A stretch of 64,000 bases of DNA from the NCBI GenBank assembly GCA_964407835.1, contig CAYOXB010000001.1, positions 45,174-109,173 on the forward strand. The letters run 5' to 3'. A program made the position numbers and the translations under genes. This DNA comes from an uncultured Bacteroidales bacterium. Lineage in GTDB: Bacteria; Bacillota_I; Bacilli_A; ML615J-28; CAG-698. The notes below the pieces were generated by a model. That model was given only the letters and a program-made list of their open reading frames with translations. It did no database searches and was not told the origin of the DNA. Positions 1 to 64,000 of the stretch are shown piece after piece (positions within the stretch are counted from its first letter, which is position 1; each line of letters opens with the position of its first letter).

Positions 1-691
1 TGCAAATTATATTGTTATTGCTTCAGGGAGTATAGCTCAAGAAAAAACAAGAATGTATGATATTCTAAGTAAACTTGGTCATTCTATTACAAATTTAAGA
101 CCAGGATTAGTTCCATTAAAAGTAAAAGAAGATATTAGATCATTACAAGGAATAAGAATTAAATGTAATGCTAAGGTTTTTAATGATAGCAAAATAGTTC
201 ATGAAGAAGCTGGCGAGATATTATTCAAACCTGATGGGTTATCAGGTGTACTTGTATTAAACTTATCAAGATTTGTTCAGGATAATAGTGAAGTAAGCTT
301 GGATTTATTTTACGATTTTGAAGATATTGAAAAATATATTAGAAGCTTTTTAGATAAAAAAGATATCTTGGAAGTTTTATCTAGTTTATTACCAAAAATG
401 TTAGCTCAGTATATTACTAAACTTACAAATAGTTTTGAAGAAGTGATCAAGATTGTTCGTGATTTAAGATTTAAGATAACTGGCGATTACGGATATAATA
501 TAGGACAAATTGTAATTGGTGGTCTTAATGTTAATGAAGTAAGCGAAGACTTTGAATCTATATATTTGCCTAATATTTATATAATCGGTGAAGTGCTCAA
601 TATTGATGGAGCAAGTGGTGGATATAATTTGCACTTTGCTTGGAGTAGTGCAATTTATAGTGCAAAGAGCATTTTTGAAAAAAATTTGTAA
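1..691 (+). CDS. FAD-binding flavoprotein, HI0933/YhiN (aminoacetone oxidase-like) family; C-terminal part, 5' end outside window
   Basis: Reading frame is open from base 1. The C-terminal motif 'GQIVIGGLNVNEV...GEVLNIDGASGGYNLHFAWSSAIYSA' is typical of HI0933-like flavoproteins. Confidence 0.55.
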   Translation, partial: ANYIVIASGSIAQEKTRMYDILSKLGHSITNLRPGLVPLKVKEDIRSLQGIRIKCNAKVFNDSKIVHEEAGEILFKPDGLSGVLVLNLSRFVQDNSEVSLDLFYDFEDIEKYIRSFLDKKDILEVLSSLLPKMLAQYITKLTNSFEEVIKIVRDLRFKITGDYGYNIGQIVIGGLNVNEVSEDFESIYLPNIYIIGEVLNIDGASGGYNLHFAWSSAIYSAKSIFEKNL

Positions 692-750
692 ATGTTTACT
701 ATAGGACTAAATTATAGTATAATAATATATAAGTAAGGAGATAACTATTA

Positions 751-1365
751 ATGAATTTACCAAATAAGTTAACCATTGCAAGACTTTTCGCAATACCCTT
801 AATTATAATAATAACACTAATAGAATATTTTAAAGTTACAACAGTTTTTCAAGGAGTCAATTATATAATAACTTTAGAAAACTTATTAATTTTAATAGTT
901 TTTCTAATAGCTGCTTTTACGGATTTCCTAGATGGACATATTGCAAGAAAGTATAACCTGATTACAGACTTTGGGAAGTTCTTAGACCCTTTAGCTGATA
1001 AACTGCTTGTGCTTGCAGCAATGATATATTTAGTAGAACAGGGTAGTTTCATAGTATTTGGTATTAGTTTTGGTTTTGTAGTTACTATTATATTTGCAAG
1101 AGAGTTTATGGTAACAGGAATGAGACTGTTAGCAGTTGATAACAATGTAGTTATTGCAGCTAGCAATTTAGGTAAATTTAAGACAGTTTCTCAAATGTTA
1201 TTAGTTATAATTCTTCTTATAGATGGTTTACCATTAGCTTTGATTAGTGAACTAGCAAAAAATATTTTTGTGTTAGCAGTTATTTTACTAGCTGGAATAT
1301 TAACTGTTGTTTCAGGAATAGATTATTTTATAAAAAATAAAGGTTTAATTACAAATAAAAAATAG
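751..1365 (+). CDS. pgsA: CDP-diacylglycerol--glycerol-3-phosphate 3-phosphatidyltransferase
   Basis: CDP-alcohol phosphatidyltransferase motif 'DFLDGHIARKYNLITDFGKFLDPLADKLL' in a multi-TM protein. Position immediately upstream of recA matches Firmicutes. Confidence 0.8.
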   Translation: MNLPNKLTIARLFAIPLIIIITLIEYFKVTTVFQGVNYIITLENLLILIVFLIAAFTDFLDGHIARKYNLITDFGKFLDPLADKLLVLAAMIYLVEQGSFIVFGISFGFVVTIIFAREFMVTGMRLLAVDNNVVIAASNLGKFKTVSQMLLVIILLIDGLPLALISELAKNIFVLAVILLAGILTVVSGIDYFIKNKGLITNKK

Positions 1366-1374
1366 GAGTAAAGA

Positions 1375-2358
1375 ATGAGTGAAGTAAAAACAAAAGCATT
1401 AGAGGATGCGTTAAAACAAATAGAAAAACAATTTGGTAAAGGCTCAGTAATGAAACTTGGTGATAAATCAATTGGAGAAATAGAAGTTATTCCTTCCGGA
1501 TCAATTTCTTTAGATATAGCTCTTGGAGTTGGTGGTTATCCAAAAGGAAGAATTATTGAAATATATGGACCTGAAAGTAGTGGTAAAACTACCTTTGCGC
1601 TTCATGCAATTGCAGAAGCACAAAAACTTGGTGGTTATGCAGCATTCATAGATGCTGAACACGCACTTGATCCAAACTATGCAAGAAATCTAGGTGTAGA
1701 TATTAATAACTTAATATTGTCTCAACCAGATACAGGAGAACAAGCTTTAGAAATTGCTGAACATTTAATTAGAAGTGGAGCTGTTGATATAGTAGTTATT
1801 GACTCTGTTGCTGCTTTAGTGCCAAAAGTTGAAATAGATGGAGATATGGGAGATACTCATATTGGTATGCAAGCTAGGCTAATGTCTCAAGCAATGAGAA
1901 AATTAAGTGGAGCAATATCAAAAAGTAATACAATAGCAATCTTTATTAATCAAATTAGAGAAAAGGTTGGTGTTATGTTTGGTTCTCCAGAAACAACTTC
2001 AGGTGGACGTGCACTAAAATTCTATGCTACTATCCGTCTTGATATTAGAAGAGTTGACGCAATTAAACAAGGCACTGATATTATAGGAAACTTAACAAGA
2101 GTTAGAGTTGTAAAAAATAAAGTTGCACCACCATTTAAGGCGTGTGAAGTTGATTTAATTTATGGTAAGGGTGTTTCCTATGAAGGAGAAGTACTTGATT
2201 TAGCTGTTAATAACGATATTATTAAGAAGAGTGGTTCTTGGTTTTCTTATGAAGATGAGAAATTAGGGCAAGGAAGAGAGAACGTAAAAGAGTACTTAAA
2301 GAACAATCCAAATCTATTAAAAGAGTTAGACAATAAAATTAGAGAAATATTAAAATAA
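1375..2358 (+). CDS. recA: Recombinase RecA
   Basis: Walker A 'GPESSGKTT' and conserved RecA blocks 'FIDAEHALD' and '[23 protein letters not shown]'. RBS 'GGAG' upstream. Confidence 0.97.
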
Positions 2359-2392
2359 AAAGTCAAAGTCATTCTTTGACTTTTTGTATATT
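2359..2392 (+). terminator. Rho-independent terminator after recA
   Basis: Hairpin aaagtcaaag/tcattc/tttgacttt followed by a T-tract. Confidence 0.7.
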
Positions 2393-2410
2393 ATGTGGCA
2401 TTTATTTTAA

Positions 2411-2439
2411 TTGACTATAATGATTAGTTAATGTATAAT
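2411..2439 (+). promoter_or_regulatory. Sigma-A type promoter for rny
   Basis: -35 TTGACT (2411-2416), a 17-nt spacer, then extended -10 TGTATAAT (2432-2439). Confidence 0.55.
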
Positions 2440-2492
2440 AATATAGTAAACAATAAAGATAATAATGTTTATATTAGATATATGGAGGTAAT

Positions 2493-4112
2493 ATGGTACA
2501 AGTATTAGGATTTATAGTTCTAAGTGCTTGGACAATTCTAGCTCATATTATTCTTCCATTATTGCTATTGATTTTAGGGGCAGGCACTGGATATTATTTA
2601 ATTAAACTTCATTTTAAAAAGGCAGGAAAATCTGCAGAAAAAATAATTGAAGATGCCAATAAAGCTGTTGAAGAAAATCGTAAAAAGGTTTTAGTTGAAT
2701 CTAAACAAGAAATATTTAGACTTAGACAAGAAAATGACAAAGAGATTCGCAATTCAAGACAAGAAGCAGAGCGAGATATAAAAGAACGTCGCAGAACGTT
2801 AAATGAATTGGAAAGCAAATTAATCAAACGAGAGGAAAGAATTGATAATCGTTTAAACAATTTAGACAGGAGAGAAGAATCTTTAAATCAAAAAGAACAA
2901 AAAATCGATAAATTAAAGGCAGATCTTGAAAAACAATCAGGCAAATTGGAAGAATTAATTGATTTGCAACATCAGAGATTATTAGAAGTCTCTGGTTTGT
3001 CAGTAGAAGAGGCCAAGCGAATAATTTTAGAACGTATCGAAGAAGATATGACTTTAGAAATTGCTGCTATTATTAAAGACGGTGAAGAAAAAGCCAAACT
3101 GGAAGTGAATAGAAAAGCTCAAGACTTACTTGCTAATGCTATTCAACAATATGCTGCTGAAGCAGTTATGGAAAAAACAGTTTCGGTTGTTCCTTTACCA
3201 AATGATGAAATGAAAGGGCGAATTATAGGCCGTGAAGGTCGTAATATTCGTGCAATCGAAGCATCAACAGGTGTTGATATCATTATAGATGATACGCCTG
3301 AAGCAGTTGTACTTTCAAGCTTTGATCCAGTTAGAAGAGAAATTGCAAAAAGAACATTGGAAGCTTTAATCGCTGATGGAAGAATTCAACCTACTAGAGT
3401 TGAAGAACTTGTATCTAAATTCACAAAAGAATTAGATACAGAAATCCGTGAAGCAGGAGAAAAAGCAGTATTTGAATTAGGTGTTGGTAGAGTCCATCCT
3501 GAATTAGTTAAACTAATCGGTAGATTAAAGTTTAGAACAAGTTATGGACAAAACGCATTAGCTCACTCAATGGAAGTTGCATTTTTATCAGGTAAATTAG
3601 CTGTTGAAATCGGTCTTGATGAAGTTAAGGCAAAAAGAGCTGGACTTCTTCATGATATCGGTAAAGCCGTGGATCACGAAGTTGAAGGGAGTCATGTAGA
3701 AATAGGTTTAGAATTAGCACGTAAATTCAAAGAGATTCCAGAAGTAATTGATGCTATTGGCTCACATCATGGTGATCAAGAAGCTACATCACTTATCTCA
3801 CAATTAGTAGCTGCAGCAGATGCACTTAGCGCTGCAAGACCGGGTGCTAGAAGTGAATCGTTAGAAAATTACATTAAACGTTTAACAAAGCTAGAAGAAA
3901 TATGTAATGAATTTAGCGGTGTAGATAAGTCATATGCTTTACAAGCTGGTAGAGAAGTAAGAATTCTTGTAAAACCTGAAGAAATTGGTGACTTAGAAGC
4001 TCATAAATTAGCTAGGGATATTCGTCAAAAAATAGAAGACGATATTAATTATCCTGGAACAATTAAAGTTACTGTAATTCGCGAAACAAGAGTTCAAGAA
4101 ATTGCAAAGTAA
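2493..4112 (+). CDS. rny: Ribonuclease Y
   Basis: N-terminal TM segment, a long coiled coil, a KH domain ('[13 protein letters not shown]') and an HD domain ('[12 protein letters not shown]...GSHHGD'). Confidence 0.95.
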
Positions 4113-4151
4113 AAGATTTTATATTGTTAATATATAAATCAAAATAAAGGC

Positions 4152-4187
4152 ATTTTAGTTTATACTAAAACGCCTTTTTTCTTTGTT
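4152..4187 (+). terminator. rny terminator
   Basis: ggcattttag/tttatac/taaaacgcc followed by TTTTTT. Confidence 0.7.
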
Positions 4188-4212
4188 TTAAAATGAGAAT
4201 ATAATATATAAA

Positions 4213-4243
4213 AAAGCATTTCATTTCTGAAATGCTTTAGTTT
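4213..4243 (-). terminator. Terminator of the minus-strand lipoprotein gene
   Basis: Hairpin agcatttca/ttt/ctgaaatgct. On the minus strand it is followed by a T-run. Confidence 0.6.
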
Positions 4244-4244
4244 A

Positions 4245-6134
4245 TTAGTTTGCAGGGATTGTTGAATAGTAGTTTTTAGTTTGAACAAATCCTGTAGAAG
4301 GATTTTCAACTGTAATTAAGAAACTTATTTGAGTTGTAGTCGCAGGTAACTTAACTATTCTACCATTATTATTAACAAGATCCGGATTATTTGAAACTAG
4401 AGTTAAGTTATAATCGCCTAGGAATTTTTCTACTAAATATTCTGCTTCAATCATATTTAATAAATTAGGGATTAATCCATTCATTCTCATAGTTTGAGGA
4501 CAGTTTTTACCACTATAGTTTTGGTGGAAAGTAACTCTTTCTAAACCTAAATCAAATTCATGTAATAAGTGTGAAGTTAATTTAGAAGTATAATGCCATG
4601 TTAAATACAAGTCACTGCCTTTATCTACACATGTTTCCATACTAACACTATTATAGTTACCACCATGATTAGAAATTAGTTTATAAGTAGTGTTATAGTA
4701 ACTATTATTCATATACCAATTTCCGTTTGTGCCAATTTCTAAGTAAATCCCATAGTCATTAATAGCAGAGGCTTTTAATATATTATTATTCGAATCTTTA
4801 GGTGCTTGAATAATAGTTTTTGCACCATTAAGTGTATAGAAACCACTAGCATCAATTCCAAGAGTTGGTCTAATTTTACTTGTTGCTTTAACGCCTGTAT
4901 CGTTTAAACCGAATTTTCTTGAACCATCTCCAGCATGCCATGTAGGTCTGTTAGTTTCAACTTGTTGATAAACACCTTCTTGCCCTACACTAAAATGCCA
5001 AGATACTTGTCCGCCACCACTTCCATTATACATATAAGTAGCGTGCATTGCTGCACCTGCATTAACATTTGTATTACCAGTATCATGAATAGTAATAAAT
5101 TTTACATCTTCCTTATTCATTACATTTGTAATAGCAGGTAAGTTTGGCGAGTTTTCAGGTGTCATTCTTCTAACAAAAGGATATTCTCCGAAGAAATAGT
5201 TAACTACGCTTCCCAATACTTTTGTTGTGTAGTTTGTCCCACCATATGCAGTTACGTTTTGAACGATTGGTTTATCAACAACTAAATGGTCGATTAAATC
5301 CATAACATCCCAATAGAATTCTACTTTTAGAGTTCCTTTTTTAGTTCCATCTTGAATTGATTTAGCAGTAAATGTAACTTCGCCATAACTAACTATAGTT
5401 ACAAATCCATCTTCACCAATAGCAGCAATACTGTCATCGCTTGTTTCCCATACTACGTTTTGATCCGCAGCTTTTGGAAGAACAGTTGCTGATAGTTTAT
5501 AATTGGCTGTTGTTTTGATTCTAGTGTCATTAATATTTGCACTAATATTTACTTCACTAACAGCAGCTTCAGTAACTTCAATAGTAAATGCTTTGCTAGT
5601 CCCATTTTCAAGTGAATGCACTTCAAATTGGGCAACCCCAGGTTTAACACCAGTAACTAGTCCTGTTTGGCTAACTTTAGCAATACTAGCAGTTAATGCA
5701 ACCCACATAACACCGTGTCCAGTATCTGCTTTATCAACAGCTGTAAGTTGAATTTCTTCACCAGCAATAACAGTAGTCGGGCCAGTCACTGTTAATTGAG
5801 TAGCTGGATCAATTTCCTCTTCATTTACTTTTACATTAATAGTTATTTTTAGTTTAGGATACTCTTCAACAGTAACCGTGATTTTAGCACTACCAGATTT
5901 TAATGCTGTAATTTTTCCGTCTTCGTCTACGCAGACAACGTCTTCACAATCAGATTCAAATTTAAATTTTACATTGTTTTCTGTACCATTTACTTTAGGT
6001 AGAATAACTTCCTCATCACCTATTTCTAAGGTTAGGTTAGATTTAGAAGCGCTTAAAGTAACGTCTTCAGTATTGTTACAACCTACTAATAGAAAACCGA
6101 TTAAAACAAAAAGTAAGATAATACTTTTTTTCAT
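4245..6134 (-). CDS. Lipoprotein with Big_2 (bacterial Ig-like) domain and amidase_2-type N-acetylmuramoyl-L-alanine amidase domain (paralog 2)
   Basis: Lipobox 'LLVGCN'; Big_2-like 'GSAKITVTV'; amidase_2 signature 'IHDTG...SWHFSVG...WHAGDG...ETCVDKGS...HQNYSGKNCPQ'. Confidence 0.7.
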   Translation of the reverse strand: MKKSIILLFVLIGFLLVGCNNTEDVTLSASKSNLTLEIGDEEVILPKVNGTENNVKFKFESDCEDVVCVDEDGKITALKSGSAKITVTVEEYPKLKITINVKVNEEEIDPATQLTVTGPTTVIAGEEIQLTAVDKADTGHGVMWVALTASIAKVSQTGLVTGVKPGVAQFEVHSLENGTSKAFTIEVTEAAVSEVNISANINDTRIKTTANYKLSATVLPKAADQNVVWETSDDSIAAIGEDGFVTIVSYGEVTFTAKSIQDGTKKGTLKVEFYWDVMDLIDHLVVDKPIVQNVTAYGGTNYTTKVLGSVVNYFFGEYPFVRRMTPENSPNLPAITNVMNKEDVKFITIHDTGNTNVNAGAAMHATYMYNGSGGGQVSWHFSVGQEGVYQQVETNRPTWHAGDGSRKFGLNDTGVKATSKIRPTLGIDASGFYTLNGAKTIIQAPKDSNNNILKASAINDYGIYLEIGTNGNWYMNNSYYNTTYKLISNHGGNYNSVSMETCVDKGSDLYLTWHYTSKLTSHLLHEFDLGLERVTFHQNYSGKNCPQTMRMNGLIPNLLNMIEAEYLVEKFLGDYNLTLVSNNPDLVNNNGRIVKLPATTTQISFLITVENPSTGFVQTKNYYSTIPAN

Positions 6135-6245
6135 AATATTCTCCTTTTCTTTATTAAATTACAATATTATTATATCACTTAATATTGAATACTACAATAC
6201 AAAAATAAAGCTAGATTTTACTCTAGCTTTATATGTTTTTTATTA

Positions 6246-8129
6246 TTAAATTTTAATTGTTGAATAGTAGTATTTAGTTGATGTAACACCTGTTGTAGGA
6301 TGAGTTACTTCTACAAGGAAACTTACTTGAGTAGTAGCATCTGGTAATTTAATAATCTTACCATGATTATCTACATATTCAGGATTGTTTGATGTAAGAG
6401 TGAATGTATAATCACCAAAGAATTTAGCAATTAAATATTCAGCTTCAACTAATTTTCTAAAATCCCCAACTAGGCCATTTCTTCTCATTGTTTGTGGGCA
6501 GTTTTTACCACTAAAACTATGGTGGAATTGTTGTCTATCTAAACCTAGGTTATTAGCTAATAATACTTCAGAAACAATTTTAGCTGTATAGTGCCATGTT
6601 AAGAATACATCTGAGCCAGCGTTAACCATAGTTTCAATACCAATACTGTTTCTATTTCCACCTTGGTTAGAAATGTTTGGTCCTTGAGTTGAATAATAAG
6701 AATTATTTATAAACCAATTTCCATTTGTACCGACTTGCATAGCAATTCCATAATCATTAATTGCTGCAGCTGTTAAGATTGAACCATCAGTATGTCTTGG
6801 AGCTTCAACAATTGTTTTTACACCATTAAGTGTATAGAAACCAGTAGAATCAATTCCAAGCGTAGGTTTAATTTTACTTACAGCTTTAACGCCTGTATCG
6901 TTCATCCCATATACTCTTGATCCGTCTGAAGCATGATATGATATTTCATTTAGTGGAATTTGTAGGTAAACACCATCATTACCAATACTGTAATGCCATG
7001 ATGTTCCACCGCCACCATTATATACATAGTTTGCATGTGCAGAAGCAGTTGCTCCTGGTGCAGCTGAACCAGTGTCATGAACAGTAACGAATTCAGTTGA
7101 TGGTTGTAAAATTCCAGGTCTGTTTTCGTTTGTGCTTGGAGCTATCTTTTCATAGTAAGGATATGTTCCAAAATAATAACTAGTTACACTACCTTTAATT
7201 ACTTGAGGATATTTTTCATATCCTGCTTCATAACCATAGTAGAATGCATTTTTATCAACAACAGGATTTTCAATTATAATGTAATCCATTAAGTCCATAA
7301 CGTCCCAATGGAATTCTACTGTAAGAGTAGCTTTCTTTGTTCCATCTTGAATAGATTTAGCAGTAAATGTAACTTCACCATAAGTAGAGATTGTTACAAA
7401 TCCATCTTCACTAATTAAAGCTATGCTATCATCGCTTGTTTCCCATACTACATTTTGATCTGCAGCTTTTGGAAGAACAGTAGCTGATAGTTTATAACTT
7501 GCAGTTGTTTTAATTTTTGCATCACCTATATTAGCACTAATACTAACTTCACTAACTGGAGCTTCAGTAACTTCAATAGAAAAAGCTTTGCTAGTTCCAT
7601 TTTCAAGTGAGTGAACTTCAAATTGAGCAGTTCCAGGTTTTACACCTGTAACTAAACCAGTTTGACTTATTTTTGCAATTCCAGCAGTTAAAGCAACCCA
7701 CATAACACCATGTCCTTGGTCTGCTTTATCAACAGCTGTAAGTTGAATTTCTTCGCCTGCAACAACAGTAGTTGGGCCAGATACTGTTAATTGAGTAGAA
7801 GGATCAATTTCCTCTTCATTAACAGTTACATTAACAGTTGCTTTTAGTTTAGAAAATTCTTCAACAGTAACGGTAATTTTTGCACTACCAGATCCTACAG
7901 CTTTTACTTTCCCTTCTGCATCAACTGTTGCAACTTCTAAATTATCTGATTCAAAATTAAATTTGACATCTTTTTCTGTACCTTCTATTTTAGGTGTGAT
8001 AACTTTTTCTTCCCCAATTTCTAGTGTTACACTAGTTGGTGAAGCGCTTAAAGTAACGTCCTCAGTTTTATTACAACCTACTAATAGAAAACCGATTAAA
8101 ACAAAAAGTAAGATAATACTTTTTTTCAT
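6246..8129 (-). CDS. Lipoprotein with Big_2 domain and amidase_2 domain (paralog 1)
   Basis: First 20 aa identical to the 4245-6134 product. Residues about 100-280 are nearly identical, while the C-terminal amidase_2 half is diverged ('VHDTG...SWHYSIG...IGIETMVNAGSD...HHSFSGKNCPQ'). Confidence 0.7.
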   Translation of the reverse strand: MKKSIILLFVLIGFLLVGCNKTEDVTLSASPTSVTLEIGEEKVITPKIEGTEKDVKFNFESDNLEVATVDAEGKVKAVGSGSAKITVTVEEFSKLKATVNVTVNEEEIDPSTQLTVSGPTTVVAGEEIQLTAVDKADQGHGVMWVALTAGIAKISQTGLVTGVKPGTAQFEVHSLENGTSKAFSIEVTEAPVSEVSISANIGDAKIKTTASYKLSATVLPKAADQNVVWETSDDSIALISEDGFVTISTYGEVTFTAKSIQDGTKKATLTVEFHWDVMDLMDYIIIENPVVDKNAFYYGYEAGYEKYPQVIKGSVTSYYFGTYPYYEKIAPSTNENRPGILQPSTEFVTVHDTGSAAPGATASAHANYVYNGGGGTSWHYSIGNDGVYLQIPLNEISYHASDGSRVYGMNDTGVKAVSKIKPTLGIDSTGFYTLNGVKTIVEAPRHTDGSILTAAAINDYGIAMQVGTNGNWFINNSYYSTQGPNISNQGGNRNSIGIETMVNAGSDVFLTWHYTAKIVSEVLLANNLGLDRQQFHHSFSGKNCPQTMRRNGLVGDFRKLVEAEYLIAKFFGDYTFTLTSNNPEYVDNHGKIIKLPDATTQVSFLVEVTHPTTGVTSTKYYYSTIKI

Positions 8130-8286
8130 AATATTCTCCTTTTCTTTATTATTGCATTAATATTATAACATTTTAAATACAAAAATACAATAAAACGATT
8201 TCAAAAAAAGTATAATATTTATTATTATGCTATCTTTATTGCTTAGGTTATATCTATATGATATAATTTAATTTATGGAGAGTGTA

Positions 8287-9063
8287 ATGAAAGTATTAAT
8301 TGTGGGAGATGTATTCTCAAAATTAGGTAGAGCTAGTTTTGAGGAAAATCTTAAAATTTTAAAAGAAAAAGAAAAGATTAATTTCGTAATTGTGAATGGT
8401 GAAAACACATCACACGGAAAAGGCATGAACGAAGGCCATTATAAATGGTATATGGAACAAGGAGTTAATGTTATTACGCTTGGCAATCATGCTTATAATA
8501 ATAAGAGTATCTTGAAAATCATTGATAACGTTAATAATATTGTTAGACCATATAATTTTCCTGAAGGTTCACCGGGGAAGGGTTATACAACAATTAACTA
8601 TAATAATTTAAAGATTACTGTGTTTCAAATGCAGGGAAGAGTTTTTATGGATAATAGTAATGGGTGTCCTTTTAAGAGTGCAAAGGAATTTTTAGAAAAT
8701 GCTGAAGGTGATATATTTATTTGCGATTTTCATGCCGAAACAACAAGTGAAAAAATTGCATTTGGTTATGCTTTTGCGGGACAAATCCAGGTTATTTTTG
8801 GGACTCATACCCATGTTCAGACAAATGATGCAAGAATATTAGATGGTGGGACTGCTTATATTACTGATGTTGGAATGACAGGACCACTTGATGGTGTAAT
8901 TGGAGTTGAAAAAGGAATAATAATTGATCGTTATTTTAATGATTCGCAACAAAGATTTAAACCTCAAGATACTGGTAAGAAGCAGTTTAGTGCGATAATT
9001 GTTGAAATTGATGAGAAGACAAAAAAAGCTGTTAGTATTGAGCCAATTAGGATTATACATTAA
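8287..9063 (+). CDS. ymdB: YmdB-family metallophosphoesterase (2',3'-cyclic-nucleotide phosphodiesterase)
   Basis: 'MKVLIVGDVFSKLGR...VIVNGENTSHGKG...GNHAYN...GTHTHVQTND' is TIGR00282-like. RBS GGAGAGTG precedes the ATG at 8287. rny-ymdB linkage is conserved in Firmicutes. Confidence 0.85.
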   Translation: MKVLIVGDVFSKLGRASFEENLKILKEKEKINFVIVNGENTSHGKGMNEGHYKWYMEQGVNVITLGNHAYNNKSILKIIDNVNNIVRPYNFPEGSPGKGYTTINYNNLKITVFQMQGRVFMDNSNGCPFKSAKEFLENAEGDIFICDFHAETTSEKIAFGYAFAGQIQVIFGTHTHVQTNDARILDGGTAYITDVGMTGPLDGVIGVEKGIIIDRYFNDSQQRFKPQDTGKKQFSAIIVEIDEKTKKAVSIEPIRIIH

Positions 9064-9072
9064 AAGAAAAGA

Positions 9073-9645
9073 GTGACGTATATGGAATTGCCAAAAATTG
9101 AAACATCAAGATTGATATTAAGAAGGATTGAACTCGATGATGCTGCTGATATGTATGAATATGCAAAATTATCAAGTGTAGGCCCTCAAGCTGGTTGGCA
9201 ACCACATATGTCAATTAATGAAACAAAAGCAATCATTAAATTATTTAATGGTAAAGAAAAATATGGTCAACCTGGAGTTTTTGCTGTTGTTCTTAAAAGA
9301 GAACATAAAATGATAGGTACTATTGAACTTCATACATATACTAAAGATTATAAAGCTGAGTTAGGGTATACTATAAATCCAAGCTATTGGGGAAATGGTT
9401 ATGCTGTAGAAGCATCAAAAGCAGTCCTTGCTTGGGGATTTGAAGAGTTAAATTTGAAAAGAATAGAGTGCAATACCTTTGCAAACAATTTTAGATCAAT
9501 AAGAGTTTGTGAGAAACTTGGATTAACCTTTGAAGGTATAAAAAGAAAAGGCTATATGTTATATGATGGTAATTTCCATGATATTGCAGCATATGCCATA
9601 ATAGACGAAGATTTTTTCTATAAAACATTCACAAAAGATTGGTGA
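9073..9645 (+). CDS. GNAT family N-acetyltransferase (RimJ/RimL-like)
   Basis: Acetyltransf_3-like pattern 'TSRLILRRIELDDAADMYEY...GYTINPSYWGNGYAVEA'. Confidence 0.7.
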   Translation: MTYMELPKIETSRLILRRIELDDAADMYEYAKLSSVGPQAGWQPHMSINETKAIIKLFNGKEKYGQPGVFAVVLKREHKMIGTIELHTYTKDYKAELGYTINPSYWGNGYAVEASKAVLAWGFEELNLKRIECNTFANNFRSIRVCEKLGLTFEGIKRKGYMLYDGNFHDIAAYAIIDEDFFYKTFTKDW

Positions 9646-9650
9646 TAAGA

Positions 9651-10430
9651 ATGAAAAGAAAATTTGTTTTAATAGTAGTATTGTTGATTACTTTGTTTTT
9701 ATCTGCTTGTGATGTCAGTGGTGGAATGGGAAACAAGGTTTCTGCAGAAACACTAAATCATATAAGCACTGTTGTTATGAATGGAAATATAAAGATAAGT
9801 ACAACTCTATTTGAAATAAAGAACAATAGTCGCGTTGAACTTCCTTATCGAGGATACGGTAGTGGTGTTATTATCAAAATAGAAGAAGATGAAAACAGTA
9901 CTTATTATTATATTCTTACAAATTTTCATGTAATTGATTTGGGTTCAAAACTTTTAGAAGAAGAACATGATGAAGAAGCAGAATATGAATACTTACATGA
10001 ATTAGTTGATGTATATGGTAATATAGAGTTGGGCGAAGTAGTTTATAAAAATAAAGAAGATGACTTAGCTTTAATTAAAATGATTTCATATGCTGAATTA
10101 TATGTTGTTGAATTGGCAGAAGAAAATCCTGCTATATATGATATGGTCTTTTCCATTGGTAGTCCTGAAAATAAAAGCAATGTTGTAACGGCTGGAAAGA
10201 TTGTTGGCTATCCTCCATATGAAAAAGTATCATATAATATTATTTCTCATAAGGCTTATATATTTAGGGGAAGCAGTGGAAGTATGCTAATTAATGAAGA
10301 TTATAAATTAGTAGGTTTAAATACATGGGGCTTAAACCCAAAAGATAAAGATATAAATGATGGGTTTGAAAGAGGTGGAGCAATTCCGATTTTAATAATC
10401 CATGATTTTCTAGAAGAATATTTCAAATAA
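9651..10430 (+). CDS. Trypsin-like (S1 family) serine peptidase lipoprotein
   Basis: Lipoprotein signal 'LFLSAC'. Catalytic triad context: His ('LTNFHVID'), Asp ('DLALIKM'), Ser ('GSSGSMLIN'). Confidence 0.6.
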   Translation: MKRKFVLIVVLLITLFLSACDVSGGMGNKVSAETLNHISTVVMNGNIKISTTLFEIKNNSRVELPYRGYGSGVIIKIEEDENSTYYYILTNFHVIDLGSKLLEEEHDEEAEYEYLHELVDVYGNIELGEVVYKNKEDDLALIKMISYAELYVVELAEENPAIYDMVFSIGSPENKSNVVTAGKIVGYPPYEKVSYNIISHKAYIFRGSSGSMLINEDYKLVGLNTWGLNPKDKDINDGFERGGAIPILIIHDFLEEYFK

Positions 10431-10460
10431 AAAAAGTTTTACATTTTTGTAAAACTTTTT
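10431..10460. terminator. Bidirectional terminator between convergent genes
   Basis: Palindrome aaaagttttaca/tttt/tgtaaaacttttt. Confidence 0.7.
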
Positions 10461-11481
10461 ATACTATTAGATCAGCTTTTTTATAGATATTATATTTTTT
10501 ATAATAGATAGCTTCTTTAGGTAATCGTTCATTAAGGAACCTACTATAGATTGCCCTGCTTTTAGATTGGAATCTTGCATTTTGGGTATTAGTAGGAACG
10601 TGAAGATAAATTATACCCCGATAATATTCTTCTAAAATATAGTTTGAGCTAAATACACCTTCTATTAATACAGTTGAAGTAACATTATCAATAAGTCCAT
10701 CACTATAAGTTTTATAAGTAGCATCATATTTCTTATACTTTAGAGGATTATCTAAAATAGCAGGATTAATTATTTCTTTTATAAGTCTTAATGAATTAAC
10801 ATTGTTTTCATCGCTAGGTCCATCTAGGAAGTCATCTAAGTGAATTACATTAATATCTTTTTCTCTTTCAAGTAAATTAGATATTGTTGTTTTTCCACTT
10901 GCTGCCTTACCTTCAATTGCAAAGAAATTTACTTTAGTCTTAGGAAAACTTTCTAAGTAATGGCGTATTTGGTAATATTGTAAATCTTCACTTAAAAAAT
11001 CATAGTGGATAATTCTATAAGCAGGAGAATAACTATTTTCGTAAAGCTCGCTATGCTTTAGACCAATAAAATCATTTAGATCTAAATTATCAATATAGTT
11101 GTTTAATTCAGAAGTTTCTATACCTTTTTTAAGAAAGAATATTTTAAGTGTTTTAAGTTCATTCTTAAAACTATCAGTTGGGTTTAGGAATTTTCTTAAA
11201 GTATTAAAATAGTTTTCGTTCAATAAATTCTCATTTAAATTATATTGTTTGAAGATTCTTAAGTTTACTCTTACAAATTCTGGGCTTATGAAATCGTATA
11301 AATCTTCATGAAACTCGTGATTTGTTTTTTTCAACATATCTTCTTTTATTTTAGAAAGACTTTCTGCAGGATTATCTTCAATATAATCTGACCCAAAAGA
11401 AGCTTGATAAATTAATTTTAAATAATCTTCAAGTTCACTTTTTGGATATTTTTTATAATAGTATTCGAGATAGTTTTCCAT
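10459..11481 (-). CDS. Uncharacterized two-domain protein: N-terminal domain of unknown function plus C-terminal P-loop kinase (uridine kinase/PRK-like)
   Basis: Walker A 'AIEGKAASGKTTISNLL' then 'VIHLDDFL' (Udk/CoaE-like). Likely start is 'MENYLEYYY', with RBS AAAGGTGAT upstream. The first 190 aa or so carry no motif I recognise. Confidence 0.4.
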   Translation of the reverse strand: MENYLEYYYKKYPKSELEDYLKLIYQASFGSDYIEDNPAESLSKIKEDMLKKTNHEFHEDLYDFISPEFVRVNLRIFKQYNLNENLLNENYFNTLRKFLNPTDSFKNELKTLKIFFLKKGIETSELNNYIDNLDLNDFIGLKHSELYENSYSPAYRIIHYDFLSEDLQYYQIRHYLESFPKTKVNFFAIEGKAASGKTTISNLLEREKDINVIHLDDFLDGPSDENNVNSLRLIKEIINPAILDNPLKYKKYDATYKTYSDGLIDNVTSTVLIEGVFSSNYILEEYYRGIIYLHVPTNTQNARFQSKSRAIYSRFLNERLPKEAIYYKKYNIYKKADLIV

Positions 11482-11616
11482 ATAATCACCTTTTTTTAAT
11501 TTTATCATACTATATTATAATAAACAAATGAAAAGTTATATATTTCTTTAAACTATTGTTTTAATTGCAATTCAGTCATAAATCTAGTATAATATTTAAG
11601 ATTTAGAGGAGAAGAA

Positions 11617-13050
11617 ATGGCAAAAGATTATAGTAAATATTTTACTCCATCTTTAAAAGATGCGAGAAAAAGATTAAGTAAAGATACTCCAACAATTAAC
11701 TATAACTTACCTGAACATTTAATGGGTTTAGGAAAAGGTAGAACATATATTATAAAAACATATGGATGTCAAGGTAATTTGGCTGACAGTGAAAAGATTG
11801 CAGGAATATTAGAAGCAATGGGATATTCAGCTGTTGATCTAGAAGAACACGCTGATATTATTGTTTTTAATACTTGTGCAATTCGAGAGAATGCTGAAAA
11901 CAGAGTTTTTGGAGAACTTGGAAGAATCAAAGGTTTAAAACAAATAAACCCTGATCTTTTGATGATTGTTAGTGGTTGTATGCCACAAGAAGAAAATGTT
12001 GTTCAAAGAATATTAACGAAATATACGCAAGTTGATATTGTTTTTGGAACACATAATATTCATAAACTTGGAGAATATATCTATAGCGCTTATCTAAGTA
12101 AAGAAAGAGTTGTAGAAGTTTTTTCAAAAGAAGGAGAAATTGTAGAAGGCCTTCCTACAAAAAGAGACCATGATAAAAAAGCATGGGTTAATATAATGTA
12201 TGGTTGCGATGAGTTTTGTACTTATTGTATAGTTCCTTATACAAGAGGAAAAGAAAGATCAAGATCGCCAGAAGATATAATTGAAGAAGTAGAAGAATTA
12301 ATATCAGAAGGCTATCAAGAAGTAACCTTATTGGGCCAAAATGTTAATGCATATGGGAAAGATTTGAATATTGATTACACATTTGCAAATCTGTTAGAAG
12401 ATTTAAGTAAACTGAAAATACCTAGAGTTAGGTTCACTACATCTCATCCAAGGGATTTAGATAATCAAACAATTGAAGTTATGGCAAAAGGTAAAAATAT
12501 AATGCCTCACCTACACCTTCCTGTCCAATCTGGAAGTAATAGTGTTTTAAGGAAAATGAATAGAAAATATACAGTTGAAGAATATTTGAAAAAGATTAAG
12601 AAGCTAAAAGAATTAATTCCAAACATTTCTATAACTACTGATATTATTGTGGGTTTTCCAACTGAAACTGATGAAGATTTTGAAGCTACAATTAAGCTTG
12701 TGGAAGAAGCTGACTTTGAAGGAGCTTATACATTCATTTTTTCAGCTAGAGAAGGAACTCCTGCATATAAATATGAAGATAACTTAACAAAGGAAACCAA
12801 AAAAGCTCGTTTAATTAAACTTAATACTTTAATAAATGAAGGGTATTTAAAAGGTAACAAGAGATTTGTTGGTGAACTTGTAAAAGTTCTAGTTGATGGT
12901 AAAAGCATTAAGAATCCAGACATTTTAACTGGGTATACAGAACACAACAAAGTTGTTAATTTTGAAGGCGATGAAAGCCTGATTGGTAAAATTGTAAATG
13001 TTAAAATAGAAAAAGCATTTACTTGGCATTTAGCAGGAAAATTAGAGTAG
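11617..13050 (+). CDS. miaB: tRNA-i6A37 methylthiotransferase (radical SAM, MiaB family)
   Basis: MTTase N-domain 'YIIKTYGCQGN', radical-SAM 'GCDEFCTYCIVP', C-terminal TRAM domain. Neighbourhood is the same as B. subtilis ymcB near ymdB. Confidence 0.8.
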   Translation: MAKDYSKYFTPSLKDARKRLSKDTPTINYNLPEHLMGLGKGRTYIIKTYGCQGNLADSEKIAGILEAMGYSAVDLEEHADIIVFNTCAIRENAENRVFGELGRIKGLKQINPDLLMIVSGCMPQEENVVQRILTKYTQVDIVFGTHNIHKLGEYIYSAYLSKERVVEVFSKEGEIVEGLPTKRDHDKKAWVNIMYGCDEFCTYCIVPYTRGKERSRSPEDIIEEVEELISEGYQEVTLLGQNVNAYGKDLNIDYTFANLLEDLSKLKIPRVRFTTSHPRDLDNQTIEVMAKGKNIMPHLHLPVQSGSNSVLRKMNRKYTVEEYLKKIKKLKELIPNISITTDIIVGFPTETDEDFEATIKLVEEADFEGAYTFIFSAREGTPAYKYEDNLTKETKKARLIKLNTLINEGYLKGNKRFVGELVKVLVDGKSIKNPDILTGYTEHNKVVNFEGDESLIGKIVNVKIEKAFTWHLAGKLE

Positions 13051-13103
13051 CAAACTATCAGATATAGTTTGCTTTATTTAATACAAATATAATAGGAGGG
13101 CAT

Positions 13104-13889
13104 ATGGAAGCTACTATAATAGTTAAAGATCTTACTAAAACCTTTAAACTATCTAAAAAACAAATGAAAATTGATAAAGCAGATAATAACTTAAAAGTCG
13201 CTGTTAACAATATTTCATTCTCTGCTTACGAAGGAGAGATATTTGGACTGCTTGGTCCAAATGGAGCGGGCAAGACAACTGCACTTAGATGTATTGCAAC
13301 CTTAATCAAACCAGATAAAGGAGATATTGAAGTTGCTAGAATTAAAGATGATGAAGTAGAGATAAAAAAGAAAATAGCATTTCTTACAAATGAATTAAAA
13401 TTAGAAGAACAATTCACTCCTAATTATTTATTTGATTATTTTGCTAGTTTTCACGAATTAGAACCTAAATTCGTTAAAGATAGAAAAAATGAATTGTTTA
13501 AAAGATTTGGTATAGACGAGTTTAAGGAAGTTAAAATTGGAGAATTATCTACTGGGATGAAACAAAAGGTATCTATTGTTATAGCCCTGGTTCACGATCC
13601 AGAGATTATTATTTTTGATGAACCAACTAATGGTCTTGATGTATTAACAGCTAAAGTTGTTACTGATTATTTATTAGAATTAAAAGATAAAGGAAAAACA
13701 ATCATAGTATCTACTCATATAATGTCACTTGTGGAAAAAATATGTGACAGAGTTGGGATTATAATAAATGGGAAGATGGTTTTAAGCGATACAGTAAGCA
13801 ATGTTTTAAGTATGTATCCTAATACTGATATCGAAGGTGTATTTTTTAAATTGTACAGTGAGGAATATGCAAATGAAGAACGTATTTAG
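13104..13889 (+). CDS. ABC transporter ATP-binding protein (NatA-like)
   Basis: Walker A 'GPNGAGKTT', signature 'LSTGMKQK', Walker B 'IIIFDEPT'. Confidence 0.85.
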   Translation: MEATIIVKDLTKTFKLSKKQMKIDKADNNLKVAVNNISFSAYEGEIFGLLGPNGAGKTTALRCIATLIKPDKGDIEVARIKDDEVEIKKKIAFLTNELKLEEQFTPNYLFDYFASFHELEPKFVKDRKNELFKRFGIDEFKEVKIGELSTGMKQKVSIVIALVHDPEIIIFDEPTNGLDVLTAKVVTDYLLELKDKGKTIIVSTHIMSLVEKICDRVGIIINGKMVLSDTVSNVLSMYPNTDIEGVFFKLYSEEYANEERI

Positions 13890-15048
13890 AGTTGCTAAGA
13901 AAGAATTAGACAAGATATTTAGATTTCCAAGAACAATTTTCACAACACTTATTTTACCAGGTTTGATGTTGTTCTTAATTTATGCTTTTATTGGCAATAG
14001 TTTTGGTAAAATGGCTGATGATGCTGAGGCAAAGCAAAGCGTTATTTACCTTCTAAATATGCCAGAGTCATTATCAGACTTAGATTTAGATTTAGAAGAA
14101 TTGAATATTGCAATTGAAGAAACTGATGAAGATAATGAAGAAGAATTAAGTAATTTAATATTAGATGGAAATATTGATGCTGTAATTATTTATGATTCCA
14201 ATTTTGATGCAGATTTAGCAAACAGTATAACGCCAAAAGTTAAAGTCTTATACGCATATACAATGCAGGATTCAACTATTGCTGCAGACAGAATTTATCA
14301 ATTAATTGCAATTCACCAAAATGCTATTTTTATGGCATTTTCTATGGATCAGTATATTATAAATATTACCCCGATGACAGTAGAGACAGAGACTTCTGGT
14401 TCAGCAGCTATTTTATCAATGATTTTACCGATGTTACTTATGACTTTTATTTTTGCAGGTGCCATGGGAATAGGGGCAGATACAATTGCAGGAGAAAAGG
14501 AAAGAGGCACACTTGCTACTTTGTTGATGTTACCAGTAAAAAGAAGAGAAATTATATTTGGTAAAATTATATCAACATTTACAATAACTTTACTAACTGC
14601 TCTATCATCGATGATAGGACTCTTGTTATCCTTACCGTTTTCAAAAGCAATATTTGCGATTGAAGGTAGTGTTTCATATGGGTTTAATGCAATACTTGGT
14701 TTGTTTGTAATATTATTTATTATTGCTTTGTTTGCAGCAACGGTATTATTAATAATATCTACAATTGCTAAAACAATAAAAGAAGCTTCAACAATGGCAA
14801 TGCCAATATATTTAGTTGCGATGATAACACCAACAATTTCGATGTTTTCTTCAAAACCAACTACTGCAAAGGGCTTATATCTTATTCCTCTTTATAATAC
14901 AATTTTAGGATTAAAAGAAATACTAAGTTTGAAATTTGATCTTCTAAACTTTGTATTAATTGTAGGTTCAAATATTGTATATATTGGTTTATTTATAGTA
15001 ATACTTATTAAGCTTTTTAATAGTGAAAGAGTATTGTACTCAAAATAG
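13867..15048 (+). CDS. ABC-2 type permease (NatB-like)
   Basis: Multi-TM protein with a large extracytoplasmic loop. Overlaps the ATPase gene. RBS GAGGAA sits before ATG 13867. Confidence 0.7.
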   Translation: MQMKNVFRVAKKELDKIFRFPRTIFTTLILPGLMLFLIYAFIGNSFGKMADDAEAKQSVIYLLNMPESLSDLDLDLEELNIAIEETDEDNEEELSNLILDGNIDAVIIYDSNFDADLANSITPKVKVLYAYTMQDSTIAADRIYQLIAIHQNAIFMAFSMDQYIINITPMTVETETSGSAAILSMILPMLLMTFIFAGAMGIGADTIAGEKERGTLATLLMLPVKRREIIFGKIISTFTITLLTALSSMIGLLLSLPFSKAIFAIEGSVSYGFNAILGLFVILFIIALFAATVLLIISTIAKTIKEASTMAMPIYLVAMITPTISMFSSKPTTAKGLYLIPLYNTILGLKEILSLKFDLLNFVLIVGSNIVYIGLFIVILIKLFNSERVLYSK

Positions 15049-15067
15049 AATTAACCAATGTATTTAG

Positions 15068-15096
15068 TTGCAATTTTAAAGTAAATAGTATATAAT
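15068..15096 (+). promoter_or_regulatory. Promoter of the FMN riboswitch transcript
   Basis: -35 TTGCAA, a 17-nt spacer, -10 TATAAT. Confidence 0.5.
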
Positions 15097-15107
15097 AATT
15101 ATTGTAA

Positions 15108-15272
15108 ATCTTCAGGGCAGGGTGAGATTCCCGACCGGCGGTAAAGTCCGCGAGCTTGAAAGAGCATGAATTGGTGAAACTCCAATACCGATAGTATAGT
15201 CTAGATGAAAGAAGAGCTATATTTAATATGCTTTTTTTTGCTCGCGAAGTTTTTTCGCGAGTTTTATTTTTT
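15108..15272 (+). promoter_or_regulatory. FMN riboswitch (RFN element) with terminator expression platform
   Basis: Matches the RFN consensus: 'cagggcagggtgagattcccgaccggcggtaaagtccgcgagc...ggtgaaactcc...ccgatagtatagtctagatg'. It is followed by the hairpin 'ctcgcgaagttttttcgcgag' plus TTTTATTTTTT (15241-15271). Confidence 0.85.
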
Positions 15273-15291
15273 AAAAAGAAAGAGGGTTATT

Positions 15292-16185
15292 ATGTTTTTA
15301 AGTAGTTTTTGGCAAGATCATTGGTTAGAAATTAGTGTTTCTACAGTGTTTGTGCTAGCAAGTATTGCTTTACTTGTTGCACTGGTTATTAATATCGGAA
15401 AGCAAGAAACAAGCAAAAAAGTCTATGTAATAGGAAGTTTTATATTTGCACTTGTATTGTTCAGTGTTAACTTCTTTATTTATAAAGATTATAAGAATGC
15501 ATTGAGTCAAGACCCGACTACTGAATTTCCACTTGCAAATGTTTTTGCATATAATGCACTTATAATTATTGCATTTTCTCTAGTTGGTTACTTAGTTATC
15601 TCAAGGAGGAATAAAGAAGAAGAAAAAATGACAGTTGCTAATGTTGCAATGTTAAGTTTATTAGTAGCACTATCAACAGTATTGATGTTGTTTGGAATAC
15701 CAATACTACCTGGATTTACATTTTTAAAAGTTGAAATTAGTGCTTTAATTTATTTCTTAGTTTATTTGTGGTTTGGAATAAAACCAACAACGGTAGTCAT
15801 TTTTCTTACAAATATAATTCATGCTATTATGCCATCATTTGGTGTTCAAATTGTACCTGGACTTGATCAAATGGTAAATGTTATAGCAGTATTTACATTT
15901 TTGTTTCCTTCATTTATTGCATTTAGGAAATTAGAAGAAGGAGAAGTTCCACCGTTTAAATCTGTTTTAGTTTGTACTATAATAGGCGTTGTGTTTACTT
16001 CAGTCTTTATGCTTTTATATAATTACTTTATAAATTTACCACTTATTTATGGTATGAATATGTCATTTGAGGATGTGCTAAAAATATTTGGGTTATTTAA
16101 TATTATAAAATGGAGTACTGTTAGTGCTGCCATAGTATTACTATACAAAAAACTATATGAATTGAAGAATCAATTAGTAAGATAA
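15292..16185 (+). CDS. Membrane protein, putative riboflavin transporter (ECF S-component/RibU-like C-terminal half)
   Basis: RBS AAGAAAGAGGG before ATG 15292. The protein is multi-TM. The ORF-track start at 15205 lies inside the riboswitch and is rejected. Confidence 0.6.
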   Translation: MFLSSFWQDHWLEISVSTVFVLASIALLVALVINIGKQETSKKVYVIGSFIFALVLFSVNFFIYKDYKNALSQDPTTEFPLANVFAYNALIIIAFSLVGYLVISRRNKEEEKMTVANVAMLSLLVALSTVLMLFGIPILPGFTFLKVEISALIYFLVYLWFGIKPTTVVIFLTNIIHAIMPSFGVQIVPGLDQMVNVIAVFTFLFPSFIAFRKLEEGEVPPFKSVLVCTIIGVVFTSVFMLLYNYFINLPLIYGMNMSFEDVLKIFGLFNIIKWSTVSAAIVLLYKKLYELKNQLVR

Positions 16186-16191
16186 TTTAAA

Positions 16192-16224
16192 TAGCATAGG
16201 TTGCATTACTTATGCTATTTTTAA
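16192..16224 (+). terminator. Terminator
   Basis: tagcata/ggttgcattactt/atgcta followed by a T-tract. Confidence 0.55.
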
Positions 16225-16315
16225 TATGTTAATATCATAAAAGAAAACAGTGAAATTTTTCGTAATTTATGTTAAAATAAACATAATGTAAAAGAGTAGA
16301 GAAGGATGTAAACAA

Positions 16316-18937
16316 ATGAGTAAAAAAATAGTATTAATAGATGGAAATTCCTTAATGTTTAGGGCGTACTATGCAACAGCCTATAGAGGTAACTTCATGC
16401 AAACTACTAGTGGTTTATATACGAATGCTGTGTATGGCTTTTATTTAATGATAAATAATATTGTTCATGAAGAAGAATATAGATTTATTGCGTTTGATGC
16501 AGGTAGCCAAACATTTAGACATAAAAGTTATGAAGATTATAAAGGAACTAGAAAACCACTTCCTGATGAATTAAGGGTTCAAATACCTTATGTGAAAAAA
16601 TATCTTGATGTTTTGAACGTGAAAAGATTAGAAAGCGTAGATTATGAAGCTGATGATTTAATTGCTTCTGTTGCTAATAAGTTTTATGATGAGTTTGATG
16701 AAATAGTTATTATTTCAGGTGATAAAGACTTACTACAATTAGTTAATGATAAAGTAAAAGTTTTACTACCACTAAGAGGAACATCTGAATTTGATGAATA
16801 TAATAAAGATAATTTTTATGAGAAGATGCAAATATACCCAAATCAAGTAATTGATTTCAAAGGTTTAGTTGGTGATACTTCAGATAATTTACCAGGTATT
16901 AAAGGTGTGGGTGAAAAGACAGCTATTAAATTACTTAATGAATATCAATCTCTAGAAAATATAATTGCAAATACAGACAATTTACAAGGTAAAATGAAAG
17001 AGAACTTTGTTGAGTTTAAAGATGTAGGTCTTAGAAGTAAAGAACTAGCCACTCTTAAAAATGATGTTAACTTAGAACTTAATAAAGAAGATTTAAAAAA
17101 TGAACAATATAATTATGATGAACTAGTTTCCTTTCTACAAGAATTAGAATTCAATTCTTTTTTAAAGGCTCTCGATAAACCAAAGCCAAGTAAAAATACT
17201 GAATATGATTTAGTTAATAATTTAGATTTTGATTTTTCTGATGTTTTAAAAGAGGAAAGCTTTCTTAACTTTGAAGTAGTGGGCAAGAACTATCTAAATG
17301 CAGAGTTTTTAGGATTTAGTATAGTTACTAAAAATGGAAAATATTTTGTTACAAGTGAAGTATTAGAAAATAACGCTAGTTTACATGAATATTTAAAAAA
17401 TCCTAATTATAAAAAAATTGTCTTTGATTATAAGCTTATACTAGCAATCTTAAGCCGTTACAATCTTAATATAAAAGGAGTTGTTTTTGATTTAATTATT
17501 TATGCTTATTTAGTTAATCCTAGTTATGGTGTTGGCGACTTCAAACAAGTAATAACTAATTTTGTTACGAATCTAGTAGACTATTACGATAATGTCTATG
17601 GCGCTAAGAGTAAGTTAAAAGCACCGGAGCTTGATGTTTATGCAAAACACTCAGTTGAAAAAGGAGTATTACTTTTAGAAAACTGGGAAGATATAAAAAA
17701 ACAAGTTGAACAACTTGAAATGAGTTATCTTGCTGATGTTGAAATGTCTTTAGCTGAAATGTTAGCAGTCCTTGAAAATGAAGGGCTTAAAATTGATGTT
17801 AAACGTTTAGAAGATATTGGGATTGACTTAAGTGAAAGAATAAAATTAATTGAAAATGAGATACATTATTTAGCAAATGAAGAATTTAATATAAACTCTC
17901 CAAAGCAACTTGGAGATATATTGTTTGAAAAACTTGGACTGCCTCATGGCAAAAAGAACAAAACAGGTTATTCTACAAACGTTGATGTTTTAGAAAAACT
18001 TGCTGATGATTTTGCAATCGCTAGAAAAGTATTAGAATATCGTGGTTTAAATAAATTAATAACTACTTATGTTAATGGTATTAGAGAGCTTGTAGATGAG
18101 GAAGGTTATATTCATCCTCTCTATAGACAAACTGAAACGCAAACAGGTAGGCTTTCATCAATGGAACCTAATATTCAAAATATGCCTGTTAGGACAGAAG
18201 AAGGACAAGTAATAAGAGAAATATTTATTTCTAGATTTAAAGATGGTAAGATTTTAGCAGCTGACTACTCGCAAATTGAACTTAGGGTTTTAGCGCACCT
18301 ATCAAATGATCCAGAAATGGTCTTGGCTTTTAATGAGTCAATAGATTTTCACTCACAAACAGCATCAAGACTATATGATGTTGATATTAAGTCTGTTTCT
18401 CAAGAGATGAGAAGAATGGCTAAAGCTATTAATTTTGGAATTATCTATGGTATGAGTGCTTGGGGGCTTAGTGAAACAATTAATGTTAGTCCACTGGAGG
18501 CTAATATTTATATTAATAAATATTTTGATACATATAAAAAAACAAAAGTATTTTTAGATTCGCTAATAGAACAAGCAAAAGCAAATGGATATACGAAGAC
18601 TATATTAAATAGAAGAAGATATATCCCTGAAATTCAAAACAAAAACCAAGCTATTCGCTCATTTGGAGAAAGAACAGCAATGAATGCTCCTATACAAGGA
18701 AGTGCTGCTGATATAATTAAAGTAGCAATGGTTAATTTAAAAAAGAGAATGGAAGCTGAAGGTGTTAAATCTTTAATGATTGCTCAAATCCATGATGAAT
18801 TGTTATTTGATTGTTTAGAAGAAGAAGTAGAATTAATGAAGAAGATTGTAAAAGAAGAAATGGAGAAAGCTTACAAGCTAAGAGTAAATTTAGTTGTTGG
18901 TTTATCTGTAGGGAATAATTGGGCTGAAGCTAAATAA
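16316..18937 (+). CDS. polA: DNA polymerase I
   Basis: 5'-3' exonuclease N-domain; polymerase motifs 'DYSQIELRVLAHLS', 'RRMAKAINFGIIYG' and 'QIHDELLFD'. Confidence 0.95.
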   Translation: MSKKIVLIDGNSLMFRAYYATAYRGNFMQTTSGLYTNAVYGFYLMINNIVHEEEYRFIAFDAGSQTFRHKSYEDYKGTRKPLPDELRVQIPYVKKYLDVLNVKRLESVDYEADDLIASVANKFYDEFDEIVIISGDKDLLQLVNDKVKVLLPLRGTSEFDEYNKDNFYEKMQIYPNQVIDFKGLVGDTSDNLPGIKGVGEKTAIKLLNEYQSLENIIANTDNLQGKMKENFVEFKDVGLRSKELATLKNDVNLELNKEDLKNEQYNYDELVSFLQELEFNSFLKALDKPKPSKNTEYDLVNNLDFDFSDVLKEESFLNFEVVGKNYLNAEFLGFSIVTKNGKYFVTSEVLENNASLHEYLKNPNYKKIVFDYKLILAILSRYNLNIKGVVFDLIIYAYLVNPSYGVGDFKQVITNFVTNLVDYYDNVYGAKSKLKAPELDVYAKHSVEKGVLLLENWEDIKKQVEQLEMSYLADVEMSLAEMLAVLENEGLKIDVKRLEDIGIDLSERIKLIENEIHYLANEEFNINSPKQLGDILFEKLGLPHGKKNKTGYSTNVDVLEKLADDFAIARKVLEYRGLNKLITTYVNGIRELVDEEGYIHPLYRQTETQTGRLSSMEPNIQNMPVRTEEGQVIREIFISRFKDGKILAADYSQIELRVLAHLSNDPEMVLAFNESIDFHSQTASRLYDVDIKSVSQEMRRMAKAINFGIIYGMSAWGLSETINVSPLEANIYINKYFDTYKKTKVFLDSLIEQAKANGYTKTILNRRRYIPEIQNKNQAIRSFGERTAMNAPIQGSAADIIKVAMVNLKKRMEAEGVKSLMIAQIHDELLFDCLEEEVELMKKIVKEEMEKAYKLRVNLVVGLSVGNNWAEAK

Positions 18938-18956
18938 ATAAAAAGGTGTGATAAAG

Positions 18957-19784
18957 ATGCCAGAATTACCAGAAGTTGAAACAGTTAAGAATACGTTAAT
19001 TAAAAATGTATTGCATAAAGAAATTAAAGATGTGAAAGTATTTGTTCCTAAGATTGTTAGAAACATGAGTCCAGCGGAATTTAAGAGTAGTTTAATTGGT
19101 CAAAGAATTAAAGATATTAAAAGAAGGGGCAAATATTTAATTTTTATTCTAGATGGTTATATTTTAGTAAGTCATTTAAGAATGGAAGGTAAATATAATT
19201 TAATGACTAGTGAAGATATTACAAAGCATGAACATATAATTTTTGAGTTCACTGATGGATATAGTTTAAGGTATGATGATGTAAGAAAGTTTGGAACAAT
19301 GGATTTAGTTCCTAAGATGAGTCTTAAAGAATTGTATAAACTTCCTATCTTTGCAAGGGTTGCAGAAGATATTTTTGATCCTGACTTTGATTTTGAAACA
19401 TTTTATAAAAAATTAACTAAATCTAATCGAGCAATTAAGACATCACTACTCGATCAAAGTATTATAAGTGGGATTGGTAATATATATGTTGATGAAATAT
19501 TGTTTAGAACAAGACTTCATCCACTAAAACCATCTAATACTATTACTATGGAAGTAGGAAAAGAGATAGCTAAAAACACTAAGATTGTTCTTGAAAGAGC
19601 AATTGAACTAGGTGGGTCTACAATTAAGACATTTACATCTAGCCATAGTATTAGTGGTAGGTTTCAAAATGAATTACTTATTCACACAAAGGACTATTGC
19701 CCAGTTTGCAAAGCAAAAGTTACTAAAATTAAAGTGGGTGGAAGAACATCCTATGTTTGCTTGAATTGTCAAAAAATTGATTGA
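18957..19784 (+). CDS. mutM: Formamidopyrimidine-DNA glycosylase
   Basis: N-terminal 'MPELPEVE', H2TH, and the C-terminal zinc finger 'CPVCKAKV...CLNCQ'. Confidence 0.93.
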   Translation: MPELPEVETVKNTLIKNVLHKEIKDVKVFVPKIVRNMSPAEFKSSLIGQRIKDIKRRGKYLIFILDGYILVSHLRMEGKYNLMTSEDITKHEHIIFEFTDGYSLRYDDVRKFGTMDLVPKMSLKELYKLPIFARVAEDIFDPDFDFETFYKKLTKSNRAIKTSLLDQSIISGIGNIYVDEILFRTRLHPLKPSNTITMEVGKEIAKNTKIVLERAIELGGSTIKTFTSSHSISGRFQNELLIHTKDYCPVCKAKVTKIKVGGRTSYVCLNCQKID

Positions 19785-19828
19785 CAAAGGCTGTAAAACA
19801 TAATAAACTAAAGTACAGAGGTAAAATT

Positions 19829-20419
19829 ATGGTTATTGGAGTTACAGGTTCAATAGCTACTGGTAAATCTACAGTAACAAAATACTTGTTAGAGCTAGGA
19901 TATCCAGTTATTGATTCTGATAAAATTGTACATAATTTATTAATGAATAATGAAATTATTCAAGAAATAGAAAAAGAGTTTGGAAAAGATTATATTATTG
20001 ATGGTGTTGTTGTCAGAAGTGAACTTGCAAAACTTATTTTTAACGATGAGGAAGCTAGACAAAAGTTAAATAGTATTGTCCATCCTAAAGTTATTAATAA
20101 AATTAATGAACAAATAAAAAACTATAGTGTTAGAGGCTCAAATTTAATTTTTGTAGATATACCTCTTTTATATGAAGAAGGTTTAGAATATTTAGTTGAT
20201 AGAGTTATTGTTGTCCGTGTTAGCGAAGAAATTCAATTAACAAGATTAATGAAAAGAGATAATATCAATAAAGCTTTCGCAATGAAAAAGATAGCTGCTA
20301 CTATATCAATTGAAGAAAAGCTAGACTTAGCTGATTATGTAATCGATAATAGCCAGGACATCACAAATACAAAAAGAGAAGTTGATGTTTTACTAAGGAG
20401 GTTATTAAATGAAATTTAA
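19829..20419 (+). CDS. coaE: Dephospho-CoA kinase
   Basis: 'MVIGVTGSIATGKST' Walker A. Follows mutM as in Bacillus. RBS AGAGG. Confidence 0.88.
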   Translation: MVIGVTGSIATGKSTVTKYLLELGYPVIDSDKIVHNLLMNNEIIQEIEKEFGKDYIIDGVVVRSELAKLIFNDEEARQKLNSIVHPKVINKINEQIKNYSVRGSNLIFVDIPLLYEEGLEYLVDRVIVVRVSEEIQLTRLMKRDNINKAFAMKKIAATISIEEKLDLADYVIDNSQDITNTKREVDVLLRRLLNEI

Positions 20420-20780
20420 AGATTATTTCTCAAATGATTTTGAAACAACAGAAGATAGTCATATACCAGAGCTTAGATCAAGGTATTATAGAACTACTAG
20501 CAATAAAGCAAAAGAAGTAGTTTTGAAGTTAGTTGAACATGAAAATGCTAAAATAAAAAATATAGAAGATCAATATAATGAAATATTTTTCCAAGGAGCA
20601 AACTATACTTGTATCATTACAATTATTAGTCCAAGGATTTCTGAAACAGCTATAGATATAAAAATAACTACATATAAAATACTACCCTTTGGTTTGGGTA
20701 AAAAGATTATTGAAAGAATGTATAAATATTTAGATTCACAACTGCCTTTTAAAGGAGTTAGTTTATATAAAGGATTATAA
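20409..20780 (+). CDS. Hypothetical protein (123 aa) in the syntenic slot where nrdR sits in Bacillus
   Basis: Has no zinc ribbon and no ATP-cone motif, so it is not NrdR. Overlaps the coaE stop. Confidence 0.45.
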   Translation: MKFKDYFSNDFETTEDSHIPELRSRYYRTTSNKAKEVVLKLVEHENAKIKNIEDQYNEIFFQGANYTCIITIISPRISETAIDIKITTYKILPFGLGKKIIERMYKYLDSQLPFKGVSLYKGL

Positions 20781-20836
20781 TAACACCTATAATTACATAG
20801 GTGTATATATTGTATATATATAGAAAGGAGATTAAA

Positions 20837-22117
20837 ATGAGTATAGATTTAAATGGCGTGTTTAAAGTATCATATGTATCTGAACTAAGTGGCGAAGATT
20901 ATAATGTTTTAAGCCAATATTATTTGCCTATAATGGGAATGGATAGTTTTTCATTATACTTATTTTTATATGGGTTAAGCACTCATCAATCATATCAATT
21001 TAAAAAAATCATCGATGCTCTTAATTTTAATACTCCAAAATTTATTAAAAGGGCGCTTTCCAAGCTTGAAGGTTTATCGCTTGTAAAGACATATTACAAC
21101 GAACAAAAAGGTTATCATTTATATTTGAAAACCCCAGCATGTAAAAGAGCATTTTTAGAAAACCATTTACTATCTACTTTGTTATATAATCAAGTAGGTG
21201 AAGTAGAGTTTTCAAAATTAAGTAAGGTTAACACATCATCCCCAAGGGGCTATGATGATGTAACTAAATCATTTGATGATGTATTTGAATTTCAAGAACA
21301 AAATGTTGGTAATATTTTTAATAGTATTTTAAAATTAAAATCACAAGTAGATATTAAGATTACTAATCCAAATTTTGATTATGTCTTTTTTAAAATGAAT
21401 TTTGACACTGAGTTCATCGATTCAAAAATATTTGATGATGAAGAATTTGCTGCTCATATTTTGTCTACATCTTATAACTATAATTTAAATGAAGAAGAGA
21501 TGAAAGAAGTAGTTATGAATACTATTGAATATGATAAAGACTTAAAGTTCCAAGATATATCTAAGAATGCTAGAAAATACTATCAAAAGAAAAGCGGAGA
21601 TACTAAAAAGGTTATAGTTACAAAAGAAGCTGATGCATTTGTTAATAGTGCTAAAGATAGTGAACAATATATATTAGTTGATAAATTAGGTAAAATGTCA
21701 CCGATTGAACTGCTTACTAGTTTAAATGGGGGAATTAAACCTGCAGTTTCAGAAATTGCTATTATTGAAGAATTACAAAAGAATACTAATTTTTCTCAAG
21801 CTATTATAAATGTAATGATCTTATTGGTTAATAATCAAAAAGAAGGGGTTCTACCTGGGTATCCATATTTTGAAAAGATTGCAAATACTTGGGCAAGAGC
21901 AGGAATAAAAAATGCAGTTGAAGCTTTAGAATATATTAGCAAGGAAAACGAAAAGCGTAAGGCACCTAAAACTACATTTGTAAAAGGACAAAAATCTGCT
22001 CCAGTACCTGATTGGTATGAAAGTTATGAAAGTCAATTAGCTGAACTACCTAAAGCAGAAAAACTAAGTCAAGAAGAAAAGGCAAAGATTCTTGCTGAAG
22101 CTAAAGAGGAATTATAA
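20837..22117 (+). CDS. Replication initiation/membrane attachment protein, DnaB/DnaD family
   Basis: N-terminal winged-helix-like region, and a C-terminal DDBH2 segment carrying the 'YFEKIANTW' motif. Precedes dnaI as in Bacillus. RBS GAAAGGAG. Confidence 0.7.
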   Translation: MSIDLNGVFKVSYVSELSGEDYNVLSQYYLPIMGMDSFSLYLFLYGLSTHQSYQFKKIIDALNFNTPKFIKRALSKLEGLSLVKTYYNEQKGYHLYLKTPACKRAFLENHLLSTLLYNQVGEVEFSKLSKVNTSSPRGYDDVTKSFDDVFEFQEQNVGNIFNSILKLKSQVDIKITNPNFDYVFFKMNFDTEFIDSKIFDDEEFAAHILSTSYNYNLNEEEMKEVVMNTIEYDKDLKFQDISKNARKYYQKKSGDTKKVIVTKEADAFVNSAKDSEQYILVDKLGKMSPIELLTSLNGGIKPAVSEIAIIEELQKNTNFSQAIINVMILLVNNQKEGVLPGYPYFEKIANTWARAGIKNAVEALEYISKENEKRKAPKTTFVKGQKSAPVPDWYESYESQLAELPKAEKLSQEEKAKILAEAKEEL

Positions 22118-22118
22118 T

Positions 22119-22967
22119 ATGAATTATTTAAAAAGCGCAATTGACAATTTATTTAAAGATGCAGAAATTAAAAAATTCATTTTAGAAAATAAACTTACTG
22201 ATGATGATATTATTAATAATTTAAGTACGCTTACAACTCAACAGGAAAATAATTTGATTTGTAAGAAAAATCCTAAAGGATATTTGGATGATCCTTTTGG
22301 AATGGCTTCTAGAATTGAATATAGTGGTGGAGTTGTTGATTTAATTTATTATGAAGTTGAGGATACAGGTGCAAAAAATAATCTTGAAACTTTGTTTTTC
22401 CCAACATTTCCAGATATTGCTAATCATAAATTGTATAATAGTATTAATAGAAGTGAAGTTCTAAACGAAGTTCTTAGATTTCAAAAAACATATAAACCCA
22501 ACAAATTTATTAAAGGTGTTTTTATCCATGGTAAATTTGGAACAGGTAAAACATTTTTAATGCAAAGACTTGCTTATAGACTTAGTGAAAAAGGCCATAA
22601 AGTTTTAATAGCATATTATCCAGATTTAGTTCGTCAAATTAAATCAAGCATAGCAGATGGAGCAGTTGAAACATATATAAATAAATTAAAACACGCTGAT
22701 GTTTTAATTTTAGATGATATTGGTGCAGAAAGTAATACTAATTTTATTCGTGATGAAGTATTGGGACCAATCTTACAGTTTAGAATTGATATGGAGTTAC
22801 CAGTTTGTATGACTAGTAATTTGAGTTTTGATGAGTTAAAACTACATTTCCAAGAATCTAGTACGGGTAAAAATGTAATAAATAGTGAAAGGATTATTTC
22901 AAGAATTAGATATTTAATGACTCCTGTTAATTTGGATGACATTGATTATCGTGCTAACAAAAAGTAG
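22119..22967 (+). CDS. dnaI: Primosomal helicase loader DnaI
   Basis: AAA+ Walker A 'GKFGTGKTF' and Walker B 'VLILDDIG'. RBS AGAGGA. Confidence 0.85.
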   Translation: MNYLKSAIDNLFKDAEIKKFILENKLTDDDIINNLSTLTTQQENNLICKKNPKGYLDDPFGMASRIEYSGGVVDLIYYEVEDTGAKNNLETLFFPTFPDIANHKLYNSINRSEVLNEVLRFQKTYKPNKFIKGVFIHGKFGTGKTFLMQRLAYRLSEKGHKVLIAYYPDLVRQIKSSIADGAVETYINKLKHADVLILDDIGAESNTNFIRDEVLGPILQFRIDMELPVCMTSNLSFDELKLHFQESSTGKNVINSERIISRIRYLMTPVNLDDIDYRANKK

Positions 22968-23029
22968 TCAATAAGATTGACAAGGAACAAAAGAAGTTGT
23001 ATAATAATTAATATAAAACTGTGAAGTGG

Positions 23030-23236
23030 ACAAGATTAATAAAATTTTTATTTATAGCGAAAGTATGATAGTGAAAGATACTTAATAAAACTTATTAGTT
23101 ACTACCGTGGAGTTGAACTCGAAAGAGATTCCGTTATTCAGCGTTAATGAAATTGAGCGCAGTAGTGTTTTTAAACACTATTGAATTAAGGTGGTACCAC
23201 GTTATAATACGTCCTTTTTAGAAGGGCGTTTTTATT
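23030..23236 (+). promoter_or_regulatory. T-box leader (Thr) upstream of thrS
   Basis: Conserved T-box 'aattaaggtggtaccacg' (23184-23201), then the terminator cgtcc/tttttagaa/gggcg plus a T-run (about 23208-23236). Stem I region with ACU/ACC candidates ('ttagttactaccgtgg'). Confidence 0.8.
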
Positions 23237-23251
23237 TTTTAGGAGGATAAT

Positions 23252-25162
23252 ATGAAAATTAGTTTTTTAGATGGAAGTGTGAGTGAATATAAAGATGGCC
23301 TAAGTGCTATGGATATTGCTAAAAGCATATCTCCATCTCTAGCAAAGAAATCAATATTTGCTAAAGTAAACGGTGAAGATTATGATTTGAACAGACCAAT
23401 ACTAGCTGATGCAACACTTGAATTAATTACAAAGGAGAGAGTTGAAGCTTTAGAAGCTTTGAATCATTCTTGTAGTCATTTACTTGCAAGTGCTGTTAAG
23501 AAATTATATCCGAAGGCACAATTTGGAGTTGGTCCAGCAATTGAAGAAGGATTCTATTATGACATTAATCCTGGGGATAATGTTAAGATAACTGAAGCTG
23601 ATCTAGTTAAAATAGAAGATGAGATGAAGAAAATTGCTAGTAAAAATTATGATTTTATTCGTGAAGAATTATCAAAAGAAGAAGCTTTGAAGAAGTTTTC
23701 TTATGATAAATACAAACAAGAAATTATAAATGAACTTGAGGATGGTGTAGTTATTTCTACATACACTCATGGGGATTTTTCTGATCTTTGTAGAGGACCG
23801 CATTTAGATAATACTAAGCATTTAAAATATTTTAAATTACTTAATATTAGTGGTGCCTATTGGAGGGGAGATTCTAAAAATGAGCAGCTTCAAAGAATAT
23901 ATGGAACATGCTTTTTTAATCAAGAAGATTTGAATAAGCACTTAGAAGTATTAAAAGAAAGAGCTGAGAGAGATCATCGTAAACTTGGGCGTGAGCTTGA
24001 ATTATTCATGTTAAGCGAATATGGTCCTGGCTTTCCTTTCTGGTTACCTAAGGGTATGATTCTTCGTAGAGCACTAGAAGAATACTGGTTCAAGGTTCAC
24101 ACTAGAGAAAATTATCAGTTCATTCAAACTCCAATTATGCTTAATAAAGACTTATGGGAGATATCAGGACACTGGTTAAACTATAAAGATAATATGTATA
24201 TTTCAGAAATTGACAAGCATGAATTTGCGATTAAACCGATGAATTGTCCTGGAGGATTGTTGGTATATAAACACTCCCTACACTCATATAAAGACCTTCC
24301 TCTTAGAGTTGGTGAACTAGGATTAGTTCATAGACATGAAGCAAGTGGGGCTTTAAATGGCTTATTTAGAGTAAGAAACTTCACTCAAGATGATGCTCAT
24401 ATCTATATGAGAGAAGATCAAATTATCGATGAAGTAGGAAATTTAATTAAATTATTTGATGAAATTTATTCAGTTTTTGGTTTGAAATATCACATTGAAT
24501 TATCTACAAGGCCTGAAGAAAAGTATATTGGGTCTATCGAAGTTTGGGATAAATCAGAAAAAGCACTAGCAAAAGCATGCGAAGCAGTAGGAAAAAATTA
24601 CAAAGTAAATCCTGGTGATGGAGCGTTTTATGGACCTAAATTAGACTTCAAATTACGCGATTCAATGAATAGAGTATGGCAATGTGGAACTATTCAGCTA
24701 GATATGAATTTACCAGAAAGATTTGATATATTCTATATTGGTGAAAATGGTGAGAAGGTTAGACCAGTTATGCTACATAGAGCTATTTTTGGTTCGCTTG
24801 AAAGATTTATTGGAATTTTAATTGAACATTATGGTGGAGCTTTTCCAACATGGCTTGCCCCTGTACAAGTAAAACTAATTCCGGTTAATAATACTTATCA
24901 TTTAGAGTATGTAAATAAAGTGAAAGATATTTTATTAGATGCTAATATTAGAGTAGAAGTAGATTCTAGAGAAGAAAAATTAGGCTATAAAATTAGAGAA
25001 GCACAAACTAAGAAAATACCTTATCAATTAATTATTGGTGATAATGAGGTTAAAGAAGAAGTTTTAACTTATCGTGCTTATGGTAAGCAAGAATCAGTAA
25101 CTTTATCTATTCTCGAATTTGTGGAAAAAATTCAAAAAGAAATTAAAAACTTAGGTCAATAG
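23252..25162 (+). CDS. thrS: Threonine--tRNA ligase
   Basis: TGS domain, editing domain with 'HSCSHLLA', and class II core. Confidence 0.97.
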   Translation: MKISFLDGSVSEYKDGLSAMDIAKSISPSLAKKSIFAKVNGEDYDLNRPILADATLELITKERVEALEALNHSCSHLLASAVKKLYPKAQFGVGPAIEEGFYYDINPGDNVKITEADLVKIEDEMKKIASKNYDFIREELSKEEALKKFSYDKYKQEIINELEDGVVISTYTHGDFSDLCRGPHLDNTKHLKYFKLLNISGAYWRGDSKNEQLQRIYGTCFFNQEDLNKHLEVLKERAERDHRKLGRELELFMLSEYGPGFPFWLPKGMILRRALEEYWFKVHTRENYQFIQTPIMLNKDLWEISGHWLNYKDNMYISEIDKHEFAIKPMNCPGGLLVYKHSLHSYKDLPLRVGELGLVHRHEASGALNGLFRVRNFTQDDAHIYMREDQIIDEVGNLIKLFDEIYSVFGLKYHIELSTRPEEKYIGSIEVWDKSEKALAKACEAVGKNYKVNPGDGAFYGPKLDFKLRDSMNRVWQCGTIQLDMNLPERFDIFYIGENGEKVRPVMLHRAIFGSLERFIGILIEHYGGAFPTWLAPVQVKLIPVNNTYHLEYVNKVKDILLDANIRVEVDSREEKLGYKIREAQTKKIPYQLIIGDNEVKEEVLTYRAYGKQESVTLSILEFVEKIQKEIKNLGQ

Positions 25163-25170
25163 GTTAATGA

Positions 25171-26064
25171 ATGAAAAAACTACTTGATGAATTAACGTAT
25201 TTACAAGAGAGGATGCATAGGAAGAGTAAAAAGAACTTTCGTGATTATTTGAAGACTAAAGCTGAAAAGGCTGAACTTAGCTATCAAATATATCCAAAAG
25301 CTCCTCTTGCGAAAAACGTTGTTATTGGTAATCTTAAAACAGCTAAGTATGTTTTAATGGCTCATTATGATACGCCTCCTAGAATGCCAAGTTTTTTAAT
25401 GAAAAGTGTCTTACTTCTTAATATAGTAGTTAGTTTATTTCCGATTTTTTTAGTCTTGCTAGCTGCTTACTTTGAGCTACCAATGATTTTACCTCTTATC
25501 GTTATTATTCTTATGCTTTTGTATGTTATGGGAATAGGTATTGCTAATAAGAAAAACTTTAATGACAATACTAGTGGTATATTAGTATTACTAAAATTAA
25601 TGGAAACAATAAATAATGACAAAGTTGCTTATGTATTTTTTGATAATGAAGAAAAGGGATTATTTGGCTCAAATATTTTAGCTTCATTTTTAAGAAAACA
25701 AGCTACCTATAAAGCTTATAATAAAAAATTTATTAATTTTGATTGCGTAGGTAGGGGAAATTTATTAGGTGTTGCAGCTTTTAAGAAAAATAAACTTGCT
25801 GAAGATATTATTGAAATTGGTAAAGATAATAATAATGAAAATATTGATATTGAATATAGGAAAACTTCTATTTTAGAAGCAAGTGATCACATGTCTTTTA
25901 AGGGTTTGAATTCTGTTGGTATAATGTGCTATAATAAAAAAGGCAGAAAATATAAGATTGAGAATATACATTCTGCTAAAGACAGTTATATAAGTGAAGA
26001 AAACATTAATTACTTAGTTAGTATTATGACTGAGTATCTAGAAAGAGAAAAAGAACATGAATGA
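25171..26064 (+). CDS. M28-family peptidase-like membrane protein
   Basis: 'AHYDTPP...DNTSGILVLLKLMETI...VAYVFFDNEEKGLFGS...SDHMSF', with hydrophobic segments inserted in the middle. Confidence 0.5.
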   Translation: MKKLLDELTYLQERMHRKSKKNFRDYLKTKAEKAELSYQIYPKAPLAKNVVIGNLKTAKYVLMAHYDTPPRMPSFLMKSVLLLNIVVSLFPIFLVLLAAYFELPMILPLIVIILMLLYVMGIGIANKKNFNDNTSGILVLLKLMETINNDKVAYVFFDNEEKGLFGSNILASFLRKQATYKAYNKKFINFDCVGRGNLLGVAAFKKNKLAEDIIEIGKDNNNENIDIEYRKTSILEASDHMSFKGLNSVGIMCYNKKGRKYKIENIHSAKDSYISEENINYLVSIMTEYLEREKEHE

Positions 26065-26866
26065 AGAAGTTGAAGTTGTTGATGTACAAATAGAAGAAAG
26101 CTTTAGAATATCTAAAAGAGTTACTAATGGATCGTTTTATCTAATTACATTCCTTGTAGGTTTTGCTGCTTTTTATGGAATTCAATCAATTATTCAAACG
26201 GTATTAATGCTTTTTTATGAATTTAAAATGCCAGGCTTTGCTCTTGATTTTGCGAACTATATTTATAATCAAGAGTATAATTTACTAACTAATGAAATGT
26301 GGGCTGTTTTAAATGTCGCTCAATTTCTTGGAGGGTTGATTTTATCCATCTTAGGAATAATATTTTTAAGAAATGTTTTTAAAGAAGATTTTAGAAAGTT
26401 TAAAAAAGATAAGCGTAATAATCTATTTCTTATTTTTGGTGGATTTGGCATAATGATTATCGCTATGAATGTAATGGATCAATTATTTGAATATTTTGAA
26501 ATTGCAGGTTCTAGTGATAATCAAAGTTTAATCGAATTTGCTCTAGCATCTAATACAAAAGCTTTAATGTATATAGCGGTTGTCTTATTTGCACCTTTTG
26601 TGGAAGAGTTAATATTTAGAAAAACATTAATTGGAGTTATCGAAGATAAATTCAAATGGCCTAGACTACTGGGAGTATTTATATCAGCAGCTATTTTTTC
26701 TGCACTCCACGCTATAGATATATTCTTTGTTCAATATTTTGTAATGGCTTTGATTATTACTTTTAGTTATTACTTATCGAAAAACAATATTTTTGTTCCA
26801 ATAGGAATTCACTTTTTAAATAATTCATTAATATTACTATATATATTTATGAATATCATGAGGTAA
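26057..26866 (+). CDS. CPBP family intramembrane metalloprotease (CAAX protease/Abi)
   Basis: Motif 1 'EELIFRKTLIG', 'FSALHA', and 'HFLNN'. Confidence 0.7.
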   Translation: MNEEVEVVDVQIEESFRISKRVTNGSFYLITFLVGFAAFYGIQSIIQTVLMLFYEFKMPGFALDFANYIYNQEYNLLTNEMWAVLNVAQFLGGLILSILGIIFLRNVFKEDFRKFKKDKRNNLFLIFGGFGIMIIAMNVMDQLFEYFEIAGSSDNQSLIEFALASNTKALMYIAVVLFAPFVEELIFRKTLIGVIEDKFKWPRLLGVFISAAIFSALHAIDIFFVQYFVMALIITFSYYLSKNNIFVPIGIHFLNNSLILLYIFMNIMR

Positions 26867-26874
26867 AATAATAT

Positions 26875-27783
26875 ATGGATAAATATGAAACATATGTTGA
26901 AGCAGCTAAAGCAGCTTATAAAGAAAACAATTTAATAAAAGCTGCTAGGCTTTATGAAACAGCTTTTGTGGAAGAAGTTAGGATTGACGATTTACTTCAT
27001 TTGGGGGCCATATATTTAGATTTGAAAAAATATAATTCCGCATTAAAAATATTTGAAGATGTAATCTCTGTTCAACCTAATAATTTTTTAGCTTATTATG
27101 GTCTTGCATCAAGCTATAATGATTTAGGTAGAGCTGAGGATGCAATTATAAACTTTAAAAAAGTTTTGATGCTTAACCCTGAATATGCAGATGCATATTT
27201 TGGTATAGCTTTAATTTTAGATTATCAAGATAATGATGAATGTGAGAAGTATTACTTAAAGACAATTGAATATGATCCTAATCATTATTGGGCAAATACT
27301 AATTTAGGACCTTTTTATGATAAAAAAGAAAATTATGAGCTTGCTTTAAAACATACAAAGATTGCTTTTGATATTGATCCTAATGGTAGTTTAGTAGCTT
27401 TTAACTTAGGTGTAATATATTCAAAGTTAAAAGACTTTGATGAATCATTGAAGTATTATAAAATTGAACTAGAAAAAGATAATCCACATATAACAACTTA
27501 TTTAAATTTAGGACTATTATATAAAGATATATTTAAAGATTTTGATTTAGCCAAACAAACATATTTGGAAGGTATTTCAAAAGATAAAGATAACTCTGAT
27601 ATATGGTATAACTTAGGGTGTTTATATGTTGCTCTTGATGATTTAGAAAATGCATATAATTGTTTACTATATGCTAATTTAAAAGATTTTAAATTAAGAG
27701 ATTTTATGAAAGAAGATCCAGAGCTTGAAGAGTTTAGAAAAACATTAGAATATAAAAAATTAATTGAAACAATAAAAGGCTAA
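26875..27783 (+). CDS. TPR repeat protein
   Basis: Repeated 34-aa W/LG/Y/A/F/A/P-type helices ('AYYGLASSYNDLGRAEDAI', 'AYFGIALIL'). Confidence 0.7.
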   Translation: MDKYETYVEAAKAAYKENNLIKAARLYETAFVEEVRIDDLLHLGAIYLDLKKYNSALKIFEDVISVQPNNFLAYYGLASSYNDLGRAEDAIINFKKVLMLNPEYADAYFGIALILDYQDNDECEKYYLKTIEYDPNHYWANTNLGPFYDKKENYELALKHTKIAFDIDPNGSLVAFNLGVIYSKLKDFDESLKYYKIELEKDNPHITTYLNLGLLYKDIFKDFDLAKQTYLEGISKDKDNSDIWYNLGCLYVALDDLENAYNCLLYANLKDFKLRDFMKEDPELEEFRKTLEYKKLIETIKG

Positions 27784-27811
27784 ATTATTAGCCTTTTTCT
27801 ATATCTCTGTT

Positions 27812-27840
27812 TTGTTTTTGATTAATTTTAATGGTATAAT
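27812..27840 (+). promoter_or_regulatory. Promoter for trmFO
   Basis: -35 TTGTTT, a 17-nt spacer, extended -10 TGGTATAAT. Preceded by the terminator aaaaggctaa/attatt/agccttttt (27775-27800). Confidence 0.5.
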
Positions 27841-27858
27841 TAAAGGTGAGGGAAAAAT

Positions 27859-29157
27859 ATGAAAACAATTAATATTATCGGTGCTGGTCTAGCTGGATCA
27901 GAAGCTGCATATCAACTTGCTAAGCGAGGATTTAAAGTAAACTTATATGAAATGAGACCAAAGAAAACTACACCTGCTCATCAAACAGGGTTGTTTTCTG
28001 AGCTTGTGTGCTCTAATTCCCTAAGAGCAATATCTCTTGAAAATGCAGTTGGTCTTTTAAAGGTTGAAATGGAAATGCTTGATTCTTTAATAATGGAAGC
28101 AGCGAAGGAAACAGAAGTTCCTGCAGGAGGGTCTTTGGCTGTAGATAGAGTTTTGTTTTCAGAGTATATAACTAATAAACTTTTAAAAAATAAAAACATT
28201 AGTTTTATTAATGAAGAAATAAAAGAAATACCAATTGGACCAACAATAATTGCAACAGGTCCTCTTACTAGCGATGATTTAAGTTTAGCTTTAAAAAAAC
28301 TAACTGATGATGATCATTTATATTTCTTTGATGCAGTAGCTCCAATTGTTTTAGAAGAATCAATTAATAAAGATATTGCTTATTTAAAAAGCAGATATGA
28401 TAAGGGTGAAGCTAGTTATTTAAATTGCCCTATGAATGAAGAAGAATATAATAATTTTTATAATGAATTAATAAATGCTGAAAAGGCTGAAATAAAAGAC
28501 TTTGAAAAGAAAATATTTGAAGGTTGTATGCCAATAGAAGATATGGCTTCTAGAGGCGAGAAGACTTTATTATTTGGACCGCTTAAGCCTGTAGGTTTAA
28601 AAAACCCAAATACAGGTGAAATACCATATGCAGTTGTGCAATTAAGACAAGATAATATAAATAAAACTATGTATAATTTGGTTGGCTTTCAAACTCAACT
28701 TAAGTTTGGTGAACAAAAAAGAATAATTAGAATGATTCCAGGTTTGGAAAAAGCCGAGATAGTCCGTTATGGTGTTATGCATAGAAATACTTTTATAAAT
28801 AGTCCGAAATTATTAAATAAATATTTTCAAACTAAAGATAGAGAAGATTTGTTTTTTGCAGGACAAATTACCGGTGTAGAAGGATATGTTGAAAGTGCGG
28901 CAAGTGGGCTTGTTGCTAGTATTAATATGGCAAGATATTTACAAGATAAGCCTTTAATAGATTTTTCAAGGAAAACAGGTTTAGGTGCACTAGCAAATTA
29001 CATTAGTTCGCCCAATAGTAATTTTCAACCCATGAATGTTAATTTTGGGATTTTTGAAAATATAACTGAAAGACTTAAAAAAAGAGATAGGAAAGAATAT
29101 TATGGAGTTCGCAGTATAGAATATCTAAAATCTTTGTTAGGTGAAATCAATGAGTGA
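27859..29157 (+). CDS. trmFO: Methylenetetrahydrofolate--tRNA-(uracil54-C5)-methyltransferase
   Basis: FAD fold '[12 protein letters not shown]', GidA-related. trmFO-xerC order matches Bacillus. Confidence 0.93.
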
Positions 29158-30076
29158 AGATAAACTTATTAGTAACTTTTATATGTATTTAAAAAATGAG
29201 AGGAATTATTCAGAACATACTCTTAACTCTTACTTATTTGATATTAAAGAATTCCAAAACTTTTTAAAAACAAATCAATTTGGCGGATTAACTAAACTAG
29301 GTAATAATATTCCAAGATATTTCTTGGCTCATTTAAACCAAAAGCATAATCCTAGAAGCGTTGCAAGAAAACTAAGTAGCTTGAGAAGCTTTTATAGGTT
29401 TTTAGTTCAAGAAGAAATTGTGGAGACTAATTTATTTGCAACTACATCTGCACCAAAACAAAACAAAAGACTTCCAAAGATGGTATATAGTGAAGAGATA
29501 GACAATTTGTTTGAAAGTATTAATACAGATCAAGTTATAGGTAAAAGAGATTATGCAATGCTTGAAATACTATATGGAACGGGCTTGCGTGTTAGTGAAT
29601 TTACTAGTTTAAGGATTCAAGATATTGATTTTTATAATCAAACTTTTATAGTTATGGGAAAAGGTGGAAAAGAAAGATATGTTCCATTCCATTCAGGAAT
29701 TAAAGAAGCGCTACTAGATTATATGAATTTCTCTAGAAATGAGTTATTGAAAAAAGAAACAGCTATACCAAGTGATGCTTTGTTTTTGAATTTTAAAGGT
29801 AATCCACTTACTTCTAGAGGAGTGAGAGTTATCTTAAAAGAGTTAAATGAAAAAGCTATGAACAATCAAAACATTTCACCTCATATGTTTAGACATTCAT
29901 ACGCAACTCATTTACTTGATAATGGGGCTGATTTAAGAAGTGTTCAGGAATTATTAGGTCATGCTAATCTTTCCACAACCCAAATATATACTCACGTATC
30001 TAAAGATAAATTAAAAGAAGAATATGAAAAACATCATCCGATGGCAAAACATAAAAACAAGGAGAATGAAGAATGA
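29150..30076 (+). CDS. xerC: Tyrosine recombinase XerC
   Basis: Catalytic residues R...HxxR...Y in 'LRVSEF', '[12 protein letters not shown]' and '[15 protein letters not shown]'. Confidence 0.85.
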
Positions 30077-30540
30077 GGGGATTTTTAAAAGTTAGTAAAA
30101 CAGAATTTAAAAAGCATTTTGATGAAAAATGCTATTATGATGTAATTATTCCGAAGAGAAGCACTAAATCATCTGCAGGTTATGATTTTCATTTAGTTGA
30201 GGATTTAGAAATCAAACCTAAAGAAAGAATAGTAGTAGCAAGTGGAATAAAAGCATATATGAAAAGTGATGAAGTGCTACTTGTTGTAATAAGATCAAGT
30301 TTAGGAATTAAGCATGGAATAAGACTTACTAATCAACTAGGAGTTATTGATAGTGATTATTTTGATAATGAAGATAATGAAGGCCATATTTTAATGGGCT
30401 TAGAAAATACTAGTGAAAAAGTTCTATCTTTAAAAAAAGGAGATAGGGTTGTTCAAGGAATATTTACTAAATATTTAGTTGCAGATAACGAACCAGAGCC
30501 AAGCGATAAAAGGGTTGGCGGGGTTGGAAGTACTAATTAA
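30073..30540 (+). CDS. dut: dUTP diphosphatase
   Basis: Trimeric dUTPase motifs 'RSTKSSAGYDF', 'GVIDSDY' and 'GDRVVQ'. Confidence 0.8.
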   Translation: MRGFLKVSKTEFKKHFDEKCYYDVIIPKRSTKSSAGYDFHLVEDLEIKPKERIVVASGIKAYMKSDEVLLVVIRSSLGIKHGIRLTNQLGVIDSDYFDNEDNEGHILMGLENTSEKVLSLKKGDRVVQGIFTKYLVADNEPEPSDKRVGGVGSTN

Positions 30541-30558
30541 ATCTATACGCAAAACTGT

Positions 30559-30587
30559 TTGCAAATACTAAGCGGTTGTGGTATAAT
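30559..30587 (+). promoter_or_regulatory. Promoter for rpsB-tsf
   Basis: -35 TTGCAA, a 17-nt spacer, extended -10 TGGTATAAT. Confidence 0.55.
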
Positions 30588-30708
30588 ATGTAAGGCAATA
30601 AAAAAATACACACACAAGAGGAGATGGTCGTCCAGTGCATAATATTATGTGGCGGTTGTTTAGGATAATTGTGGAGGCCAAAACAAAATAAAAAGGAGAA
30701 AGAAAAGA

Positions 30709-31809
30709 ATGTCAGTAATTAGTAAAAATCAATTACTTGAAGCGGGTGCCCATTTCGGTCATAACACTCGCCGCTGGAATCCGAAAATGAAAGAATACAT
30801 TTTTGGTGAGAGAAATGGGATTTATATTATCGATTTAGATAAAACAGTAACGAAAGTTGAGGAAGCATATAAAGAGCTTTTCACAATCGTTCAAAACAAT
30901 GGTAGAGTTATTTTTGTAGGAACTCGTAAACAAACACAAGATGTAATTAAAGAAGAAGCTACAAGAGCTGGTCAATTTTATGTTGATCAACGTTGGTTAG
31001 GAGGAACTCTTACTAACTATAAAACAATACGTCGTAGTATTGGTAGACTATTTGAAATTGAAAAAATGGAAGAAGAAGGCGTATTTGAAGTACTACCTAA
31101 AAAAGAAGTTTTATTAATTAAAAAAGAAAAAGAAAAACTAGATAAATTCTTCAACGGAATTAGAGAAATGAAAGCAATGCCTGAGGCTATGGTTGTTGTA
31201 GATCCAAAGAGCGAACACATTGCAGTTAAAGAAGCTAGAAAATTAGGTATTCCTATTTTTGGTATTGTTGATACTAACTGTGATCCAGATGAAGTAGATT
31301 TTGTTATCCCAGCAAACGATGATGCTATTAGAGCAGTTAAATTAATCGTTGGAACACTTGCAAATGCAGTTGTAGAAGCTCAAGGTGGAGTACCAATTGA
31401 AATAGAATTTGTTGATGAACCAGTAGTAGAAGATAGAAACCGTAGAAGTAAAGATAAATTTGCTTCTAGAAAACCTAGAAGACCATATCAAGATAGACAA
31501 AGTTCAGATAAACCTCAGTCAGAAAGACCACAGTCAGATAGACCTAGATATAACAAAGAAGAAAGATCAGAAGAAAAATCTGAACATCCTAGAGCTACAA
31601 AAGCTAAAGTAGAAAAAGATAATCTTGAGGTAAAAGAAGAAAAACCTGTTAAAAAAGTTGTGAAAAAAGAAGAACCAAAAGCTGAAGTTAAAGAAGAAGT
31701 TAAAGTTGCTAAAGAAGCTGAAGTGAAAACTGAAGTAAAAGAAGAAAAACCAAAAGTAGCAAAAGCTAAAAAGGTTGAAGCACCTAAAACTGAAGAGGAG
31801 GCTAAATAA
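30709..31809 (+). CDS. rpsB: 30S ribosomal protein S2 with a long K/E/P-rich C-terminal tail
   Basis: Conserved S2 core '[10 protein letters not shown]...RWNPKM'. There are about 120 extra C-terminal residues of charged low complexity. Confidence 0.95.
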
Positions 31810-32681
31810 TGATTAGTGCAAAATTAGTTAAAGAATTACGTGATAAAACTGGAGCAGGAATGATGGATTGTAAAAAGGCCCTTGTTGAAACAAATGGGGA
31901 CTTAGAAGCAGCTATCGTTTGGTTACGTGAAAATGGAATTATGAAAGCTCAAAAGAAAGCAGACAGAATAGCTGCTGAAGGCTCTTGTGCATTTTATATT
32001 TCAGGAAACCGCGCTGTTGTTTATGAAGTAAATAGCGAAACTGACTTTGTTGCTAGAAATGAAGTTTTTCAAAACTTAGTTTCAAGAATTGGTGAAGCTA
32101 TTGCAAATAGCAAAGCAACTAATGAAGAAGAATCATTTAATGCTAAATTGGGTAATGAAACTGTTAATGATATGATCGTTAATGGAACAGCAACTATTGG
32201 TGAAAAACTTTCTTTACGTAGAGTTAATATAGTAGAAAAAACTGATAATCAAGTATTTGGTGCATATAGTCATATGCATGGCAAAATTGTTGTTTTATCA
32301 GTAGTAGAAGGTAAAAATGAAGAAGTAGCAAAAGATGTATGTATGCATGTTGCTGCTATGAATCCTAAATATTTAGATGAGAGTTCTGTTGACCCAGCGT
32401 TCTTAAAGAGCGAAAGAGAGATATTAGTTCAAGAAACTTTAAATGAAGGAAAACCTGCACATATTGTTGATCGTATTGTTGAAGGTAAAGTTCAAAAAAT
32501 GTTGAAATCTATTTGTTTAGTTGACCAAGAGTTTGTTAAAAACCCTGATGTTACTATCGGTCAATATGCTAAACAAAACGATTCTAAAATAATCTCATTT
32601 GTACGCCTTGAAGTTGGTGAAGGACTAGAAAAACGTGTAGATGATTTTGCTGCTGAAGTTATGGCAGCAGTTAATGCATAA
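31809..32681 (+). CDS. tsf: Elongation factor Ts
   Basis: UBA-like 'ISAKLVKELRDKTGAGMMDCKKAL'. Confidence 0.95.
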   Translation: MISAKLVKELRDKTGAGMMDCKKALVETNGDLEAAIVWLRENGIMKAQKKADRIAAEGSCAFYISGNRAVVYEVNSETDFVARNEVFQNLVSRIGEAIANSKATNEEESFNAKLGNETVNDMIVNGTATIGEKLSLRRVNIVEKTDNQVFGAYSHMHGKIVVLSVVEGKNEEVAKDVCMHVAAMNPKYLDESSVDPAFLKSEREILVQETLNEGKPAHIVDRIVEGKVQKMLKSICLVDQEFVKNPDVTIGQYAKQNDSKIISFVRLEVGEGLEKRVDDFAAEVMAAVNA

Positions 32682-32745
32682 AAAACTTGGCGCTTATTTT
32701 TTAAGTGCCTTTTATTAAAAATAAAAGTATATTTTTGGAGGGCTA

Positions 32746-33462
32746 ATGAAGAGAAGGATTGTTTTAAAACTTAGTGGTGAAGCTCTTGCTGGGAAAGACA
32801 AGATTGGTATTTCTCATCAAGTAGTAAATGAAATTGCCAAAGACATTAAAGAACTCTATGATTTAGGTAATATAGAATTATCAATCGTAGTTGGTGCTGG
32901 TAATATTTGGCGTGGGAAAGATGCTCTGCTTTCTGGAATGGAAAGATCAAGTGCGGATTATATGGGGATGCTTGCAACAATCTTAAATGCTTTAGCTTTA
33001 CAAAATGCTCTTGAAAGACTGGGCTTAGATACTAGAGCTATGACATCTCTTCAAATACCTGCAGTTGCAGAACCCTATATTCGAAGAAAAGCATTATCTC
33101 ATCTAACAAAAGATAGAGTATTAATCTTTGGTGGAGGCAATGGTATTCCATTCTTTACTACAGATACAACAGCTGCTCTGAGAAGTGCAGAACTTGGTGC
33201 AGATTTAATTTTAATGGCTAAAAATGGTGTAGATGGTGTTTATGATTGCGATCCAAAGTCAAATGGAAAAGCTAAAAAGTTTACAAAGCTAACCCATAAA
33301 GAGCTTTTAGAAAAAAATTTACATGTTATGGATTTAACAGCTGCAACCCTATGCCAAGAAAACGATATTGATATTTTTGTTTTTGATATGAATGTGAAAG
33401 GAAATATAGCTCGTGCTGTAAATGATTTTAGTATTGGCACACTTATTTCTAATAAAAAATAA
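32746..33462 (+). CDS. pyrH: UMP kinase
   Basis: 'RIVLKLSGEAL...VVGAGNIWRG'. Confidence 0.95.
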   Translation: MKRRIVLKLSGEALAGKDKIGISHQVVNEIAKDIKELYDLGNIELSIVVGAGNIWRGKDALLSGMERSSADYMGMLATILNALALQNALERLGLDTRAMTSLQIPAVAEPYIRRKALSHLTKDRVLIFGGGNGIPFFTTDTTAALRSAELGADLILMAKNGVDGVYDCDPKSNGKAKKFTKLTHKELLEKNLHVMDLTAATLCQENDIDIFVFDMNVKGNIARAVNDFSIGTLISNKK

Positions 33463-33477
33463 TAGGAGGAATTTATT

Positions 33478-34035
33478 ATGCCACAAGATATTTATTTAAA
33501 TGGTGAAGATAGAATGAATAAAACAATTGCTGCTTTTTCACGTGAACTTAGTTTAATTAGAACAGGAAGAGCAAATCCAGCAGTTTTAAATAATGTTGAA
33601 GTGTCTTATTATGGAGTAGCAACTCCTTTAAACCAAATTGCATCTCTATCTGTTCCAGAAGCTACACAATTAGTTATTAAACCTTTTGATAAGTCAATTT
33701 TAAAAGATCTTGAAAAAGCAATTCAACTTGCAGACTTAAATTTAGTTCCAGTAAATGATGGTACTGTTATTAGAATTAACTTTCCACCACTTACAGAACA
33801 AAGAAGAAAAGAATTTGCTAAAGACGTTAAGGGCTTAGCAGAAGATGCTAAAATTTCTGTTAGAAATATTCGCAGAGACATGGTTGAACAAGTGAAGAAA
33901 CTTGAAAAAGACAGCGTTATTAGCGAAGATGATTTAAAAAGAGAAACTGAAAAGATTCAAAAACTTACTGATAAATTTACAGAAGAAGTTGACAAACTTT
34001 TCAAAGAAAAAGAAAAACAAATTATGGAAATATAA
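33478..34035 (+). CDS. frr: Ribosome recycling factor
   Basis: 'RTGRANPAVLNNVEVSYYG'. The start may instead be at 33514. Confidence 0.93.
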   Translation: MPQDIYLNGEDRMNKTIAAFSRELSLIRTGRANPAVLNNVEVSYYGVATPLNQIASLSVPEATQLVIKPFDKSILKDLEKAIQLADLNLVPVNDGTVIRINFPPLTEQRRKEFAKDVKGLAEDAKISVRNIRRDMVEQVKKLEKDSVISEDDLKRETEKIQKLTDKFTEEVDKLFKEKEKQIMEI

Positions 34036-34038
34036 TAA

Positions 34039-34075
34039 AACCCCTATAGTTAAATCTATAGGGTTTTATTTTTAA
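34039..34075 (+). terminator. Terminator after frr
   Basis: aaaacccctatag/ttaaatc/tatagggtttt followed by a T-run. Confidence 0.75.
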
Positions 34076-34170
34076 TAAGTATTATAAAACCCAAACATGT
34101 CATATTAAGTCATAAAACTTATGGAGTTTTATCTAAAATTAGTGTATAATATATCAAGTGGAGGAAAGCT

Positions 34171-34878
34171 ATGAAGAAACAAAAAAATATTCAAGCTAAT
34201 ATTCCTGACCATATTGCGATTATTATGGACGGTAATGGCACTTGGGCAAAAAGAAGAGGTTTACCAAGAAACTATGGGCATAGAAGTGGGGCTAATAGAC
34301 TAATTGAATTAGTTTACTATGCAAATGAACTAGGTTTAAAATACTTAACTGTTTTTGCTTTTAGCACAGAAAACTGGAGTAGACCGAAAGAAGAAGTAGA
34401 TTTTCTATTAAAACTACCTTTTGAATTTATTGAAGAAAATAAAGAAAAATTAATAAGTAGTAATATTAAGGTGGAATTAATTGGTAGACGAGATAGAATA
34501 GATGAAAAACTTCGAGAACAAATTTATAGTATTGAAGAAGATACTAAATTAAACACGGGTTTGACTTTTATTATTGCTTTTGATTATGGTTCACAAGATG
34601 AAATATTAAGAGCAATTAATAAAATATTAGAAGAAGATATAAAAGAAATAGATAAACAAACTTTTGAGGGTTACTTAGATACAAAGAATTATCCTAATAT
34701 TGATTTATTAATTAGAACAAGTGGCCAAAAAAGAATAAGCAATTTCTTATTATGGCAAATTGCATATAGTGAGATTTATATTACTAAAACACTTTGGCCT
34801 GCTTTTGGTAAAAAAGCATTTAATAAGGCCTTGAAAGATTATAAAAAACGCGAAAGGCGATATGGGGGCTTAAAATGA
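34171..34878 (+). CDS. uppS: Undecaprenyl diphosphate synthase
   Basis: 'HIAIIMDGNGTWA...NYGHRSG...LTVFAFSTENW...IRTSG'. Confidence 0.95.
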   Translation: MKKQKNIQANIPDHIAIIMDGNGTWAKRRGLPRNYGHRSGANRLIELVYYANELGLKYLTVFAFSTENWSRPKEEVDFLLKLPFEFIEENKEKLISSNIKVELIGRRDRIDEKLREQIYSIEEDTKLNTGLTFIIAFDYGSQDEILRAINKILEEDIKEIDKQTFEGYLDTKNYPNIDLLIRTSGQKRISNFLLWQIAYSEIYITKTLWPAFGKKAFNKALKDYKKRERRYGGLK

Positions 34879-35792
34879 AAAAAAGAATTATTACAGCTGC
34901 AGTTTTAATGGCTGTTTTAGTTCCGCTAGTAATGATAGACTTAAAATATGAAGTTGTCATTGGCGGTGTTGGATTTTCTATTGTTGGGACATTGTTTTTA
35001 GCTTTAGGAATATTTTTAAGTATGGTTGCTTCATACGAGATGATGAATATGTTTGCATCAAAGCATCCTACCTTAAAAAACCTTCGATTTTTTATTGCTA
35101 TATTTAACGGTGTTATTGTTTTGATTATAACTAAGTTTGGTGGCACTTCATTTCCGATAGAAATATTGTTATTACTTGCAGTTATATTAATAATTATGTT
35201 TCTTACTACTTTTAGAAAAGAATCAACAGCATACGATCTTATGGCAGCTATAACTACAATTGCTTATTGTGGTTTAATGTTTGGTTATGTTATTAATATT
35301 AGATATTTAGAACCGTTTCCTCCTGGTGAAACTCTTATATATTTAAGAGGTGGAAGAAGTTTTGGATATTTATTTTCTATCGTTATAGCAACTGATACAT
35401 TTGCATATTTGTTTGGAAGTTTATTTGGGAAAAAGAGATTAGCTCCAGATATTAGTCCAAAGAAGAGTGTTGAAGGGGCTATCGCTGGTGTAATTGGCGG
35501 AAGCCTAGTTGGTGTTGCAATGATATTCTATCTAAAGATATCAAATCATTCTAATTCAAAAGAATTGCTATACGTAATATTAGTTGGATTATTCTTGTCG
35601 ATGTTTTTATCACTCACTGTTCAAATTGGTGACTTAGTAGCATCTAAGATTAAAAGGACTTTTGATATAAAAGATTTTGGAACTATTTTTCCTGGACATG
35701 GTGGAGTAATAGATAGGTTTGACAGTTTAATTTATTCTGGAGTTGCTTATTATATTATTGTTCAAGCTCTTTATTTAATATTGGTAAGGTAG
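34875..35792 (+). CDS. cdsA: Phosphatidate cytidylyltransferase
   Basis: Multi-TM protein with C-terminal 'KDFGTIFPGHGGVIDRFDS'. Confidence 0.88.
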   Translation: MKKRIITAAVLMAVLVPLVMIDLKYEVVIGGVGFSIVGTLFLALGIFLSMVASYEMMNMFASKHPTLKNLRFFIAIFNGVIVLIITKFGGTSFPIEILLLLAVILIIMFLTTFRKESTAYDLMAAITTIAYCGLMFGYVINIRYLEPFPPGETLIYLRGGRSFGYLFSIVIATDTFAYLFGSLFGKKRLAPDISPKKSVEGAIAGVIGGSLVGVAMIFYLKISNHSNSKELLYVILVGLFLSMFLSLTVQIGDLVASKIKRTFDIKDFGTIFPGHGGVIDRFDSLIYSGVAYYIIVQALYLILVR

Positions 35793-35796
35793 AGGC

Positions 35797-36948
35797 ATGA
35801 AAAAAATTATTTTACTTGGTGCAACTGGATCTATTGGAACTCAAGTACTCGAAATTATTAGAGAAAATAAAGAATATGAGTTAATTAGTATTTCCGTAGG
35901 CAGAAATATTGAAAAGGCCTATTTAATAGTTGATGAATTTAGACCTAAATATGTTTCTACAATCAATCAAGAAGATTCCAAAAAGTTAAAAGAAAGGTTT
36001 CCTTATCTTGAAGTTGGCTTTGGTGAAGATGGCTTAATTAAAGCTGCGACATTTGGAAAGGAAAGAGTAAATGTAATTAATGCTGTAGTTGGAATGGTTG
36101 GACTCATACCTACTGTTGAAGCGATAAAAAAAGGAAATAATATTTTACTGGCAAATAAAGAAACTTTAGTTTGTGCTGGTGAAATAATAACTAGATATGT
36201 AAATGACTATAATGTGAAGTTAATACCTATTGATAGTGAACATAGTACTGTCTTACAGTGTTTACAAAGTGGTAGAATTGAAGATGTTAATAGAATTGTC
36301 TTAACAGCTTCAGGTGGTTCATTTAGAGATAAAACTCGTGTCGAATTAAATGATGTTACAGTTTTAGAAGCATTAAAACATCCTAATTGGCAAATGGGTG
36401 CTAAAATAACAATCGACAGTGCTACAATGGTTAACAAGGGTTTAGAAATTATTGAAGCACATCATTTATTTTCTTTAGATTACGATAAAATAGAAACAGT
36501 AATTCATAAAGAAAGTATAATTCATTCACTTGTGGAATATAATGATGGAACTATTATTGCTGGATTATCTTATCCAGATATGAAGATTCCAATTCAATAT
36601 GCTTTAAGTTTACCTAATCGTTATAAAATTAAAGGAATTAAAAACTTAAACCTTAAGGAAGTATTAAGTCTTAATTTTAGTCCAATGGATTATGAGAGAT
36701 TTCCATTAGTTAAGCTTGCTTATGAAGTAGGCAAAATGGGTGGAATAATGCCAATGGTTTATAATAGTGCAAATGAAATAGCAGTTAAGTTATTTTTGGA
36801 TGGTAAAATAAAGTTTTTAGATATAGAAGATATTATCTTCTATGCAGTTAAAAATACACAAAATATTCAAAACCCTACATTAGAAGAAATTATAAGTTAT
36901 GATAAGTTGTTGAGGAAACAACTTCTAGAAAAATTTGAGGTGAAGTAA
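35797..36948 (+). CDS. dxr: 1-deoxy-D-xylulose 5-phosphate reductoisomerase
   Basis: 'ILLGATGSIGTQ', 'LLANKETLV' and 'PIDSEHSTV'. Confidence 0.95.
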   Translation: MKKIILLGATGSIGTQVLEIIRENKEYELISISVGRNIEKAYLIVDEFRPKYVSTINQEDSKKLKERFPYLEVGFGEDGLIKAATFGKERVNVINAVVGMVGLIPTVEAIKKGNNILLANKETLVCAGEIITRYVNDYNVKLIPIDSEHSTVLQCLQSGRIEDVNRIVLTASGGSFRDKTRVELNDVTVLEALKHPNWQMGAKITIDSATMVNKGLEIIEAHHLFSLDYDKIETVIHKESIIHSLVEYNDGTIIAGLSYPDMKIPIQYALSLPNRYKIKGIKNLNLKEVLSLNFSPMDYERFPLVKLAYEVGKMGGIMPMVYNSANEIAVKLFLDGKIKFLDIEDIIFYAVKNTQNIQNPTLEEIISYDKLLRKQLLEKFEVK

Positions 36949-36949
36949 A

Positions 36950-38587
36950 ATGGGATTTTTAGGTACGCTTGGTGGCATACTAGTATTTATAATAATTTTG
37001 GGTGTTATAATCGCCCTACATGAAGGAGGACACTTTTTCTTTGCAAGACGTGCAGGAATATTAGCTCGTGAATTTGCATTTGGGATGGGTCCAATTTTAT
37101 GGAAAAAGAAAAAAGGAGAAACACTCTATACAATTAGAGCTTTCCCCATTGGTGGTTTTTGTGCTATCGCTGGTGAAGAAGCAGAGGATGATCCTTTTTT
37201 AAATCAAAAAAGAGTAAAACTTGATATAGTTGATGGAGCTGTTCAAGGTATATATTTTGATTTAGAGGGACCTGAAAAGTTCCCAATCTATGATATTATT
37301 ACATATGATATTTTTGATGAAGAAAACACAGGTAATTTATTCCTTCAAGTAAGTGATGGAATAGAAGAAAGTCTGTTTACTGTTAAAGCTGATGCAATGT
37401 TATATGTTGGTAAACAAGAACAACAAATAGCACCATATAATAGAACTTTAGATTCAAAATCAAAAGGTGCTAGAGCAATGGTTATGTTTGGTGGACCACT
37501 AATGAACTTTTTATTAGCTATTGTAGTTTTCTTTATAGCTGCATTAATAAATGGTTTTCCGGTAGTTGAGGATTCTAAAATTCAAATCGAAGAATCATCT
37601 GCTATTTATGAAGCTGGTTTGAGAAATTATGATAAGATAATTAAACTAGAAACAGCTGATTCTTTAATATCTTTAGAAATTGATGAATGGGAAGATGTAT
37701 CTGTCTTTATGACTAATTACCGTGAAAGTGGAAATTTATCTATGATAGAGCTTTATTATTTGCGAGATGGAGAAACAAAACACCTAAGTATTCAGCCAAG
37801 TATTACTTTAAATAATCTTGCTATTGAAACACGAGCTCATGCAGAAGGTCTTAAGATAATCAAATATATTGAAGCTAATGATAGTATGATTAATAATTCA
37901 AGCTTAAGTGGCTTTATTAAAGATGAAAAAGAAGTTATTATTACTGCTTTTAAATATGATGGAGTAACTATTGATGCAAAAGATTTCGTAGCTGTTTATA
38001 AATTTTTGAATGCTTATGAAGGCAGTAGAAAAATGGCAGAAGCTAACCAAATTACTTTAGAACTATCTGTTGATGGAGAGGTTAAAACTGTTAAAGTTAC
38101 ACCTTATTCTAAAAAGGTTATGAATTATCAATATAAACAAAATGGTTTAGAAGTTGTAAAAGTTGCAATAGGAATATCTCCAGTATCTAAATTTAGTTTA
38201 GGTCAAAGTTTATTGTTCCCTTTAACTCAAACATATAAATCCGCAACTGCAGTATTTTCAACTCTGGGCATGCTGTTTAGTGGAGATATCTCTATTAAAG
38301 CTATGTCTGGATTTGTAGGTATTGCTTCAACAACTGTTAAAGTTACAAAAATGGGATTTACATCAATACTTATGTGGACTGGATTACTAAGTGTCAATAT
38401 AGGATTATTAAACTTACTTCCTATTCCAGCACTTGATGGTGGTAGGCTTGTGTTTTTAGCCTATGAAGCAGTAACAAAGAAAAAACCAAATAAGAAAGTA
38501 GAAACATGGCTAATTGTTGCAACAATGCTTCTATTATTTGGACTAATGATTTTCGTAACAATAAATGATATTATAAAAGCAATATAG
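36950..38587 (+). CDS. rseP: RIP site-2 metalloprotease RseP/RasP (extended, 545 aa)
   Basis: 'HEGGHFFFAR' HExxH in TM1, PDZ region, C-terminal 'LNLLPIPALDGG'. Confidence 0.9.
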   Translation: MGFLGTLGGILVFIIILGVIIALHEGGHFFFARRAGILAREFAFGMGPILWKKKKGETLYTIRAFPIGGFCAIAGEEAEDDPFLNQKRVKLDIVDGAVQGIYFDLEGPEKFPIYDIITYDIFDEENTGNLFLQVSDGIEESLFTVKADAMLYVGKQEQQIAPYNRTLDSKSKGARAMVMFGGPLMNFLLAIVVFFIAALINGFPVVEDSKIQIEESSAIYEAGLRNYDKIIKLETADSLISLEIDEWEDVSVFMTNYRESGNLSMIELYYLRDGETKHLSIQPSITLNNLAIETRAHAEGLKIIKYIEANDSMINNSSLSGFIKDEKEVIITAFKYDGVTIDAKDFVAVYKFLNAYEGSRKMAEANQITLELSVDGEVKTVKVTPYSKKVMNYQYKQNGLEVVKVAIGISPVSKFSLGQSLLFPLTQTYKSATAVFSTLGMLFSGDISIKAMSGFVGIASTTVKVTKMGFTSILMWTGLLSVNIGLLNLLPIPALDGGRLVFLAYEAVTKKKPNKKVETWLIVATMLLLFGLMIFVTINDIIKAI

Positions 38588-38596
38588 GAGGATTAA

Positions 38597-39847
38597 GTGA
38601 AACAAACATTATTATTTGTTCCTACACTAAGAGATATACCAAAAGATGCAGAAGTTTTAAGCCATAAAATACTACTTAAAGGCGGATATATAAAACAAGT
38701 TGCTGCAGGTATTTATACATATTTACCTCTTGGTTATAAAGTAATTAAAAAAATAGAAACTATAGTTAGAGAAGAAATGGATAGAATAGGTTGTAGTGAA
38801 CTTCATATGCCTGTTTTAAATCCAAAAGATTTGTGGGTTGAATCTGGTAGATGGGATAAGTATGGTAAAGAACTTATGCGTTTACAAGATCGTAATGATC
38901 GTGAATTTTGTCTTGGGCCAACTCACGAAGAAGTAGTAACCTCGATTGTTCGTGATCATGTAAATTCTTATAAGAAACTTCCTTTAGCTCTATATCAAAT
39001 TCAAACTAAATTTAGAGATGAATTTAGACCTAGATTTGGACTTATGCGCGGAAGAGAATTTATAATGAAAGATCTATATACTTTCCATGCAAATGAAGAA
39101 GATTTAGATTTATGGTATTTGAAAGTCCGTCAGGCTTATCAAAATATACTAGATAGACTAGATTTAGATTACCGTATAGTAAGCGCAGATAGCGGCAATA
39201 TAGGTGGTAAATCAAGCGAAGAATTCATGGTTCTGTCTGAAATTGGGGAAGACACAATAGTTTATAGTGATACTGGAACTTTTGCGAGTAACTTTGAATT
39301 ACATCCACTTGAAGTAGGTTCACCATCTCCTGATGGTGTTGGAGTAATCAAACACGCTAAAGGAATAGAAGCTGGTCATATATTTAAACTAGGTACTTTA
39401 TACTCTACAGCAATGAATGCAACATTTTTAGATAAAGACCAAAAGCAAAAACCATTAATAATGGGATGTTATGGTATGGGTATATCTAGACTTTTGATGG
39501 CTGTTTTAGAACAACATTATAAAGATGAACAAGCAAATTGGCCTAAAGAAGTAACTCCTTTTGATATTCATATTTTACCTTTAGAAAAAGAAGGTAGCGA
39601 AGCATATAAACTAGCAGAAGAACTATATGAAAAACTAAGTAAGGAAAATGATGTTTTATTTGATGATAGAACTGAAAGACCTGGGGTTAAGTTTAACGAT
39701 GCTGATTTAATTGGGATTAACAATAGAATTGTAGTTGGTAGGAAAGCAGAATCAGGTATTGTTGAATATAAAGATATTCGTCAAGGTATTGATGAAGAAA
39801 TGACATTTGAGCAAATTTTGCAATTAGAGATTTTAAAAGGTATATAA
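38597..39847 (+). CDS. proS: Proline--tRNA ligase, short bacterial-type without INS editing domain
   Basis: Class II motifs 'FRDEFRPRFGLMRGREFIMKDLYTFH', and a C-terminal anticodon-binding domain. Only 416 aa. Confidence 0.85.
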   Translation: MKQTLLFVPTLRDIPKDAEVLSHKILLKGGYIKQVAAGIYTYLPLGYKVIKKIETIVREEMDRIGCSELHMPVLNPKDLWVESGRWDKYGKELMRLQDRNDREFCLGPTHEEVVTSIVRDHVNSYKKLPLALYQIQTKFRDEFRPRFGLMRGREFIMKDLYTFHANEEDLDLWYLKVRQAYQNILDRLDLDYRIVSADSGNIGGKSSEEFMVLSEIGEDTIVYSDTGTFASNFELHPLEVGSPSPDGVGVIKHAKGIEAGHIFKLGTLYSTAMNATFLDKDQKQKPLIMGCYGMGISRLLMAVLEQHYKDEQANWPKEVTPFDIHILPLEKEGSEAYKLAEELYEKLSKENDVLFDDRTERPGVKFNDADLIGINNRIVVGRKAESGIVEYKDIRQGIDEEMTFEQILQLEILKGI

Positions 39848-39882
39848 TAAATTATAAACAAGTATTATCTTGGAGGATTAAA

Positions 39883-41025
39883 ATGAAAGAACTAAAAGGT
39901 ATTAAAGGAAAAATTTATGTTGAAGGTAGGGGCATTATTGAAACTACTGTAAGCATAAAAAATGGAAAAATTAGTGCAATAGGCGAAGATGGTGACTTTT
40001 ATAAACTAGAAGCTAACCAAATCTTAGTTCCAGGTTTTGTTGATAAACATATTCATGGAGCTAATAGTAGTGATGCAATGTATCCTACTGAAAAAGATAT
40101 TCTAAATATTGCAAAAACGATTGCTAAAGAAGGTGTTACTAGTTTTCTTCCTACCACAATGACTCAATCAGTTGAAAACATTAAACTAGCTCTTGCAAAT
40201 ATAAATGAGTATATGAAGAAAAATCATCATGAAGGTGCAGAAGTTTTAGGAATCCATTTAGAAGGACCATTTATTAATAAGATATATAAAGGAGCTCAAC
40301 CAGAACAATATATAATTGATTGTGATGTAGAGTTATTTAAGGAATTCGAAAAAGCAAGCGGAGGTAACATTAAACAAGTTACTCTAGCATATGAACAAAA
40401 TGGAAAAGAATTAACAAAATATTTAGCTTCTAAAAAAATAGTTCCAAGTTTGGGCCATACAAATGCAACAGCTAAAGAAGTTCTTGAAGCAGCAGCAAAT
40501 GGTGCAACTAGCCTAACTCATTCTTATAATGCAATGAAACCACTTCATCACCGTGAAGCGGGGACAATAGGTGGAGCATTTCTTGCTGAGGAAATGTATG
40601 CGGAAGTTATTACAGATTTAGTTCATGTATCAAAAGAAGCAATTCAAATCCTATATAAGATAAAAGGAAAAGATAAACTTGTTGTTATTACAGATGCAAT
40701 GGAAGCAAAGCATTTGCCTGATGGAAAATATAAACTAGGTGGTCAAGATGTTTTTGTATCTAACAATGAAGCAAGACTTGCATCTGGTGCTCTTGCAGGA
40801 AGTGTTCTTAAAATGGATGATGCAATAAGAAATGTAAAAGAAGTTTTAGGAGTATCTTTAGAAGAAGCAATTGATTTTGTAACTATTAACCCAGCTAGAA
40901 ATATCTTTGTAGATGATAGAAAAGGATCCATTGCATTAGGTAAAGATGCAGACTTTGTTGTAATTGATGAAAATATAAATATTTATAAAACAATTCGTCA
41001 AGGTGAAGTCGTTTATAATAAGTAA
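39883..41025 (+). CDS. nagA: N-acetylglucosamine-6-phosphate deacetylase
   Basis: Amidohydrolase 'PGFVDKHIHG' and 'HLEGPF'. Confidence 0.85.
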   Translation: MKELKGIKGKIYVEGRGIIETTVSIKNGKISAIGEDGDFYKLEANQILVPGFVDKHIHGANSSDAMYPTEKDILNIAKTIAKEGVTSFLPTTMTQSVENIKLALANINEYMKKNHHEGAEVLGIHLEGPFINKIYKGAQPEQYIIDCDVELFKEFEKASGGNIKQVTLAYEQNGKELTKYLASKKIVPSLGHTNATAKEVLEAAANGATSLTHSYNAMKPLHHREAGTIGGAFLAEEMYAEVITDLVHVSKEAIQILYKIKGKDKLVVITDAMEAKHLPDGKYKLGGQDVFVSNNEARLASGALAGSVLKMDDAIRNVKEVLGVSLEEAIDFVTINPARNIFVDDRKGSIALGKDADFVVIDENINIYKTIRQGEVVYNK

Positions 41026-41060
41026 AAAAAACCAACAAATTTGTTGGTTTTTATTTTGTA
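41026..41060. terminator. Bidirectional terminator shared by nagA and udk
   Basis: aaaaaccaacaaa/tt/tgttggttttt. Confidence 0.75.
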
Positions 41061-41671
41061 ATAAGATTTTCAATTTTATTTAAAATTATATCAATAACAA
41101 CTTCATTTTGTCCACCTTCTGGGATTATTAAATCTGCATATTTTTTGGAAGGTTCAACGAATTGATTATGCATAGGTCTAACTGTATTTAAATATTGGTC
41201 AATAACATTATCAAGTGTTCTTCCTCTATATTTAATATCTCTAGTAACTCTTCTTATAAATCTAATATCATCAGGAGTTTGAACATATAATTTTATGTCA
41301 AACATCTCGCAAAGTTCTGGAACTGCAAATAACATTATCCCTTCTATAATAATTACATTTGCAGGTTTTATTTTTTCTATTTCCTCACTTCTGTTGAATT
41401 TCACAAAATCATAGATAGGTTTGGGTATTTCTATGCCTGCTTTTAGGAGTTTTATATGTTCAATCAGAAGATCGAAATCATAGGCATTTGGGTGATCAAA
41501 GTTTAGTTTAATTCTTTCTTCAAAACTTAAATCATCATAATGCTTATAGTAGTCATCAAGCCTAATCATTGTAACACTAGAGTATTTTGATGATGCGTTA
41601 TAAACATTTTGGGCAAGTGTTGTTTTGCCACTTGCAGACCCACCTGCAATACCTATTGTAGTTACTTTCAT
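41051..41671 (-). CDS. udk: Uridine kinase
   Basis: 'IGIAGGSASGKTT' and 'IIIEGI'. Confidence 0.9.
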   Translation of the reverse strand: MKVTTIGIAGGSASGKTTLAQNVYNASSKYSSVTMIRLDDYYKHYDDLSFEERIKLNFDHPNAYDFDLLIEHIKLLKAGIEIPKPIYDFVKFNRSEEIEKIKPANVIIIEGIMLFAVPELCEMFDIKLYVQTPDDIRFIRRVTRDIKYRGRTLDNVIDQYLNTVRPMHNQFVEPSKKYADLIIPEGGQNEVVIDIILNKIENLITK

Positions 41672-42948
41672 TTGACCTCCTGCTTATTGTTATTTGTTTT
41701 TTTAAAAGCATTAAATGAAGATATTAAATAATTTGGAACCTTAGCTTCTATGTAGAAGTTATTTTCATTTTGGCTAAATTTTTTGATTATTGCATTTTCT
41801 TGTAATATATTTAGTAGCCTTTGTTCTTGGAAAGGAAGCTCTAAAACCATATTAGAATAGCTTGCAAAGATTTCTTTTTCTATTTCCTCGATTAAACTAT
41901 CTATATTAAGATTTTGAGTTGCTGAGATTCTAATTGCGTTTTTATATTGCGGTGGAATATAAAAGTAATCTGTATGCAAATCAATTTTATTAAAAGCATA
42001 GAGTATAGGAATATCTTTAATTCCTATTTCTTCTAAAACTTTATTGGTTGTTTCTATTTGATTTTCAAATAGATTGTTTGATGAATCAACTACATGAATA
42101 ATTAAATCTGATTCTTTTATTTCTTCTAGTGTTGATTTGAAAGCTTCTATTAATTGATGTGGTAGCTTACTTACAAAACCTACTGTATCTGTAACTAAGA
42201 AGTTAATGTTTTCCTTTGTTTTAATTGCTCTTGTTGCGGTTTCTAATGTTGCAAACAACATATCTTCTTGATAAACTTCCTTTTTAGGAAGTGTTGAATA
42301 TTGAAGTAGAGCATTAAGGAGGGATGATTTACCGGAGTTTGTATAACCTACAAGAGATACTATTTTCATTTCTTGTCTTTCTCTTTTAACTCTTTGCTGT
42401 TTTCTGAGTTTAGTAAGGTCTGCTAACTCTTTTTTGATAAAGCTTATTCTATTGTGAATATCCCTTCTTTCAAGTTCGAGTTTCATTTCTCCTTTACCAC
42501 GACCTCTTGCAAAGCCGCCTCCTGTACCTCGTTGCCTGGATAAGTAGCTACGAGAACCAATTAATCTAGGTAGTTGGTATTGTTGGAAGGCAAGATCAAC
42601 TTGTAGTATTGCTTCTTTTGTTTGAGCTCTACGTTTAAAGATTTCTAAGATGATAAAAGTTCTGTCAAAAACATCACAGTCTAGGCTTGTTTCTAGATTG
42701 TTAATTTGTAAAGGACTTAATTCATCATTAGTTATTATTAGCTTTACTTCATGATTATTAAGAGCAATTTCTATTTCTTCTAGTTTTCCTTTTCCAACAT
42801 AAGTTCTTGAATTGATGCTAGTTAAATTTTGAACTACTTGATCAACTATTTCAATTCCACAAGCTTCTGATAAACTAATGAGTTCGGAAATTTCTTCATC
42901 TATTAAATTGTTATTAGCATTGACTGCAACTATAATTGCTTTTTCCAT
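41668..42948 (-). CDS. hflX: GTPase HflX
   Basis: HflX N-domain plus G-domain 'VGYTNSGKSSL', 'DTVGF' and 'NKID'. Confidence 0.9.
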   Translation of the reverse strand: MEKAIIVAVNANNNLIDEEISELISLSEACGIEIVDQVVQNLTSINSRTYVGKGKLEEIEIALNNHEVKLIITNDELSPLQINNLETSLDCDVFDRTFIILEIFKRRAQTKEAILQVDLAFQQYQLPRLIGSRSYLSRQRGTGGGFARGRGKGEMKLELERRDIHNRISFIKKELADLTKLRKQQRVKRERQEMKIVSLVGYTNSGKSSLLNALLQYSTLPKKEVYQEDMLFATLETATRAIKTKENINFLVTDTVGFVSKLPHQLIEAFKSTLEEIKESDLIIHVVDSSNNLFENQIETTNKVLEEIGIKDIPILYAFNKIDLHTDYFYIPPQYKNAIRISATQNLNIDSLIEEIEKEIFASYSNMVLELPFQEQRLLNILQENAIIKKFSQNENNFYIEAKVPNYLISSFNAFKKTNNNKQEVK

Positions 42949-43015
42949 ATGAATTCCTTTCTCAATGTTTTAATTATAACATGTTTTATCTATAAATGAT
43001 AATAGAAAATGGTAG

Positions 43016-44416
43016 TTAATTCATAACTACCATATCTTCTAGTTCAGCTTCTCTATTTAGAAAAGCTTGGGGTACAATTTTAAATAATAGTAAGGCAAAT
43101 ATTACAGTAACAATTATTTCTGCAATTGGAAAAGCATACCAAATTAAGTCAAGTCCACCAATAGAGCCTAAGATATAAGCTAGTGGAACAAGAAGAAGTG
43201 CTTGCCTAGAAGCAGACATTATTAATGCGGAAAAGCCTCTACCAAGTGATTGATATGATACTGTGGTAATTATGGCTATTCCTGCTGGGATAAAAGCATA
43301 ACTTATTTTTTTAATAGCACCAGTGCCTATAGTTAAAAGATCATCGCTTGGCGTAAATAGGCCGAGTAAGGTTTCAGGGAAAAATTGGAATATTAGAAAT
43401 CCTAAAGTCATTATAATTACAGCAGTAATAAATAAGATTTTTTGTGCTTTTAAATACCGTTCTTTGATATTTGCTCCATAATTATAAGACATTATCGGTA
43501 GCCCGCCTTGGTTTAGTCCAAAGACAGGCATAAAGACAAAGCTTTGTAATTTGGAGTAAGAGACTAGTACTCCGTTGGCTACTTCAGTTGGGTCATAGAT
43601 TTTAAGTATTCTATTTAAGAATATATTGGTTAGTGAACCAATAACATTCATTACCATAGAAGGTAGTCCTATTTTGAATATTTGGGAAATATAAGTTGCT
43701 TTTATTTTAAAGTTTTTAAATCCAAACTTGATTTCTGATTTAGTTACAATAATTGTAATGAGTACAAATAAGAAAGCTAGTACTTGGCCAATGATTGAGG
43801 CGTATGCAGCTCCAGCAACTCCCATTGCGGGAATACCAAGACCGCCAAATATAAATAAAGGGTCTAGAATTATGTTAGATATTGCGCCAATTAATTGCGC
43901 AAACATTGGGATTAACATTCGTCCCATTCCTTGGAGAATTTTTGATAAGACCATTTCCATTATTGAAAATGATGAAAGCATAACAATAATTCTAAGGTAG
44001 GTAGTTCCGTGCTTTATTATTTCGGGATTATCCGACATAAAGTTCATGAAAGGTTCTACTATAATAAAACTTAAAATAAAGAACAATACAGCACCTATAA
44101 AAGCAAGTAAGATACCAGTTTTAGCCATATTAGAAGCTTCATTTAAATTTCTTTCCCCAAGTTTTTTAGCAACTATAACATTAGTTCCTATACCTATTCC
44201 TAGAGAAAATGCTAGGATTAGCATTTGGATTGGGAAGGCATAACCGAGTGCTGTTATATAATTATCGGTTGCAAGATCAATCTTTGCAACATAAAATGTA
44301 TCAACAATATTATAAAGTGCTTGGATAAACATTGAAAATATTGCAGGTAGACTCATTGTTGCAATTAAATGACCTATTGGTTTTGTTCTCATTTTTAAAC
44401 TATGTTCTTGGTTCAT
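43016..44416 (-). CDS. MATE family efflux transporter
   Basis: 12-TM MatE pattern with the 'GLG(I/N)G' signatures. Confidence 0.8.
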   Translation of the reverse strand: MNQEHSLKMRTKPIGHLIATMSLPAIFSMFIQALYNIVDTFYVAKIDLATDNYITALGYAFPIQMLILAFSLGIGIGTNVIVAKKLGERNLNEASNMAKTGILLAFIGAVLFFILSFIIVEPFMNFMSDNPEIIKHGTTYLRIIVMLSSFSIMEMVLSKILQGMGRMLIPMFAQLIGAISNIILDPLFIFGGLGIPAMGVAGAAYASIIGQVLAFLFVLITIIVTKSEIKFGFKNFKIKATYISQIFKIGLPSMVMNVIGSLTNIFLNRILKIYDPTEVANGVLVSYSKLQSFVFMPVFGLNQGGLPIMSYNYGANIKERYLKAQKILFITAVIIMTLGFLIFQFFPETLLGLFTPSDDLLTIGTGAIKKISYAFIPAGIAIITTVSYQSLGRGFSALIMSASRQALLLVPLAYILGSIGGLDLIWYAFPIAEIIVTVIFALLLFKIVPQAFLNREAELEDMVVMN

Positions 44417-44424
44417 ATCTTCAT

Positions 44425-44460
44425 CCTTTTAAAAATGCTCTTAAACTAAGAGCATTTATT
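44425..44460 (-). terminator. Terminator after the RNR gene
   Basis: aaatgctctta/aac/taagagcattt. Confidence 0.65.
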
Positions 44461-44461
44461 T

Positions 44462-46984
44462 TTAAACATCGCATTTTAGTTGGGCATTACAGTTCGTACA
44501 AGTATTACATCCGCCGATATCTTCTACAGTACCTTCGTTACAAATTGGGCATAAATCACCAATCTCAACACCTATGTTTTTATTTGCTTTTGTACGTTCT
44601 GGGTTTATTTCATCTTTTGCTTTAGCGATATTTTTTTCTTCAACTTTTATTCCGAAATCTTCAATACCTACTTGTTTTGGTAGGGAGTCATCTTTTTTAA
44701 GTGTTAATACTTGAGTGTCTCTACTACCATCAACATAAACTGTTCCACCTTTTGCATTTCCTTTATACAAACGCATATATAGACTTTCAACATCTTCAAC
44801 GGCATAGCCTCTTGGAGCGTTAACAGTTTTAGAAATAGATGAATCTATCCATCTTTGGATTATACACTGAACATCTGCATGTTCTTCAGCTGATAATTCC
44901 ATAGCTGAAACGAAAATTTCTGGTAATGTTTCTTCTGTATATTGTGGGTTTAGTTTTAAGTATTCTTCAACAATTGGAGCATTAACTTCCATAAATTTAC
45001 CTAAACGACCGCTTCTATAATACTTGAATGCAAAGTAAGGTTCTAGTCCTGTAGAAACTCCGACCATTGTTCCGGTTGAGCCAGTTGGCGCAATAGTAAG
45101 AAGATGTGAGTTTCTTATACCATGTTCAAGTATTTCATTTCTTAAATTTTCAGGCATTTGTTTCATATAGCCTGTTTCAATAAACTTTTGTCTAGAGCCA
45201 TATTGATCTAAGAATGGAAAACTTCCTTTTTCTTTTGCTAGTTCAACACTTGCTTTGTAAGCAGTAATTGCAAAGAATTCAAATAGTTTATTAGTGAACT
45301 TATTTGCTTCTTCACTGCCATAACGTAAATCATTATAAATTATTAAGTCATGAAGGCCCATAACTCCTAGTCCAATTCGTCTTTCACCTAGAGCTTGTTG
45401 TTCATTTTCTTCTAAGAAGTAATATGTTCTATCGATTACATTGTCTTGCATTCTTACAGCAGTAGTTATTGTTCTACCTAGTCTATCCCAATCAACTGAT
45501 TTAGTTTTGTGATTAACCATATTTGCGAGATTAACAGCAGCTAAGTTACAAACTGAATAAGCAGCTAATGGTTGTTCACCACATGGATTTGTGCTTACTA
45601 CTTTTTGTCCATATGCTTTTGCGTTTGTCATATCATTTGCATTGTCTAAGAAGAATATTCCTGGTTCTGCTGAATATGTAGCACAGATATTTATTAAGTT
45701 CCAAAGCTCACGAGCTCTCATAACTTTATGAGTTTTAATTTTGTAGCCTAAGCTTTCCCACTCTCTAACATCACCGATATCTTGCCATTTTTCATCATAT
45801 GCTGCCTTTTCCCCAGGATTGTAATTATCGATATCTGGATATCTTAATTCATAGTCTAGGTCATTTTCAACTGCATGCATAAAATCTCTAGTAATAGCAA
45901 CAGAGATATTAGCCCCACTTAAGAATTCAGGATTATTAACTGTGTAAGTCCCTTGGTTTTTAAGAATTTCAGTAGCTTTGTTAAGAGTAGATTTACTTAT
46001 AGTATTTGGTCTATTGTTTTCAAGTTCGATTATATTTTCATATATCTCAATATCTTCTGGAGATAATGGATTGAATTTCAATTTATTTTTAGCTTCTTGA
46101 ATAATATCTGGATCAGTTAGATTCATAATCAAGAATTGAAGGATTCTAGGGTTTTGCATTTTTGATATAATGAATTGAATTATATCAGGATGCCAATCAG
46201 CAAGCATTATCATTTGTGCTCCTCTTCTAGAACCTCCTTGTTCTACAAGATGAGTTAACTCTGATAAGTCATGAAGCCAAGAAACAGCGCCACTTGATTT
46301 ACCATTAACACCTTTTGCTAGAGCATTTTTAGGTCTTAGTGTTGAACCATTCGTTCCAACGCCCCCACCCCTTGACATTATTTCCATAACTTTTTGACGA
46401 TGAGAACTTATTCCACCCCTGGAGTCATGAATAAATGGCATAACAAAACAGTTGAAATATGTTACCTTTGTATTTGAACCAGCCCCGAATAGAACTCTTC
46501 CAGCTGGAACTAAGTTCATTTCATTTAGTTCATAATAAAAGTCATTAACAACATCAAGTGTTTCGCTAGTTCCTAGATTGTTTGCTACTCTATGACAAAT
46601 TTGCTCGTAATAGATTTCTAAAGGTTTATCGATTACCTTAATTTCTCTTACTACAATATTATTTTCATCGATATCTTCACACATTCCTTGGTATTCTAGT
46701 TCGACTTCAATATGAGCAGTTTCTTCATTTAGTTTTACAACTCTACCAATTCCTCTTGTTGGAAACTTAGGGTCTTCTTTAATAACTAGGATAACTAAGT
46801 CACCTACTCCTAGAGAAGCATGATTAATATCTTTTTGAGAATATCTGTCTAACATTACAAGTCTTGAAACGCCTTGGAATGTTTTGCTCATAGTTTCATC
46901 TATTAGAAATAGGTGTGGAAAGTGTTTTTGTATGTCGTTATTCAGTTTGTTAATTTGATCTTGTGAATAAATAAAATTTGCCAT
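44462..46984 (-). CDS. nrdJ: Adenosylcobalamin-dependent (class II) ribonucleotide reductase, NrdJ-like, with C-terminal zinc ribbon
   Basis: 'SVCNLAAVNL', thiyl-radical loop 'STNPCGEQPL', C-terminal 'CPICNEG...CNTCTNCNAQLKC'. No nrdB/nrdF is adjacent. Start chosen at 'MANFIYS' (RBS GAAGGAATGG); the upstream extension in the ORF track lacks an RBS. Confidence 0.8.
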   Translation of the reverse strand: MANFIYSQDQINKLNNDIQKHFPHLFLIDETMSKTFQGVSRLVMLDRYSQKDINHASLGVGDLVILVIKEDPKFPTRGIGRVVKLNEETAHIEVELEYQGMCEDIDENNIVVREIKVIDKPLEIYYEQICHRVANNLGTSETLDVVNDFYYELNEMNLVPAGRVLFGAGSNTKVTYFNCFVMPFIHDSRGGISSHRQKVMEIMSRGGGVGTNGSTLRPKNALAKGVNGKSSGAVSWLHDLSELTHLVEQGGSRRGAQMIMLADWHPDIIQFIISKMQNPRILQFLIMNLTDPDIIQEAKNKLKFNPLSPEDIEIYENIIELENNRPNTISKSTLNKATEILKNQGTYTVNNPEFLSGANISVAITRDFMHAVENDLDYELRYPDIDNYNPGEKAAYDEKWQDIGDVREWESLGYKIKTHKVMRARELWNLINICATYSAEPGIFFLDNANDMTNAKAYGQKVVSTNPCGEQPLAAYSVCNLAAVNLANMVNHKTKSVDWDRLGRTITTAVRMQDNVIDRTYYFLEENEQQALGERRIGLGVMGLHDLIIYNDLRYGSEEANKFTNKLFEFFAITAYKASVELAKEKGSFPFLDQYGSRQKFIETGYMKQMPENLRNEILEHGIRNSHLLTIAPTGSTGTMVGVSTGLEPYFAFKYYRSGRLGKFMEVNAPIVEEYLKLNPQYTEETLPEIFVSAMELSAEEHADVQCIIQRWIDSSISKTVNAPRGYAVEDVESLYMRLYKGNAKGGTVYVDGSRDTQVLTLKKDDSLPKQVGIEDFGIKVEEKNIAKAKDEINPERTKANKNIGVEIGDLCPICNEGTVEDIGGCNTCTNCNAQLKCDV

Positions 46985-47254
46985 ATGTACCATTCCTTCT
47001 ATAAAACTATTGAATATATTATAACATAAAAAGGCTGAATAAAAAAGCACAAAATATACAATTTTTTTTGTTTTTTTATTGCTAATTTAAAAAAAATATT
47101 CTTAGTTAATTGTTGATTAGGAAAAATTTAACAAGCAAAAACACAATAATAAAGGATTAAAATTATCTTGCATTTTTTAAAAAAATAATATTTGTTAAAT
47201 GGTGGTTCGTTTGGTATAATATAAATACCTATGGAAATAAAAAGGGTGAAAAAT

Positions 47255-50200
47255 ATGGTAAGAGCAGAATACAAAAAATTAAATATTTCTGTTAGAGAAA
47301 GTCATTTAATTGATATTTATTCCGATACTTCTAAATATTTAGAACTTGGAACCATTCATTTCGCTATTTTGAAAAAGTTATTAAAGTATGAACAAATTAA
47401 CTTTAAAGAAATAGCGTTTTTACCCATTCAAAATTTTGGTATAGGAAAAAGCACAATTAATAATGAAAATCTTAAATCTACTATGCCCTATTATTATTTC
47501 AATAATGTTAACCAAAAGAATAAACCTTATCAAGTTTTTTTAACTCATGGATTAATTAGGTATCGTGATTTACAAGATAAAGAAATATTCTCCCCACTGA
47601 TTTTAATACCTGTTGAAATTTTATTTGATGGTGATGAAGTATATATTCAAATGATTTCTGAACCGATTGAGAACAAACCTTTATTAGAGTATTTGGATCG
47701 TGCTAAGAAAATACTTATTCCCAGTGTAGATAAACTTGATACTCTTGGAAATATTGAAAAGTATTTTATGAATATTCTTAAATATAGTGAATTCAATTTC
47801 GAGTTTGAGAACTATATGACTTATGCATATGTCCAAAAACCAGAGATTATTATTAATCAAAATAAGTTTAATTTAAGTAGACAATATGATGACTTCTTAT
47901 ATGAAAATTTATTCAGTGAAGACCATATAGTATTTTATTCAAAAAAACATAATAGAAAACAAAGAAGAGCGCTGATGCAAGCTATTGAAGGCGAATCATT
48001 TGTTATTGCTGGTAGACTTGGAACTGGTAAAACAACAGTAATGAAAGACATTGCTGTGAATGCTATAAGTAGTGGCAAAAGAGTATTATATGTATCTAAT
48101 GTAGATAATACACTTAACGAAGTAAATGAATTTATGAAAGGAAAAGGACTTGGTTATTATGTTACTAATTTCACAAAACCTTTTTCCACATTTTTAAAAT
48201 CTGATGAACTTAAATTTGTTCAAGGAGATTTAACTAGAGCAAGTAATTTTGATAGTTTATTATCAAACTATAAATATATAAATGATTATCAACTAGCAAT
48301 GACAGGAAGAGTACTTGATCATCGCTTTATTGATGTAGTTAATGAACTTATAAACTTAAGTAGAGTCGATAAAGAAAAAATAGAAATAGATAATTTATCC
48401 GATATATACAAACACGAGTATTTAGAAATAGTCGACTCTGTAAAGACAATCCAACAATCTATTGGAAATTTTGATAATTTTAAAGACAGTATTTGGAAAG
48501 ACATTCCAATTATTAATGATATTAAATATCCTAATCAAGTAATGTTTTTGATTCACCAAGTTTATAATGGCTTTGATGAGTTAAAAAAATATAAAGATAG
48601 TTTAATTGAAAATTATAAGTTTGTGGAAATATCTAATTATGCTTTTATGAAAAACATAATTAATAATATAACGCAATTGCCTGTACAAGATGTTCCAAAG
48701 TCTTGGGCTGAACAAGATAATTATGAAAAAGCCAAAACTGAATATCATAATTTAAAGAATTTAATTTTCACATTACAAGAACTTGAATATGATCTTGATA
48801 TAAGGTTTGAGAATTTAGATAAGTTTGAAATTAAAAAAGAGCTAGAGATTTTATATGGTAGTTTCTTCACTAGCGATAATCTTGATAAAATTAATAAAAT
48901 TATAGATGATCGTTTAGAAATTGTTGTTACTTTGAATAAAATAACAATGCAAATCGATATTTTTAATAAAGCAATTCATAAAATTAAAAATGCAATAGAT
49001 TATAATTTTGAACTATCAAACGATGTGCTTAATGAAGTACTTGCAATGTCTCAAACATTATTAGATACAAAAGCAAATTCAAAATTTATTAAAGCAATTG
49101 TGAGAGGTGAATTTGAAAACACTTATAATATTGCAAATAAGTATTTTGATAAGTATAACGATATTAATAACCAAATAGAAAACTTATTTTTAGATCTGGA
49201 ACTTCCTAATATTGAAGAATTAGATATAAAGAATAAAATACAACTTATTATTGATTTTGAAAGAGGATTGAAATTAAAACGACCATATCGTCAAATTGTT
49301 TCAAAGTTAAAAGCAAAAGATATTGAAAACTATAAATCAGTATTAATTAATATTAAAAAATCTCAACAATTAGAAATTGAAAAAGAAGAAGTAGCTGATA
49401 AATTCATAGCACTTTTAGATTGTGAACTAAAAAAAGAATACTTAGATGATTTTAAAAATCTTTATGATTATGTAGAAAATATTGAAGATGCTCATATGAA
49501 GGCAAAGATTTTAAAATCCTTAAGAAGGATTTCTAATTTACATGAAAATCAAACTAAAAATTTCTCTAGAGTTTTAAGTTATTTTATTAAATCACATCAA
49601 AAGATAATAGAGATGTATAAAGAGTTATTGATCCATGAATTTGTCGATGAAAAAAATGAATTTGATGAGATATTAAAAGATATCTATTCAATCAATTCTT
49701 ATATTAAGAAATTGAATGAATCAAATGATACTTTATATTCAATGAAAAAAATAAGCCGTGATGAATATATCAAAGCTCAAGATTATTATTATCTAGATGA
49801 AACATATAATAAAATAGCGGAAGTTAAAGAGGAACTAAAGTTCAATAAAGAATTCCCATATTTGTTTGGTTCGATATATAAAAGACAGGCTACAGATTTA
49901 GCGTATCTTGCTAGAGTTATTCAAGCATATAGACTATATGTAAGTTCATTTGAATCGTATTCTTCTGCGGTGAATAGTTTAAATCCAGAAGTTTATTCAG
50001 GTATAACAAATGTATTAAATAAATCATCTGTTGCTATTGATGATTTAAACGAAGTGTTTAAGCAGTATTTTAAGATTTTCAAAAATTCTGTTTCACAACT
50101 ATACTATGGATTGTTTGATGATAATTTAAGTAATTTATTAATTCAAATGGAAAACAGAGAAGATTTAATTACATATTTGAAAATCACAGATAATTTACAA

Positions 50201-51559
50201 GTTCTTGAAAAATATCATTTATATAAACTCATTGAACATATAGTTAGTATGGAAAGAACAACAACACTATTAACTGATTTTAAATTTACATACTTTTCTA
50301 CATTGAATGATATATATCTAAAGGATAATCAATATTTAAGAGATTATAAAACATTTGAACTTGCTCTTAAAACTACAGTCGAAGTAGAAGAAGAGATTAT
50401 GAGAGCAATAGAAGAAAGAATAGTTAGAAAGATTATTAGACGTAGTGTAAATAAATACAATATGTTTGGGTTTAAACATTTAGATTATAATGCTTATCTT
50501 AAAAAAACAAATAGAATAAAGCACTTAGTTCTTACAAATACTCAAATCTTAAACAATTTTATTGACCCTAATTTATTTGACTTAATATTAATTGATGATG
50601 CCCATATATTCTCAGCTAGTGAGTATGTATATGCACTGGAAGGAAAACAAGTAATAGTTAGTGGTGAGTTGCAATTCCAAGAAGCAGCACTCAACAACTT
50701 GATTTCAAGAATAAGTATGGGTAAGAGTATAGAACTAAATTATAGATACGATATAATACCTAAAGGCTTTAAAGACTTCACACGAAGATTGAAAGCTCCA
50801 ATTTACAATCAATACTATGAAAACTATGGTGTTGAGATTATTGAAAAGGGTATTTATAAATATGTAGCTAATCTTTTTACAATTAATAAAAATTGTAGTG
50901 TTAACTTATTTATAGCTGATGCTGAAGTTCAAAGACAAGCATATGATAAAATAGCTAATTTCTTACTTACAAATAATTTTAAAGAAGAAGAAATTATTGA
51001 GATTTATAAAAGACAACTAAATATAGTTGATTTAAAAAAGGGTTATTTAATTAATGCTAATTATAATGTTTTGTTTATTCAAGATTATTATGAACTTGAT
51101 ACTGAGTATTTGGTTGTTAATATGATCGATAACCTTATCTTAACTAGAAAGAAATTAATCATTTATGATAATAAAGATTTTCTTTCCACAAAATCTAATG
51201 CAATATTCTTAACAGAACTCAATAAGATAATTAATTCAAGAGATGTATTTAAAAAGCCTGAACCTATAGGCACCATTGAAAAACTAATTAGTGCTCTTGA
51301 AGCTGAAGATATAACATGCTTTGCTTCTGAGCTTGGGACATTTATAATAAAAGTAGGTTATAGCTTATACGGTATTACTGTTTATTGGGATTCTAGAAAA
51401 ACAAATTATGATATATTAAATGAATTTAGAGATATTCATTCTCTAAAAGATCCTAGGATCAAGAAAAACATTATTGTCTGGTCAATGGAGTTGATTGAGA
51501 ACTTTGATGGTGTTATTCAAAGAATACTAAAAGAGGTAGCGCATGATTCGGGGAAGTAA
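47255..51559 (+). CDS. Giant Upf1-like SF1 helicase/NTPase (1434 aa from 'MVRAEY'; DUF4011-helicase-like architecture) with an insertion of about 850 aa between motifs I and II
   Basis: Q-motif/Walker A 'QRRALMQAIEGESFVIAGRLGTGKTT' (nt 48011-48037). Motif II/III-like 'LILIDDAHIFSASEYVYALEGKQVIVSGELQ' (nt 50582-). Motif IV-like 'LNYRYDII'. Motif VI-like 'ILTRKKLIIY'. RBS AAAGGGTG before ATG 47255. Confidence 0.6.
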   Translation: MVRAEYKKLNISVRESHLIDIYSDTSKYLELGTIHFAILKKLLKYEQINFKEIAFLPIQNFGIGKSTINNENLKSTMPYYYFNNVNQKNKPYQVFLTHGLIRYRDLQDKEIFSPLILIPVEILFDGDEVYIQMISEPIENKPLLEYLDRAKKILIPSVDKLDTLGNIEKYFMNILKYSEFNFEFENYMTYAYVQKPEIIINQNKFNLSRQYDDFLYENLFSEDHIVFYSKKHNRKQRRALMQAIEGESFVIAGRLGTGKTTVMKDIAVNAISSGKRVLYVSNVDNTLNEVNEFMKGKGLGYYVTNFTKPFSTFLKSDELKFVQGDLTRASNFDSLLSNYKYINDYQLAMTGRVLDHRFIDVVNELINLSRVDKEKIEIDNLSDIYKHEYLEIVDSVKTIQQSIGNFDNFKDSIWKDIPIINDIKYPNQVMFLIHQVYNGFDELKKYKDSLIENYKFVEISNYAFMKNIINNITQLPVQDVPKSWAEQDNYEKAKTEYHNLKNLIFTLQELEYDLDIRFENLDKFEIKKELEILYGSFFTSDNLDKINKIIDDRLEIVVTLNKITMQIDIFNKAIHKIKNAIDYNFELSNDVLNEVLAMSQTLLDTKANSKFIKAIVRGEFENTYNIANKYFDKYNDINNQIENLFLDLELPNIEELDIKNKIQLIIDFERGLKLKRPYRQIVSKLKAKDIENYKSVLINIKKSQQLEIEKEEVADKFIALLDCELKKEYLDDFKNLYDYVENIEDAHMKAKILKSLRRISNLHENQTKNFSRVLSYFIKSHQKIIEMYKELLIHEFVDEKNEFDEILKDIYSINSYIKKLNESNDTLYSMKKISRDEYIKAQDYYYLDETYNKIAEVKEELKFNKEFPYLFGSIYKRQATDLAYLARVIQAYRLYVSSFESYSSAVNSLNPEVYSGITNVLNKSSVAIDDLNEVFKQYFKIFKNSVSQLYYGLFDDNLSNLLIQMENREDLITYLKITDNLQVLEKYHLYKLIEHIVSMERTTTLLTDFKFTYFSTLNDIYLKDNQYLRDYKTFELALKTTVEVEEEIMRAIEERIVRKIIRRSVNKYNMFGFKHLDYNAYLKKTNRIKHLVLTNTQILNNFIDPNLFDLILIDDAHIFSASEYVYALEGKQVIVSGELQFQEAALNNLISRISMGKSIELNYRYDIIPKGFKDFTRRLKAPIYNQYYENYGVEIIEKGIYKYVANLFTINKNCSVNLFIADAEVQRQAYDKIANFLLTNNFKEEEIIEIYKRQLNIVDLKKGYLINANYNVLFIQDYYELDTEYLVVNMIDNLILTRKKLIIYDNKDFLSTKSNAIFLTELNKIINSRDVFKKPEPIGTIEKLISALEAEDITCFASELGTFIIKVGYSLYGITVYWDSRKTNYDILNEFRDIHSLKDPRIKKNIIVWSMELIENFDGVIQRILKEVAHDSGK

Positions 51560-52118
51560 GAGAATATTTAATGATTTTGTGAGAACGGTTAAACAAGACT
51601 CACATCGTTACTACTATATTAAAAGTAATTTATTAAAAATGCGCGAAGAAAACATTGATATAAATACTCAAATATATGGTGGTCAAACATTACTCCATGT
51701 TGCTTTAAAACTAAAAAACATTAGATTATTTAAATTGTTTTTAAAGTATGGAGTAAATCCGGATATTGCCAATGACTTAGGAGAAGCTCCTATTCATAAG
51801 GCCATTTTAAAAAACGAGTTTAATTTCTTAAAAGCCCTTGTAGGAAATGGCTGTGATATTAATCTTGGTGCTGAACTAGAACAAACTCCTCTTCATTTAG
51901 CTGTAATTACAGGTAATGTAGATATTGTTAAGTATTTAGTTGATAATAATGCTAGAATTTTAATTCAAGATGAAAATTATAATTATCCATTAGATTACGC
52001 AATTGATGAAGGAGATTGTGATATAATTAAGTACTTCTTAACTAAACAGGAAGTAGATGAAACAAGAAAAGAAAAAATTAATCAATTGATGGAAAAAGCA
52101 GGTGAAAAAGAATGTTGA
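51543..52118 (+). CDS. Ankyrin-repeat protein (about 4 ANK repeats), translationally coupled to the helicase
   Basis: 'GQTLLHVALK...GVNPDIAND', 'GEAPIHKAILKNEFNFLKALVGNGCDINL' and 'TPLHLAVITGNVDIVKYLVDNNA'. RBS AAAGAGGTA. Its ATG overlaps the helicase 3' end by 17 nt. Confidence 0.75.
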   Translation: MIRGSKRIFNDFVRTVKQDSHRYYYIKSNLLKMREENIDINTQIYGGQTLLHVALKLKNIRLFKLFLKYGVNPDIANDLGEAPIHKAILKNEFNFLKALVGNGCDINLGAELEQTPLHLAVITGNVDIVKYLVDNNARILIQDENYNYPLDYAIDEGDCDIIKYFLTKQEVDETRKEKINQLMEKAGEKEC

Positions 52119-52918
52119 AATTTCAAGAAATTTTGGATATGATTCGCTCTTATACTGGTGAATATTCTGTAATAGGGTTTGTTCGTTTAGGAATTGATGT
52201 ACTATTATTACTAGCAGTGTTATTTATCGTCTATAAGATAATGAAAAAAAGAACACATGGTGTTCGAGTTTTTCTAGTTGTACTTGGAGCTATTGCTTTA
52301 TATGCAGTAAGCTTTGTGTTCCAATTTAAAATGTTTTTAAAGGTATTGGATTATCTTTTCTTTTGGAGTTTAGGAGCTTTGTTAATTGTATATGCTGGTG
52401 AAATTAGACATTCGCTTGATTATTTCTTTGCACCTACAAAGGTGTCAGCTGCTTATTCAAACAAAGAAGAAAAACAAGAAATTATTAGTACATTAGTTTC
52501 AACTGCAGAGTTCTTATCTAAACGTCGTTTGGGTGCTTTAATAACAGTTGAAAGAGAAGACAATCTTAACTCTTATATTGATAAAGCAATTTTCATCAAT
52601 GGAAATGTTTCTCAAGAGTTACTAACTACAATTTTTACTCCAGGTACTGCAGCTCATGACGGTGCTGTAATTATTCGAAAAAGCAAAATAATGTGTGCAG
52701 CTGCCTATTTCCCGTCGACTGATAGATATGATGTTCCAAAATCACTTGGAACAAGACATAGAGCAGCGATTGGAATTAGTGAGAAGACAGATTCACTTAC
52801 TATCGTTGTAAGTGAAGAAACTGGCTTTATTTCTATTGCAATTGATGGTAATATTAACATTAATCAAACAGTTGAAAAACTAGAAGAAATGTTAGATAGA
52901 TATTTAATCAATAAATAA
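52112..52918 (+). CDS. cdaA: Diadenylate cyclase CdaA (c-di-AMP synthase)
   Basis: Three N-terminal TM segments plus DAC domain 'TPGTAAHDGAVIIR...LGTRHRAAIGISEKTDSLTIVVSEETG'. Its start overlaps the ANK stop (ATGTTGA). Confidence 0.9.
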   Translation: MLKFQEILDMIRSYTGEYSVIGFVRLGIDVLLLLAVLFIVYKIMKKRTHGVRVFLVVLGAIALYAVSFVFQFKMFLKVLDYLFFWSLGALLIVYAGEIRHSLDYFFAPTKVSAAYSNKEEKQEIISTLVSTAEFLSKRRLGALITVEREDNLNSYIDKAIFINGNVSQELLTTIFTPGTAAHDGAVIIRKSKIMCAAAYFPSTDRYDVPKSLGTRHRAAIGISEKTDSLTIVVSEETGFISIAIDGNININQTVEKLEEMLDRYLINK

Positions 52919-52939
52919 CACAAGGTCAATACAAAGTAA

Positions 52940-52967
52940 TTGAAAAATATTTAATTTATGATATAAT
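52940..52967 (+). promoter_or_regulatory. Promoter for the PAS/GGDEF-like gene
   Basis: -35 TTGAAA, a 16-nt spacer, extended -10 TGATATAAT. Confidence 0.5.
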
Positions 52968-53051
52968 GTGAATATATAGAAGGCTAAAAGGATAGAAAGA
53001 ATTTGGTTTAATTACCAAACTAAAAATTAGAAAAGATTAAAGGTGGATTAT

Positions 53052-54554
53052 ATGATTCCAGAATTAGTAGAATTAGTAAAAGAATATTATTATTTATTGT
53101 TTGTTGCTGGTCTAATTGTTATGTTTTTCTTAGTTTTAAGTATTTTACTTAATAAGAAAAAAGCAGCAATTGTTCCAGGAAGCCTTTTTGCTGTATATGC
53201 TATCCTATTTACAGTTTCTGTCTTCTATAAAGAAAAATTAACAGGTAGAATTATTTTAGCTTTTGGCATATATGTATTCCTTGAAGGAGTCTTTACCTTA
53301 GTTATGGCCACAATTTCATATCTTGAAAAACGTAAGTTTAATTTATTGTTTCAATTATCATCTTCGATTGATAGTGCGATATTAGTTTATTTAAATGAAA
53401 AAGGTGAAATAGTATTTTTCACAAAAGAATTCTTAAATATGTTTGATGTTAACAATGCAAAAGACTTTGAACAAATAGTAAAATATGTTCATTTAGGCGA
53501 AAGACAAATGTCATATAAGGCGTTTTTAAAAATCCTAACTTATGAAAAAGAAGAAGACTATGCACTCATTATTGATTTATTTAATACTAAAGAAAAAAGA
53601 TTGCATGTATCTAAAAGAAAGATTATCAATAATGGTAAATTACTTGGTTATGTATTAATCAATAAAAAGGATCAAGTATTCCAAGAAGATACACCAACAA
53701 CATATCAAGTTGATGCAATTAACTTAGTTAATGAAGCACTTGCTATTTATGAAAGTGATAATAATAAACTACTAATTAATAATAAAATGCAAAACTTACT
53801 CGGTGTAGATAGTGTAAATAGTTTAGATGAATATATTTATGCTGAAGATAAAAAGCAAATTGAAAAAAGAGCAAGAGCAGAAGGCGAAAAATCTAAGATT
53901 TACTATCGCATTAATGCTCAAAACAATCGTGTATGGGTTTTAGAGACTTGTACAATTGCTAGGGGCAAATTAACTAAAGTAGTTAGAGAAACAGACTTTA
54001 AAAACTTAATTTATAATTTTAGAGATTATTCTAAAATGGTTCAAGAATTAGAGCATAATATAGCAATGAGTACAAATTTTGCTTTAGTCTTTGTAACTCT
54101 ACATACACTTACTCAAATAAAAGAAAAAATTGGTAAAGATGCTTCAATGGTTCTTGCTACGCAATTCTTTATTAATTTAAATAATGAAATTAAAGATTTA
54201 AAAGTATTTGAAATAGGTTATTATAAATTTGCATTCTTTATTAAAAATGAAGCTGCATATAAAAATATTTTAAGAGATCTTAATAATAATGCTTCTAGAC
54301 TGCAAAAGACAAAAATTATATTTAATGATTTAGCATTTGAAATCAAGACTTATTTAGGGCTTGTGGAAAGCAAAAATGTTCTTAATCCAACGCCTGAATT
54401 AATGATTGAAGCTGCAGAAGGTGCATTAGAATTAGCTTCTAATAAAAACTATCCGAAAGACTTTAGCATTTATATTTCTAAAGTTAAAGAATTAGAAGGC
54501 GAAGAGAGAGAAATAGACTTAAGTGATGATTTTCTACAAAGGATTATGAAGTAA
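53052..54554 (+). CDS. Membrane-anchored sensor-like protein: 3 TM segments, PAS-like region(s), C-terminal degenerate GGDEF-like domain
   Basis: Hydrophobic N-terminus. PAS-like 'SSIDSAILVYLNEKGEIVFFTKEFLNMFDV'. Cyclase-fold-like 'ALVFVTLHTLTQIKEKIGKDASMVLATQFF...VFEIGYYKFAFFI', where YYKF replaces GGDEF. No YbbR repeats are visible, so it does not look like CdaR. Confidence 0.45.
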   Translation: MIPELVELVKEYYYLLFVAGLIVMFFLVLSILLNKKKAAIVPGSLFAVYAILFTVSVFYKEKLTGRIILAFGIYVFLEGVFTLVMATISYLEKRKFNLLFQLSSSIDSAILVYLNEKGEIVFFTKEFLNMFDVNNAKDFEQIVKYVHLGERQMSYKAFLKILTYEKEEDYALIIDLFNTKEKRLHVSKRKIINNGKLLGYVLINKKDQVFQEDTPTTYQVDAINLVNEALAIYESDNNKLLINNKMQNLLGVDSVNSLDEYIYAEDKKQIEKRARAEGEKSKIYYRINAQNNRVWVLETCTIARGKLTKVVRETDFKNLIYNFRDYSKMVQELEHNIAMSTNFALVFVTLHTLTQIKEKIGKDASMVLATQFFINLNNEIKDLKVFEIGYYKFAFFIKNEAAYKNILRDLNNNASRLQKTKIIFNDLAFEIKTYLGLVESKNVLNPTPELMIEAAEGALELASNKNYPKDFSIYISKVKELEGEEREIDLSDDFLQRIMK

Positions 54555-54571
54555 TTTAAGTTTTCAAATCG

Positions 54572-54600
54572 GGACTAATTAATTAGTCCCTTTATTTTTT
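54572..54600 (+). terminator. Terminator
   Basis: gggactaatt/aattagtccc followed by TTTATTTTTT. Confidence 0.8.
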
Positions 54601-54613
54601 AAAGAGGTATGAT

Positions 54614-55762
54614 ATGTTTGATGTTATTTTATTAATTGCTGGAAAAGGCAAGAGAACAAAATTAGATTATAATAAAACTCTATACTTGATTAATGATAAA
54701 CCTATATTTAAGTATTCACTTGATATCTTTTTAAAGATGAAAGAATTGAATAAGGTTGTTTTAGTCATTGATAAAGAAGATGAAGATATTGTAAATGAAT
54801 ATATTAAAGATATAAATTCTAATAAAATTGAAATAGTATATGGTGGACTTGAAAGACAAGATAGTGTAAAAAATGGAATCGATAAATGTTCAAGCGATGT
54901 TGTTTTAATTCACGATGGTGCAAGAGCATATATAGAAGAAGGACAAGTTCAAAGTGTTTATGATAATGCTAGAAGATATAATGCTTCTGCTTTAGCAGTA
55001 AAAACTACGGATACTATAAGAGAATTAAAAAAAGGCTCTTCAAACATTGTTGATCGCAATTTACTTTGGAATATGCAAACGCCACAAGGTGTTAATTTAC
55101 AGATGTTTAAAGAAGCTCTTAAAAAAGCATATGAAGATAATTATTATGGAACAGATGATTTAAACTTACTTGAAAAATATTTTGATATTGTACCTAAGCT
55201 TGTAGAAGGAAGTAAAAAGAATCTAAAATTCACAACAATTGATGATTTAGATTATTTAAAATTTATATTAGGAGAGCAAAAGATGGAATATAGAATAGGT
55301 CATTCTAATGATACTCATCGTTTAGAGGCGGGAAGAAAGTTAATCTTAGGTGGAGTTGAGATAGACTATCATTTAGGGCTAATTGGTCATTCTGATGCTG
55401 ATTGTATTTATCATGTTGTAAGCGAAGCTATTATAGGTGCTCTAGGACTTGGTGATATTGGAAGTCATTTTCCGGATAATGATAAAAAATACAAAGATCA
55501 AGACTCTAGTTATTTTGTTGTTGAAGCAAGGAAGTTAATGGAAAAGGAATTATATATTATCAATAATTTAGACTTGATTGTTTATGCAGAGAATGTTTAT
55601 TTAAACCCTCATATAAATACAATAAGAGATAATATTGCGAAGCTTTTGATCTGTGATAAATCAAGAATTAATATAAAAGCAACAAGAAGAGAAAAGCTAG
55701 GGTTTGTTGGTAGAGAAGAAGGAATATCAGCTGAAGCAGTAGTTTTGCTGAAAAAGAAGTAA
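54614..55762 (+). CDS. ispDF: Bifunctional MEP cytidylyltransferase / MEcPP synthase (IspDF)
   Basis: IspD N-half 'ILLIAGKGKR'. IspF C-half 'RIGHSNDTHRL...GHSDADCIYHVVSEAIIGALGLGDIGSHFPD'. Confidence 0.9.
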   Translation: MFDVILLIAGKGKRTKLDYNKTLYLINDKPIFKYSLDIFLKMKELNKVVLVIDKEDEDIVNEYIKDINSNKIEIVYGGLERQDSVKNGIDKCSSDVVLIHDGARAYIEEGQVQSVYDNARRYNASALAVKTTDTIRELKKGSSNIVDRNLLWNMQTPQGVNLQMFKEALKKAYEDNYYGTDDLNLLEKYFDIVPKLVEGSKKNLKFTTIDDLDYLKFILGEQKMEYRIGHSNDTHRLEAGRKLILGGVEIDYHLGLIGHSDADCIYHVVSEAIIGALGLGDIGSHFPDNDKKYKDQDSSYFVVEARKLMEKELYIINNLDLIVYAENVYLNPHINTIRDNIAKLLICDKSRINIKATRREKLGFVGREEGISAEAVVLLKKK

Positions 55763-55803
55763 ATATAAAATCATTAAGTAAAACGTTTACATTTCACTTT
55801 ATC

Positions 55804-55833
55804 TTGATATGGTAGTTTTCTAAATGATATAAT
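55804..55833 (+). promoter_or_regulatory. Promoter of the leader/ABC transporter operon
   Basis: -35 TTGATA, an 18-nt spacer, extended -10 TGATATAAT. Confidence 0.5.
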
Positions 55834-55856
55834 GATAAAAACTAAAGGAGTAAATT

Positions 55857-55922
55857 ATGACTAATATAATTATTAACAATTATTTTTACTTTTACTTTTT
55901 TCCAAGAGGATGTCATGTTTAG
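55857..55922 (+). CDS. Candidate leader peptide MTNIIINNYFYFYFFPRGCHV (21 codons) with 7 consecutive Tyr/Phe codons
   Basis: Strong RBS AAAGGAG 6 nt upstream. The codon run is tat ttt tac ttt tac ttt ttt. Lies in a 333-nt 5' region ahead of the ABC transporter. Confidence 0.5.
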   Translation: MTNIIINNYFYFYFFPRGCHV

Positions 55923-56043
55923 AACGCTCTTGGCTTTTTCTGGTAAGAAGTAAGTCATAATTTAGTTAGTGTTATTACATGATATCTATTTTAAACAAAG
56001 GTTAAAATAGTAAAAGTAATAACAACAACAAATGAAAAAACAG

Positions 56044-56080
56044 ATTGTGTTATTACTAAGGTATAGCACAATTTTTTTAT
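56044..56080 (+). terminator. Attenuator terminator upstream of the ABC substrate-binding gene
   Basis: Hairpin gattgtg/.../cacaat plus TTTTTTTAT. Upstream segments 'gtgttattac' (55969-55978) and 'gtaataacaac' (56016-56026) can pair alternatively with its 5' arm. Confidence 0.45.
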
Positions 56081-56095
56081 TATAAGGAGGTTATT

Positions 56096-57082
56096 ATGAA
56101 TATTAAAAAAATTATTATCTTATTATTAGTTTTACCACTTGCAATTTTGGTTGCTGCTTGTGAACAAGACGATCGAATTCAAATTGGTATTTTACAACTC
56201 ATAGAGCATAATGCTCTAACAGCTGCAAAAGATGGTTTCATTGATGGATTAGCTGAAGCTGGATATGTTGATGGCGAAAACATCACTATTACTCTTTTAA
56301 ATCCTCAAGGTGATGATGGTGTAATGGCTCACAGCAGTAAAAAACTTGTTAGAAAATCAGATTTGATTCTGGCAATTGCAACGCCTGCAGCACTATCTGT
56401 TGTGAACGAAGCTGAAGATCAAAAGAAAAATGTTCCTATTTTATTTACTGCAGTAACAGATCCAGTTAGTGCTGGTTTGATTGCTAGTAATGAAAAACCA
56501 GGTGGAAATGTTACAGGAACAAACGACATGAACTCTGTAGAGTTACAAATAGGCTTAATTAAGGAACTACTTCCTGAAGCAACAAAAATAGGTATTTTAT
56601 ATACATCAAAAGAACCTAACTCTAAAATCCAAGCAGATATGGCAGTAGAACATGCAGAAAGCTTAGGATTAGAAGTTGAAGTTAAAACAATTGCTGATGT
56701 AAACGAATTACAACTTGCTGCAAGTTTACTTGCAAGTTCTGTTGATGCAGTATATATCCCAACGGATAATACTATTGCAGCAGATATGGGAACAATTAAC
56801 AATGTTGTACTTGATAAAAAGGTTCCGTTTATAGTTGGAGAAACTAATATGCTTTATGCTGGTGGAAGCGCTACTTACGGTATTGATTATTATAGATTAG
56901 GTAAACTTACTGCTGAGATGGCTGTTCAAATCTTGAAAGATGGTAAAAATCCTAAAGATATACCATGTGTAGGTTTAACTGATTTCGCATTAGTTATTAA
57001 TAAAACACAACTTGATGCGATTAACCTTGTTATTCCTTCTGTTCTTTTAGATAAAGCAGATGAAATAGTAGATGATAAATAA
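56096..57082 (+). CDS. ABC transporter substrate-binding lipoprotein, COG2984/PF04392 family
   Basis: Lipobox 'LVAAC'; 'IQIGILQLIEHNAL...AIATPAA' is family-typical. Confidence 0.8.
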   Translation: MNIKKIIILLLVLPLAILVAACEQDDRIQIGILQLIEHNALTAAKDGFIDGLAEAGYVDGENITITLLNPQGDDGVMAHSSKKLVRKSDLILAIATPAALSVVNEAEDQKKNVPILFTAVTDPVSAGLIASNEKPGGNVTGTNDMNSVELQIGLIKELLPEATKIGILYTSKEPNSKIQADMAVEHAESLGLEVEVKTIADVNELQLAASLLASSVDAVYIPTDNTIAADMGTINNVVLDKKVPFIVGETNMLYAGGSATYGIDYYRLGKLTAEMAVQILKDGKNPKDIPCVGLTDFALVINKTQLDAINLVIPSVLLDKADEIVDDK

Positions 57083-58008
57083 TGGGAGTTTTAGATACAA
57101 TCAGATTGATATTACAAGATGGATTAGAGACAGGTCTGATTTGGTCTATAATGGCTCTTGGAATATTTATATCTTTTAGAATATTAGATTTTGCAGATTT
57201 ATCTGCAGAAGGTTCGATAATTTTAGGTGGTGCCATAAGTATGAGTTTAATTCTTAAAGGCTATAACCCCTGGATTGTTGTATTGGTATCTTTTCTAGGG
57301 GGATTTATTGTAGGGGCAATCACTGGAATACTACATACAAAATTAAAGATTGTTCCAATTCTAGCAGGTATAATAAGCATGACCGCCCTGTATCCTATTA
57401 ATCTTAGGATACTGGGGTCTGCCTCAGTAACACTAGGCCCAAGTAGTCAATACAGTACAGTATATACTAGATTGATTAATCTTATGGCAACTCCTGCTTT
57501 CGCAAAAATTATTACAACTATATTAATTGTAGTTGGTTTGTTTTTCCTTCTTTATTGGTTTTTTGGAACTGAAATTGGAATTAGTTTAAGAGCAACTGGT
57601 ATGAATAAAGAAATGTCTAGAGCTCAAGGAATTAACACTGATATTATGGTTATTTTAGGGCTAGCATTATCAAATGCTTTAATAGCTCTTAGTGGGTCTT
57701 TATTAGCACAAAGTAGAAGAAGTTCGAATTTGGAGTTTGGAAGAGGAACTATTGTAGTTGGGCTTGCTTCAATTATTATTGGTGAAGCTATTTTTGGAAA
57801 GAGAAGTTTTAAGATAGCTTTGATATCAGTAATAGTAGGAAGTATAGCTTTCCAAATTATAACAGCAACTGCTCTTGGTTTAGGATTCCCGCCAAATGAT
57901 TTTAAATTAATTCAAGCAATTTTAATGGTTCTTATTTTAGCTTTTCCTCTTTTAAAGAATTTAATAGAGAAGCATAAAAAGGTAGGCGTTGATAATGTTA
58001 AAGATTAG
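57082..58008 (+). CDS. ABC transporter permease (COG4120-like)
   Basis: Multi-TM. Translationally coupled (ATAATGG) to the substrate-binding gene. Confidence 0.8.
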   Translation: MGVLDTIRLILQDGLETGLIWSIMALGIFISFRILDFADLSAEGSIILGGAISMSLILKGYNPWIVVLVSFLGGFIVGAITGILHTKLKIVPILAGIISMTALYPINLRILGSASVTLGPSSQYSTVYTRLINLMATPAFAKIITTILIVVGLFFLLYWFFGTEIGISLRATGMNKEMSRAQGINTDIMVILGLALSNALIALSGSLLAQSRRSSNLEFGRGTIVVGLASIIIGEAIFGKRSFKIALISVIVGSIAFQIITATALGLGFPPNDFKLIQAILMVLILAFPLLKNLIEKHKKVGVDNVKD

Positions 58009-58798
58009 GAATGTTACAAAAGCATTTAATAAATCATTAAACCCAGAAGATTTAAAGATAGCTTTAAATGATATATCTTTAGATATTAAAGAAGGAGAAT
58101 TTATTAGTGTTATAGGAAGTAATGGTAGTGGAAAATCTACTTTACTTAATGTTATAAGTGGTTCTTTATTTGTAGATAAAGGTGAAATTATTATTGATGG
58201 TAAGGATGTTACCCATACGAATGAATGCAGAAGATCAAAGCATGTAGGGTTTGTATTCCAAGATCCACTTAAAGGAACTGCAGCTAATATGTCTGTTTTA
58301 GAAAACTTACTTATCGCTCACAGAAGAGCAAAGAGAAAAACTTTGAAATGGGGATTTAATAAGCATTTAGCTGAAGATTTTAAAAGAAGAGTTAAAGAAT
58401 TAAACTTAGGTTTAGAAACAAGATTAAATCAAAAAATAGGGCTTTTGTCTGGAGGACAAAGACAAGCATTAACTCTATTAATGTCTACTTTAGATAATCC
58501 AAGTATATTATTATTAGATGAACATACAGCTGCACTTGATCCTAAGACTGCAAAATCAGTATTAGAACTAACAGAAAAAATTGTAATTGACAATAACTTA
58601 ACAACGATTATGGTAACCCATAATATGAAAGATGCTCTTAGATATGGCGATAGACTATTGATGTTTAATGAAGGTAAAATAATAGTTGATGTTTCTGGAG
58701 AAGAAAAAAGCAGATTAACAATTAATGACTTACTTAAAATGTTTGAAGGTGCGAATGTAGAAATATCCGATCAAATGCTTCTTGCGAAAGGAATGTAA
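57989..58798 (+). CDS. ABC transporter ATP-binding protein (COG1101-like)
   Basis: Walker A 'GSNGSGKST', signature 'LSGGQRQ', Walker B 'LLLDEHT'. Confidence 0.85.
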   Translation: MIMLKIRNVTKAFNKSLNPEDLKIALNDISLDIKEGEFISVIGSNGSGKSTLLNVISGSLFVDKGEIIIDGKDVTHTNECRRSKHVGFVFQDPLKGTAANMSVLENLLIAHRRAKRKTLKWGFNKHLAEDFKRRVKELNLGLETRLNQKIGLLSGGQRQALTLLMSTLDNPSILLLDEHTAALDPKTAKSVLELTEKIVIDNNLTTIMVTHNMKDALRYGDRLLMFNEGKIIVDVSGEEKSRLTINDLLKMFEGANVEISDQMLLAKGM

Positions 58799-58871
58799 TT
58801 TGGAAAAGAAATGAGTATAATGCTAACATTTATTTTAAAATGTAGTATAATATATTCGACTGGAGGATTGT

Positions 58872-59120
58872 ATGGATACAAAAGTTTTAGAACAAGAAAA
58901 GAAGGTTAAAAATATTCTGAACAAAATTAGACCATATATCTTAAGAGATGGTGGAGACGTAGAGTTCGTAAATATTGAAGAAGGTATTGTTAATATTAAA
59001 TTGCTTGGCGCTTGCGTTGGCTGCGCTGCTGTAGATATAACTTTGAGAGAAGGGATAGAAACAATACTAGTTGAGGAAGTCCCAGGTATAATTGGGGTAG
59101 AAAATGTCGGAGACAAATAA
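58872..59120 (+). CDS. NifU-like (Nfu) Fe-S cluster domain protein
   Basis: 'LRDGGDVEFV...GACVGCAAVDITLREGIE'. RBS GGAGG. Confidence 0.7.
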   Translation: MDTKVLEQEKKVKNILNKIRPYILRDGGDVEFVNIEEGIVNIKLLGACVGCAAVDITLREGIETILVEEVPGIIGVENVGDK

Positions 59121-59505
59121 AATAAAATTTGGAAAAACATTTTATTTTGCATCTTTAGTTGTTGCAATTACAATATTTATTGTTGGGAAAGTGTTGCTTT
59201 TAAAGGATGAAACATTAGATGAAATTATAAAAATGAAGTATTCATTTATAATTCATTTATTAGTTTTTGCAGTAATAACACCAGTTGGAGTAGTTATAAG
59301 AGAGTATATGCTTCTAGCATACAAGCGTAATATTATGTTAATAAAGATAGCTTTTATTGCTGTAATGACGATAGTTAGTGTTATTACTTTACTAGGTAGT
59401 GAGGCTCAAACTCTGTATACATTGCTTACATTTTTAGCTTATGGTGTATTGATTGTTGCTTTAATACCGAGTAGTTCTTTTCAAAAGAAAACAGATCAAC
59501 AATAA
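59104..59505 (+). CDS. Small membrane protein (4 TM)
   Basis: Hydrophobic segments. Followed by the terminator aaataacgcat/ttta/tgcgttattt (59507-59535). Confidence 0.5.
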   Translation: MSETNKIKFGKTFYFASLVVAITIFIVGKVLLLKDETLDEIIKMKYSFIIHLLVFAVITPVGVVIREYMLLAYKRNIMLIKIAFIAVMTIVSVITLLGSEAQTLYTLLTFLAYGVLIVALIPSSSFQKKTDQQ

Positions 59506-59690
59506 AAATAACGCATTTTATGCGTTATTTTTTTGTTTTAATTAGAATAACAATAGGAAATAATCCTTAATCATAATATATATTTTACTCTTATTTGCCT
59601 TGTTATATTAGTGTTTTTACTAAGTCCTTTTGCTTAACAAATACTAAAATCTATGTTATAATTAATATAAGTTTTAGTAAGAGGTGTAAG

Positions 59691-60074
59691 ATGATAAAAA
59701 AGGGTGAGATTGTTCACGGTAAGATTACTAACATTTTAGGCTATGGAGCTTTTGTTAGTGTTGATGAGTACGATGGACTAATTCATATATCTGAGTTTTC
59801 GGATAATTATGTTCGAAGCATTCAAGATTATGTAAAGGTGGGGCAACTAGTAAAATTAAAAGTATTGGACGTTGATGAAGAAAACAAAAAATTAAGACTT
59901 AGTTATAAATTTTTGAATAAGTCTAGAGGTGTAAAAGGAGAAATACCTAATTATAAAATTGGGTTTAAAACATTAAAAAATAATATTGATGGTTTTGTTA
60001 GAAAACAACTAAGAGAACATGATGATATTAAAGACACAAATGATGTAGATGAAATGTTAGAAAACAATAATTAA
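59691..60074 (+). CDS. S1 RNA-binding domain protein (YugI/GSP13-like)
   Basis: 'GEIVHGKITNILGYGAFVSVDEYDGLIHISEFS'. RBS GAGGTG. The ORF-track start at 59595 is rejected. Confidence 0.75.
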   Translation: MIKKGEIVHGKITNILGYGAFVSVDEYDGLIHISEFSDNYVRSIQDYVKVGQLVKLKVLDVDEENKKLRLSYKFLNKSRGVKGEIPNYKIGFKTLKNNIDGFVRKQLREHDDIKDTNDVDEMLENNN

Positions 60075-60086
60075 AGAGAGTGAAAA

Positions 60087-61379
60087 ATGAAAGTATTAGA
60101 TTATAAAGGTATTTTAAATTATATAAGCAAAAAAGAAATCGTAGCATATGAACATAGAGCTAATAAAGCTTTAGTAAAGCTACTTACTAAATCAGGCTTA
60201 GGTAGTGAATTTACCGGGTGGGTTGAATATCCTTTTAATTATGATGAAGAAGAGTTTAAAAGAGTTATTGCAACAAGTAAAAAAATTAGAAAGAATTCTA
60301 AAGTTTTAGTAGTTATTGGAATTGGCGGAAGTTATTTAGGTGCTAAAGCGGCACTTGATTTACTTGGACCAAGTCAATATGAAAAATCAGATCATGAAGT
60401 TATATTTGTTGGGAATACATTTTCTTCAGAGTATACAAATGAAATAATAGAATATTTAAAAGATAAAGATTTTTCAATTAATGTAATATCTAAGTCAGGT
60501 ACTACTACAGAACCAGCTGTTGCTTTTAGAATCTTTAAAAAATTATTAAAAGAAAAATATCCAAATGATTACAACAAGAGAATATTTGCAACAACAACAC
60601 TTAATAAGGGGGCACTATTTAACCTAGCTTCAACAGAAGGTTATGAAATGTTTACTATCCCAGAAGATATTGGAGGAAGGTATTCAGTATTAACTTCTGC
60701 AGGCCTACTTCCACTTGCTTATATGGGTATTGATGTTAGAGCTATAATGAGAGGTGCAAAGCAAGCATTTGAAAAATATACAAAAACACCGTTTTTAAGA
60801 AACGATGCAATGCTTTATGCTGTTATTAGAAATTTAGCTTATGATAAAGGGAAATCAGTAGAAATACTTGCAATATTTGAGCCAAGACTACACTACTTTA
60901 CAGAATGGTATAAACAATTATTTGGCGAATCAGAAGGCAAACAACATAAGGGATTATATCCAACTTCTCATTTGTATACAACAGATCTTCATTCTCTTGG
61001 CCAGTATGTTCAAGATGGAGCAAGATTATTTATCCAAACATTTTTAAATATTAATAAACCAAAAACAGATATTAATGTTCCAGTTGAAGAAAAAGACTTT
61101 GATGGAATTAATTATCTTACTAGTTTTAGTTTGGATGAAATTAATAAAGTAGCTCAAAAAGGAACTATGCAAGCTCACATTGATGGCCTTGTTCCTTCCC
61201 TTGAAATTAATCTTCCAGAAATGAATCCTAAAAACTTTGGTTTCATTGCTTATTTCATGATGATTACATGTGCAATTAGTGGCTATTTATTAGATGTTAA
61301 TCCTTTTGATCAAGAAGGTGTTGAAACATATAAAACAAATATGTTTAAACTTTTAGGTAAACCAGGATTTAATAAATAA
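60087..61379 (+). CDS. pgi: Glucose-6-phosphate isomerase
   Basis: 'VVIGIGGSYLGAKAALD' and 'ISKSGTTTE'. Confidence 0.9.
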   Translation: MKVLDYKGILNYISKKEIVAYEHRANKALVKLLTKSGLGSEFTGWVEYPFNYDEEEFKRVIATSKKIRKNSKVLVVIGIGGSYLGAKAALDLLGPSQYEKSDHEVIFVGNTFSSEYTNEIIEYLKDKDFSINVISKSGTTTEPAVAFRIFKKLLKEKYPNDYNKRIFATTTLNKGALFNLASTEGYEMFTIPEDIGGRYSVLTSAGLLPLAYMGIDVRAIMRGAKQAFEKYTKTPFLRNDAMLYAVIRNLAYDKGKSVEILAIFEPRLHYFTEWYKQLFGESEGKQHKGLYPTSHLYTTDLHSLGQYVQDGARLFIQTFLNINKPKTDINVPVEEKDFDGINYLTSFSLDEINKVAQKGTMQAHIDGLVPSLEINLPEMNPKNFGFIAYFMMITCAISGYLLDVNPFDQEGVETYKTNMFKLLGKPGFNK

Positions 61380-61943
61380 ATGATTAAAAAAATATCAATA
61401 TTTATTTTAGTCTTTGTATCTTTGTTTTTAATTGGATGTAGTTCAGGTGAAAATAAATTTGAAAAAGACTATCCAGCATTTAAAGATACAGAGCATGTAT
61501 TTTATAAAACCAGTTATAAAGATATTTATAATAAATTAACAAAAGAAGAAGGATATAACATAATCTTATTTGCGTTTGATCCAAATTTAGCAGTATGTCC
61601 TTTTTGCTTAGAAGCTCTTCCTGTAATCAATGAGGTAGCATTAGAGCTTAAAATTGATAAAATATTTTATTTAGATATTTATGAAATGAGAATAAATAGA
61701 ACAACTGAATATATGGCATTAGTTAATTATATTGATGAACAAGTAGATGATTTACTTACTAGAAATGATAAATTAGAAATTGTAGTACCAGATATTTATG
61801 TTGTGAAAGACGGAAAAATTATTGCTCATCATATTGCAACTATTGTAGATGATGAGGGTAAGTTTGTTTTAGGAATGGGCCTAGAACAAACAAACGAACT
61901 AAAAGAGATTTATAGAGAGTTATTTACAAAAACAAAGTCTTAA
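61380..61943 (+). CDS. Thioredoxin-fold lipoprotein (CxxC)
   Basis: Lipobox 'LIGCSSG' and 'CPFC'. Terminator hairpin aagtctta/aaatt/ttaagactt at about 61933-61962. Confidence 0.5.
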   Translation: MIKKISIFILVFVSLFLIGCSSGENKFEKDYPAFKDTEHVFYKTSYKDIYNKLTKEEGYNIILFAFDPNLAVCPFCLEALPVINEVALELKIDKIFYLDIYEMRINRTTEYMALVNYIDEQVDDLLTRNDKLEIVVPDIYVVKDGKIIAHHIATIVDDEGKFVLGMGLEQTNELKEIYRELFTKTKS

Positions 61944-62031
61944 AATTTTAAGACTTTTTATTTGGGAAAATAAAAAAACAGATGAAAAAATTACTAGAAT
62001 ATGGTATAATAAATAATATTTAGGTGAAGAT

Positions 62032-62484
62032 ATGCAGAAAGTATTATATATAAAAACAGAACAAGATATGATTGATTTAGGTGAATTAATTGGTAGTAAA
62101 CTAGAAGAGAATTACATCATTACTTTAAATGGTGATTTGGGAGCTGGTAAAACTACTTTCACAAAAGGCATTGGTAAAGCTTTGGGAGTTAGTTCAGTTA
62201 TTAATTCTCCGACTTTCACAATCTTAAAAATTCATCATGGGAAAATGCCTTTATTTCATATGGATGTATATCGTTTAAATGAAGATAGTGGTGATGATGA
62301 TTTGGAAGAGTTTTTTGAACAAGATGGTGTCAGTGTAATTGAATGGGCAGAAAACATTTCTTATTTACTTCCAGATGAAAGACTTGAAATCAAGATTGAA
62401 ATTTTAAATGATAATGTTAGAAAAATTTATTTACTTCCAAAGGGATATAAATATGAAATATTAGTTGAGGAGTTAAACTTATGA
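62032..62484 (+). CDS. tsaE: tRNA t6A37 biosynthesis ATPase TsaE
   Basis: 'LNGDLGAGKTTF' and 'SPTFTI'. An extended -10 TGGTATAAT lies at 62002-62010. Confidence 0.85.
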   Translation: MQKVLYIKTEQDMIDLGELIGSKLEENYIITLNGDLGAGKTTFTKGIGKALGVSSVINSPTFTILKIHHGKMPLFHMDVYRLNEDSGDDDLEEFFEQDGVSVIEWAENISYLLPDERLEIKIEILNDNVRKIYLLPKGYKYEILVEELNL

Positions 62485-63056
62485 AAACTCTAGTTATGGA
62501 TACTGCTTCTAAATTTTTGTATTTCTCATTTTTAGATAATGATGAGGTAATCTATGAAAGATTTTTGGAAGGGCATAATAATCATTCAGATAATTTATTA
62601 AAAGAGATTGATTTAGCTTTAAAAGCAACAAATCTTAATTTTAAAGATTTTTCAAAAGTTATTGTTGGAATTGGACCTGGTTCATATACGGGTTTAAGAG
62701 TAAGCTTAACGGTAAGTAAAATGCTTGCTTGGTCTTTAAATATTCCTCTTTATAAAGTTAGTAGTCTTAGTTTACTAGGTAGTGGCTACTTAAGTGAAGA
62801 TGGTATTTATGCTATTACAATGAAAGCTAAGAAAAATCATTTATACGCAAAACTTATTGAAGTTAAAGACAGCAAGATAAATGAGATTTATCATGACTTA
62901 TTTTCAGAAGAAAATAGTTTTTTTGAGAAAATAAAAGAATATAATTATTATTTAGTTAATGAAGATAATTATAAAATCAATTTAGAAATGCTTAGTTTGG
63001 AACTTGTAGAGGAAGTTCACCATTTGGTTCCAAATTATATTCAAAAAGAAGTATGA
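62481..63056 (+). CDS. tsaB: tRNA t6A37 biosynthesis protein TsaB
   Basis: 'LVMDTASKFLYFSF...GIGPGSYTGLRVSL'. Confidence 0.8.
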   Translation: MKTLVMDTASKFLYFSFLDNDEVIYERFLEGHNNHSDNLLKEIDLALKATNLNFKDFSKVIVGIGPGSYTGLRVSLTVSKMLAWSLNIPLYKVSSLSLLGSGYLSEDGIYAITMKAKKNHLYAKLIEVKDSKINEIYHDLFSEENSFFEKIKEYNYYLVNEDNYKINLEMLSLELVEEVHHLVPNYIQKEV

Positions 63057-63502
63057 AGTATTTAATACGACCGATGGAAGATAGCGATATTCAAAGTGTA
63101 ATCGCTGGTGAAGAGAAGATCTTTGGAACAAGTTTAGGGTTTGATTTAATATATTCAGATCTTCATTTAAATCCATATGCAAATTACTTTGTTTTAGAAA
63201 TTAATAAAAAAGTAAGTGGCTATATTGGCTTATGGATTACTAGTGAAGTGGCAGATGTTATTAATTTTTATGTAGATGAACAATATCAAGGACAAGGCTT
63301 TGGAAAAATGCTTTTAGAGTTTGTCATTGAGCTATGCAAGATGAGTGATGTTCAGTCGATTAGTCTTGAAGTTAGAGAGACTAATGAAAAGGCTATAAAA
63401 TTATATGAGAAGAATGGATTTGAGTTTTCTCATAAGCGTAAGAGTTATTATTCAGATGGAACGGATGCTCTTGTATTAATTAAAAGATTTGAGGTAGGAT
63501 AA
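63053..63502 (+). CDS. rimI: Ribosomal-protein-alanine N-acetyltransferase
   Basis: GNAT 'QGQGFGKML'. Sits between tsaB and tsaD as usual. Confidence 0.8.
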
Positions 63503-64000
63503 TGTTAGTTTTAGGTGTTGAAACTAGTTGTGATGAAACTAGTGTAGCTATATTGAAAGATGGAAAAGAAGTTCTAGCTAATATAGTTTATACACAAATA
63601 GATATACATAAAAAATTTGGTGGGGTTGTTCCTGAGGTTGCTAGTAGACAACATGTAGGTAAAATTACTATTGTTTTTGAGGAAGCATTACAAATGGCAA
63701 ATGTGAAAGCCGAAGATATAGATTTAGTAGCAGTTACTCATCACCCTGGTTTAATAGGTTCTTTACTTGTTGGGATTAATGCAGCAAAGACTTTTGCAAT
63801 GATTCATAATATTGAATATGTGGAAGTTGACCACATTAAGGGGCATATATATGCAAATTACATTGAAGAAGATTTTGATTTTCCATTACTAGCGCTTGTT
63901 GTTAGCGGGGGACATACTGAACTTATTTTAATGGAAAAGCATTATGAGTTTAAACTACTAGGTCAAACTTTAGATGATGCTGTAGGTGAGGCCTATGATA
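63501..64000 (+). CDS. tsaD: tRNA t6A37 synthase TsaD (N-terminal part; 3' end outside window)
   Basis: '[18 protein letters not shown]' and 'HHPGL'. Reading frame is open to the window end. Confidence 0.9.

Follow-up and report, generated by a model that had tools for sequence, protein, structure and literature searches.

The locus described here raises the question of what a small ankyrin-repeat (ANK) protein contributes when its gene lies between the gene of a giant ATPase and cdaA, the gene of a diadenylate cyclase. Many Firmicutes cannot do without the second messenger c-di-AMP. What sets the activity of CdaA is not settled; its known inputs, GlmM and CdaR, are tied to cell-wall synthesis. 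Many, indeed most, known bacterial ANK proteins are host-directed effectors. The window, meaning the whole stretch of DNA that was analysed, comprises 64,000 nucleotides of contig CAYOXB010000001.1, and all positions are those of the window. The three genes and the signals at their junctions are as follows.

47192..47220, + strand: promoter-like site upstream of the giant gene (TTGTTA, 17 nt, TG-extended TATAAT; 10/12 consensus matches with the TG; consensus match only)
47231..51559, + strand: giant SF1B/Upf1-like P-loop ATPase, 1442 aa from the first ATG (ORF, profiles, AF2, Foldseek)
51533..51537, + strand: Shine-Dalgarno sequence GAGGT for the ANK gene, in the last codons of the giant gene, with a 5-nt spacer to ATG 51543 (sequence reading)
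51543..52118, + strand: ANK-repeat protein gene, 191 aa, ATG start and TGA stop (Pfam, AF2, Foldseek, ortholog alignments)
52100..52105, + strand: Shine-Dalgarno sequence AGGTGA for cdaA, inside the ANK 3' end, with a 6-nt spacer to ATG 52112 (sequence reading)
52112..52918, + strand: CdaA, a diadenylate cyclase of 268 aa whose DAC domain follows an N-terminal TM region

The preliminary description of this DNA had read the 191-aa product as a protein with about four ANK repeats, and this was borne out by the ORF, the profile search and the structure model. Among the families of the Pfam clan Ank that were used (PF12796, PF00023, PF13606, PF13637, and PF13857), Ank_2 matched with E=5.5e-23 and 81.8 bits (cutoff 27.3), and Ank, Ank_3, Ank_4, and Ank_5 also scored above their cutoffs (74.3, 76.5, 73.1, and 72.8 bits against 21.1, 22.3, 22.7, and 27). 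In the AF2 model, built with 30 orthologs as input (pLDDT 93.5, pTM 0.86), four ANK repeats are predicted as helix pairs at residues 50-68, 83-101, 116-134, and 149-166, about 33 residues apart, flanked by a helical hairpin at the N-terminus (5-35) and by a single helix at the C-terminus (173-185), and repeat 3 corresponds to the motif TPLHLAVITGNVDIVKYLVDNNA. The best PDB matches found by Foldseek were DARPins, with a TM score of about 0.84 on the target and E of about 1e-8. Charge and hydropathy analysis found no TM segment and no signal peptide, and the protein is cytosolic and of DARPin size.

Like generic ANK domains and DARPins, the protein has an N-cap, about four 33-residue helix-loop-helix repeats with TPLH motifs and a C-cap, and its conserved residues lie on the loop and first-helix face that is used for target binding. 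What sets it apart from them is that it forms an orthologous family of its own, marked by a signature (ELEQTPLHLAV; DExN..PIDYAIDE), a basic N-terminal hairpin and a fixed place between the giant gene and cdaA. The family is small, with about 30 clusters at 90% identity among 5.8 billion proteins. Ortholog alignments and charge analysis placed its family-specific invariant residues in the hairpin loops and in the first helix of repeat 4, where they form an acidic loop face (E111, E113, Q114, D143, E144, D151, D155, and E156), and since this position is the canonical ANK binding face, the invariant acidic residues are regarded as a putative binding surface.

The giant protein upstream consists of a DUF4011-like N-terminal region, a RecA1 domain split by a helical insert of about 750 aa, a divergent RecA2 domain and a small C-terminal alpha/beta domain. 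Its true start is probably ATG 47255 (1434 aa), which is preceded by an AGGGTGA Shine-Dalgarno sequence at 47243-47249. The AF2 model (pLDDT 86.1) gave SETX, Aquarius, Dna2, IGHMBP2, Sen1, and UPF1 as top Foldseek matches (E 4e-5 to 1e-3), and the family profile matched IGHMBP2 (4b3f) at E=5e-10 over a region spanning Walker A and Walker B. Pfam searches of 19 family members detected AAA_11 in 12 and DUF4011 in 7 (weakly, best 1.2e-05); the window's own protein had no DUF4011 match, and no AAA_12, MTES_1575 or DUF3320 match was found in the family by Pfam, the latter two having been searched to E<=10. Motifs I to IV are conserved (G261/G266/K267 in 65/65, Walker B D1122 in 65/65, Q1140 in 62/65, R1172 in 60/65), motif V lacks the QG, and the arginine of motif VI is mostly lysine (position 1306 is K in 32/65 and R in 19/65). 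The two-RecA-domain fold and the insertion of accessory domains in RecA1 are shared with Upf1-like SF1B helicases; the differences are a sequence identity of 10-14%, the length and all-helical nature of the RecA1 insert, the absence of a canonical motif V from RecA2, and a K/R-K-K instead of a TRA in motif VI. The earlier term SF1 helicase is thus supported as to the SF1B fold and only partly justified as to "helicase", translocase or helicase activity being uncertain because motifs V and VI are divergent.

The overlap of 17 nt between the giant and ANK genes, with the ribosome-binding site and the ATG of ANK inside the last helicase codons, was confirmed, the stop codon of the giant gene lying at 51557-51559. 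The proposed translational coupling to the upstream gene was also upheld but was incomplete, since equal coupling to the downstream gene had been missed: the ANK stop (52116-52118) overlaps the start of cdaA by 7 nt. The giant, ANK, and cdaA genes form one translationally coupled unit, which goes back to the ancestor of a clade of uncultured bacteria of Acholeplasmatales-like type. The preliminary description had spoken of free-living Firmicutes; the host is not a typical one but belongs to an uncultured Acholeplasmataceae/Acholeplasmatales-like MAG lineage.

The order giant, ANK, CdaA was essentially invariant in about 125 related loci, and both junctions stayed overlapped, with a median of -8 nt from the giant stop to the ANK start (range -20 to +43, n=119) and of -4 nt from the ANK stop to the cdaA start (range -26 to +167, n=118). 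Given its persistence in so many loci, this is not a chance ORF, and purifying selection on ANK is strong (dN 0.16, dS saturated). In 80 metagenome loci found with ANK as the seed, the giant gene was upstream wherever upstream DNA existed and CdaA was downstream except on one chimeric contig. In 38 species-representative genome loci found with the giant protein as the seed, CdaA came next in all and ANK intervened in 34. After removal of redundancy, 48/51 giant lineages carried ANK, so that co-occurrence of the helicase-like gene and ANK is near-perfect. Together with the ANK profile match, this persistent co-occurrence leaves the pairing put forward in the preliminary description standing, and its remark that no operonic ANK-SF1 helicase pairing had been described agrees with our literature search, which found no paper on such a pairing.

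These results make it possible, at slightly less than an even chance in our judgement, that the ANK protein is a stoichiometric adaptor joining the giant ATPase to CdaA and hence to the control of c-di-AMP synthesis. It would be a small soluble protein-binding module made in fixed proportion to the giant ATPase and membrane-anchored CdaA, its conserved acidic loop face would hold a partner surface and so bridge the soluble ATPase and CdaA, and the ATPase, through its nucleotide or nucleic-acid state, would tune c-di-AMP synthesis. Physical binding, the partner that the acidic face contacts and the direction of regulation are what we infer here, and operon membership may reflect co-expression only.

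A narrower role, in line with the adaptor or regulator of the helicase that the preliminary description had suggested, is that ANK serves the giant ATPase alone, as a dedicated subunit, regulator or assembly factor, and that CdaA is merely on the same transcript. This is rather unlikely, though it accounts for several observations. No ANK ortholog without the giant gene was found at any ANK locus with upstream DNA (119 junctions measured), whereas CdaA exists without ANK throughout Firmicutes; the giant-ANK junction is the tighter one; and the giant and ANK genes together are confined to this Acholeplasmatales-like clade. However, the ANK-cdaA junction is equally conserved, and all loci examined, including those that lack ANK, have CdaA after the giant gene, indicating that the link to cdaA is not incidental. 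Two lineages without ANK retained the adjacency of the giant gene and cdaA; these two losses are independent and nested within ANK-containing clades. Since the adjacency persisted through both, ANK is not indispensable to whatever links the giant protein and CdaA. The giant protein keeps its length and motifs in the ANK-less lineages, and no compensating change in either the giant protein or CdaA was found there. In addition, ANK shares the slow evolutionary rate of CdaA, the giant protein changing about 2.3 times faster, with mean pairwise identities of 47% for ANK, 48% for CdaA, and 27% for the giant protein, and dN values of 0.16 for CdaA and 0.38 for the giant gene.

The same rates bear on a second alternative, in which ANK is a CdaA-specific regulator, substituting for GlmM/CdaR in a wall-less lineage by blocking or promoting oligomerisation of the DAC domain, and the giant protein is unrelated in role. 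The shared rate and the overlap with cdaA are as expected from it. Protein distances of ANK, CdaA, and the giant protein were correlated after controlling for IspDF (partial r 0.62-0.75), and the partial correlation of ANK was higher with CdaA (0.52, given IspDF and the giant protein) than with the giant protein (0.15, given IspDF and CdaA), values that are weak evidence; mirror-tree correlations are notoriously unspecific, and the giant distances are near saturation. Other Firmicutes control CdaA by proteins of the same operon, GlmM inhibiting CdaA/DacA through direct binding (PMC8573169, PMC6368335). Against a role confined to CdaA, none of about 120 loci combines ANK and CdaA while lacking the giant gene, and the giant gene and cdaA are invariably neighbours, an argument that the giant protein, too, has a functional tie to CdaA. 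This alternative is decidedly improbable.

The cyclase itself is of the CdaA type. It scored 204.7 bits against NCBIfam TIGR00159 (cutoff 188.8) and 9.3e-39 against Pfam DAC, its N-terminus is hydrophobic, and of the 48 ANK-containing lineages at least 85% keep H182-D-G-A185 and R215-H-R217. Downstream of it, the following features were identified.

52940..52967, + strand: promoter-like site between cdaA and the next gene (TTGAAA, 16 nt, TG-TATAAT; 11/12; consensus match only)
53043..54554, + strand: 503-aa membrane protein with PAS-like and degenerate GGDEF-like domains (family profiles, synteny)
54571..54590, + strand: hairpin and ensuing T-run resembling an intrinsic terminator, downstream of the 503-aa gene
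54614..55762, + strand: bifunctional IspD/IspF; conserved, and anchors the syntenic block on its downstream side (Pfam IspD 1.8e-46, YgbB 2.6e-55)

The promoter-like site at 52940..52967 may mark the end of the tight three-gene unit; such sites showed no excess in this AT-rich region (69 against 65.6 in shuffles). A gene of the 503-aa kind follows cdaA in most lineages, and its membership in the giant-ANK-CdaA module is uncertain. The window's own 503-aa protein had no significant Pfam match; among 18 orthologs GGDEF was detected in 6 (best 6.5e-08) and PAS families in 5, 2 and 2, and the family profile matched the diguanylate cyclase 3mtk in the PDB at E=0.0066. No YbbR or PGM domain match was found in this gene with Pfam or NCBIfam, orthologs included, so that no YbbR/CdaR or GlmM gene follows cdaA here, as a substitute for them would lead one to expect. 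The locus resembles the CdaA-CdaR-GlmM module in having a membrane CdaA in an operon with presumed or known binders that tune c-di-AMP synthesis. It differs in that the putative partners are non-homologous, ANK matching ANK families only and no YbbR or phosphoglucosamine-mutase domain, and in that they are encoded upstream of cdaA instead of downstream, where a TM-PAS-degenerate-GGDEF gene is found.

The relatives of the giant protein suggested a further possibility, namely that the three genes form an anti-phage defence system, in which a Hhe/ProA/PDC-S37-like helicase-nuclease would be the sensor or effector, ANK would be the subunit that confers specificity, and CdaA would generate the signal. 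The nearest annotated relatives are indeed defence proteins (NCBIfam ProA E=4.3e-18, Hhe 8.9e-07, PADLOC PDC-S37 1.4e-20, the last a partial match to residues 244-527), and remote homologs combine DUF4011, AAA_11, AAA_12, the MTES_1575 nuclease, and DUF3320. Residues 91-418 align to a bona fide DUF4011 protein, over the DUF4011-like and then the AAA_11 Walker A part (hhalign probability 98.3, E=1.2e-14); like the remote homologs, the giant protein has an insert of about 800 aa ahead of the second half of its helicase core; and the small C-terminal domain, which stands where relatives carry the MTES_1575/DUF559-type nuclease, aligns weakly to MTES_1575 (hhalign probability 76%, E=2.3e-5). Little sequence extends beyond that domain, where no DUF3320 match was detected. 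However, the giant protein was rejected as a Hhe or ProA equivalog, its scores being far below the cutoffs (26.6 bits vs 2000 for Hhe NF042953, 64.2 vs 1500 for ProA NF058533), and it differs from these proteins in its divergent motifs V and VI and in being core, syntenic and next to cdaA, not patchy in defence islands or mobile elements.

The chromosomal setting also speaks against defence. The locus is single-copy, its GC content is unremarkable (25-31% vs 29.6% for the window), and its flanks, syntenic across the clade, are housekeeping genes (ribonucleotide reductase large subunit, HflX-type GTPase, uridine kinase, IspDF, ABC transporter, and PGI). A defence-island or prophage setting, for which the preliminary description had proposed a check, was not found; the locus has no mobile-element or defence neighbours, and all loci examined share one housekeeping neighbourhood. 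The distance matrices of the giant protein and CdaA are highly correlated (r=0.92), in keeping with vertical inheritance. With its score above the equivalog cutoff, the cyclase is a canonical CdaA, and large DUF4011 genes can be core elsewhere, such as one flanking cDHS1 in every P. aeruginosa isolate (PMC10250203). On this comparative evidence the giant gene, although a distant relative of DUF4011/Hhe-type anti-phage helicase-nucleases, is a core gene passed on vertically, and a defence role is very improbable.

Least credible of all is that ANK is a secreted, host-directed effector like the Ank proteins of Legionella and Coxiella, as many bacterial ANK proteins are, or an unrelated gene sitting there by chance, since its best NCBIfam matches, the Dot/Icm T4SS effectors (AnkY 9e-15 and others, with AnkH, AnkC, and AnkX likewise ruled out by equivalog score), are generic to the repeats, cover these only and reach at most 54.1 bits against cutoffs of 450-1400 (best 54.1 vs 600), neither a signal peptide nor a TM segment was detected in the protein, the neighbourhood has no secretion system, the source samples are mostly anaerobic digesters, bioreactors or sludge, and a conserved overlap with cytosolic or membrane housekeeping genes in about 50 lineages is unlike a drifting passenger.

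Returning to the adaptor reading, the proposed control of CdaA by ANK and the ATPase would parallel that of RadA on DisA, or of GlmM and CdaR on CdaA. The syntenic block consists of ClpC-like, giant, ANK, CdaA, X, IspD, and IspF, the ClpC-like gene being found upstream on the same strand in 19/35 lineages with enough upstream DNA, in both deep clades. In mycobacteria the order is lpqE-radA-disA, and in Bacillus it is clpC-radA-disA-yacL, presumably followed by ispD-ispF. Here likewise the gene of a nucleic-acid-motor-type ATPase is directly upstream of a diadenylate cyclase gene, with ClpC-like upstream and IspD/IspF downstream, and by this analogy the three-gene unit occupies the slot, between clpC and ispD/ispF, that radA-disA takes up in other Firmicutes. 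Downstream of radA, B. subtilis has disA and yacL (PMC6755099), and RadA reportedly binds DisA and inhibits c-di-AMP synthesis, according to the citation of Zhang and He 2013 in 10.1101/2022.06.29.498085. The likeness would be positional and functional only: the giant protein is SF1B/Upf1-like, non-homologous to the RecA-like RadA, the ANK gene is intercalated, and the cyclase is membrane-bound, of the CdaA type and without a DNA-binding HhH domain. RadA combines a zinc finger, a RecA-like ATPase and a Lon-like domain, and DisA a DAC domain, a linker and HhH. A RadA-DisA module proper was rejected, as the giant protein had no RecA, RadA or Lon matches and the cyclase scored only 34.1 bits with the DisA model (cutoff 201).

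A more ambitious form of this reading, which is rather unlikely, is that the giant protein, ANK, and CdaA form one physical complex, in which a domesticated Hhe-like SF1B helicase/nuclease-like ATPase would sense nucleic-acid or chromosome status and switch CdaA via the DARPin-like ANK protein. In evolution the complex would have taken over, in situ, from both the RadA-DisA checkpoint and the control by GlmM/CdaR in a branch of Firmicutes without a cell wall. If the three proteins interact, they would represent a new regulatory input for c-di-AMP and the recruitment of a defence-type DUF4011 helicase to a core function, and ANK would be a housekeeping bacterial ankyrin adaptor, rare because most known bacterial ANK proteins act on hosts. 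The conserved unit hints at an undescribed control of an essential second messenger.

An ankyrin-repeat gene (ANK) in the window is packed between the gene for a giant SF1B/Upf1-like ATPase (hereafter the giant) and cdaA, and this three-gene order was recovered at related loci from metagenome-assembled genomes (MAGs) and metagenome contigs. The genes of the unit are:

47231..51559 (+), giant ATPase, 1442 aa from the first ATG
51543..52118 (+), ANK, 191 aa
52112..52918 (+), diadenylate cyclase CdaA, 268 aa

The ankyrin-repeat assignment made in the preliminary description was borne out by profile searches and by the predicted fold. Five Pfam ankyrin models all matched ANK with a wide margin over the gathering score (Ank_2, E=5.5e-23, 81.8 bits vs. 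27.3), and a confident AlphaFold2 model built with 30 orthologs (pLDDT 93.5, pTM 0.86) contained four repeats, arranged as follows:

residues 5-35, N-terminal helical hairpin
residues 50-68, 83-101, 116-134 and 149-166, four regular helix pairs
residues 173-185, C-terminal helix

The closest PDB structures to the model were DARPins (TM of about 0.84 on the target), suggesting that ANK, as modelled, is a compact binding module of DARPin size. Median net charge is -6 for the repeat core, which is thus acidic, and +6 for the basic stretch formed by the first 40 residues. Outside the generic ankyrin framework, ortholog alignments showed invariant residues at E111, E113, Q114, D143, E144 and D151-Y-A-I-D-E156, which map to the hairpin loops leading into repeats 3 and 4 and to the first helix of repeat 4; this surface is the canonical target-binding face.

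Both junctions of ANK are overlapping. The 17-nt overlap and internal ribosome-binding site described previously were found as claimed, with the ANK ATG lying 17 nt inside the 1442-aa ORF and a GAGGT Shine-Dalgarno 5 nt upstream. A second overlap, absent from that description, joins ANK to the next gene: the ANK stop TGA (52116-52118) overlaps the cdaA ATG (52112) by 7 nt, and the AGGTGA Shine-Dalgarno for cdaA sits within the ANK gene. The product of cdaA is a canonical CdaA (TIGR00159, 204.7 bits vs. cutoff 188.8; DAC domain, 9.3e-39). After start refinement by HMM alignment, the distance from giant stop to ANK start had a median of -8 nt (range -20 to +43, n=119 loci), and that from ANK stop to cdaA start a median of -4 nt (range -26 to +167, n=118 loci). 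The signals around the unit, each a consensus match only, are:

47192-47220, promoter-like site before the giant gene
52940-52967, second promoter-like site, between cdaA and the gene for a 503-aa protein
54571-54590, terminator-like hairpin after the 503-aa gene

These predicted sites would fit a tight giant-ANK-cdaA unit. Just 10 nt separate the promoter-like -10 box from the first ATG of the giant gene (47231), and ATG 47255 is preceded by a good Shine-Dalgarno (AGGGTGA). Because of this Shine-Dalgarno, the 1434-aa length of the NCBI protein P0034 and homolog alignments that start at residue 9-10, the true start is probably ATG 47255, giving a product of 1434 aa. An Rfam scan of the window did not find a c-di-AMP riboswitch; an FMN riboswitch (15104..15220 (+), 108.5 bits, upstream of ORF 15205..16185) and a T-box leader (23012..23219 (+), 103.2 bits, upstream of the threonyl-tRNA synthetase gene 23252..25162) were detected.

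To follow the arrangement across genomes, one genome per GTDB species was scanned with a 9-sequence giant alignment (a 19-sequence version was too divergent), yielding 38 loci, all from MAGs, and metagenomes were scanned with an ANK alignment, yielding 80 loci; ORFs were then called and searched with family HMMs. The ANK orthologous family is small (30 clusters at 90% identity, 175-209 aa, 35-100% identical), and orthologs at 76, 62, 50, 47 and 38% identity share the order giant-ANK-CdaA-(MGS)-400/520-aa protein-IspD-IspF. The giant family comprises 68 clusters of near-constant length (1373-1445 aa) with identity down to 23%. In the ANK-seeded loci, the giant was the immediate upstream neighbour wherever upstream DNA was present, so that the helicase-ANK co-occurrence anticipated earlier was observed, and CdaA came directly after ANK in all of them but L121. 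This locus was rejected as a true case lacking CdaA, since high-GC DNA begins about 50 nt after ANK. In this human-gut contig (L121:1099-5304), a low-GC Acholeplasma-like part with the giant 3' end and ANK passes into a high-GC part with DnaX and other genes, judged Bacteroidetes-like, and the contig is probably an assembly chimera. A protein with 32% identity (P0032, locus L009) was excluded from the orthologs as an unrelated ankyrin protein in another context. In a few metagenome contigs (L029:4881-5686, L058:5999-6851, L066 and L080) cdaA is split into two ORFs by frameshifts, which are either sequencing or assembly errors or pseudogenes.

In the giant-seeded loci, CdaA followed in all, with ANK intervening in 34 of 37 informative loci; counted as non-redundant lineages (giant identity below 90%), 48 of 51 carried ANK. 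The ANK-less lineages, a rumen and gut clade (L012, L035 and L038) and L045, branch from inside two different ANK-carrying clades in the giant+CdaA neighbour-joining tree, which implies that ANK was lost twice independently while the giant-CdaA adjacency was kept. In these loci cdaA directly follows the giant (L012, 57-nt gap; L045, 2-nt gap), and the L012 group also lacks the PAS/GGDEF-like gene and IspD/IspF at the locus. These lineages are natural "ANK-deletion" comparators. No residue, length change or extension in the giant or CdaA common to them, which could mark an ANK docking site, was found.

The upstream protein had been described as an SF1 helicase, and this held for the fold and for motifs I-IV and is uncertain for motifs V and VI. 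Pfam and NCBIfam recognised only the Walker A region, plus weak ProA and Hhe (anti-phage) similarity far below cutoff, and PADLOC gave a partial PDC-S37 match. The family profile matched IGHMBP2 (4b3f, E=5e-10) over Walker A and Walker B, and family members matched AAA_11 (12/19), DUF4011 (7/19) and AAA_12 (0/19). An AlphaFold2 model of residues 244-1442 with 65 homologs (pLDDT 86.1) placed an all-helical insert of ~750 aa inside the RecA1 domain, with an alpha/beta region after that domain and a small alpha/beta domain at the C-terminus, and Foldseek grouped the model with SF1B/Upf1-like helicases (SETX, Aquarius, Dna2, IGHMBP2, Sen1, UPF1, SLFN11 and nsp13). Conservation was seen in motifs I, II, III and IV (G261/G266/K267 and D1122, each 65/65; D1123, 63/65; Q1140, 62/65; R1172, 60/65); motif V is without QG, and motif VI has K in 32/65 and R in 19/65 at its arginine position. 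With motifs I-IV kept but V and VI divergent, ATP binding and hydrolysis are plausible and activity as a classical helicase is uncertain.

An exhaustive HMMER search with giant residues 1-340 returned only ~80-90 clusters (50% identity) with the full N-terminal region, 1.3-1.7 kaa long apart from fragments; weaker matches were helicases of 1.1-2.8 kaa. Three of these weaker matches had DUF4011, AAA_11, a gap of ~850 aa, AAA_12 and an MTES_1575 nuclease, with DUF3320 too in two. The giant family aligned with one DUF4011-architecture homolog (hhalign, probability 98.3, residues 91-418), and its C-terminal domain aligned moderately with the MTES_1575 region of the homologs (probability 76%). As a DUF559/MTES_1575 nuclease this domain gave no Pfam match even at E<=10, and an MTES_1575-type nuclease is treated as a lead rather than a finding. 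From these profile comparisons it was concluded that the giant would be a divergent relative of the DUF4011/Hhe helicase-nucleases serving here as a core gene, for which a precedent is the core DUF4011 gene flanking cDHS1 in every P. aeruginosa isolate (PMC10250203).

The neighbourhood of the unit is housekeeping in character. It includes a divergent ribonucleotide reductase large subunit gene, an HflX-type GTPase, uridine kinase, a MatE transporter, IspDF, an ABC transporter, an S1-domain protein and PGI. A defence-island or prophage context, raised earlier for such gene pairs, was not observed, and none of the neighbours of giant-ANK-cdaA in the window was a mobile-element, prophage or defence gene. 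At 25-31%, the GC content of giant, ANK and cdaA resembles that of the window (29.6%). Named homologs came from MAGs of Acholeplasmataceae, Acholeplasmatales, Mollicutes, Tenericutes and "Bacilli", and TGA serves as a stop codon, consistent with Acholeplasmatales rather than Mycoplasmatales. No cultured species was present among the named matches listed for the ANK, giant and CdaA searches, and a CdaA search aimed at cultured Acholeplasma listed at least 120 matches, every one a MAG. Public records of L024, L027, L045 and L047 are labelled "uncultured Bacteroidales" or "Staphylococcaceae" despite an Acholeplasmatales-type locus, and these labels are likely taxonomic mislabels. Two paralogs of ~628 aa with Big_2 and N-acetylmuramoyl-L-alanine amidase (Amidase_2) domains (4245..6134 (-) and 6246..8129 (-)) occur in this supposedly wall-less Acholeplasma-like genome, and Spore_YunB and Amidase_3 genes lie close to the locus in relatives L004, L011 and L131; this means either that peptidoglycan is synthesised in these lineages or that the enzymes are directed against the cell walls of other bacteria.

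In both deep branches of the family, the giant is preceded by a same-strand ClpC-like AAA+ gene, which was seen in 19 of the 35 non-redundant lineages whose upstream DNA was long enough. In the window the place of the ClpC-like gene is taken by the divergent ribonucleotide reductase gene. IspD and IspF, split or fused, are downstream in most lineages. The ancestral order would be ClpC-like, giant, ANK, CdaA, X, IspD, IspF, paralleling clpC-radA-disA-yacL-ispD-ispF of Bacillus subtilis, with the clpC and ispD/ispF flanks as on the strain 168 map. The radA-disA-yacL order is documented in B. subtilis (PMC6755099). According to Zhang and He (2013; cited in 10.1101/2022.06.29.498085), RadA reportedly binds DisA and represses the synthesis of c-di-AMP, and in mycobacteria radA and disA share a transcript. 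CdaA in other Firmicutes is controlled by operon partners, with GlmM inhibiting it via direct binding (PMC8573169, PMC6368335). By analogy with the RadA-DisA and GlmM-CdaA cases, there is a functional precedent for welding a motor-type ATPase gene to a diadenylate cyclase gene, although the DAC domain is the sole homologous part and the other proteins here are unrelated.

The 503-aa protein encoded after cdaA (53043..54554 (+)) has N-terminal TM helices. Its orthologs match PAS and GGDEF models (GGDEF in 6/18, best 6.5e-08); because the window copy has no significant Pfam match and the GGDEF motif is apparently missing by eye, its GGDEF-like domain is probably degenerate. A similar gene follows cdaA in most lineages, in the slot of yacL in Bacillus, and its product may be a further component of the c-di-AMP module. 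In many relatives (L001, L004, L006 and others) cdaA and this gene are separated by an MGS-like (PF02142) gene of 117 aa; the MGS-like gene is missing in the window, where a 124-nt gap with a promoter-like site is found. IspD and IspF are fused in the window (54614..55762 (+)) and several lineages and separate in many close relatives (e.g., L001, L004 and L013), so fusion and fission are repeated within one clade.

As to the partner of ANK, no ANK ortholog without a giant gene was found across the loci scanned, which argues that ANK depends on the giant, while the survival of the giant-CdaA adjacency after ANK loss argues that giant-CdaA is the primary link. Mean pairwise identity was 47% for ANK, 48% for CdaA and 27% for the giant, and comparison of the window with its closest relatives gave Nei-Gojobori dN values of 0.16, 0.16 and 0.38, respectively, with dS saturated. 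Given the equal dN and near-equal identity, the small repeat protein is under constraint equal to that on the adjoining enzyme. Partial correlations of distances controlling for IspDF were 0.74 (ANK-CdaA), 0.62 (ANK-giant) and 0.75 (giant-CdaA); ANK-CdaA given IspDF and giant was 0.52 and ANK-giant given IspDF and CdaA was 0.15, with giant distances near saturation and pairs non-independent, which makes the mirror-tree evidence weak. Rates and mirror-tree thus lean weakly toward CdaA as the ANK partner.

The evidence is best reconciled, if tentatively, by ANK as an adaptor within a giant-ANK-CdaA assembly, where it would not be a private subunit of one neighbour. That ANK serves the giant ATPase alone is a weaker candidate, in line with its dependence on the giant and set against the lean of the rates toward CdaA. 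That it serves CdaA alone, as the rates would allow, is rather improbable beside that same dependence. A defence system, which the Hhe and PDC-S37 similarities of the giant might recall, was judged very unlikely in this housekeeping setting. ANK as a secreted effector or passenger gene is the least credible reading; its sequence showed neither a hydrophobic segment nor a signal peptide, and the effector reading was judged unlikely.

Literature searches yielded nothing linking ankyrin proteins to diadenylate cyclases and nothing on c-di-AMP in Acholeplasma. Neither the ANK fold nor the CdaA enzyme is unusual; what appears to be undescribed is the conserved grouping of the three genes and where it lies, in agreement with the earlier statement that no described operonic pairing of ANK with an SF1 helicase was known. 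Giant-ANK-CdaA would represent an operon-encoded partner set for a diadenylate cyclase, and the solid comparative pattern across loci provides a testable hypothesis on how CdaA activity is set.

Follow-up and report, generated by a model that had tools for sequence, protein, structure and literature searches.

The predicted genes of an ABC importer for an aromatic amino acid are preceded, in the 64,000-nucleotide stretch of DNA analysed here (the window), by a short open reading frame (ORF) containing a run of tyrosine and phenylalanine codons and by segments that can pair with one another in more than one way. This raises the question of whether the region acts as a leader-peptide attenuator and, if so, which amino acid it senses. 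The original prediction was of such an attenuator, with aromatic codons and an A/B/C/terminator switch before an aromatic amino acid importer, and it survives every computational test applied. The leader is probably (at a probability of about 0.8) a ribosome-mediated transcription attenuator that senses charged tRNA-Tyr, and here also tRNA-Phe, and controls a tyrosine ABC importer resembling CD0873 of C. difficile.

Layout of the leader and the transporter operon

The promoter region and the leader ORF comprise the following elements.

55778..55790, + strand: cre-like/LacI-type box GTAAAACGTTTAC, about 13 nt 5' of the -35
55804..55833, + strand: sigma-70/sigma-A type promoter TTGATA-18-TATAAT with extended -10 TGaTATAAT, an 11/12 match plus TG
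55844..55850, + strand: Shine-Dalgarno sequence AAAGGAG of the leader ORF, read in the sequence
55857..55922, + strand: leader ORF MTNIIINNYFYFYFFPRGCHV, 21 codons plus stop TAG, conserved in 18/18 orthologues
55881..55901, + strand: Tyr/Phe run, codons 9-15, tat ttt tac ttt tac ttt ttt (Tyr-Phe-Tyr-Phe-Tyr-Phe-Phe), proposed as the place where ribosomes stall if charged tRNA-Tyr or tRNA-Phe runs short
55902..55933, + strand: hairpin P1, CCAAGAG (55902-08) with CTCTTGG (55927-33), enclosing segment X and the stop codon
55908..55918, + strand: segment X GGAUGUCAUGU, codons Gly-Cys-His-Val, the 5' strand of long-range helix X:A2

The promoter, the AAAGGAG ribosome-binding site and the 21-codon ORF with YFYFYFF at codons 9-15 are present as predicted. 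The promoter has the top score within the 5.5 kb scanned, where it is one of two 11/12 matches, and the extended -10 TGATATAAT is kept in most orthologues. The box GTAAAACGTTTAC occurs once in the 64-kb window and orthologues carry GTAAGCGTTTTC at the matching location; its position is kept in 14/14 -10-anchored promoter strips (those reaching far enough to include it), despite differing upstream genes. It may be an additional transcription-factor input. The ccaagag...ctcttgg hairpin, P1, exists but lies 2 nt from the coordinates first given (55904-55935), and is followed directly by CUUUUUC. P1 would sequester X when no ribosome is nearby and may also serve as a pause hairpin.

Downstream of the ORF lie the segments of the putative switch.

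55942..55964, + strand: segment Z GGUAAGAAGUAAGUCAUAAUUUA, its 5' part pairing with the run end (55891-55900) and its 3' part (55953-64) with the leader start (55851-62)
55969..55978, + strand: segment A GUGUUAUUAC (gtgttattac), pairing with B; anti-antiterminator strand
55977..55987, + strand: segment A2 ACAUGAUAUCU, the 3' strand of X:A2, overlapping the end of A and the start of P3
55986..56010, + strand: hairpin P3, CUAUUUUAA with UUAAAAUAG, between A and B in the MFE fold
56016..56026, + strand: segment B GUAAUAACAAC (gtaataacaac), pairing with A (OFF) or with C (ON, antiterminator)
56047-56056, + strand: segment C gtgttattac, read in the sequence
56044..56078, + strand: intrinsic terminator, C arm AUUGUGUUAU(UAC), D arm AUAGCACAAU, then U7

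Segments A and B have the coordinates claimed for them; C has the sequence claimed, but had been placed at 56048-56057. The GUUAUUAC/GUAAUAAC motif is present in three copies in the leader. Elsewhere in the window, GTTATTAC pairs at 40606/40684 and 59272/59378 were considered as second copies and rejected as chance occurrences, being inside long coding ORFs with the other elements absent. The terminator hairpin, which includes C and lies ahead of the ribosome-binding site (56083-89) and ATG (56096) of the first transporter gene, as predicted, has a stem of 56044-56053 with 56063-56072 followed by T7 at 56072-78. Its local energy is -9.6 kcal/mol with only 2 G-C pairs, and it was not called within the window by a terminator scanner that demands at least 3 G-C pairs.

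The operon that follows consists of three genes.

56096..57082, + strand: substrate-binding lipoprotein (SBP), PF04392 (E 1e-74), predicted tyrosine binder
57082..58008, + strand: ABC permease, PF02653 (BPD_transp_2; E 5e-31)
57989..58798, + strand: ABC ATPase (E 2e-30)

The SBP-permease-ATPase order is repeated in those orthologous loci whose DNA extends far enough. The closest solved homologue of the SBP is CD0873 (PDB 6HNI-6HNK; E 3e-59 to 6HNI), although identity is only roughly 40%. In CD0873, Glu-263 hydrogen-bonds the Tyr hydroxyl and Tyr-279 excludes Trp, and both are held responsible for tyrosine selectivity (PMC6816091). The equivalents of these two residues are kept in the window SBP (VGETN, GIDYY), and Glu and Tyr occupy both positions in 115/120 SBP homologues; in 3LFT, which binds Trp, the residues aligned with them are Ala and Gln. 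The transporter is therefore best predicted to be an importer of tyrosine and not of tryptophan.

Orthologous leaders and the coding pattern of the ORF

The window sequence alone makes a weak to moderate case, since the DNA is AT-rich and runs of the Y/F type are frequent in it (seven with six or more codons in the 64 kb). Strong evidence that the arrangement is unlikely to be due to chance, and the decisive evidence in this respect, is that every element recurs in 18 distinct orthologous leaders, from loci with SBPs of 50-65% identity and with differing upstream genes (IspDF, PTAC, GGDEF, Dtd, QueT and a glycoside phosphorylase). Eleven loci were obtained by a metagenome scan with a pattern that places no constraint on the ORF and lies entirely 3' of its usual stop codon; seven of these gave six new distinct leaders (L027 being a near-duplicate of L017) and four were duplicates of leaders in the set. 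Since six leaders were found by a pattern 3' of the ORF, conservation of the ORF is no selection artefact. A protein search of genome contigs with the SBP yielded distantly related proteins only (28-44% identity; Treponema, Binatia, Syntrophobacter). The taxonomic placement is based on homologues of 59-63% identity, which bear the names of Acholeplasmataceae or Bacilli MAGs. The SBP homologue P0119 (54% identity, 345 aa) is preceded by other DNA that lacks the leader, which is therefore not universal in the clade.

Alignment of orthologues, proposed originally as a check, found the small ORF, the Tyr/Phe codons and segments A, B and C, together with D and the U-run, in 18/18 leaders. An ATG ORF of 18-28 codons is present throughout, with an SD-like GGAG, AGGA or GGTG 6-10 nt 5' of the ATG in 17/18 leaders and only GAAAGGG in L039. 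Every leader contains 6-8 Tyr/Phe codons, consecutive or nearly so and mostly Tyr (totals over the 18: TAT 52, TAC 33, TTT 38, TTC 2). The signal of the family is mainly tyrosine and the window copy (3 Tyr/4 Phe) is unusually Phe-rich; the run of L039 has one Tyr and five Phe. With both kinds of codon in the run the specificity is less clear-cut, whereas the SBP residues predict Tyr throughout. The N-terminal part of the peptide varies in sequence and length across leaders, by whole codons and in frame, and in almost every leader both alternative frames are interrupted by stops. Within the run, changes are confined to TAT/TAC (third position) and Tyr/Phe (second position) with the first codon position fixed, and this is therefore a coding pattern.

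These observations bear on the possibility that the leader is an untranslated structured RNA, either a riboswitch or a TRAP-like protein target at the GUUAUUAC/UAUUAC repeats, which would flip the same terminator and antiterminator with the ORF being incidental. The leader is highly structured (fold z-score -4.55) with several conserved helices, and the heptamer UUAUUAC, which recurs in the Tyr run, A and C, resembles a repeated binding site. Moreover, conservation of the peptide tail proved to be an RNA constraint: the ...RGCHV residues reflect the RNA and not the peptide, being encoded by one strand of the covarying helix X:A2. Nevertheless, the ATG and open frame in 18/18 leaders (with a recognisable SD in 17/18) extend across an unconserved N-terminus of codon-wise varying length, and the stops in the alternative frames and the coding pattern of the run argue for translation. 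No conserved multi-stem junction resembling a ligand pocket is evident. An Rfam cmscan of 55700-56200 (4227 Rfam 15 families, E up to 10) returned five chance-level matches to unrelated families and no T-box, and four orthologous loci gave no gathering-score Rfam matches; a true T-box (23012-23219, 103 bits) and an FMN riboswitch in other parts of the window were both detected by this search. An untranslated RNA is thus an improbable explanation.

It is less probable still that the leader encodes an arrest peptide of the TnaC or ErmL kind, in which nascent poly-Tyr followed by F-P/L-R-R would stall on a small molecule (free tyrosine or an antibiotic) and not in response to tRNA charging. The motif YYYYYF[PL]R[RG] is alike in many members, and, as far as is known, most experimentally characterised Firmicutes leader peptides are of the drug-sensing arrest type; ermC is named as the exception in PMC2965389. 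However, the peptide 3' of the run diverges in distant members (FKEEVM, FPRIS, FQGRYCD, LPRRYQS) while the nucleotides still keep P1 and X:A2, and conserved peptide residues near the stall site, as in TnaC/ErmL-type leaders, were not found across the 18 leaders. The hallmark of charging sensors is just such a stretch of 6-8 codons specifying one or two amino acids, and stalling on free tyrosine would switch the importer on when tyrosine is abundant, making poor regulatory sense. Least likely is a leader that senses a general slowdown of translation or coupling, or a cre-like box that acts as the main control with the attenuator setting a basal level; a LacI/cre-like box does lie 5' of the -35 in every orthologue readable there and the Tyr:Phe ratio differs widely among species, but the run is limited to Tyr and Phe codons in 18/18 leaders, the SBP bears tyrosine-specific residues and a homo-codon run would be unnecessary for a generic slowdown sensor.

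Exclusive helices and simulated ribosome positions

Attenuation by a translating ribosome requires helices that exclude one another, and the leader has several: B can pair with A or C, C can pair with B or D, and X:A2 overlaps and topologically crosses the A-P3-B hairpin, which it excludes since A2 shares its first nucleotides with A and its last with P3. The X:A2 helix is the link from ribosome position to segment A, and was absent from the original prediction. It measures 10-12 bp in 16/18 leaders (read directly from the sequence in L039), for example GAUAUCUUGUAA/UUACAAGAUAUC, GAUAUCAUAA/UUAUGAUAUC, GGACGUCAUGU/ACAUGAUGUCU and AAGAUAUUGUG/CACAAUAUCUU. Five pairs are changed on both sides, the observed values were reached in 0/500 shuffles, and 86% pairing compares with 18-56% in slid controls. 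L034 was misaligned by MAFFT in X and A2 and excluded from the pair counts, and its helix was found by direct search (10 bp, perfect). In one natural variant, the second copy of L031, X:A2 contains two mismatches, and in L030a the helix has just 6 bp ungapped.

Hairpin P1 is a 7-bp helix in 17/18 orthologues, with compensatory changes at two pairs and 98% of cells paired, and the RNAalifold consensus fold consists of P1, A:B and C:D. A:B has 10 pairs, 96% paired, of which 8 are invariant; C:D with a run of T5-T7 is present in 18/18 orthologues, and its two outermost (base) pairs show changes in both strands. As A:B, B:C and most of C:D are invariant, they are without support from covariation. 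The sequence of P3 differs in every orthologue, yet its 5' strand always overlaps A2 (hairpins read directly), and over 17 folded leaders the energies of the local A-P3-B hairpin lie between -10.7 and -18.9 kcal/mol. Segment Z contributes two further helices. The start:Z helix has 12 bp in the window (0/200 shuffles) and 10-15 bp, with compensatory changes, in 9/15 leaders checked. The run-end:Z helix has 7-11 bp in 14/15 leaders checked (for example UUACUUUCCAA/UUGGAAAGUAA) and 4 bp in L030a; in L039 it was read by eye as UUUACUUUCAA/UUGAAAGUAAA.

From these elements, the proposed attenuator would work as follows. The sigma-A promoter would start the transcript and a ribosome would load onto the leader ORF. 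With Tyr (or Phe) in ample supply, this ribosome would reach the stop codon, covering P1 and X (the last four sense codons); A would then pair with B in one long A-P3-B hairpin, leaving C free for D, and the C:D hairpin with U7 would cause termination ahead of the transporter genes. If Tyr-tRNA runs short, it would instead stall within the Tyr/Phe run with its leading edge just short of X and P1 opened by the ribosome, and the freed X would capture A2 upon its synthesis. Because X:A2 overlaps and crosses A-P3-B, B would stay free, and the B:C antiterminator would form. D could then no longer make the terminator, allowing RNA polymerase to enter the transporter operon.

Folding was another check originally proposed, and it supports the switch in constrained prefix folds but not at equilibrium. 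In equilibrium folds of the full leader with ribosome masks, the terminator and A:B dominate in most leaders, whichever mask is used, and C:D is still preferred in 15/17 leaders when X:A2 is forced in full-length RNA. With the terminator dominant at equilibrium, the switch would have to be kinetic. Prefix (co-transcriptional-like) folds were adopted since the equilibrium folds showed no switch. In RNA folded to the end of C, placing the ribosome at the final Tyr codon and imposing X:A2 gives a P(B:C) of 0.97 or more in 15/18 leaders; masking X, which mimics a ribosome at the stop codon, gives A:B above 0.5, also in 15/18. In RNA folded to B only, the ribosome on the last Tyr codon lifts P(X:A2) from at most 0.31 to at least 0.65 in 9/17 leaders; X:A2 is already likely without a ribosome in six further leaders, and L006 and L021 remain low. 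A ribosome on the first Tyr codon still allows P1 to form, and X:A2 is then often unfavoured. Computation shows that the ORF, the codon run and all segments are conserved, that X:A2 and P1 covary and that the helices exclude one another, and it predicts an SBP specific for tyrosine; stalling in the run, the kinetic order of folding, pausing at P1 and the response to tyrosine itself are inferred.

A more elaborate, and on balance doubtful, reading is that a self-templated relay, the start-codon helix, Tyr/Phe retuning and the cre-like box form a compact multi-input control of aromatic import. In such a relay, A and C could be copies of the regulatory codon pair (GU-UAU-UAC, Tyr-Tyr), and B, with three alternative partners (unoccupied Tyr codons, A and C), could read ribosome occupancy of the run directly. 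The helix sequestering the start codon could restrict the decision to a single pioneering ribosome, and species could retune Tyr versus Phe sensing by a single A/U change at codon position 2, with the RNA switch undisturbed. If true, this would be a multi-input controller of aromatic amino acid import in genome-reduced relatives of the Mollicutes.

Relation to known systems and significance

The sequence-level features by which leader-peptide attenuators are recognised, namely an SD sequence and ORF, a codon cluster, a terminator, exclusive helices and a gene function fitting by homology, were all found here. The trpL, pheL (pheA), pheM (pheST) and his leaders of the Proteobacteria likewise have a translated short ORF with a regulatory codon run, in which ribosome position selects between exclusive hairpins ending in an intrinsic terminator and a hairpin overlaps the end of the ORF. 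The his operon leader is a six-segment relay (A:B, C:D and E:F versus B:C and D:E), and a relay of more than three helices is common to it and the present leader. In contrast to the proteobacterial leaders, the present one has codons that are mainly for tyrosine, would govern an importer and not a biosynthetic operon or tRNA synthetase, and belongs to an Acholeplasmataceae-like member of the Bacilli/Mollicutes. No similarity to them in sequence or structure was found (no Rfam match), and most of its family add a helix pairing the leader start codon with a downstream segment.

Leader-peptide attenuation was originally described as rare in Firmicutes, which holds, but there are precedents: His leader-peptide attenuators have been predicted in the Bacillus cereus group, Peptostreptococcaceae and Erysipelotrichales (PMC2965389, PMC9413887). 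Both these and the present family are known from comparative genomics alone. The His leaders have 3-5 His codons, lie upstream of his biosynthesis genes or hisS paralogues and are unrelated in sequence, whereas the present family would sense Tyr/Phe and precedes a transporter. Relatives of this transporter are indeed under T-box control, as originally suggested: the TrpXYZ tryptophan importer of streptococci is T-box-regulated (S. suis TrpX, PMC9382623; S. pneumoniae SP1069 is PDB 3LFT). The two systems share an importer family (PF04392 SBP, PF02653 permease and ATPase) and a logic in which cognate tRNA, when uncharged, causes antitermination and so raises the amount of importer. However, the sensor of TrpXYZ is a T-box RNA that binds tRNA-Trp directly, whereas here there is no T-box and the ribosome would read tRNA charge; the specificity residues are Glu/Tyr (tyrosine type) here and Ala/Gln (tryptophan type) in TrpXYZ. 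No tyrosine leader peptide was described in the literature searched, whose coverage was incomplete, and together with the lack of an Rfam match this agrees with the original view that the system is undescribed.

The leader thus represents a well-supported new family for the short list of amino acid leader-peptide attenuators outside the Proteobacteria and Actinobacteria and, as far as the literature search showed, the first known on tyrosine codons and the first before a transporter of the PF04392 family. In related bacteria, a T-box does the equivalent job. It also offers a separate, regulatory line of evidence for import of tyrosine, and perhaps phenylalanine, by the CD0873-like clade of PF04392 transporters. 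At about 240 nt, and with a clearly covarying helix from sensor to switch, it would be a convenient natural system for the study of transcription-translation coupling in low-GC Gram-positive or Mollicutes-like bacteria. Coupling in these bacteria is debated, RNA polymerase of Bacillus subtilis having been reported to outpace the ribosomes behind it. A transcription attenuator that depends on the ribosome and works in a low-GC group would bear directly on this debate.

Leader elements in the window

All of the elements named in the original prediction, in which a Tyr/Phe leader-peptide attenuator was proposed upstream of the PF04392 ABC importer, are present in the sequence, some of them with coordinates shifted by 1-2 nt.

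Elements of the window leader
55778-55790: cre-like box, GTAAAACGTTTAC
55804-55833: extended -10 promoter, TTGATA-18-TGaTATAAT, one of two 11/12 matches and the top score in the 5.5 kb scanned
55844-50: SD of the leader ORF, AAAGGAG, upstream of the 21-codon ORF
55851-55862 (UAAAUUAUGACU, start codon and spacer) with 55953-55964 (AGUCAUAAUUUA, 3' of P1): start-region:Z helix, 12 bp, Z being the segment between P1 and A
55857-55922: leader ORF, 21 codons, MTNIIINNYFYFYFFPRGCHV
55902-08 with 55927-33: P1, hairpin over the ORF end and stop, CYAAGAR/YUCUUGG
55908-55918: segment X, last leader-ORF codons, GGAUGUCAUGU
start 55969 and 56047: switch segments A and C, both GTGTTATTAC
55977-55987: segment A2, directly 3' of A, ACAUGAUAUCU
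start 56016: switch segment B, GTAATAAC, complement of GTGTTATTAC
56044-53 with 56063-72, then seven T: terminator hairpin (C:D)
ATG 56096: start of the substrate-binding protein (SBP), with its own RBS, 3' of the terminator; gene order PF04392 SBP, PF02653 permease, ABC ATPase

The window leader folds at -56.9 kcal/mol and is far more stable than its shuffles (z = -4.55). Taken alone, the window sequence is only suggestive of a leader-peptide attenuator, since seven Y/F-type runs of at least six codons occur in the 64 kb and the terminator, which has only two G-C pairs, is missed by a terminator scanner. The gene upstream is a fused IspDF (382 aa, 54614-55762); the syntenic loci L007, L011 and L032 have IspD and IspF as individual genes. 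Copies of GTAATAACAC, GTGTTATTAC and GTTATTAC at 59272-59281/59378-59387 and 40606/40684 were rejected as chance matches in AT-rich coding sequence, because they lie inside long ORFs without other leader elements.

A search of the window leader against Rfam 15, at E values up to 10, gave no family match, and covariance-model searches of this leader and of four orthologous loci ruled out T-box identity. Other parts of the window do give hits with this library, a true T-box and an FMN riboswitch. The T-box leader (23012-23219, 103 bits) lies 5' of a 636-aa ORF at 23252-25162; its specifier triplet, as aligned, is apparently ACU (Thr), as would be expected upstream of a gene for threonyl-tRNA synthetase. 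The organism therefore uses T-boxes alongside the proposed leader peptide. The FMN riboswitch (15104-15220, 108 bits) directly precedes a 326-aa ORF at 15205-16185, with a slight overlap.

Orthologous leaders

Relatives of the window SBP comprise one at 99% identity and then many at 50-65%, of which those named are from Acholeplasmataceae or Bacilli MAGs. From the DNA around 12 SBP relatives, and from a scan of metagenome contigs with a pattern (CTTGGCYTTTTC, gap, GTTATTACATG) covering only RNA 3' of the usual ORF stop codon, 18 distinct leaders were recovered. At least six different genes lie upstream of them, so the leader accompanies the transporter rather than the surrounding genes. The SBP homolog P0119 (54% identity) has an upstream region without the leader. 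A further homolog, P0002, has 552 aa against the usual ~325 aa (46% identity over 90% of the query) and may be a fusion or contain a duplicated domain. In L014-L018, dtd (D-tyrosyl-tRNA deacylase) lies directly upstream of the leader, after relA, probably as coincidental synteny.

The small ORF and its Tyr/Phe codons are kept in all 18 leaders, as the original prediction would have it, each with an ATG, 18-28 codons, 6-8 Tyr/Phe codons and an SD-like sequence that is marginal only in L039. Examples of the peptides are MDRVILNNNFYYYYYFLRRCHV, MKPNVSLIAEFYYYYYYFPRGCHV, MNSIICNQFYYYYYLPRRYQS, MTSYYYSYQYYYFKEEVM, MLVNFQNKFYYYYYFPRIS and MMKQILLNQFFFFYFQGRYCD. The run totals (TAT 52, TAC 33, TTT 38, TTC 2) indicate that the family signal is tyrosine first and phenylalanine second, which refines the proposed Tyr/Phe run; phenylalanine is most prominent in the window copy, with 3 Tyr and 4 Phe, and in L039, whose run has one Tyr against five Phe. 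A generic sensor of translation rate does not explain why the run is limited to these two aromatic amino acids. The N-terminal part of the peptides is variable, with length differences in whole codons, and almost every leader has stops in both alternative frames. The conservation of the leader has a coding pattern, which makes an untranslated RNA, be it a riboswitch or a protein target, unlikely.

Two tandem SBP genes, each with a complete leader, are found in L030 (1187-1503 and 2494-2847; peptides FYYYYYL and FFYYFYF) and likewise in L031. In L020 (minus strand) and L025 the usual stop is absent and the ORF continues through the 3' arm of P1 (28 codons, ...NTLLGFF, and 25 codons, ...EKTLI, respectively), so a terminating ribosome would sit further downstream.

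The X:A2 helix and a proposed switch

The leader peptide ends in ...[PL]R[GR]CHV in close relatives, and in PRRYQS, PRRYLVN, PRIS, KEEVM or QGRYCD in distant ones. Despite this divergence X remains complementary to A2, forming a helix of 10-12 bp in 16/18 leaders with compensatory variants (GAUAUCUUGUAA/UUACAAGAUAUC; GAUAUCAUAA/UUAUGAUAUC; GGACGUCAUGU/ACAUGAUGUCU; AAGAUAUUGUG/CACAAUAUCUU); the second L031 copy differs by 2 nt (ACTTG in place of ACAAG), which leaves two mismatches. In a MAFFT alignment fitted to no structure, 86% of X:A2 cells are paired and both-sided changes occur at 5 pairs. None of 500 shuffles matched the observed value on any of five measures, and sliding the partner by 1-3 columns reduced pairing to 18-56%. 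These comparisons argue that the conserved peptide tail is an RNA constraint, the missing link from ORF to switch. An arrest-peptide sensor is unlikely, as the residues after the run are not conserved whereas the RNA pairing is, and an importer switched on by surplus tyrosine would serve little purpose.

P1 also covaries, and the RNAalifold consensus of full leaders consists of P1, A:B and C:D. A:B and B:C are invariant, as expected where one strand must match two partners, and covariation therefore speaks neither for nor against them. The hairpin between A and B (P3), read directly, has a different sequence in each leader, although overlap of its 5' strand with A2 is constant; local A-P3-B energies range from -10.7 to -18.9 kcal/mol. 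X:A2 shares nucleotides with A:B and P3 and crosses both topologically, so that the two states are mutually exclusive.

In the proposed OFF state, X would be masked with P1 by a ribosome at the stop codon or, without a ribosome, held by P1 and a small inner GUGU:ACAC helix; A-P3-B would then form, leaving C free for C:D and the U-run to end transcription. The ON state would begin with a ribosome stalling within the Tyr/Phe run; its leading edge would lie ~12 nt beyond the A site, which for the last Tyr codon (55893) is ~55905, inside the P1 5' arm and just before X. Freed X could pair with A2, made earlier than P3 and B, leaving B to form the antiterminator B:C and prevent C:D.

The alternative pairings were followed in constrained folds. 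When the RNA is folded only as far as the start of B, placing a ribosome over the last Tyr codon lifts P(X:A2) from ≤0.31 to ≥0.65 in 9/17 leaders; in six others X:A2 is likely even without a ribosome, and in L006 and L021 it remains low. In folds to the end of C, P(B:C) is ≥0.97 in 15/18 with a stalled ribosome and X:A2 imposed, and A:B exceeds 0.5 in 15/18 with X masked. These constrained prefix folds are consistent with the switch, but the full-length RNA at equilibrium favours the terminator in nearly all leaders, whether X:A2 is forced or not. The choice must thus be kinetic, as in classical attenuators; we infer this kinetic choice, ribosome stalling on the leader codons and a polymerase pause at P1 and CUUUUUC.

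Further pairings involve the coding region. The start-region:Z helix joins the start-codon region to the P1-A interval over 10-15 bp in 9 of 15 leaders checked, with compensatory changes in L011, L020 and L025, and is absent among these from L014, L017 and L030a/b; it may restrict the leader to one translation round by blocking re-initiation after the first ribosome. Segment Z also offers a partner, GGAAGUAA, to the last part of the codon run (UUACUUUCC). A and C (GU-UAU-UAC; 55969-78, 56047-56) contain a Tyr-Tyr codon pair, and their heptamer UUAUUAC recurs in the Tyr run of most orthologs, but not in that of the window (55881-55901). Without a ribosome mask B is often paired with the codon run, and the shared heptamer could reflect origin by duplication or provide a third partner for B.

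Transporter specificity and related systems

The closest solved structure to the window SBP is C. difficile CD0873 (6HNI, E 3e-59), followed by S. pneumoniae SP1069 (3LFT) and V. cholerae VC_1101 (3LKV), which bind Tyr, Trp and Phe, respectively (PMC6816091). In CD0873, Glu-263, which is Ala in the other two, hydrogen-bonds the tyrosine hydroxyl, and Tyr-279, which is Gln in the Trp binder, keeps Trp out (PMC6816091). Glu and Tyr are both retained in the window SBP (within VGETN and GIDYY, respectively) and in 115/120 homologs; the importer is therefore predicted to be tyrosine-specific, in agreement with the tyrosine-dominated leader. A cre-like box (GTAAGCGTTTTC) lies 12-15 nt 5' of the -35 in 14/14 promoter strips long enough, at an equal position in L006, L008, L014, L017, L019, L024, L025, L030 (both copies), L032 and L034. 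Its similarity to CcpA cre sites and LacI-family operators (core AANCGNTT) points to a further, transcriptional control of the transporter operon.

Ordinary amino-acid leader peptides are rare in Firmicutes, although some have been predicted for His (PMC2965389, PMC9413887). The literature, incompletely covered, yielded neither a tyrosine leader peptide nor leader-peptide control of the PF04392 transporter family, and the window leader belongs to no Rfam family. Its multi-helix relay most resembles the textbook his leader. On comparative evidence the leader family is well supported as an attenuator, of the classical leader-peptide class. A streptococcal relative of the transporter, TrpXYZ, is under Trp T-box control (PMC9382623), and one transporter family would therefore use two devices for tRNA-charging control.
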